27,188 nucleotides of DNA from Candidatus Caldarchaeum sp. (GCA_038831915.1 JAWBKB010000019.1:1-27188), one strand, 5' to 3'. Positions 1 through 27,188 are shown, counted from the first letter of the stretch. Numbers and translations: made by a program. Notes: a model not told the origin generated them from the letters alone.

Positions 1-305
1 CTTCGAGCAGGGTGTCTTCAACATAACAAGCATAAAGCTTATGGTGTCGGGGTATGAGTGGCCTATAGGGTTCTGGCAATCTGCACGGGGCAGGGTCTAC
101 CCAAGCCCCTCGACACGTACTTCAACCCGACGGTCAAGCTTCCCCAGGACTCTCCCGTTAGAAGGCTTAAGACCGTGCTGAGAATCAAGGCTGTCTTTAA
201 AGGGGATGATGGAAGCATCCCCTACCCAACCCTGCTCACACTCAATTTACTCCCCAAGATGGGGGCGAGAAAGTTTTTATTCGTTAGTCAATACCTCCAC
301 CGGCT

Positions 306-920
306 ATGCCATGTCCTAGATGTAAAAGCGACAATTTCGTCATGGTTGGCGATGAGTTTGAGTGTATGTCGTGCGGCTTCAAGTGGAGGAGCGCGGCGAG
401 GCCCGATAGGGAGAAAGCTGAGCCGGTGAAGAGAATTGGTTTTCCAAGATTTCTCCTATCAACCGCATTTGGTCTGGCGCTGTATTTGGCTATGGGTTTG
501 GGCTACTCTCTCCTCCTCACATTTACCAGAACATACACCACACCATTTGGTGGGCATGACAACATCTTCTCAGTAGTGCTCACATTACTGATATTCTCAA
601 GCACCCTCATAGCCATGCTTGCCGTTGGGCCCGTCATAGCAGCGGTCATAGGCAGTGTGATAGGTATGAGGCATAGAGGTGAGGGCCTGAAGGCTGCCGC
701 AGCATCGCTTCTAGCCTCAATCCTAGGTTATCTCCTGTTGCTCGGCATATTCGTCGCATCCTTGGCGGCCCTTCTACCCCAGCCCACCCCACCCGACCAG
801 ACACCGTCAGCCGACTTGCGGACACAACCAGTCGGTCCAGACATACTGCTCTTTATAATTCCACAGGCCATCGTGGGTTCACTGACGGCCACAATCGTCT
901 CAAGGGCTGTGAAGGGCTAA
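306..920 (+). CDS. Membrane protein with N-terminal Zn-ribbon (CPRC...CMSC) and about 4 transmembrane helices
   Basis: 204-aa ORF with two CxxC pairs in the first 23 aa, then long hydrophobic stretches; TATA-like tttttat about 25-30 nt upstream. Confidence 0.75.
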   Translation: MPCPRCKSDNFVMVGDEFECMSCGFKWRSAARPDREKAEPVKRIGFPRFLLSTAFGLALYLAMGLGYSLLLTFTRTYTTPFGGHDNIFSVVLTLLIFSSTLIAMLAVGPVIAAVIGSVIGMRHRGEGLKAAAASLLASILGYLLLLGIFVASLAALLPQPTPPDQTPSADLRTQPVGPDILLFIIPQAIVGSLTATIVSRAVKG

Positions 921-950
921 CATTATATCCGTCTAGCCAAACCAGTTGAC

Positions 951-1356
<406 letters not shown>

Positions 1357-1362
1357 GCTAGA

Positions 1363-1622
1363 ATGCTGCGGCTCACAATAGAAACCGACACCGCTGGAGA
1401 CGATACCATATCCATTGTTCTGGCTTTAAGGTGGCCGGGGTGTCGAGGCGGTTACCGTAGTGTGTGGTAACGTGGATTTTTCACAGGCGGTGGAGAATGC
1501 ACTTTATACTGTGGAGACCTTCGCTATATACCGTGTGCCGGTCTACCCAGGCTGCAGCCAAGAGCTGGAAATACGCCGATTATGTCCATGGCAAGGATGG
1601 GATGGGTGAAAATTATTTCCCC
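1363..1622 (+). pseudogene. Nucleoside hydrolase (IU-NH/Rih family) N-terminal fragment, frameshifted and truncated
   Basis: MLRLTIETDTAGDD (degenerate DxDxxxDD) / VEAVTVVCGNV...VENAL...VPVYPG / YVHGKDGMG lie in successive frames; similarity ends at about 1622. Confidence 0.85.
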
Positions 1623-1737
1623 AATTCCAGAATACCTATAAGGGTTTGAAAGCTCTCTCAACAATATCGGTCGCCCTCTTGAGATTGTGTTTCTAGGATT
1701 CCATATGCGTATAATAACCTCTTCTACTTAGAGTCTC

Positions 1738-1971
1738 ATGACGGGAAACAGGTCAGGATAACTTTATGGGCTGAGAACGGAAAGCCTTACTTCAGCTATA
1801 AAGACCATGAAAAACCTCTCTACACATCGTCAGGCCAGCATCCAAGATACGATAGGGGAGAAGGATACTGCACCGTTTGCCGAAAATCCACCACGAACGG
1901 AGACAAATGCCCATCATGCAACAGAGCACTCAGAAAACCCAAGAAAAAAGAAAAACAAGCCAACCATCTAA
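1738..1971 (+). pseudogene. Small Zn-ribbon protein without an in-frame start, probably frameshifted
   Basis: The frame open from 1683 encodes PRYDRGEGYCTVCRKSTTNGDKCPSCNRALRKPKKK. ATG 1738 and TAA 1969-1971 are both in the adjacent frame. Confidence 0.45.
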
Positions 1972-1981
1972 TATTATTATT

Positions 1982-2015
1982 AGACGGGCGATCTTCCAGT
2001 CTGATCTACTGGCCC
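1982..2015 (-). tRNA. Orphan tRNA 5' half (positions 1-33; Ala/Val-like, identity unresolved)
   Basis: Minus strand GGGCCAG TA GATC AGACTGGAA GATC G CCCGT CT gives an acceptor 5' strand, U8, a perfect 4-bp D stem with A14 and G18G19, and an anticodon-stem 5' strand plus CU. No T-arm or acceptor 3' strand follows. Confidence 0.65.
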
Positions 2016-2045
2016 AGTCTTCCAGCCACTTTGTCACTTTTCAGG

Positions 2046-2060
2046 TTATTAATGTTTTCT
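2046..2060 (-). promoter_or_regulatory. Putative BRE/TATA promoter for the tRNA half
   Basis: Minus strand AGAAAAC-ATTAATAA, 31-45 nt upstream of G1, divergent from pgk. Confidence 0.45.
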
Positions 2061-2097
2061 GATGAAGCTTTTTATCTATTCACTTCTGCTTTTTGAC

Positions 2098-3318
2098 GTG
2101 AACATTGTAGATTTTCTGACCGTCGACGATTTTGACATTTCCGGGAAAACTGTTTTTGTGCGCGGCGACTTGAACACGCCCATCGACCCGGAAACCGGAA
2201 AGCTTTTGGAGCTTCACCGCATCAGGGAAACCGTGTTTACGTTGAAAAACCTCGAAAGAGCCAAAGTCGTTCTGGGCTCTCACCAAGGCAGAGTTGGCCG
2301 GTACGACTATGTTTCTCTGGAGACTCATGCGGAAGCTCTTTCGGAAATTTTGGGGAAACATGTCAAATTCGTAGACGATATTTTTGGCTCCGCAGCCAGA
2401 GCCGCTATCCAAAGCCTACAACCCGGCGAAGTTTTGTTGCTGGAAAACCTAAGGTTTGCCGCAGAGGAAAATCAGGAATTCTCCTTCGAAGAAGCCGTGA
2501 AAACTCATTTGGTAAGACGTTTGGCACCTCTGTTTGACCTTTGTGTTCTCGACGCCTTTCCCACCGCTCACAGGGCTCATCCATCGATTGTGGGATTCGC
2601 TGAACTCGTTCCTACATGCGCGGGATATTTAGTAGCTCGCGAACTCAAATCTTTGAACCGCGTCTTTGTAACCTCGAAAGCTCCATACACTGCGGTCCTT
2701 GGCGGCGCCAAAATATCTGATAGGCTTGAAGCAATCAGCGCTTTGATACAGAACGGCAGAGCGGACAACGTTTTGCTGACAGGTTTGATTGGGATGGTAT
2801 TTCTGAGGGCGGCTGGAATCCTAAACAAACCATTACACCCCGAATATGAAAAGCATGTTGCCAAAGCCAAAGCACTTTATCAGGAATATAGGGAGAAGTT
2901 CGGCTTTCCTGAAGATGTAGCGGTTGAAAAAAACGGCGAAAGAGTTGAGATTCCCGTATCCGAAATAGATGAAACATCAAAGGTTCTCGACATAGGCGAG
3001 AAGACAATCAACAAATATTCGAGAATAATCAAAAGTTCTGGAACGGTTTTTATCAGCGGTCCGCCAGGTATGTTTGAGAAGAAAGGGTTTGAGAAAGGAA
3101 CGGATGAATTGTTGATGGCTGCTGCAGGTTCTCTCGGGACCACCATCGTCAGCGGTGGGCATTTGTCCGCTGCTTTAGAAAGGCTGGGCGTGAAAGAATG
3201 GATTGACCATGTTAGCACAGCGGGCGGGGCTTTGGTAATGTTTTTGGCGGGTCAAAAACTTCCGCTCATCGAGGCGTTGTCTAGAAGCGCTAAAAAGTGG
3301 AGAGGAAAGGTTAGCTGA
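2098..3318 (+). CDS. pgk: Phosphoglycerate kinase
   Basis: RGDLNTP, SHQGR, LLENLRF, DAFPTAHRAH, LGGAK and STAGGA motifs. GTG 2098 is preferred over ATG 2062 because TATA-like tttttat lies at about 2069-2075. Confidence 0.96.
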   Translation: MNIVDFLTVDDFDISGKTVFVRGDLNTPIDPETGKLLELHRIRETVFTLKNLERAKVVLGSHQGRVGRYDYVSLETHAEALSEILGKHVKFVDDIFGSAARAAIQSLQPGEVLLLENLRFAAEENQEFSFEEAVKTHLVRRLAPLFDLCVLDAFPTAHRAHPSIVGFAELVPTCAGYLVARELKSLNRVFVTSKAPYTAVLGGAKISDRLEAISALIQNGRADNVLLTGLIGMVFLRAAGILNKPLHPEYEKHVAKAKALYQEYREKFGFPEDVAVEKNGERVEIPVSEIDETSKVLDIGEKTINKYSRIIKSSGTVFISGPPGMFEKKGFEKGTDELLMAAAGSLGTTIVSGGHLSAALERLGVKEWIDHVSTAGGALVMFLAGQKLPLIEALSRSAKKWRGKVS

Positions 3319-3323
3319 AAAGT

Positions 3324-3944
3324 TTGAAGGCGGTTTTCTTCGACGTTGATGGAACGCTTTATAGAAGCCGAGAATATGAAGAGTATCTTTTGTCCGAGAT
3401 TGTTGCGGTGATCAGCGAGTTTCTCGAAACGAGCAGGAGCGAGTCTTATAGAAGGCTTGCCGATGTGAAGAAAGCTGTGAAAACGGTGAGTAAAAGCGTT
3501 GAACTTCTAGGGATAGACCGGAAAAAGTTCTACGACAGGCTGGCTGAAAGAGTTTCCCCTAACCTCTATATCTTTCCGAAGTCAGATGTTGCGGGGCTAC
3601 TGCAAAATTTGCGGAAGAAGAATTTTTTCGTGGGGTTGCACACTAATTCGGGTCGGCGACTCGCCGAAAAAGTCCTCAAAAGCCTTGGAATTCAGAGCGA
3701 CTGTTACGACGTTATTGTGACGAGTGATGACGCGGAGCCGAAGCCGCATCCGGAAGGTTTTCTGCTGCTTCTCCGACACGCGGGATGCAACCCTTCTCGG
3801 GCTCTCTACGTCGGTGACAGATGTGAAGTCGAGTTGGAGCCCGCGAAAAAACTGGGCATGAATACGGCTGGAATTTATGTTTCGAACTGTGTTTACGCTG
3901 ATTATGTGCTGAACAGTTTGCAAGACTTGCTTAACATTATTTGA
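3324..3944 (+). CDS. HAD-superfamily hydrolase (subfamily IA)
   Basis: FFDVDGTL motif I, TNS motif II, KPHP motif III, YVGD motif IV. Confidence 0.92.
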   Translation: MKAVFFDVDGTLYRSREYEEYLLSEIVAVISEFLETSRSESYRRLADVKKAVKTVSKSVELLGIDRKKFYDRLAERVSPNLYIFPKSDVAGLLQNLRKKNFFVGLHTNSGRRLAEKVLKSLGIQSDCYDVIVTSDDAEPKPHPEGFLLLLRHAGCNPSRALYVGDRCEVELEPAKKLGMNTAGIYVSNCVYADYVLNSLQDLLNII

Positions 3945-4638
3945 TTCCAAGGTATAGCTGGCCGAGTTCTTGATGGTTCAGCAGAACGGATGCTTCTCCT
4001 TGGAAAGCTGTTCTTCCGCTGACGAGCAGTATCGCTTGGTCACCGATTTCGAGTGCTTTTTTCGCGTTTTGTTCGGCGAGTATCACGGTTTTCCCGAACC
4101 TGTCTCGCAAGTCTTTTATGATGTTGAATATCGCTGTTGCCATTTTTGGCGAAAGGTTTGCTGTAGGTTCGTCGAAGAGCATGATTTTGGGTTTGCGTAG
4201 AAGTGACATGGCTATCGCGAGCATTTGTCTTTCGCCGCCGCTCATTAACGCCGCTTTCTTGTTACGGTAGTCTTTTAAATGGGGGAAAAGCTCCATAACT
4301 TCGTCGAGCTGTGATTCGCCGACTTTGAGCCCATGGGTTGCAATGACGAGGTTTTCCCATACGGTTAGGTTGGCGAAAATGTTGTCTACCTGTGGAACGT
4401 ATGATATGCCGTGTGCAGCGACTTGATGGGGCGGAAGACCCGTGATGTTAGCTCCGTCAACCATTATTCTTCCTGAGTAAATTTTAGTCAAACCGAATAT
4501 CGATTTGAGGAGGGTGCTTTTTCCGCTTCCGTTTGGGCCCACTACAACGGTCAAGCGGTTAGACGGAACAGTAACCGTTACATCGAACAGGACTTGAAGC
4601 TTTTTGTATCCAGAGGAAAGATTTTCCGTGACGAGCAT
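3937..4638 (-). CDS. livF: Branched-chain amino acid-type ABC transporter ATPase (LivF-like)
   Basis: GPNGSGKS Walker A, MSGGERQML signature, FDEPT Walker B, EQN. Confidence 0.92.
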   Translation of the reverse strand: MLVTENLSSGYKKLQVLFDVTVTVPSNRLTVVVGPNGSGKSTLLKSIFGLTKIYSGRIMVDGANITGLPPHQVAAHGISYVPQVDNIFANLTVWENLVIATHGLKVGESQLDEVMELFPHLKDYRNKKAALMSGGERQMLAIAMSLLRKPKIMLFDEPTANLSPKMATAIFNIIKDLRDRFGKTVILAEQNAKKALEIGDQAILLVSGRTAFQGEASVLLNHQELGQLYLGIK

Positions 4639-4640
4639 TT

Positions 4641-5402
4641 CTATCCACCGAGGTAGCTTTCGACAACGACCGAGTTGGTCAATACCTTTTGAGGCGTTCC
4701 TTCAGCGATTACTTTTCCGAGATGCATTGCGTAGACATGGTCGACGTATGGGATGGCGAGGTCGAGCCGATGTTCCACCAACAGGAAAGTCACCTTAAGC
4801 TGCTGGCATATGGTTCTCAGGTGTGCTAATAGTTCATTTGCGAGAACTGGGTTCAGCCCTGCTGCAGGCTCATCCATAAGAATCATTTTTGCTCCGCTCA
4901 TCAAAGCCCTACCTGCTTCGAGTAACTTCATTTGTCCACCGCTCAACTTGTACGCTTGCTCGTTCCAGAGGTGGGATAGCTTAAGCAACTTCAGGATTTC
5001 GAATGCTTTTTCAGCAAGCTCTTCATCGTGTTTTAACCAGCGGCTTTTGAACAACGATGAAAACAGCCCCGTTCCAGGGTTATGTTTTGCTGACACGAGT
5101 AGGTTTTCCAACACCGTGAGTGTTTGAAAGGGTTGGGGTATCTGCCATGTCCGGGCCAAACCAATCCTTGAAATAACGTGAGGCTTAAGCCCTGTGATTG
5201 GTTTTCCATCGAAAATGATTGACCCGGTTTCCGGTTTATAGACCCCTGAAATCGTGTTGATTAACGTTGTTTTTCCGCTGCCGTTCGGCCCTATGAGAAG
5301 TGACATTCGGTTCTTCTCAACTTCGAGATTTACGCCGTCGAGAGCGTATAGTCCTCCAAAACTGACCCTTACGTCTTCGATTCTTAGGATAGTTTCAGGC
5401 AT
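4641..5402 (-). CDS. livG: Branched-chain amino acid-type ABC transporter ATPase (LivG-like)
   Basis: FGGL, GPNGSGKT, LSGGQ, MDEPAAG, VEH, terminal YLG. Start placed at ATG 5402 (MPETIL). Confidence 0.92.
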   Translation of the reverse strand: MPETILRIEDVRVSFGGLYALDGVNLEVEKNRMSLLIGPNGSGKTTLINTISGVYKPETGSIIFDGKPITGLKPHVISRIGLARTWQIPQPFQTLTVLENLLVSAKHNPGTGLFSSLFKSRWLKHDEELAEKAFEILKLLKLSHLWNEQAYKLSGGQMKLLEAGRALMSGAKMILMDEPAAGLNPVLANELLAHLRTICQQLKVTFLLVEHRLDLAIPYVDHVYAMHLGKVIAEGTPQKVLTNSVVVESYLGG

Positions 5403-5439
5403 ATTTGAAAAAAAGTATGTTGAAAGGGTATTTGAAGAT

Positions 5440-6801
5440 TTACGGAGAGAATCCTTCAGCCCATTCAAAGGTTCCCGTCGAATAGATGTACCTGCCCGCT
5501 TCGACCCACGTCGGCTTCCCGTCTACTGTCTTCACTACCCACAGAATGTAGTCGGAAAACGGCAGGTCTCCAGCCTCGTCAAGGGTAAGACCCAAAAACT
5601 CTTTAGCAATCGTCGGTAAAACGGCTCGAACGGCTTCGGCGTCGTATTTCTGGGTGGCCATCAGCGCGAGGGCGTAGGCCCAGACGGCGCTGTATGCCGC
5701 GTACGAATAGGCGTCCGGTGGAGAACGGCCGAGCACGCGTAACACCTCGGCGTCAACTCGGGCTTTTCTGTCCGGTGTTGTAGCGAAGAACAACGGGTTG
5801 ATCCACTTGACCTGTTCTGCGAACCTTGTTGCGGCTGGGTCCTGGAAAATCGTCGCCGTCACAGCTGTGCCGTCGCTGCCAAACCACCTTACTCTCTTGA
5901 GGTCCGGATATTGGTCCGCTACGGAAAGGAAAGCGACTACTTCGTCGAAGCCAATGATTTCGACCATGATTTTTTCAGGCGATACTCCTTGACCAATTAA
6001 TTCTTGCACCTTCGAATTCAGAGTTGAAACTTCGGCCGAGAACTCGGTTTTGTCGGGGGCGTATCTGAGCTCGAGAGCGACGTTCAAACCAAGCTTTCTA
6101 GCCTCGCCCGATGAAACCGTGTGCAACCCGTCTCCCCATGCGTCTCCTCTCCAAACTAGCAGAACATGAGTTACGCCCATGAGCTTAGCAAACCTTGGAC
6201 CTATCGGGCCTTGAATGTCGTCAGCAGTTGTGAACCTAAACACAAAGTCATTCGGTATCTTCAGGTCAGGAGCCGTCGATGACTGTGAAATCAGCAAGAT
6301 TTTGTTAGTGTCAACAAATCCTTTGATCTGTCGAATTTCAGCCGAAGTCATCGGTCCGATTACCAGCCTCACTCCTCTAGCATAAAGGCTTCTGATTTTC
6401 TCTTCTGCAGTGGCGGGTGCGCACGCCGTGTCTTCATGTACGACCCTTATCCTAAAGCCTGCTCCTGCACTGGCGAGAAATTCATTTACCTCTCTTGCGG
6501 CGAGGTCTATGGCGACTTTTTCGTTCTCCGCATAGGATGATAGCACGGCGCTTAAGCAGAGTAAGCTACCGATCGTGACTTCACCTGTCAATCCTCCCGC
6601 TGCTGTAACCGTTCTTTCAACAGTGGCGGTAGTAGTGACCGTTTGGCCAGCGCCAGCCACGGTTATCGTTACTGTAGTGGTTTGCCCTGGAGAAAGAACC
6701 GGGCCGAGGCCTATGCCGCCGATGAGAAGCCCGACAACCAAAGCAACTACTGCAGCGATGCCTGCAACCGAAGAAGAAACCGCTGAATTTTTGCTTTTCA
6801 T
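5440..6801 (-). CDS. Liv-type ABC transporter substrate-binding protein, membrane-anchored, with Thr-rich linker
   Basis: N-terminal hydrophobic anchor, TTTVTITV linker, IGPMTS, SQSSTAPDL, FRFT, DAWG motifs. Confidence 0.9.
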   Translation of the reverse strand: MKSKNSAVSSSVAGIAAVVALVVGLLIGGIGLGPVLSPGQTTTVTITVAGAGQTVTTTATVERTVTAAGGLTGEVTIGSLLCLSAVLSSYAENEKVAIDLAAREVNEFLASAGAGFRIRVVHEDTACAPATAEEKIRSLYARGVRLVIGPMTSAEIRQIKGFVDTNKILLISQSSTAPDLKIPNDFVFRFTTADDIQGPIGPRFAKLMGVTHVLLVWRGDAWGDGLHTVSSGEARKLGLNVALELRYAPDKTEFSAEVSTLNSKVQELIGQGVSPEKIMVEIIGFDEVVAFLSVADQYPDLKRVRWFGSDGTAVTATIFQDPAATRFAEQVKWINPLFFATTPDRKARVDAEVLRVLGRSPPDAYSYAAYSAVWAYALALMATQKYDAEAVRAVLPTIAKEFLGLTLDEAGDLPFSDYILWVVKTVDGKPTWVEAGRYIYSTGTFEWAEGFSP

Positions 6802-6919
6802 GGATTCGTGTTTTCCATATCATATATATAAATCTTTCCATAAATCCGCATGCGTCATCAAAACCCGCCCAGTATGTACCTAATCATTATTAGTTTGTTC
6901 GTACTTCTTTTTTGCCAAG

Positions 6920-7858
6920 ATGCTAGTCTTCGACCCGATTTTCAGGGACGCGTTGATTTATGCCAGTATGCTCAGCCTCCTCACGATAGGCCTCACGTTG
7001 AATTATCTTACGACTAAGGTGCCGAATTTTTCGCATGGAAGTTTTGCTTCGATCGGCATGATGACTATGCTCACCGTGACCGAGTTGTTCAAGGCGCCGG
7101 CGTATTCGGCGTTGGTTCCCGCGTTTCTGTTGGGCGGCGGAGCGGCTTTGCTACTTTACCTGTTTATTTTAAGGCCGTTAATTTCCCGAGAAGCGAGTCT
7201 CGTTTCTCAAATGGTTGCCACGATCGCTTTTGAACTTGTGATGATCGCAGTTCTCAACATCTACGCTGACTTTTTCACACAATCCTTCAAAATTCAGACA
7301 AGAGGTTTTCTGATTAGAAAGAATGATATGAGAATTTTCGGTGAGCCGGGTGTCTTTATCGTCGCTCCCGTTTTGACTGTTTCGACCGTTATTACGCTGT
7401 ATATGCTCTTGACGCGAACGAGGTTTGGCATCGGTTTAAGAGCGGCTATTGAGAATCCATCGTTGGCCGGAACAATCGGCATAAACGTGAAAAGGGCGTA
7501 CACTTATTCATGGTTTCTCGCTGGAGGTCTTGGCGGTGTGGCTGGTTCTCTCCTTGCTCTATGGTTTCAGGGCAGCCCCAACTACGGCAGCGAAATGCTG
7601 ATCAGCATTTTTGCGGCATCTATAGTGGGAGGTCTTCAGAACATTTACGGAGCTGTCGCTGGAGGATATTTGCTAGGGCTCGCTGAGATCCTGGGAACCC
7701 GGCAGCTTGGCATTACTTTCGGCCCGTGGATAACCGTGTACAGGCCCTTGATTCCGATTGTTTTGATGGCTGTCACCTTGCTAGTTATTCCTCAGGGTCT
7801 TGTTTCGCTGAGATTGCGTAGGGTTCGCGCCTTGTTGTCTAGAGGTGCGGTGCGTTGA
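6920..7858 (+). CDS. livH: Branched-chain amino acid-type ABC permease (LivH-like)
   Basis: GLTL...NFSHG, TRFGIGLRA...N...A...GIN, IVGGL..IYGA. Confidence 0.9.
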   Translation: MLVFDPIFRDALIYASMLSLLTIGLTLNYLTTKVPNFSHGSFASIGMMTMLTVTELFKAPAYSALVPAFLLGGGAALLLYLFILRPLISREASLVSQMVATIAFELVMIAVLNIYADFFTQSFKIQTRGFLIRKNDMRIFGEPGVFIVAPVLTVSTVITLYMLLTRTRFGIGLRAAIENPSLAGTIGINVKRAYTYSWFLAGGLGGVAGSLLALWFQGSPNYGSEMLISIFAASIVGGLQNIYGAVAGGYLLGLAEILGTRQLGITFGPWITVYRPLIPIVLMAVTLLVIPQGLVSLRLRRVRALLSRGAVR

Positions 7859-8991
7859 TGGACCAGCAACTGTTAATCTTTGTGTTTGACATCATTTCTT
7901 ACATCGCCATTTATCTGATTGTTAACACTAGCCTTAACCTCGAATATGGTTTGACCGGCATACCTAACTTTGGTAAAGTTCTCGCCGTGGCCGGTGGCGC
8001 GTTTGTTGTTGGAGCAATACCGGGTCGGGTTTTGGCTGACCAGTTGAAAATTCTTCAGGGATACGCGGCGGTGGAAAACGACCCTGTGTTATCCGAATGT
8101 CTTCGAACACAGGTCCAAATCAAGCCGCGAATTTTGGAAAGAATTGACTATATTGAAGATAACGCGGTTGTGATGGATTGTATACGCCGGGTGATGGCTG
8201 ATGACCCGGTTTTATCTTTGAGTGTTTTGATTGCGACAGTCGCCTTGGCGGCTGTTGTAGGTGCGGGTCTCGGTTTTGTCGCTTCCTATCCGGCCATCCG
8301 TCTCCGTGAAGACTACCTTGCCATGACTCTTCTCGCCATGGGTGAAATGCTGCGTCAAGTGGGATATCTTGAAAGAAACTTCGTGGGCGGCACTCTCGGT
8401 GTTTCTGTTCCAGACCCATACGGCTGGTTAGGGCCGAGCAGGTTTTATGCATCAGCTTTAGTAATTTTGTTTGTGGCGGCTCTTTTCTTTTTTTACATTC
8501 GGTCGTTGACGTTTTCTCCCGCAGGTCGGATGCTTAAAGCTGTGCGGGACAGCGAAATGGCTGCAGAAGTTCTCGGAGTCGACGTTGTGAAGCTGAAGCA
8601 GAAAGTGTTGCTGGTTTCTTCTGCGATGGCTGCTGTGGCGGGTGCGTTATGGGCCTTCTATTCCCAAGCTGTCCATGCAAATGTTTACGATAGGTTTAAC
8701 TGGACTTTCTGGCCTTGGGTGATGGTTATAATCGGCGGAGCTGGGAATTACAAAGGTGTTTTGCTGGGAACGACGGTCTTCGTGGTTCTTAAACGATTGG
8801 TAGACACGTACAGGTATGTGTTGGAGCCTTTCATTCCTTTCAGCCTCGTTTGGCTTGACAGGCTTCTTTTCGGGCTTGCGTTGATCATTGTCCTGCTTGT
8901 TCGTCCTCAGGGTATTTTGCCGGACAAGCCAACTCCCACCATAAAGCTTGCGAAGGCCCGGGAAATTCTGGAGAAGCTTTCGGCGAAATGA
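7855..8991 (+). CDS. livM: Branched-chain amino acid-type ABC permease (LivM-like)
   Basis: LNLEYGLTGIPNFG, RLREDYLAMTLLA, SPAGRMLKAVRD, IIGGAG, RPQGI. Confidence 0.9.
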   Translation: MMDQQLLIFVFDIISYIAIYLIVNTSLNLEYGLTGIPNFGKVLAVAGGAFVVGAIPGRVLADQLKILQGYAAVENDPVLSECLRTQVQIKPRILERIDYIEDNAVVMDCIRRVMADDPVLSLSVLIATVALAAVVGAGLGFVASYPAIRLREDYLAMTLLAMGEMLRQVGYLERNFVGGTLGVSVPDPYGWLGPSRFYASALVILFVAALFFFYIRSLTFSPAGRMLKAVRDSEMAAEVLGVDVVKLKQKVLLVSSAMAAVAGALWAFYSQAVHANVYDRFNWTFWPWVMVIIGGAGNYKGVLLGTTVFVVLKRLVDTYRYVLEPFIPFSLVWLDRLLFGLALIIVLLVRPQGILPDKPTPTIKLAKAREILEKLSAK

Positions 8992-9506
8992 GCCGCGAAA
9001 ACGAGTCTGAAACTTTTCTGCCCCGGGTTGGCCGCGTTCGTAAAAGCCATCCCCGTGTCGAAGCTTTCGGCGCGATTGATGAGCTTTCGTCTTTCATCGG
9101 GTTGGCACGGTCTATGGTTTCAGACGCGGAGACGAAAGAAATTTTGAAGAAGGTTCAGAATAGCTTGTTTCACGTCGGCTCATATCTTGCTGTAGCGAAT
9201 CATCCGATTGACCAAGCTCTTGGTGTTCGCGGTGAGCTGGAAACATTTGAAAGGAAAGTTAAGAAGATGCTGCCTCCTTTGACGCGTTTTATTTATCCTG
9301 GCGGGGTTACGGCCGCCGCGGCCCTGCATGTTTGCCGTGCGGTGGCTCGAAGGGCTGAAAGAACTTTGGTGCGCCTTTCGGAGCAAGAGCCTGTCGACCA
9401 AGCTGTGATTTCTTACATGAACTATCTTTCCAAGTTTTTCTTTACCGTCGCGAGGTATATCAACGCTGTTGACGGTGGTGTCGAGGAGGAATGGGTTTCC
9501 CGCTAA
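8988..9506 (+). CDS. PduO/MMAB-type cob(I)alamin adenosyltransferase homolog (degenerate N-terminus)
   Basis: RVRK..PRVEAFGAIDELSSFIG, FIYPGG, LHVCRAVARRAER, FTVARYIN. Confidence 0.85.
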   Translation: MSRENESETFLPRVGRVRKSHPRVEAFGAIDELSSFIGLARSMVSDAETKEILKKVQNSLFHVGSYLAVANHPIDQALGVRGELETFERKVKKMLPPLTRFIYPGGVTAAAALHVCRAVARRAERTLVRLSEQEPVDQAVISYMNYLSKFFFTVARYINAVDGGVEEEWVSR

Positions 9507-10213
9507 GCTTTTCGTTTTTTCGCGGCTTTGACCATGAAATCCAGCAGAAGCTCGAAAACGAATAGAAGAGGCGTGGGTTTGAGGAATTTCGTAGCCCCTA
9601 AGTTGAATGAAGCGTTGAAGGATGGCCTCCGCATTTCGGCCACGTCTCCGAACCAAATCTGCAGAAGAAGCTTAACTTTTGGGAAGAACGTGTAGGAGAA
9701 TGCTGTTCCACCCATTTTTTCTCTTTTCCCTCCTATACTTCGTGAAATTTCTTCGAACAGTGGTTTGTTGTATCCGAAATGCTTCTCCAAAGGTCTCGTC
9801 ACGTTTTTTTGGTAGTGGTAGAGGAAAGCAGGCTGTTTAAGCAGTTGGTCGAGAGGCACCCATGTGTCGGAGACGGCCCCTCCCTCGCCTAACAAATACT
9901 CTACTATGACGAAGGCGAGTTTGTCGTCGGCGCGTTTTCCAGTCATCAAGTCAACAACCATGTGATTGTCCAGCTCCACCGTGTAGGTCTTGTGCAGAAC
10001 ATTTACGATGTATCGGCCTGCTCGCCCATCACCACCAGGCAAATACACTACGTCACATTTCTTCATGGTCGCAACGTGATTGACCTTAACAAGCCTTTCA
10101 AACGATTCTTTAAGCCAACGCGAAATGGTTTCGGGTGAGGCGTCTGGAGATTGTTCTACAGGCTTCATCGCTTTCAAAAACCACGCCACATGAATCGATA
10201 TATCTTTTAACAA
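9503..10213 (-). CDS. Hypothetical protein, DUF3786-like (true start may be the internal ATG, MKPVEQ)
   Basis: 236-aa ORF; YLL...WVPL...PL...FG and FFPKV.L...W.GD pattern resembles DUF3786 proteins. Confidence 0.55.
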   Translation of the reverse strand: MLKDISIHVAWFLKAMKPVEQSPDASPETISRWLKESFERLVKVNHVATMKKCDVVYLPGGDGRAGRYIVNVLHKTYTVELDNHMVVDLMTGKRADDKLAFVIVEYLLGEGGAVSDTWVPLDQLLKQPAFLYHYQKNVTRPLEKHFGYNKPLFEEISRSIGGKREKMGGTAFSYTFFPKVKLLLQIWFGDVAEMRRPSFNASFNLGATKFLKPTPLLFVFELLLDFMVKAAKKRKA

Positions 10214-10231
10214 ATAAGCTTGTCATAACTC

Positions 10232-10246
10232 AAAAAAGAAAAAAAG
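10232..10246 (-). terminator. Oligo-T terminator downstream of the archaellin remnant
   Basis: Two T-runs separated by one C on the minus strand, starting about 15 nt after the archaellin stop at 10262. Confidence 0.5.
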
Positions 10247-10261
10247 GGGAGGAGGACTGTG

Positions 10262-10637
10262 CTACGTCAAATCCATCGCAGGGTCGAAAGACGGCGGCAA
10301 CCTTCTTTCAACTTTGAGGAGCGAACCCTGAGGAGGTTTGATTTCGACGCTGAAAACGTCGTTTGGCTCTATGCTGGCTCCGAGTCACGTTGATTTTGAC
10401 CGCCCAGACTTCGCCGTATTCGAGAACGGTGTCTCCGTCACCCGTCACTTGGTAGACGGCTGTTATCGTTGAGTTGTTGGGGTAAATGTTCTCGCGGAAA
10501 ACGGCCCTGTCCCTGTATGTAATCACAAATTTACCGGCCCTCATATCGACTTCGCCTTTGCCAACCGATGACTTGATGTAAACTACAATTTCAGTAACCG
10601 TCGTTCCCTTGCTTCTCGCGACTATCTGACCGCGACC
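10262..10637 (-). pseudogene. arlB: Archaellin (ArlB/FlaB) C-terminal fragment, 5'-deleted and frameshifted
   Basis: GQIVARSKGTTVTEIVVYIKSSVGKGEVDM...GDGDTVLEYGEVWAVKINV, a shift near 10382, then IEPNDVFSVEIKPPQGSLLKVERRLPPSFDPAMDLT*. The class III signal peptide and N-terminal helix are absent. Confidence 0.8.
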
Positions 10638-11285
10638 GGGTCTTTGAAGAATTCGGTGTACATGCTGAAGCTCAGCGATTTCGGCCTCATGAACACACTG
10701 CTGAACAAGTTAGAGTCAAGGCTGAAAATCGGTGTTTCGCAAACCCTCTCAGTGAAAACCCTTGGTGTCGAAACCCACGGCAGACTCGGCGAAAGAACAT
10801 TTTCAGTCCTAGCTGAAATGCTTAAATCAGGCGCGCGGCCCAGCCACGCATGCAACATCCTCAGCGAATACGTCGCGACAACTCTCATGTATGACAAAAG
10901 AAAAGAACAGATAACGTCAACCCTCAAAACACTTTCCATCCCTCTACACGCCACGCTCGCCGCGACATTCGCCCTGCTGACGACACTTCTGTCCATTCTA
11001 TCGCAAATCTCTTCACTGCTAGGAAGCCAACTCATGATAATACGGCCAATCCCAGCCAAAACAGTAGTCACCTACTTCTACACCATAATCGCCGTCACAT
11101 CCCTGATAACGGCGTTAAACATCTACCTAGCCGAAGGCGACTTCATGTCCACCCTAAAATACTACCTTGGAATCATTCTCACAGTCAGCGGAATATCGTA
11201 CTTCGTGATGTCGACATCAAGCGAACAACTTCTTTCAAGCTTCATGGGACTAACCCAAAGAATACAAAACCTTTCTCCAGGGTGA
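10638..11285 (+). pseudogene. arlJ: Archaellum platform protein ArlJ/FlaJ, C-terminal part only
   Basis: DFG.M..LL.KL..RL..G...ETHG...SG..P...ILS...KR.Q followed by three TM segments matches the second T2SS-F domain. About 215 aa, versus roughly 450-580 aa for full ArlJ. Confidence 0.7.
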
Positions 11286-11719
11286 ACCAGAAAATGGCTG
11301 AAACCGCCATAATCCCACCTCCCAACGTTATCCCGCTCCTCTTTTTCGCCGCGTTGGCTGCATGCGTCGTCATCCTCCACCTACTCCTCATAATCATAGG
11401 TTCTCGGAAGCTCTCTATCCAACCATCAATTGCTCCAGTTCTGCAACCTGCGCCACGAAACTTGACCTCGCCGCGTTCAACAACCGTCCCGACAAAAACA
11501 GAACCTACACCGCCTACCCCTTCAAAATCAGTCGAAGACTTTCCAAAACGCCTTGAAAAAATAGACGAACTCCTCAACACACTTGAAACCATGGTTAAAG
11601 CAAAGCAGGAAAACACTAAGCACCCCGAAGCAGAAACAATCATTCAAACTGAATCACAACAAGAAACCGACATTAGCGAAATCGTCCGACTAGCCAAATC
11701 GCTTAAAAGAGAAATATAG
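11282..11719 (+). CDS. Single-pass membrane protein with Pro/Thr-rich linker and coiled-coil tail (possible archaellum accessory)
   Basis: One hydrophobic helix, PTPPTP linker, charged helical segment; start overlaps the arlJ stop (alternative ATG 11294). Confidence 0.6.
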   Translation: MNQKMAETAIIPPPNVIPLLFFAALAACVVILHLLLIIIGSRKLSIQPSIAPVLQPAPRNLTSPRSTTVPTKTEPTPPTPSKSVEDFPKRLEKIDELLNTLETMVKAKQENTKHPEAETIIQTESQQETDISEIVRLAKSLKREI

Positions 11720-11842
11720 AACATAATGACTTTGTCTAAACCGCCGAACCGCCAACAATGATATCTTTGTAAGGTCGATTTGCCAGGGGTTTTTCTCTTT
11801 CGCTGACTAAACGCTTAATACTTCGCAAGAGTTAGCGGTGCT

Positions 11843-12823
11843 ATGCTCAAACCACCCGTGGAACAACTTGAAAAATATTACAAAACCATCAGGTCTCCAA
11901 GGATGAAAGTAATTCTGTCAGTCCAAGCCGAAGCCAACAGAGCCGTCCGCAGCTGGCTTGATTCACATGGATTTCTAGAGATTCTTCCACCGATAATCGG
12001 ACCCGTAACCGACCCAGGTATAAGGGGCGCGAAACAAGCCACGATAGACTTTTACGGAAAAGAATACAAAGTGATGAGCAGCGCCATCCTCTACAAACAG
12101 ATGCTTGCAACCGCGTTCGACAAAATCTATTTCTTCTCACCGAACATCAGGCTGGAACCACTCGAGTCAGCTACGACAGGCAGACACCTCGTCGAATTCG
12201 TACAAATCGACATCGAAGAAGCCGACATCGACTATAAGGCTGCTATGTCCACCGCCGAACAACTGCTAACCCATGTAGTGAACCACGTCGCCGAAACCAT
12301 GAAAAAAGAATTAGAAGCACTTGGAAGAACTGTTCCAAGGTTTAAGCCACCTTTCCGGAAAATCAGCCACGCCGAAGCCGTAGAAATCCTCCGCGCCCAC
12401 GGGGAGCCGGTCAACCCCAACGCAGAAATTCCATGGCCACAGGAAGAAAAATTGTCGAAGATCATCAACGAACCATTCTTTATAATGGACTATCCCCGTG
12501 GAGCGAGAGGGTTCTACGACAAAGAAGACCCATCAAGACCCGGAATACTCAAAGACTTTGACCTAATGTATCCGGAAGGGTTCGGAGAAGCAGCATCAGG
12601 GGCCGAACGTGAATATGAATACGGCAAAGTCTTGGCCCGGCTTCGTGAAAGCGGTGAAAACCCAGCGAAATACGGATGGTATCTCGACATGCTGCGGGAA
12701 GGAATAAGGCCGACGGCGGGATTCGGCATAGGTGTTGAAAGGCTAACCCGCTACCTCTGTGGTCTACAAGCAGTGTGGGAGGCGAGACCTTATCCGAAAG
12801 TGGCCGGCATCTATTCACCGTGA
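11843..12823 (+). CDS. Archaeal-type asparagine synthetase A (AsnRS-like catalytic core without anticodon-binding domain)
   Basis: 326 aa; TDPG, SSAILYKQ, SPNIRLE...RHLVEFVQIDIE (motif 2), GEAASGAERE, AGFGIGVERL (motif 3); no N-terminal OB fold. Confidence 0.88.
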   Translation: MLKPPVEQLEKYYKTIRSPRMKVILSVQAEANRAVRSWLDSHGFLEILPPIIGPVTDPGIRGAKQATIDFYGKEYKVMSSAILYKQMLATAFDKIYFFSPNIRLEPLESATTGRHLVEFVQIDIEEADIDYKAAMSTAEQLLTHVVNHVAETMKKELEALGRTVPRFKPPFRKISHAEAVEILRAHGEPVNPNAEIPWPQEEKLSKIINEPFFIMDYPRGARGFYDKEDPSRPGILKDFDLMYPEGFGEAASGAEREYEYGKVLARLRESGENPAKYGWYLDMLREGIRPTAGFGIGVERLTRYLCGLQAVWEARPYPKVAGIYSP

Positions 12824-12831
12824 AATAGACC

Positions 12832-14199
12832 TTGAACATTTCAGCCATACTACGACTACTACTTAAGCTATTCAGAAGCCCTTCAGCAACCAAATCATTC
12901 AACAAATTCATCCAAGAATATCCGGTTGAAAAGCTGGTCGAACGCGCGCTGAAAGGGAGGCAGACGGTTTTTCCGCTGTCGGAACTCGACGAATTCGGAA
13001 AAGCTCTACTCGGCGCCTCCATTTACCTACCAGGCGTTCCAAAACACGACACCCTCGACAGCATTCTCATCGCCCCGCCACTTTTCACACCCAAGAGGCT
13101 GAAGAAGATGGAAGAACTCATGAGGGAACCATTATTCAGCGACGTGGAGACAAAAGTGGTCGTGGGAGGATTCCAGTCAAGAATTCCCGTTGTAATCAGC
13201 TCGATGGGCTCGACACCGGTCTATAACAAAGTTTCGCTCGAAGTTTCCAAAGCAGCCGCTAAAGCCGGCGTTCCCATCGGAATCGGTGAAAACGTAGCAA
13301 CAGTTTGGGGCTATGCAAAAAGAGTCAAGCAGAATCAGCCATGCTTCAAAGAAAGAATCATGACCTACTTTACCAATTTAGAAGGCGGGTATGGTGGAGT
13401 TTTCATACAGCAGAGCGTCGAAGACGCCTACGACGAGCTATGGAACAAGATATACTCCGACCCCGACATAACCCCATACATATACGAAGGAAAAGTTGGG
13501 TTTGAAATCAAGCTCGGGCAGGGGGCGAAACCCGGCCTCGGCGGCGAAACATTCGTCGAAAGAGAGACCGCGATTCGGCTGAGTGACAAATATTCGTTAG
13601 ACGCAGACCCGAAAACAGTCGATAAACCGCTTTACGAAAGACATTCAGCGCCCGGCACCTACACCGCAGAAATATTACGCAGCATGATACGGCTCATGCA
13701 TAACAACTATCCACGCGCACGGCTGTGGATAAAATCGGGGCCCTATCGGGATTTTGAAGAAGTCGCCACGATTTGCGGCGAGGAAAAGACCGACGTAGTC
13801 TGGGTGGACGGCAAAGAAGGCGGCACAGGACTCAGCCCTATAACAGCACTCAAAGACTTGGGCCTTCCCCTGCTCGCCGTTCTATCGAAAGTGACAAAAC
13901 TCCGAGCCAAAACACCTGTAGACTTCGTTTTTTCCGGGCGCGTCATCGACGGCGGTGACGTAGTCAAAATCCTGTGCTTCGGAGCTAAAGCGGCTGGTGT
14001 CGGGAGACCAATAGTCGTCGCGGCGACGGCAAACGGAGAAAAAGGCGTCGAAAACTATCTAGAAGCGGTTAGAATAGAAATTCAGCTCTTAACTTCCGCC
14101 GTTGGCAAATACCATGTTTACGACCTAGGTTTAGAGGATGTCGTCGCCGTCGACTCTGTTCTCGCCGAAGCCCTTGGCATCAAAAGCATCTACACCTGA
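12832..14199 (+). CDS. FMN-binding glutamate synthase family protein
   Basis: SSMGS, IGE, EIKLGQGAKPGLGG, WIK, VDGKEGGTG, GLP, SGR...GGDVVK...GA. Confidence 0.85.
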   Translation: MNISAILRLLLKLFRSPSATKSFNKFIQEYPVEKLVERALKGRQTVFPLSELDEFGKALLGASIYLPGVPKHDTLDSILIAPPLFTPKRLKKMEELMREPLFSDVETKVVVGGFQSRIPVVISSMGSTPVYNKVSLEVSKAAAKAGVPIGIGENVATVWGYAKRVKQNQPCFKERIMTYFTNLEGGYGGVFIQQSVEDAYDELWNKIYSDPDITPYIYEGKVGFEIKLGQGAKPGLGGETFVERETAIRLSDKYSLDADPKTVDKPLYERHSAPGTYTAEILRSMIRLMHNNYPRARLWIKSGPYRDFEEVATICGEEKTDVVWVDGKEGGTGLSPITALKDLGLPLLAVLSKVTKLRAKTPVDFVFSGRVIDGGDVVKILCFGAKAAGVGRPIVVAATANGEKGVENYLEAVRIEIQLLTSAVGKYHVYDLGLEDVVAVDSVLAEALGIKSIYT

Positions 14200-14531
14200 T
14201 GCACGGCGAGGTTCTTTATCGTATTGAAGTCTTACTCGAATTTTTCTGACACTCCCACAGAAATAGGTGAGCTTCTCGGATGGGTATCCAACTATATGGA
14301 ACCGCATTTCATCCGTTATGGGTTGCGGCGGCTGAGAGAAACTTGCCTCCCCCGACAAAGCAACGGCCATCCGTGCCAGTCGAATACAGCACGGCGACAC
14401 CGCCTTCACGCAGCTCTTTCATCGAAGCATGTCGGCGACTTCTTAGCGACTCTGTCAGCCGCAACCTCGCTTACGGGGATCAAGCGTTTTCCGACGTAGT
14501 GGTCTTTGACAACGAACACCTAGTGATACAC
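14200..14531 (-). pseudogene. EVE/PUA-like domain pseudogene (3' end approximate)
   Basis: GTG TAT CAC TAG GTG TTC GTT GTC AAA GAC reads MYH*VFVVKD (TAG plausibly from TGG). Other frames give MKELREGGVAVLYSTGTDGRCFVGGGKF and QPPQPITDEM. Confidence 0.5.
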
Positions 14532-14564
14532 GTTTTTCGGGCCAAACACACGGTTATATCATTT

Positions 14565-16382
14565 TCACAGAACCGTCACGGATTTGGCCAAATTTCTCGG
14601 CTTATCCGGGTCATAGCCCTTCAAAACGGCCATGTGATACGCCAACAGCTGGAAAGGAACCGCGTATGTTATCGGTGTTAATAATGGATGAGTTCGGGGC
14701 AGCCCATAGTAGAAGTCTGCCAACGTTTTAAGCTCCTCATCTCCTTCGTCGCCGAAAATTATAACATAAGCCCCTCTTGCCTTCATCTCCATCACGCTGC
14801 TGATGTTGTGTTTTCGAAATTCATCAGGCGGAATCACAAATATCACGGGAACATTTTCCTCAATCACGCTTATCGGTCCATGCTTACTTTCGCCCGAGGG
14901 GTAGGCGATACAGGGGACGTAAGAAAGCTCCATAACTTTCAGCCTTCCCTCATATGCAGTGCTCGTCGACACCCCTCGTCCCAGCATGAAAATGAAAGGT
15001 TTCTTGACTAAAATTTGTGCGAGCTCCTTCATTTTCGCCGACGCCGTTGTCAAAACTTTTTCCACGAGCTCCGGAATCTTCGCCAGCTCGATGCTGAATT
15101 CATCCATTTCATACTGGGCTATCTTTCCCCGTGAACGTGCAAGCCTGAGAGCAATCAACGCCAAAACAAGCACCTGTGAAGTAAAGGTCTTGGTCGCGGC
15201 GACTCCAATCTCAGGCCCTGAATTCTGCAGAACATAAGCCCTTGAAATCCGAGTCAACGTCGAGCCAACAGTATTCGTCAAACCGAGTATGGTGCAGGCC
15301 CTCATCCGAGCGAATTCCAACGCGTTCAAAACATCCGCCGTCTCCCCCGACTGGCTCACAGCAAGGACAACCGTGTCTGAGCTCACCGACTCTCCATAAT
15401 TAGCGACAAATTCCGACGCAATCACAGGAAAAGTCGAAAGCTTAGCAAGCTTCGAAAACAAATAAGAACCCGCAACACATGCATTATGCGACGTCCCCGC
15501 ACCGACCAAGAAGATTACACGGCCCTTGTCGAGAAGTTCCGCGACCAAATTGATGTATTCCTTTTGAGCTCTTAAGGAGTCGCGGAGCACTGATGGCTGC
15601 TCAAAAATTTCTTTGAGCATGAAATGAGGATGACCCTGTTTTTCAGCCATTTCGACGGTGATGTTGATTTTTTTCACAGGCCTGTCTACTGGTGTCCCGT
15701 CGCTGAAGCGGAAAATCCGATACTTGTCTTTTCCCACGGCCGCGGCGTCTCCATCATGTAGGAAAATCATCTCGTTTGTCATGTCCAGCAAAGCAGTGAT
15801 GTCGGAGGCAACCATGTTAAATCCAGTACCCACGCCAATTATGAGCGGAGCCTCTTTCCGCGCCACCATTATCACGTCCGGCTGGTTTAAGGAGATGGCC
15901 GCTATGGCGAAGCTTCCTTCAAGCCTTTTGACCGCCTGAACAAAAGCATCCTCAAACGACATTCCTTTTTTCATGTATTCCTCAATAAGATGAGGCACAA
16001 CCTCAGTGTCAGTTCTTGAAACAATGTTGTGGTCGATATCAGTCAACTCTTTTTTCAGAAGCAGATAGTTTTCCAATACACCGTTGTGAACGACAGCAAT
16101 TTTGCCGGTACAGTCAAGATGAGGATGAGCGTTGACCTTGGATGGCGCGCCATGCGTGGCCCAGCGGGTGTGAGCGATTCCCATGTTTCCAGGCATTCTA
16201 TCCAGCCCAAGGCTACGGTTGATATCCTCAATCTTACCCGCGTCTTTGCTAACCAACAAACCATGCTCAGAAATCGTCGCTACACCGGTGGAATCATAGC
16301 CACGGTATTCCAACCTTTTCAGAGACCGGACCAGAATAGGCGCCGCGCTGTCGTTTCCAACGTAGCCAGCGATACCGCACAT
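14565..16382 (-). CDS. glmS: Glutamine--fructose-6-phosphate aminotransferase
   Basis: MCGIAG start at 16382, LEYRGYDS, HTRWATHG, HNG, GAGTS, SQSGETAD, VAATKTF, KHGP, PRNLAKSVTV. Confidence 0.97.
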   Translation of the reverse strand: MCGIAGYVGNDSAAPILVRSLKRLEYRGYDSTGVATISEHGLLVSKDAGKIEDINRSLGLDRMPGNMGIAHTRWATHGAPSKVNAHPHLDCTGKIAVVHNGVLENYLLLKKELTDIDHNIVSRTDTEVVPHLIEEYMKKGMSFEDAFVQAVKRLEGSFAIAAISLNQPDVIMVARKEAPLIIGVGTGFNMVASDITALLDMTNEMIFLHDGDAAAVGKDKYRIFRFSDGTPVDRPVKKINITVEMAEKQGHPHFMLKEIFEQPSVLRDSLRAQKEYINLVAELLDKGRVIFLVGAGTSHNACVAGSYLFSKLAKLSTFPVIASEFVANYGESVSSDTVVLAVSQSGETADVLNALEFARMRACTILGLTNTVGSTLTRISRAYVLQNSGPEIGVAATKTFTSQVLVLALIALRLARSRGKIAQYEMDEFSIELAKIPELVEKVLTTASAKMKELAQILVKKPFIFMLGRGVSTSTAYEGRLKVMELSYVPCIAYPSGESKHGPISVIEENVPVIFVIPPDEFRKHNISSVMEMKARGAYVIIFGDEGDEELKTLADFYYGLPRTHPLLTPITYAVPFQLLAYHMAVLKGYDPDKPRNLAKSVTVL

Positions 16383-16435
16383 GCATTTCGACGTAAGCCG
16401 CCATTTATAAACACGTTTCAAAAATAAATACACCG

Positions 16436-16452
16436 GTAAAATTTCTTTTTAC
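16436..16452. promoter_or_regulatory. Candidate operator palindrome GTAAAA-N5-TTTTAC
   Basis: Perfect 6-bp inverted repeat between glmS and the divergent HTH gene. Confidence 0.35.
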
Positions 16453-16454
16453 AC

Positions 16455-17381
16455 TTGAAGAAAGCCACACTTTGTATGGGTGATCGGGAGTTAGAGGTGG
16501 TTGTAATCAGTCCTCAAATGCTTCGTCTCTTTTCTTCGCCGGTAGCGTATCGATTGATGAGAGCTTTCGAGAAGCCGAGCTATGTTTCAAGAGTGGCGGC
16601 TGAAACAGGCTCGAGCAAACAGCTTGTCGGAATGCATGTGAAAAGACTTGCAAGAGCAGGGCTTCTGAAAGAAACGGGGACCGTCGACTTTCGAGGTGGT
16701 CATGCGAAACTGTACAGGTCGTCAGCTCCCGCCATAGCTACGATATTCTCTCGAAAGGCCGGTAGGTCAAGAACAAAGCACGTAGCCATGCCTGAAAAAC
16801 TATCCAAGTTTCTCCATCCACTCGTTGAAAAAGGTTCTTTGAACGGTCTTGTCGTGGTGGGCTCCCCGCATCCGCACGGGCCTTTCAGAGCTGTCGCAAC
16901 CGATGGACACTACGGCTTTCAGCTCGGTCTCTTCCTTGGACGCTATGTCGACGAAATCACGGATTTCGCGGTGAGGCTTGACGTCGACGTGAAATCCGAA
17001 AAACTCTACACCGAAAACCTCATGCTTCTCGGAGGCCCTGGCACAAACATCATCACGTCTTTGGTCAACAAAGACCTACCGATTAACTTCATGGAAAGCA
17101 ACTACTGGGCGGGAATAGTGGCGACAAAACAGACCTACACCAGCGAATTTGCGGGAATAGTTGCAAAAACAGTCAACCCGTTTGACTCCGGCAAAACAGT
17201 CATCGTGTTGGGAGGACTGCGTGCAGCTGGCACCAAGGCATGCGTCATCGCGTTAACCCGTTTCTGGGAAAAACTCCTAAGCAATTACGATGGTCAAAAA
17301 ACTTGGGCCGCTGTCGTAGAAGGACTTGACCTTGACGGAGATGGAAAAATCGATTCAGTAGAAATTTTAGAAGTCAGCTAA
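16455..17381 (+). CDS. wHTH (ArsR-like) transcriptional regulator with large C-terminal alpha/beta domain
   Basis: SYVSRVAAETGSSKQLVGMHVKRLARAGLL HTH; C-terminal GSPHPHG, NLMLLGGP..N, NPF and DLDGDG motifs. Start may be ATG 16476. Confidence 0.75.
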   Translation: MKKATLCMGDRELEVVVISPQMLRLFSSPVAYRLMRAFEKPSYVSRVAAETGSSKQLVGMHVKRLARAGLLKETGTVDFRGGHAKLYRSSAPAIATIFSRKAGRSRTKHVAMPEKLSKFLHPLVEKGSLNGLVVVGSPHPHGPFRAVATDGHYGFQLGLFLGRYVDEITDFAVRLDVDVKSEKLYTENLMLLGGPGTNIITSLVNKDLPINFMESNYWAGIVATKQTYTSEFAGIVAKTVNPFDSGKTVIVLGGLRAAGTKACVIALTRFWEKLLSNYDGQKTWAAVVEGLDLDGDGKIDSVEILEVS

Positions 17382-17957
17382 TTTTCGGGCTATAGCCTCG
17401 GCTTTCGCAAGGTCTTCTTCGGTGTCAACGTCAATCAAGTATTCTTCTTGTGACTCGACAGGGATTATGTTAATCTTGGAAAATACGTTTCGGGCACCGA
17501 CATCGCCTTCAACCATATACAGCAAATGCAGAACTTTTCGTGAAAAAATCACGGGGTTCACGGGTTTTCCTTTGAATGCGGCTGCTACAGCTTCTGGCTT
17601 TTCTTGCCTGAAGACGTCGAGTAGCCGAGGGAAGATTCTGTCAGTGAAAGGCATGTCGCCTAACATCAGAGCCAGGCCATCCGCTTCCCATGGAGTCCAG
17701 CTCACGGCGAGTTTAATCGACTCACTCAAACCACGTTCTGCTCTGGTGTTTACCAGCACGGCAATTTGAGTCGGAATTTTGAATAGTTTTGTTGTTTCGG
17801 GCCTCAACACAACGGCACGGAAGTCAAAATGATCAAGACATTTCAAAGACCAGTGCAGCACCGGCAACCCACGAATATTTGCGGACAGTTTGTCGCCTTC
17901 AAACCTTTTGGAAAAACCAGCCGCCAAGACGCATCCAGCGATTTTCATAGTCATCAA
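17367..17957 (-). CDS. MocA/MobA-like nucleotidyltransferase
   Basis: LAAGFSKRF..DKL, GLSES, LGDMP, NPV.F, GDVGAR, DVDT.EDL. Confidence 0.88.
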   Translation of the reverse strand: MMTMKIAGCVLAAGFSKRFEGDKLSANIRGLPVLHWSLKCLDHFDFRAVVLRPETTKLFKIPTQIAVLVNTRAERGLSESIKLAVSWTPWEADGLALMLGDMPFTDRIFPRLLDVFRQEKPEAVAAAFKGKPVNPVIFSRKVLHLLYMVEGDVGARNVFSKINIIPVESQEEYLIDVDTEEDLAKAEAIARKLADF

Positions 17958-18033
17958 GCGGAATAATCATGTATAAACATAGCCGCGATATATTTAAAAA
18001 TCCATGGAGCTATCTATGTAAAGGTGTCGGTAG

Positions 18034-18699
18034 TTGTATGCGGCGCGTGAAAGAGTGGAAGATTATCGATCAAGATTACTCTCTTTAACGCAGGACCAGA
18101 TGCGCAGCGTTTTGGACATTTTAAGAAAAACCACTTTGATGCTCGAGATGATTGCAAAGGAGAGCGATGTTCGAAAGCTGGAGGAAGCATACCAAGAGAT
18201 TGTGAAAATCGACGAAGTAGCTAGAACCAACAGAAGAATCATCGAGAAGGAGGTCACCGACATCGGCGCTATCTTAACCAACCGGGAGGACTTCATCCGA
18301 CTTGTAAACTGTATTGATAAAATCGCGGACATATCTGAAGGAGTGGCGTTCCGCATCGTTGGCCTTGCGAAGTCAAAAATGAAGATAGATAAGGAGATTT
18401 TGGCTGAGTTAATGAAGCTCGGCGACCATGTGCTCCAGTCAGTAACCAAACTCCGCGAAGCACTTCTCGCGGTGACATTGAACAGCGAAACATTCTACCA
18501 GAAAGTCAAGGAGACCGAGGAAGCGGAAAGAACCGTCGACGAGCTTTACCGAAACATTGACCTAAGCTTATTGATGTCAGACATGCGAGTAGGGCAGCTG
18601 TTGTTGATTCGTGAAATCGTGTCGATGTTCGAGGACATCGCCGATAAAGCAGAAGAAGCCGTAGAAGACCTGAGAGTTCTATCCTTCGTAATACTCTAG
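18034..18699 (+). CDS. DUF47/PhoU-like helical protein
   Basis: Two helical repeats with REDFIRL...DKIAD and E...DELYR...EDIADKAEE. Confidence 0.8.
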   Translation: MYAARERVEDYRSRLLSLTQDQMRSVLDILRKTTLMLEMIAKESDVRKLEEAYQEIVKIDEVARTNRRIIEKEVTDIGAILTNREDFIRLVNCIDKIADISEGVAFRIVGLAKSKMKIDKEILAELMKLGDHVLQSVTKLREALLAVTLNSETFYQKVKETEEAERTVDELYRNIDLSLLMSDMRVGQLLLIREIVSMFEDIADKAEEAVEDLRVLSFVIL

Positions 18700-18706
18700 T
18701 GGTGGC

Positions 18707-19246
18707 ATGTTTTACGTAGGGGAGCTGTTAAGCGACAGCGTCATAGTATGGGACATAGCGCAGTCCCGCAGCCTATACAAAGAAGGTTACTACGGGAAAC
18801 CGCTTGGCATACCAAAGCCGAAAGATTTCAACTTCAATACACCGTTAGTTCTAGACCTCGTCGAAGCCCTTTACCTAGCAAAAAAGCAGAGACTCAAAGT
18901 AATACGCCAATCGAAAGAAATGACACCCGAAGAATTGGAACAACATGCTTCGATGATTGACAAAAACTTCCCCAGCAGGTATAAAGTCTACGAAGATTTG
19001 AGGGAAAGGGGTTTTGTTGTTCTGCCCGGAATCAAATTTGGAAGCGACTTTGCAGCGTATAGACATGGGCCTGGAATCGACCACGCACCTTTCATAATTC
19101 AAGTGAAAACAGAGAACGAAGGTCTTTCAGCTCTCGAAATAATCAGGTCAGGCAGGCTAGCTACATCGGTCAAAAAACACTTTACCATATCTGTCCCCAC
19201 AGACCAGAAAGTCGTCTACCTTATGTTCGAATGGTGGAAGGCCTAA
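18707..19246 (+). CDS. endA: tRNA-splicing endonuclease, catalytic subunit
   Basis: EALYL, VYEDLRERG, GIKFGSDFAAY, DHAP and SVKK give the Tyr-His-Lys triad; GKPLGIPKPK loop. Confidence 0.95.
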   Translation: MFYVGELLSDSVIVWDIAQSRSLYKEGYYGKPLGIPKPKDFNFNTPLVLDLVEALYLAKKQRLKVIRQSKEMTPEELEQHASMIDKNFPSRYKVYEDLRERGFVVLPGIKFGSDFAAYRHGPGIDHAPFIIQVKTENEGLSALEIIRSGRLATSVKKHFTISVPTDQKVVYLMFEWWKA

Positions 19247-19902
19247 GAAGTTTTTCTGAAAACGGCGTGAAGCGTTTTACCCACGCGTTTAAGGTCCACC
19301 AGCTCGTGATGTGTTTTCTGCGACCAGTCGATAAGGTCTACTTCAGTGGCCGGGTCGCCGGTTATCACGTGAAGCATCAGACCTAAACCTACGTGAGTTC
19401 TCATGAAATCTCCAATCTGTGTCAGAATATTTTCACATGTCTCGCCGAAAACCGGTAGTTCGTAATCGGGTACAGCTTTCAAGCAGACAACTCCTCTCTC
19501 ACGGTTTATTCCGAGATATTGTTTGGCGGCTTCGTCCGCTTGCATGGCGCCGATAAATACGTGTTCAGTCGTGATTTCGGCAAGCCATCCCTTCTCGTAA
19601 ACGTCTTCGGCGAGCTTACTCGGGTCGTTGATTATGTCGTCGTTGACACGTTGGATTCTGAGTTCGAAAGGAGCAAGCACCGCCACGTCGGTCTTAGACG
19701 TGCTCACCACTGCAAACGCCGTGCGGCGTCTAACCAGTGTTGCCGCCGCCCTGACTGATATTTTTCTCGGTTTTCCTGTGAAGAAGAGAAGCGGCTGCGT
19801 AATGCCGACTCGAACGACATCGCCTAATGGTTTTAGCCATAGGTCGTGTTCAACGTAGTATAGCCTGTCATCAGGTAATACGCATTCGTCAGCTGTTTTC
19901 AA
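19243..19902 (-). CDS. GcvH-like (lipoyl-carrier fold) - TusA/SirA-like fusion protein
   Basis: N-domain LPDDRLYY..H.W...VRVGIT...VSTSK...LAP...VN...P...DVYEKGWL; C-domain G.TC...LHVITGDPATEVDLIDW...HEL...FRK. TTG 19902 overlaps the rhodanese TGA. Confidence 0.8.
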   Translation of the reverse strand: MKTADECVLPDDRLYYVEHDLWLKPLGDVVRVGITQPLLFFTGKPRKISVRAAATLVRRRTAFAVVSTSKTDVAVLAPFELRIQRVNDDIINDPSKLAEDVYEKGWLAEITTEHVFIGAMQADEAAKQYLGINRERGVVCLKAVPDYELPVFGETCENILTQIGDFMRTHVGLGLMLHVITGDPATEVDLIDWSQKTHHELVDLKRVGKTLHAVFRKTS

Positions 19903-20750
19903 TGATGCCTCTCGATGGGAAATCTCACTAGGTTCCCCCACTCAGTCCAGCTTCCATCGTAGACTTTGACGTTAGGATAGCCGAGTAGATGTTTGAGGAC
20001 AAACCAGGTTACGCTGGCTCTTTCTCCTATTCGGCAGTAAGTTATCACGTCTTTTTCAGGCGTCACTCCTTTCGATTCGTAAAGTGTTCTGAGTTCTTCA
20101 GCGCTTTTGAATGTTCCATCTTCCCTGATGGCTTGACCCCATGGAATGTTGATGGCGCCGGGAATGTGGCCTCCTCGTTGAGCGTGTTCGGTTGGATATT
20201 CAGGAGGAGCGGTGATTTCCCCCGAAAATTCAGCCGGAGACCTGACATCCACCAAAACCAAGCTCGGGTTTCCCACCTTGCCTCTTAACAATTCGTCCAA
20301 GAAAATTCTGTTCTCGATGTTGACTTTTTCAACCCGATAGGTCGCGGGTTTTGGAGTCGGAAGTTCTTTAGTTAGCTCTCCTCCGGAATCAATCCATTTT
20401 TTCCTACCCCCGTTCAAAACTTGCACTTTTTTATGTCCGTACATTTCGAAAACCCAGAAGGCGAAGGTGGCGAACCAGTTGTTGTAATCCCCGTATAATA
20501 TCACATGAGTGTCGTTGCTTACGCCGAGCCGGGACATCAGTGCTTCGAATTCTTCGGGCCCGATGATGTCGCGGACTGTTTGTTTGTTCATGTCTTTTCT
20601 CCAGTCTATGAGCAAAGCACCTGGAATATGGCCCTGTTCGTACGCCATCTTAGGATCGTAGTCCACCTCTATGACCGCAATACCGGGTTTGGCTAGATTT
20701 TGTTTGAGCCATTCAACTTCCACTAACGCGTTTGGGTTCGCATAGGTCAT
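19899..20750 (-). CDS. Two-domain rhodanese/thiosulfate sulfurtransferase (SseA/CysA/TtuD-like)
   Basis: GHIPGA twice, LNGG...W, DVRS..EF.G, active site YCRIGER, YDGSWTEW. Confidence 0.95.
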   Translation of the reverse strand: MTYANPNALVEVEWLKQNLAKPGIAVIEVDYDPKMAYEQGHIPGALLIDWRKDMNKQTVRDIIGPEEFEALMSRLGVSNDTHVILYGDYNNWFATFAFWVFEMYGHKKVQVLNGGRKKWIDSGGELTKELPTPKPATYRVEKVNIENRIFLDELLRGKVGNPSLVLVDVRSPAEFSGEITAPPEYPTEHAQRGGHIPGAINIPWGQAIREDGTFKSAEELRTLYESKGVTPEKDVITYCRIGERASVTWFVLKHLLGYPNVKVYDGSWTEWGNLVRFPIERHH

Positions 20751-20816
20751 AACGGTGTTATAATAAGGCCTGAATTTAAGATTTCTTAGTCTACAATAAT
20801 ATGAGAGAAATAAAGG

Positions 20817-22529
20817 TCAGCCATACCGATATTTCACGCCGTGGCCCCACCATTCGTGACCAAACTTGACTATCTCGGGCGGGCCGATGACCCCGCATGT
20901 GCCGCAGGCCACACAAGCCACATGATCGAATTTCAGCAGCCCGTTACGGATGTCTTCGCGAGTAACCTCGACCGCTTTTCGAGCGGCCGCTTCATGGTCA
21001 AACCCCTGCGCAAGAAGTTTTTCCAAGTTGAAGCGGTAAAGGTCTTTGAATGAGCCGTAAACTCCCTTTTCCGTGACCAATGTATAGCAGTTGACTGGAC
21101 ACATCGGAATCCAGGCCTTGAGCCCTTGGAGTGATGCTTTGTTTTCGTCGACGATGATGTGAGACCTTGTCTTGTCTTCGTCGTAGTCGAGCTTTCCGAT
21201 GAGTTGCTGAATGAGTTGCAAAGCATCGCGATCGTTGGGTATGGTGTTGGGCTGCGGTGATTTCGTGGACCTGCCCAATCCTAAAGTGAAAACGATTGAA
21301 GGGGCAACAGAGTAGAATATTTTCCGCTCGATGAGTACGCTGTTGGTTTTCGACTTTCTGACTCTGTCGTACAGCGGCTCAAGATATCGTCTGTAGACCG
21401 AAAGCGACGTTTCTCCGAAATCCTTTCTTTTCTCCGCTTCGATGTAGGTGTTGGCCGCAGCTATTCCTGAGGCGATTGCGGGCCGCATGCCGTCGATCAA
21501 AGCTCCAATTTTGTAGAAAACACCTAGCGAGTCGCCGGCCATGAGAAAGCCGGGTGCATATGGTTTTTCGGGCAAAACCTTGTAGCCTCTGGGAATGTTG
21601 TGAGCCGAATATTCGAGCAGAGTCGCTCCTTCAAGCAAAGGCCCGAGAAAGGGATGGTTTTCCATTTCGGTGAGAAGGTCGATGGCCTTTCCAACCTCTG
21701 TAAAGTTCGTCGATAGCGTAGCCATGGCTTGTGCGAGGTCGAGGACAATACCAACAGATACAGTGTCTTTGTTGGGGTAGACAAAGCCGCCCCCAACGAT
21801 TCCATGCATGAAATCGCCGAGCAGATAGACCGATTTGTATCCATCCCCGTATGAGAAAAACTCATCAATTCTGCTCGAAGAAACCCTGAACACATGCTTC
21901 ACTCCATGATATGTTTTCTCGGGCGTCATCTTACCACGAATGCCGGCTTTTTCAGGCAAAAGAGATGTTACACCCGCGCAATCGATGACGAGGTTAGCGT
22001 AAATTTCTTCGTCGGGTGTTTTGACGCCGATGACTTGGCCATTCCTCCAGATTAAGTCTTCAACCGTTTTGCGTGTGACAACCATCGCTCCCTCTTCAGC
22101 CGCGACCGAAGCCATCCATCTGTCAAATTTTACACGGAGAACCGAATAGTCATGACCCGTCGACGCATCCAGCATCGTGAGTCCGAGTCTCGTCAGTAGC
22201 GAGGATTTGTCCATTTTCAGATAGCGGTACGTGGATTCTCCGTTCATTCTTTTGGGCTGGCCTAGAAGGTAAAGCTCGTGGCCGACGATTTTACGCTCAA
22301 CTGGTGCAACACTTTCAAATTCCGGAACGAGATCAATAAGTCCCAAACCGTTCACGAAAGAACCGAAAAGAACACCTCCAGAAACATTTCTCTGTCCCGG
22401 TATCTGAGTTTTTTCAAGGACGAGCACGTCGTAGCCGCTTCTCGCTAGCTTAATCGCCGCAGCACTGCCGGCTGGACCAGCCCCAACAATAGCTACGTCG
22501 AATTTATTTTCCATTTTTTCATCCACCAA
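20817..22529 (-). CDS. fixCX: FixC-like FAD oxidoreductase fused to FixX-like ferredoxin
   Basis: VGAGPAG, NVSGG, R.KFDRW, GGGFVYPN, EYSAHNIP, AGD...GM..AIASG; C-terminal CPVNCY, CVACGTC and GV.YRYG. Confidence 0.88.
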   Translation of the reverse strand: MVDEKMENKFDVAIVGAGPAGSAAAIKLARSGYDVLVLEKTQIPGQRNVSGGVLFGSFVNGLGLIDLVPEFESVAPVERKIVGHELYLLGQPKRMNGESTYRYLKMDKSSLLTRLGLTMLDASTGHDYSVLRVKFDRWMASVAAEEGAMVVTRKTVEDLIWRNGQVIGVKTPDEEIYANLVIDCAGVTSLLPEKAGIRGKMTPEKTYHGVKHVFRVSSSRIDEFFSYGDGYKSVYLLGDFMHGIVGGGFVYPNKDTVSVGIVLDLAQAMATLSTNFTEVGKAIDLLTEMENHPFLGPLLEGATLLEYSAHNIPRGYKVLPEKPYAPGFLMAGDSLGVFYKIGALIDGMRPAIASGIAAANTYIEAEKRKDFGETSLSVYRRYLEPLYDRVRKSKTNSVLIERKIFYSVAPSIVFTLGLGRSTKSPQPNTIPNDRDALQLIQQLIGKLDYDEDKTRSHIIVDENKASLQGLKAWIPMCPVNCYTLVTEKGVYGSFKDLYRFNLEKLLAQGFDHEAAARKAVEVTREDIRNGLLKFDHVACVACGTCGVIGPPEIVKFGHEWWGHGVKYRYG

Positions 22530-23601
22530 GCATTCGGATAAGTTCAGGCACGACCTGATATAGGTCTCCCTTTATGCCGTAATGGGCGATTTCAAAGATT
22601 GGTGCTTTGGGGTCTGTGTTGATTGCGACTATTGTCTTGGATTTGATCATTCCAACTCTGTGTTGAACGGAGCCGCTTATTCCCAGAGCAATGTAGATGT
22701 CGGGGGAGACGGTTTTGCCTGTTTGTCCAACCTGTCGCTCCGAAGTAACCAAGCCCTCTAGCTCTTTCAGCTCGGCGTGGACCAGAGCCCTCGTAGCACC
22801 GACCTCTGTCTTTAACCCGTATTTGTCTTTCAGGAAATTAGCCAGCCTAGCGGCGAGCTCAAACCCTTCTCTCGGGTTTCTTGGGTTGCCCTGCCCATCC
22901 TTCAAAACACCCAACCCAACACTGACGATGATATTAGCACCTTCGAGGTCGATGGGGCTCTTCGGTAGCTCTTTTTCCTCGATGATTTCGACTGAGAAAT
23001 CTTCAGGATTCGGCTGGGGCCTGAACCTTATTTTCTCGCCTTCTCTTGTTCTGTCTTCGGGCAGTGGTTCAAAGTTTCCAGGCCGTATGCTGGCTATCTG
23101 GGGACGATGTCGTGGTGTGTAGATTTTCGCCACCCTAGTCGCAAAGTCGGGCCGAATCTGAGCGATAACGTTCTTGTAAATAGTGTTGGTGGGTCCGTAG
23201 TAGTAGTCTTCGACTTCGACGTTTATGTTGTCGGTCGCCAGTCCTGTGTTAAGCCTGTACGCAACTCTGGGAGAAAGGTCTCGTCCCAGCTCGTCTGCTA
23301 CAAAGAGAAAAGCATAGGGTTTTAGTTTATCAACCATTTCGCAGATGACACGGGTGTAGGGAAGAGCGAGGTATCGCGCAAGCCATGGCTCGTCGGCATA
23401 AACAACGACGTCAGCGCCACGCACGATGGCCTCCTCGATTGGTGCGTCAAGGTTGTAGCCAACCAGCACAGCTCCGACTCTTTGCCCAATTTTATCTGCA
23501 ACTTTGCGTGCGGCTGCTAAAATTTCAAGGCTCGGCCGCGTGAGCTTGCCTTTTTCTGCCACGCAGTAAGCCCAGACATCGTTATACTGCTCCAACGACA
23601 A
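22519..23601 (-). CDS. fixB: Electron transfer flavoprotein alpha subunit
   Basis: GRDLSPRVA..L.TGL, RP, VSVG.G, GATR, QVGQTGKTVSP..YIA.GISG..QH..G, AINTD..APIF. Confidence 0.93.
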   Translation of the reverse strand: MSLEQYNDVWAYCVAEKGKLTRPSLEILAAARKVADKIGQRVGAVLVGYNLDAPIEEAIVRGADVVVYADEPWLARYLALPYTRVICEMVDKLKPYAFLFVADELGRDLSPRVAYRLNTGLATDNINVEVEDYYYGPTNTIYKNVIAQIRPDFATRVAKIYTPRHRPQIASIRPGNFEPLPEDRTREGEKIRFRPQPNPEDFSVEIIEEKELPKSPIDLEGANIIVSVGLGVLKDGQGNPRNPREGFELAARLANFLKDKYGLKTEVGATRALVHAELKELEGLVTSERQVGQTGKTVSPDIYIALGISGSVQHRVGMIKSKTIVAINTDPKAPIFEIAHYGIKGDLYQVVPELIRMLGG

Positions 23602-24829
23602 CCTTCAAACCTCCAAACAATTCCTCAACCAAATCCTGCAACGTAAAAACGCCTACGACATTCCTTGCTACCAAGTCTTTGACGAGTTCCTCTGGTAAGT
23701 TTTTAACCGTGTCTCCTTTCTTGAAAGGCCCATAGGTTCTGTCATTCCATGAAATTTTTTCATGATCAGTTTTGAACACTAATGTTTCTCCGACGAACTT
23801 TTGGGTCGGTGGTTTAGCGATTTCGTATCCGGGTCCGACGATGGTCGGCGAGCCGTAGAATCCGATTTTCGAGGGGTCGGCTTCGATAAAGTCAGCGTTC
23901 CACACAAAAGTTTTCCTAACTTTCTGTGGGAAATTGTTGGCCCTTACCTGTTTCTGGTTGTTCGCTAACGGAACACGTGGCTCATAGTGATGGTCGATGG
24001 TTAGGAGACAGGGAATCGAAACCCGAACTTTTTGGAGAATGTTTCCAATTTTCCTTTCTGCGATAACGTATTCGAGGTCAGGCGAAATCTCAAAATCCCT
24101 GGTAAAAGCGATGCTTGGAATCAGTTTTCCAATCATTTCGCTCAACGCTTCCGCTGTTTGAGGACCGGTGTTTCCTGTCTCGCCGTCGCTGGTCTTCATC
24201 CCTGCTAAGATGATGAATTTGGATAACCTTTTCTTGTATTTCTCGAGCTCCGACAATAGAGTCTGTTTGTCTATTTTTCCAGCAGCGTATTGTTTGATGA
24301 GGGAGTCTTTCACGCTGCTCAGCTTTGAATAGATTATGTGAGGTATCAGGTTATTTTCGTAGAGTTCTTCCGCTACCGCGACGACTTTTTCTACTGAATC
24401 GTTTTGAACTGTCTGAATAAGTTTGTCAGCGGCTTCGTTGTGTGTTTTGAGGTATTTGTTGATGCCGCAGGCAAGTGTGTACGAGGTGGCCCAGGTATCA
24501 GCTCCTGCCATTCTTCTGTCGCTCAGTATTATTCTTTCGTCGAAACCTTCGAACGAAATGCGGGGAACAAACCTGCTTTCCTCAACTGGTTCAACCAAAT
24601 CGTTGGTGATTGGTATAATCTTAGGTTCTGGGCCCATTGTTATGCCGACTATTTTGCCGCCCACAGATTTTTTGATGTAGTAAGCGGCCTCGATGGCTTT
24701 GACGTCGTATGGGTTAAGGACAAGTTCCATTTCCTCACGGCGCAGCACGCCGGAAACCGTGACGACCTGTGTTGTTTTCGCAGGAACACCTTTGAAAAGA
24801 CAAATTATCAGCATTTTTCCAGCCGACAC
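23582..24829 (-). CDS. fixA: Electron transfer flavoprotein beta subunit, enlarged
   Basis: KGVP, NPYD..AIEAA, TMGP, SDRRMAGADTWATS, G.KTSDGETGNTGP, G..GSPT.V. Confidence 0.9.
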   Translation of the reverse strand: MSAGKMLIICLFKGVPAKTTQVVTVSGVLRREEMELVLNPYDVKAIEAAYYIKKSVGGKIVGITMGPEPKIIPITNDLVEPVEESRFVPRISFEGFDERIILSDRRMAGADTWATSYTLACGINKYLKTHNEAADKLIQTVQNDSVEKVVAVAEELYENNLIPHIIYSKLSSVKDSLIKQYAAGKIDKQTLLSELEKYKKRLSKFIILAGMKTSDGETGNTGPQTAEALSEMIGKLIPSIAFTRDFEISPDLEYVIAERKIGNILQKVRVSIPCLLTIDHHYEPRVPLANNQKQVRANNFPQKVRKTFVWNADFIEADPSKIGFYGSPTIVGPGYEIAKPPTQKFVGETLVFKTDHEKISWNDRTYGPFKKGDTVKNLPEELVKDLVARNVVGVFTLQDLVEELFGGLKVVVGAV

Positions 24830-24866
24830 CTAGATATGCTATTCTCTATTTAACCTCAATTGATTT

Positions 24867-26198
24867 TCAGCAAATTGCTGTCATGCTATCAATCGATATC
24901 TCCAATTCGCCGAATTTGTTTGCCTTGATTATCGGAAAGGCAAACCTTGTCTTTGTACCTTCTGGTATTTCGCCAATTTTAACGGCTGCCTCTCCCCATG
25001 ACACGCCCGCCACAACTTTATCGCCCACTTTGAGCCAGAATCGTGTAAAAGGTCTTCTACCAAATTTTGTTTCGACGTAACTGACATCGGTCTTTCTGAG
25101 AATTTCGACAGAGATAACATGGTTTATCAGACGTCCTTCGACTTTCCAGAGGTCGCCATCAAACTCAGGCAGCATCGCAACGTTGTCACTGTCTTCGAGC
25201 TGTTGCAAACTGTTGAAAAATAAATGTGGAATTTCTCGATGAGCTATAATAAAACTATTGGCTACGAGGTATCTTGAGGCTGTAGATGGGTTTTTTAGCG
25301 TTGGCAACCTAAATAATCGGCCTTCGGCATAACCGACCGGCACTCCGTCGACGCATGTCCCTATAGTTTTCACAGCCAGTTGCGCTATGGCTTTGCACAT
25401 GATTTTCTCCCTGATTTCAGGTTCTTCATGGCTAAACGTGACGCAGGTATCTGAGACAGTATAAAACGTCCCATGTTTCACAAGCAAATTCGTTGCGTAG
25501 AATCTTTTTCCTGAAGAATCTTTGAAAACGTGTGAATGTTCGCGATACGCGATGAGAAGATATGGCTCTTTTCCGTCTGTCATCATGACGAAGTTGAGAT
25601 CTTCGTTCTCGAGTCGAGGCGTGTCGTAAACAACGACGGCCGAAACATCCGCGTACTCAGCTTTCGTCGACAAAGCTTCACCTGGCCCTTGAAATAGTTT
25701 TTCAAAAGACGGAAAAGATTCCTCGCGGCCCGGTTTTTCAACTAATGTTTTCGCGGTTGCTCTTAACGCGACACTTTTCCTCCGTCTTTGAGCAAACACG
25801 CTGCAGTTTTTCAACCCTATGACATCTCCAACGAGCACGCCCGTTAAAGCTTCGACATCGCCGAATACATCGACCGCGCCTGAGTTATCTGCTATCCGTA
25901 GCTTCGCATATTTTTGCCCCATTTCTCCTTCAACGGTTGCTACACCCAAAACCCGTCCGGCTACATTCACAGACTGAAGCCCCGAAGTTAGCTGCGCTAT
26001 CGGGATGTATTCCCCGAACTCACGAGATTCAAGCAGTTCCTTAGCCAACCTCTTCTCCTCTAAAATGATCAGCAACGCACCTCTCCGTGTCAAAAAAGGT
26101 GAATTCCTCAACTTCTCTTCAACCAATTTCTCCAACTCTTCCTTCGAAATTGTTTTGTCCTTTTCGAGAATAGCTCTTTCTAGGTCCTCTTCACGCAT
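24867..26198 (-). CDS. RPA/SSB-like multi-OB-fold ssDNA-binding protein
   Basis: N-terminal helical region (LT..GAL), I.QL..G...VNV.GRV...IADNSG, C-terminal TKFG...GD...WG...N.FG..EI OB fold. Start placed at ATG 26198. Confidence 0.75.
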   Translation of the reverse strand: MREEDLERAILEKDKTISKEELEKLVEEKLRNSPFLTRRGALLIILEEKRLAKELLESREFGEYIPIAQLTSGLQSVNVAGRVLGVATVEGEMGQKYAKLRIADNSGAVDVFGDVEALTGVLVGDVIGLKNCSVFAQRRRKSVALRATAKTLVEKPGREESFPSFEKLFQGPGEALSTKAEYADVSAVVVYDTPRLENEDLNFVMMTDGKEPYLLIAYREHSHVFKDSSGKRFYATNLLVKHGTFYTVSDTCVTFSHEEPEIREKIMCKAIAQLAVKTIGTCVDGVPVGYAEGRLFRLPTLKNPSTASRYLVANSFIIAHREIPHLFFNSLQQLEDSDNVAMLPEFDGDLWKVEGRLINHVISVEILRKTDVSYVETKFGRRPFTRFWLKVGDKVVAGVSWGEAAVKIGEIPEGTKTRFAFPIIKANKFGELEISIDSMTAIC

Positions 26199-26241
26199 CC
26201 ATCTTTGAAGCGTGTCGTTCGGTAAAAAATGTGATTTGCAC

Positions 26242-26888
26242 GGTACTGTCAACTAGGTATTACGCCTCCTTCTCTTGTTTGGGTTCTGAGGAGTAGGTTA
26301 TGTATTAGGGCTATTCCTGCTGTTATCTCCTCTATATTCTTTACTGTCTTGGAGTTTATGTTGTTGTGGAATCTTCTGGTCCTGTCCTTCAGCTCCCTAA
26401 ACCACCTCTCTATCCTATTCCTATTCCCAAAGGAAGTACTCTATTCCAAGCCTCTTCAATGCCCATGGATACCATGGACCCCTATCCACTACTACCACCG
26501 GCTTACCTTCGCATGCCCTTAGGACCATCCTAAGGAAAGTATAGACCTACCTCTGGAAGCGTATACCGCTATTATCTCTCCAGTATCAACGTCTACTGCA
26601 GACCATACGTAGACCCACTCTCCCAGCCTCTTCTCAACAGTCTCATCGACGGCTACAAGCCTCCTGGGCTTACGCATGGAATTGAAGACCCTCCCCAGCC
26701 TATGAACCCACTCCCCAACACTCTCCCTAGAGGCATACCTCTCAGACACATCCCTAAAGCTAAGCCTTCTCAGAAGAACTATGAAGAGGCTGGAGAAGCG
26801 CTCAACCAAGCAGTCGAAGACATGCACAGCCGATAGGAGAACAGCCCAGGCCATAACCATTCCGAGAAAAGCTTAAGTTGACAGTGCC
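26242..26888 (-). mobile_element. IS6-family insertion sequence, 647 bp, defective
   Basis: Terminal IRs GGTACTGTCAACT (26242-26254) and GGCACTGTCAACT (reverse complement of 26876-26888), 12/13 identical; encloses a DDE transposase remnant; no target duplication visible. Confidence 0.9.
26249..26860 (-). pseudogene. IS6-family DDE transposase pseudogene
   Basis: AVDET...YVWSAVDVDT / VVVDRGPWYPWAL / NRIERWFRELKDRTRRF in three segments; shifts near 26538 and 26435; stop lies inside the IR. Confidence 0.88.
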
Positions 26889-26908
26889 GTTCCCTTTCGG
26901 ATATATTC

Positions 26909-26916
26909 TTATATAA
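26909..26916 (+). promoter_or_regulatory. TATA box for tRNA-Asn
   Basis: TTATATAA 23-30 nt upstream of tRNA G1. Confidence 0.6.
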
Positions 26917-26938
26917 GGGGAAGCAATTCGCTTATTTA

Positions 26939-27044
26939 GCCGGGGTAGCTCAGCCTGGTCAGAGAAAATATTACCTACAGGTAATATTTCTGCAACGGCG
27001 GGCTGTTAACCCGTCGGTCAGCGGTTCAAATCCGCTCCCCGGCG
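26939..27044 (+). tRNA. tRNA-Asn(GTT) with a 31-nt intron at about 24/25 (26965-26995); CCA not encoded
   Basis: GCCGGGG/CCCCGGC acceptor stem, GCTC/GAG^C D stem, GCGGG-CT-GTT-AA-CCCGT anticodon arm, AGCGG-TTCAAAT-CCGCT T arm; intron hairpin AAATATTACC/GGTAATATTT. Confidence 0.95.
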
Positions 27045-27188
27045 CAACTAAGCCAAAAACACAACATCAGGCTTTACACCGCAAATCTCAAGCAATCTAC
27101 GTGTGTGACGTAAAATGTCCCTAGCACTAAAATGCGTCTCGACATAGACGGAACCTACCTTTTTTGAAAACCTAAATTTTTTACCATC

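Follow-up and report, generated by a model that had tools for sequence, protein, structure and literature searches.

A fusion of LbpA-type H-protein and TusA-type domains as a candidate sulfur-handling partner of a tandem-domain rhodanese in archaea

LbpA proteins, TusA and rhodaneses are known parts of cytoplasmic sulfur trafficking. TusA (YhhP) of Escherichia coli is a sulfur carrier in tRNA thiolation, Moco synthesis and dissimilatory sulfur oxidation. In the Rhd-TusA(-DsrE2) relay of sulfur oxidisers such as Allochromatium vinosum, sulfane sulfur is passed from a rhodanese to TusA (Stockdreher 2014, as described in Tanabe 2024, PMC11094781), which provides a precedent for this type of transfer. 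Two further precedents concern the other components: LbpA and TusA are reported to co-purify in Aquifex, and dithiols, for example dihydrolipoate, are described as acceptors of rhodanese sulfur in vitro (Cao et al. 2018, eLife, PMC6067878). In the account of Cao et al. the lipoyl Lys is strict in all 95 LbpAs studied and a conserved Cys pair is a hallmark of these proteins; a 2026 preprint describes the same hallmark, gives an LbpA2 example with the pair at positions 7 and 145, modelled within disulfide distance, and still calls the role of the pair open. We compare with these systems a pair of genes from Candidatus Caldarchaeum sp., found in the stretch GCA_038831915.1 JAWBKB010000019.1:1-27188 (the whole analysed stretch, 27,188 nucleotides long, is called the window below), in which an LbpA-type domain is fused to a TusA-type domain and adjoins a tandem-domain rhodanese (Table 1).

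Table 1. Positions of the fusion gene, its domains and key residues, and the neighbouring rhodanese gene, counted from the first letter of the window
Feature	Position	Strand	Remarks
Two-domain fusion gene	19243..19902	-	219 aa plus stop; probable start TTG 19902-19900
LbpA-type H-protein domain	19477..19902	-	about residues 1-142; C7, C140, former lipoyl hairpin
Cys7 codon TGC	19882..19884	-	ECVLP; N-terminal Cys of LbpA-type pair
Lys70 codon AAG	19693..19695	-	S-T-S-K; aligned with lipoyl Lys; variable in family
Cys140 codon TGC	19483..19485	-	GVVCLK; C-terminal Cys of pair, linker before TusA domain
TusA-type domain	19246..19476	-	about residues 143-219
Cys156 codon TGT	19435..19437	-	E-T-C-E-N-I; equivalent to TusA persulfide Cys
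Tandem-domain rhodanese	19899..20750	-	283 aa; CRIGER, Cys239 codon 20034-20036; Pfam Rhodanese

The longest open reading frame (ORF) over the fusion gene, 19243..19941 on the minus strand, begins with a GTG at 19941 and encodes 232 aa. Judged from the sequence, the TTG of Table 1 is the probable start rather than this GTG, because it overlaps the rhodanese stop codon (TGA, 19901-19899) as TTGA, has GAGAGG upstream, and coincides with the aligned position at which same-genus homologues have their start codons (one of them an ATG); database homologues of 219-220 aa have the N-terminus MKT. The earlier note on this DNA had described one polypeptide joining an H-protein fold to a TusA-like domain and translationally coupled to the rhodanese. 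The first part holds, the ORF, the AF2 model of the full-length protein (pLDDT 96.3, pTM 0.89), Foldseek and the profile matches all pointing to a genuine fusion. The second part fails as a general feature: the TTGA overlap is restricted to the genus, gaps of approximately 30-90 nt separate the two genes in other Caldarchaeales, and in other archaeal phyla the genes are convergent. In one metatranscriptome run, contigs with 0-2 differences partly cover the genes for the rhodanese, FixCX, EtfB and the PhoU-like protein; the same run has no contig over the fusion gene, contigs of this kind being unable to show absence and the RNA library possibly containing DNA.

The N-terminal domain matches Pfam GCV_H (E 1.4e-11; score 44.8 bits, cut-off 22.2) and the Thermus thermophilus H-protein 1onl_A (E 4.9e-11, TM 0.88, Foldseek), and the fusion is approximately 33% identical over 121 residues (52.0 bits) to the canonical GcvH encoded elsewhere in the same genome. 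Assignment as GcvH by NCBIfam fails, all of its GcvH models scoring below cut-off for the window protein (PRK01202, 48.7 bits against 117; TIGR00527, 29.2 against 115.85). The two further cysteines noticed at the outset, in ECVLP and GVVCLK, prove to be near-invariant and to correspond to the LbpA signature pair: among 142 distinct family sequences, Cys7 is kept in 140 (of the two exceptions, one is a sequence truncated at its 5' end) and Cys140 in 141, and the sole sequence without Cys140 (P0057) also lacks Cys7, the only full-length member that does. Because this pair is the published signature of LbpA proteins, we regard the N-terminal domain as LbpA-type and not as a generic GcvH. A sister species encodes an LbpA-like protein of 143 aa (C5, ESAK, C140) that aligns with the fusion from end to end and Cys to Cys (E 2e-17, 62.8 bits; 99.9% probability against the family profile in hhalign), and its gene is flanked by genes for a lipoate ligase and a DsrE protein and adjoins a divergently transcribed HdrC/HdrB/HdrA-like cluster. 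The median pI of the N-domain in the family is 6.8, versus approximately 4.1-4.7 in the canonical GcvH proteins examined. In a quick tree of N-domains, limited for speed to 86 rows by the random removal of 44 canonical ones, the fusion sequences group together, and stand-alone proteins with the Cys pair fall between them and the canonical GcvH clade (98% support); the fusion/LbpA/GcvH backbone is weak (SH-aLRT 70), and the tree therefore does not show descent from LbpA.

For the C-terminal domain, Pfam PF01206 alone is sub-threshold (19.8 bits; gathering threshold, 28.6), its match being limited to profile positions 27-70, the 44 C-terminal ones; a precomputed PF01206 match is present in some homologues. 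The TusA fold proposed for this domain is nevertheless borne out, since the family profile aligns with E. coli TusA/YhhP (1dcj/3lvj) over its full length (E about 2.5e-10, positions 146-218 with 7-79) and the AF2 model superposes on 3lvj_C (TM 0.85, rmsd 1.5 Å, Foldseek). Cys156 aligns with the CPxP Cys of the genome's three ordinary stand-alone TusA proteins, the genes of two of which adjoin DsrE genes, and it is conserved in all 142 family sequences. The DNA confirms that this Cys is kept while CPxP has become CENI in the window protein; the usual motif in the family is C-[SAE]-x-[VI], with Pro after the Cys in five of 142 sequences and a full CPxP (CPGP) in two.

The protein encoded beside the fusion gene matches Pfam Rhodanese in two stretches (E 9.4e-40), and its description as a CRIGER-type rhodanese is upheld: it has two domains and carries the CRIGER motif. 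CRIGER[S/A] is found in all 35 aligned rhodanese orthologues associated with fusions, forming a CR-x-G-x-R loop in the C-terminal domain. We take this loop to place the protein among rhodaneses of the thiosulfate class and not of the mercaptopyruvate class; the NCBIfam 3-MST model gives it 139.9 against a cut-off of 250. In Caldarchaeales the rhodanese gene lies directly upstream of the fusion gene on the same strand at 25 of 30 loci. At 80 loci from other archaeal lineages (distant relatives retrieved with a 12-row sub-alignment of the family), it lies downstream and convergent at 59, within 400 nt at 56, whereas ten with full flanks have no adjacent rhodanese. In most lineages, then, the convergent orientation means that the two genes are not co-transcribed. 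Other recurrent neighbours at the distant loci (Zn-ADH, polysaccharide synthesis, ABC ATPase, EF-2, SMC and Elp3 genes) each occur at 13 or fewer of the 80, and we set them aside as lineage synteny; the gene caller used for these other neighbours was crude, recovering the fusion ORF itself at 52 of the 80 loci.

Co-occurrence extends beyond adjacency, in counts that overstate the association because related genomes are not independent: both genes are present in 32 of the 76 genomes of the order, the rhodanese alone in three, the fusion alone in none and neither in 41, and in a phylum-wide sample of 401 genomes the rhodanese is found in 33 of the 34 genomes with a fusion. When fusion genomes without an adjacent rhodanese were considered, four of five encode one elsewhere; no rhodanese match was obtained in the fifth or, separately, in fusion genome G411; in genus g6 the two genes are on different contigs and still co-occur. 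The rhodanese has a much wider distribution than the fusion, being present in 105 of the 401 genomes, of which 72 lack the fusion; it therefore has a function for which the fusion protein is not needed.

Structure prediction adds to these observations. The fusion-rhodanese pair has an ipSAE of 0.72, and the best of three controls has 0.00; in calibration, 58 of 80 solved complexes but two of 110 mismatched pairs attain the mark applied to this score, counts that are approximate for this pair because it was predicted from our own alignments. Prediction runs share at least 93% of their contacts, with partner pLDDT values of at least 88. On the fusion, the predicted contact is made by the former lipoyl hairpin (residues 69-74) and the interdomain linker; on the rhodanese, by the N-domain and linker and by a conserved loop of the catalytic domain. 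Fusion residues 60-62 and rhodanese residues K117, I120, L126 and K128 are also among the predicted contacts. Neither Cys239 of the rhodanese nor Cys156 is among the named contacts of the predicted interface, and the model therefore shows a mode of docking and not the geometry of a transfer. Comparing 35 fusion-associated with 19 fusion-less rhodanese orthologues, we found a mean divergence of 0.43 at interface positions versus 0.28 elsewhere (one-sided Mann-Whitney p 0.017, a significance overstated by kinship among the genomes). The differences include K117 (34 of 35 versus eight of 19), K128 (33 of 35 versus three of 19) and position 120, which is I, L or M in 35 of 35 fusion-associated copies versus I in two of 19 fusion-less ones. 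A putative complex of the two proteins is thus strongly indicated, and the rhodanese, which the earlier note had cast as the partner of the fusion, emerges as a conserved one by adjacency, presence and predicted contact.

The wider context bears on the pathway in which this pair may act. Pfam scans of 26 ORFs of the window found no gcvP/T, Hdr-like or lipoate-ligase genes, as had been stated of this stretch. In the whole genome, which is 95.6% complete, we found neither sHdr nor a stand-alone LbpA, the CCG domain being present only in EMO-like and LutB-like proteins; the sister species has sHdr and a stand-alone LbpA beside its own fusion. Three genomes led us to reject dependence of the fusion on sHdr: G000 has the fusion and neither sHdr nor LbpA, G005 encodes sHdr with LbpA and lacks the fusion, and in G006 both are present. 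Hdr-like genes are absent from the recurrent neighbours of the 80 distant fusion loci. The best reading is that the fusion/rhodanese module works outside the sHdr sulfur-oxidation pathway. The fusion family has a wide distribution in Archaea. Full-length relatives are encoded in 32 of 76 Caldarchaeales genomes, and the family is also found in non-ammonia-oxidising Nitrososphaeria, Bathyarchaeia, Marsarchaeota and Thermoplasmata.

We favour, with a probability of roughly 0.6, the reading that the fusion is a lipoate-independent, Cys-based sulfur acceptor or carrier and the dedicated partner of the adjoining thiosulfate-type CRIGER tandem rhodanese. Sulfur would be transferred between the two proteins as follows. 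Cys239 of the rhodanese would take up a sulfane sulfur, thiosulfate being the most likely donor, and would hand it to a Cys of the fusion; the triad of Cys156 with Cys7 and Cys140 would hold the sulfur as a persulfide, which might then be relayed onward or be resolved by way of the C7-C140 dithiol/disulfide.

The former lipoyl position provides the material for the strongest of the alternatives. Alignments with the genome's own GcvH (VSTSK versus VESVK) and with GcvH of E. coli and T. thermophilus, together with the DNA, confirm what had been noticed here, namely a Lys in exact register with the lipoyl Lys and a change of ESxK to STSK. The hairpin that carries this Lys70 occupies the middle of the predicted interface with the rhodanese; the genome encodes a lipoate-ligase catalytic domain (PF21948, E 1.7e-30); ESGK/ESLK-type motifs are retained in some members of the family; and dihydrolipoate is a rhodanese acceptor in vitro (Cao 2018, PMC6067878). 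The 45 of 142 members that have the Lys, including the window protein, might accordingly be true lipoyl proteins in which the (dihydro)lipoyl arm on Lys70 extends into the rhodanese and accepts sulfane sulfur, assisted by Cys156 and the Cys pair, which corresponds to the lipoyl route of the earlier note. We consider this unlikely in view of the rest of the family, in which the position is Arg in 88 sequences and non-basic in nine (N in four, T in three, V and F in one each), with at least 21 switches between K and R on the family tree, a pattern of conserved charge and not of a modified Lys. The window motif also lacks the usual Glu, and the ligase gene is distant from the locus. The loss here of a Lys that is strict in the LbpAs of Cao et al. 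marks a changed mechanism. The lipoyl site therefore does not hold up as a conserved sulfur acceptor, and conservation among homologues, on which the earlier note had made its proposal depend for Cys and Lys alike, is seen for all three Cys, which are nearly invariant, and not for the Lys.

A somewhat slimmer chance attaches to the idea that the three invariant Cys, with or without His178 and His212, bind a metal or an Fe-S cluster; the protein would then regulate the rhodanese, or serve it as a subunit with a redox or structural role, and would not be a persulfide carrier. Near-invariance of the Cys after the CPxP context has gone would fit such a site, as would the predicted docking, which leaves the TusA Cys away from the rhodanese Cys, and both His residues are fairly conserved (46 of 58 and 51 of 58); neither, however, reaches 85% in the 142-sequence set. 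Cys156 occupies the exact position of the TusA persulfide Cys, and the five members that retain Pro after it as in the CPxP of TusA, two of them with full CPGP, also speak against metal binding. The Cys pair, moreover, is common to LbpAs, where it is modelled at disulfide distance and not in a metal site. Electron-transfer genes (Etf/FixCX) directly upstream of the module in the window's family would suit a redox role, but this linkage is confined to that one family, which accounts for all 13 of the 30 Caldarchaeales loci that show it; genus g7 lacks it, as do all 80 distant loci. We rejected it as a general feature and retain it as a lineage-specific lead.

Least probable of all is that the fusion works independently of the rhodanese (it might, for instance, supply tRNA or cofactor thiolation with sulfur that comes from a different donor), with adjacency due to inherited synteny or to joint horizontal transfer of a two-gene cassette; the 72 sampled genomes with the rhodanese alone, the convergent genes of most lineages, the separate contigs of genus g6 and a complex score that is the model's own confidence only would all allow it, but adjacency outlasts the change of gene order from tandem in Caldarchaeales to convergent elsewhere, co-occurrence outlasts adjacency (in genus g6 and in four of five genomes), the fusion is never found without the rhodanese in the 76 genomes of the order, the rhodanese interface residues are specifically fixed in fusion-associated copies, and the complex scores far above its best control.

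Returning to the Cys-based reading, we can extend it tentatively: it is conceivable, if doubtful, that these proteins represent LbpA in a lipoate-free form and that the Cys pair of LbpAs is itself a sulfur-handling or redox site. The former lipoyl hairpin would then be a docking element for the rhodanese, and the TusA Cys and the C7/C140 dithiol would turn thiosulfate-derived sulfur into persulfide or free sulfide. The family offers a natural experiment on this point, since two thirds of its members have another residue in place of the lipoyl Lys and the Cys pair and TusA Cys persist; with the pair kept, a TusA domain fused and a specific rhodanese at hand, the function of the pair becomes testable with two small soluble proteins. 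The fusion also gives Rosetta-stone support to the LbpA-TusA contact reported from co-purification in Aquifex. If this extended reading is true, a widespread and so far unrecognised two-protein module mobilises thiosulfate in aerobic and soil archaea without sHdr, and in the window's family it may be wired to the upstream EtfBA-FixCX electron-transfer genes. The family also provides an annotation marker of a candidate sulfur module, so far unannotated, in several archaeal lineages that are abundant in soils and hot springs. Current labels of the gene are 'hypothetical', 'glycine cleavage H protein' and 'TusA family', and a GcvH label would mislead metabolic reconstructions. We found no description of an H-protein/LbpA-TusA fusion in the literature searched; the supplementary LbpA alignments and distribution tables of Cao 2018 and Tanabe 2023/2024 might list such proteins.

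Set against the described systems, the fusion is closest to LbpA, with which it shares the H-protein fold, a less acidic character than that of GcvH (as described for LbpA in Cao 2018, PMC6067878) and the company of TusA and rhodanese-type sulfurtransferases. It differs in that the Lys is variable where that of LbpA is strict, in carrying a TusA domain covalently, in having a tandem rhodanese as its conserved neighbour, and in its genome, which has no Hdr-like cluster and no linked lipoate ligase, whereas LbpA comes with an sHdr cluster and a lipoate ligase of its own. GcvH has the same H-protein fold and about a third of its residues in common with the fusion; the fusion, by contrast, is near-neutral, has the Cys pair, lacks a conserved lipoyl Lys and has no gcvT/P nearby. 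With TusA it shares the two-layer alpha/beta fold, the aligned Cys at the N-terminus of helix 1 and a DDP-type motif after strand 2, but Pro rarely follows the Cys, the Pfam score is sub-threshold, and the domain is part of a larger protein. The Rhd-TusA relay resembles this locus in that a rhodanese gene adjoins the gene of a TusA-type carrier; as described, that relay has a single-domain rhodanese, a plain CPxP TusA and DsrE2, DsrEFH and DsrC downstream, whereas here the rhodanese has tandem domains, an LbpA-type domain is added and the genes are not linked to a Dsr or sHdr acceptor. In the GlpE-thioredoxin and rhodanese-dihydrolipoate reactions, according to published accounts, the persulfide is discharged on a dithiol to give sulfide and a disulfide, and by analogy the C7/C140 pair could serve as a dithiol of the same kind; the candidate acceptor here would differ in being a dedicated protein, bearing a TusA-type Cys of its own and, in the predicted complex, docked through its H-protein hairpin.

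An H-protein domain and a TusA domain are joined in one polypeptide, as the earlier note had proposed, and Foldseek and the family profile bear this fusion out. The GCV_H domain is above the Pfam threshold (E 1.4e-11), the TusA domain is below it (19.8 bits versus 28.6, the C-terminal half alone matching), and all NCBIfam GcvH models fall far under their cut-offs. The AlphaFold2 model, for which an alignment of 37 family sequences (A2) was the input, has a mean pLDDT of 96.3 and a pTM of 0.89; compared with the PDB using Foldseek, its N-terminal part matches H-proteins (1onl_A, E 4.9e-11, TM 0.88) and its C-terminal part E. coli TusA (3lvj_C, E 2.5e-4, TM 0.85, rmsd 1.5 A). The family profile matches GcvH (1.9e-25) and TusA/YhhP (2.5e-10, full length); by Foldseek and profile alike the C-domain has the TusA fold on which the original idea depended. 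In alignments, Lys70 falls on the lipoyl Lys of the canonical GcvH of the same genome (G000), and Cys156 on the CPxP Cys of that genome's three stand-alone TusA proteins.

We take the fusion as 219 aa (P0001), and number residues on that basis, because TTG at 19902-19900 overlaps the rhodanese stop TGA (19901-19899) as TTGA in the DNA, GAGAGG lies a few bases 5' of this TTG, and same-genus relatives start at the aligned position (with ATG in one). Database entries of 219-220 aa for relatives open with MKT. The positions previously assigned to the Lys and the TusA Cys are correct on reading the DNA. The 3' end of the fusion gene overlaps that of a convergent tRNA-splicing endonuclease gene (18707-19246, plus strand) by four bases (19243-19246).

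Reading frames of the fusion and the rhodanese, and four residues of the fusion protein
Feature	Position	Strand	Detail
Longest fusion ORF	19243..19941	minus	232 aa from GTG
Rhodanese ORF, preceding the fusion ORF	19899..20750	minus	283 aa
Lys70	19695-19693	minus	codon AAG, in STSK
Cys156	19437-19435	minus	codon TGT, in ETCENI
Cys7	19884-19882	minus	in ECVLP
Cys140	19485-19483	minus	in GVVCLK

Elsewhere in the window, a 326-aa protein (11843-12823, plus strand) consists of a class II aminoacyl-tRNA-synthetase catalytic core alone (tRNA-synt_2, E 3.7e-61), a domain scan detecting no anticodon-binding domain in it, and a 113-aa ORF near the window end (26519-26860, minus strand), weakly resembling the first part of an IS240-type DDE transposase domain (23.6 bits, below the cut-off of 27), may be a transposase remnant.

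Conservation was counted over 142 distinct family sequences. Cys156 is present in all 142, Cys140 in 141 (the sole exception being one sequence, P0057) and Cys7 in 140 (the exceptions being P0057 and one 5'-truncated row), and the lipoyl position is occupied by Arg in 88, Lys in 45, Asn in 4, Thr in 3, Val in 1 and Phe in 1. The earlier note had sulfur passing from the TusA Cys to a lipoyl or Cys site; its cysteines withstand this comparison and its Lys does not. Because Lys and Arg interchange at least 21 times on the family tree (FastTree, hairpin columns excluded), the sequences suggest that what is kept at this position is positive charge rather than a Lys open to modification. Cys156 is followed by Pro in 5 of 142 sequences, with full CPxP (CPGP) in 2, the usual motif being C-[S/A/E]-x-[V/I]. 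The architecture, the conserved Cys triad and the non-conserved Lys are observed features of the family.

A word-indexed search returned about a dozen relatives, those carrying a name being Candidatus Caldarchaeum. An exhaustive search of representatives gave 255 matches at E <= 0.001, and among the 150 of these that were listed, 29 are proteins of 215-249 aa aligned over essentially their whole length; source names of relatives are 'hypothetical protein', 'glycine cleavage system H protein' and 'sulfurtransferase TusA family protein'. In a scan of one genome per species, 196 stretches encode the family, the best 80 coming from MAGs labelled Thaumarchaeota/Nitrososphaeria, Bathyarchaeia, Marsarchaeota, Thermoplasmata, Methanomassiliicoccales and 'Methanobacteriota', plus one 'Dormiibacterota' bin. 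The full-length fusion occurs in 32 of 76 genomes of the window's order and in 34 of 401 genomes sampled evenly from the phylum; ESM Atlas clusters with both Pfam families have 76, 228 and 70 members, mostly archaeal. The locus binned as Candidatus Dormiibacterota, a bacterial phylum (L073, DASPWZ010000014.1), has an archaeal-type fusion with a convergent rhodanese 94 nt downstream, exactly the Bathyarchaeia arrangement, which suggests mis-binning or gene transfer.

The text of Cao et al. 2018 (PMC6067878) names 'two strictly conserved cysteine residues', located close to either end of the protein, as what sets sHdr-associated LbpA apart from GcvH, and reports the lipoyl Lys in 95 of 95 LbpAs. 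In a 2026 preprint, the two Cys of Thioalkalivibrio LbpA2 are residues 7 and 145, which a model brings within disulfide distance, and the pair is dispensable for ligase recognition, its function being left open there. Among our weaker matches are stand-alone proteins of about 145 aa with an N-terminal G-C and a C-terminal G-x-x-C, as in the fusion, plus an ESGK motif; going by source names, these belong to Aquificota and a Hydrogenisulfobacillus. Another species of the window's genus (G006) encodes a 143-aa protein (C5, ESAK, C140) whose gene is flanked by one for a lipoate-ligase catalytic domain and one for DsrE; the fusion aligns to this protein from Cys7 to Cys140 with 62.8 bits (E 2e-17; hhalign 99.9%), the score against G000's own GcvH being slightly lower (52.0 bits). 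In other Thermoproteota, the family profile gives Cys-pair stand-alone proteins about 126-138 bits, above most canonical GcvH-length matches (about 106-119 bits). The median pI of the family's N-domain is near neutral (6.8), against 5.0-5.9 for Cys-pair proteins and 4.1-4.7 for the canonical GcvH examined, and in a quick tree with a weak backbone the Cys-pair proteins fall between the clustered fusions and a supported clade of GcvH. From the sequences we conclude that the N-domain is LbpA-type, without claiming that it is an LbpA.

The G006 sHdr-like cluster (L126, G006:C6:52000-68000, about locus positions 5534-12463) comprises the LplA-type ligase, the 143-aa LbpA-like protein and DsrE, a divergent part with HdrC-like, HdrB-like (CCG), HdrA-like, ferredoxin and NarI-like genes, and also a 116-aa ORF with no Pfam match and an ArsR regulator. 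Such a cluster is absent from G000, and genes for gcvT/P, Hdr-like proteins or a ligase are missing from the window, as already noted from its sequence. Across all of G000 (95.6% complete), GCV_H matches are limited, apart from one marginal one, to the canonical GcvH and the fusion; the CCG domain is confined to a LutB-like protein and to a NarI-Fer4-CCG protein encoded next to an ETF gene; an LplA-type catalytic domain is present, as are three ordinary TusA genes, two adjoining DsrE genes. Every combination is met with in the genus: the fusion without sHdr or LbpA in G000, sHdr plus LbpA but no fusion in G005, and all three in G006. At locus L118 (G000:C6:2839-6099), a 673-aa protein with a NarI-like membrane domain, 4Fe-4S and 2xCCG adjoins an ETF subunit gene, an arrangement similar to the one that Tanabe 2024 (PMC11094781) mentions for ETF:(methyl)menaquinone oxidoreductase.

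The gene upstream of the fusion encodes a tandem rhodanese with CRIGER, and a neighbourhood survey identified this rhodanese as a recurrent neighbour, establishing a genomic tie between the two. Its orthologue is directly upstream on the same strand in 25 of 30 Caldarchaeales loci; the other five, all in one genus (g6), have it on another contig. Among the best 80 of the 196 stretches (distant loci), 59 have an orthologue 50-61% identical that is encoded downstream and on the opposite strand, within 400 nt in 56; the other 21 loci comprise 11 that are short-flanked and 10 with full flanks, and four of five genomes behind the latter hold the rhodanese elsewhere. Across 76 genomes of the order, 32 have both genes, 3 the rhodanese only, none the fusion only and 41 neither, and in the phylum sample the rhodanese is present in 33 of 34 fusion genomes, counts that overstate the evidence because related genomes are not independent. 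The rhodanese occurs in 105 of the 401 sampled genomes, 72 of which lack the fusion (in one family, 49 of 56 genomes), so the dependence is one-sided: the fusion is nearly always accompanied by the rhodanese, and the rhodanese is often found without the fusion.

A physical complex of the two proteins through the former lipoyl hairpin is strongly indicated by structure prediction. Using user-made alignments of 35 rhodaneses (A4) and 37 fusions (A2), for which calibration is only rough, we obtained an ipSAE of 0.72 (runs 0.73, 0.72 and 0.70; best of three controls 0.00), a score that expresses the model's own confidence and whose mark is reached by 58 of 80 solved complexes versus 2 of 110 mismatched pairs. 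The runs share at least 93% of contacts, and partner pLDDT is at least 88. In the fusion, the predicted contacts take in the former lipoyl hairpin with its neighbouring strands (residues 58-62, 65 and 69-76), the surroundings of the Cys140 linker (136, 147 and 149) and the end of TusA helix 1 (166-170); in the rhodanese they take in 32-40, 88, 116-128 and 178-186. Because neither the catalytic Cys239 of the rhodanese nor Cys156 is among the contacts named, the model describes how the proteins would dock rather than a geometry for transfer. An independent check set the 35 fusion-associated rhodaneses against 19 orthologues of fusion-less genomes: the between-group difference is 0.43 at interface positions versus 0.28 elsewhere (one-sided p 0.017, inflated by relatedness), and position 126 is the most group-specific of the whole protein. 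Fixed only in the fusion-associated group are K117 (34/35 versus 8/19), I/L/M120 (35/35 versus I in 2/19) and K128 (33/35 versus 3/19). Separately, Gly40 is invariant in the 35 and Trp in 9 of the 19 (L127-L145), and CRIAER replaces CRIGER in 2 of these 19.

We put the probability that the fusion is a sulfur carrier or partner of the rhodanese at roughly 60%. The rhodanese would mobilise sulfane sulfur onto Cys239, thiosulfate being the likeliest source, and hand it over to the fusion, where Cys156 and the C7/C140 pair might either hold it in persulfide form or resolve it by dithiol/disulfide chemistry. From there the sulfur might go into assimilation, cofactor or tRNA thiolation, detoxification or oxidation. 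The proposed transfer is analogous to rhodanese-to-TusA transfer and to the dithiol acceptors of rhodaneses, known from papers cited by Cao 2018 among others.

Directly upstream of the rhodanese lie etfB-like, etfA and FixC-type genes (20817-24829, minus strand) with overlapping or 66-nt junctions; the etfB-like product is unusually long (415 aa, the ETF match confined to its N-terminal part), and the FixC-type flavoprotein (570 aa) has a C-terminal Cys-rich ferredoxin-like tail. The order etfB-etfA-fixCX, then rhodanese and fusion, on one strand is shared by 13 of 30 Caldarchaeales loci, every one of them from the window's family; no other lineage examined has it (Caldarchaeales loci outside that family and the best 80 of 196 distant loci). 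A search of full-text literature, with supplementary tables outside its range, returned no description of an H-protein/LbpA-TusA fusion. The neighbourhood of Etf-FixCX and the rhodanese-fusion pair recalls the Etf-linked hdr-lbpA clusters in the texts of Cao 2018 (PMC6067878) and Tanabe 2024 (PMC11094781). The Cys pair is common to LbpA and the fusion, whereas the lipoyl Lys strictly kept in LbpA is mostly replaced in the fusion family; by separating the pair from lipoate, the fusion offers a simple two-protein system for testing what the pair does. The component families of fusion and rhodanese are all known, and their combination is a variant of a known sulfur-relay system, not a new category.
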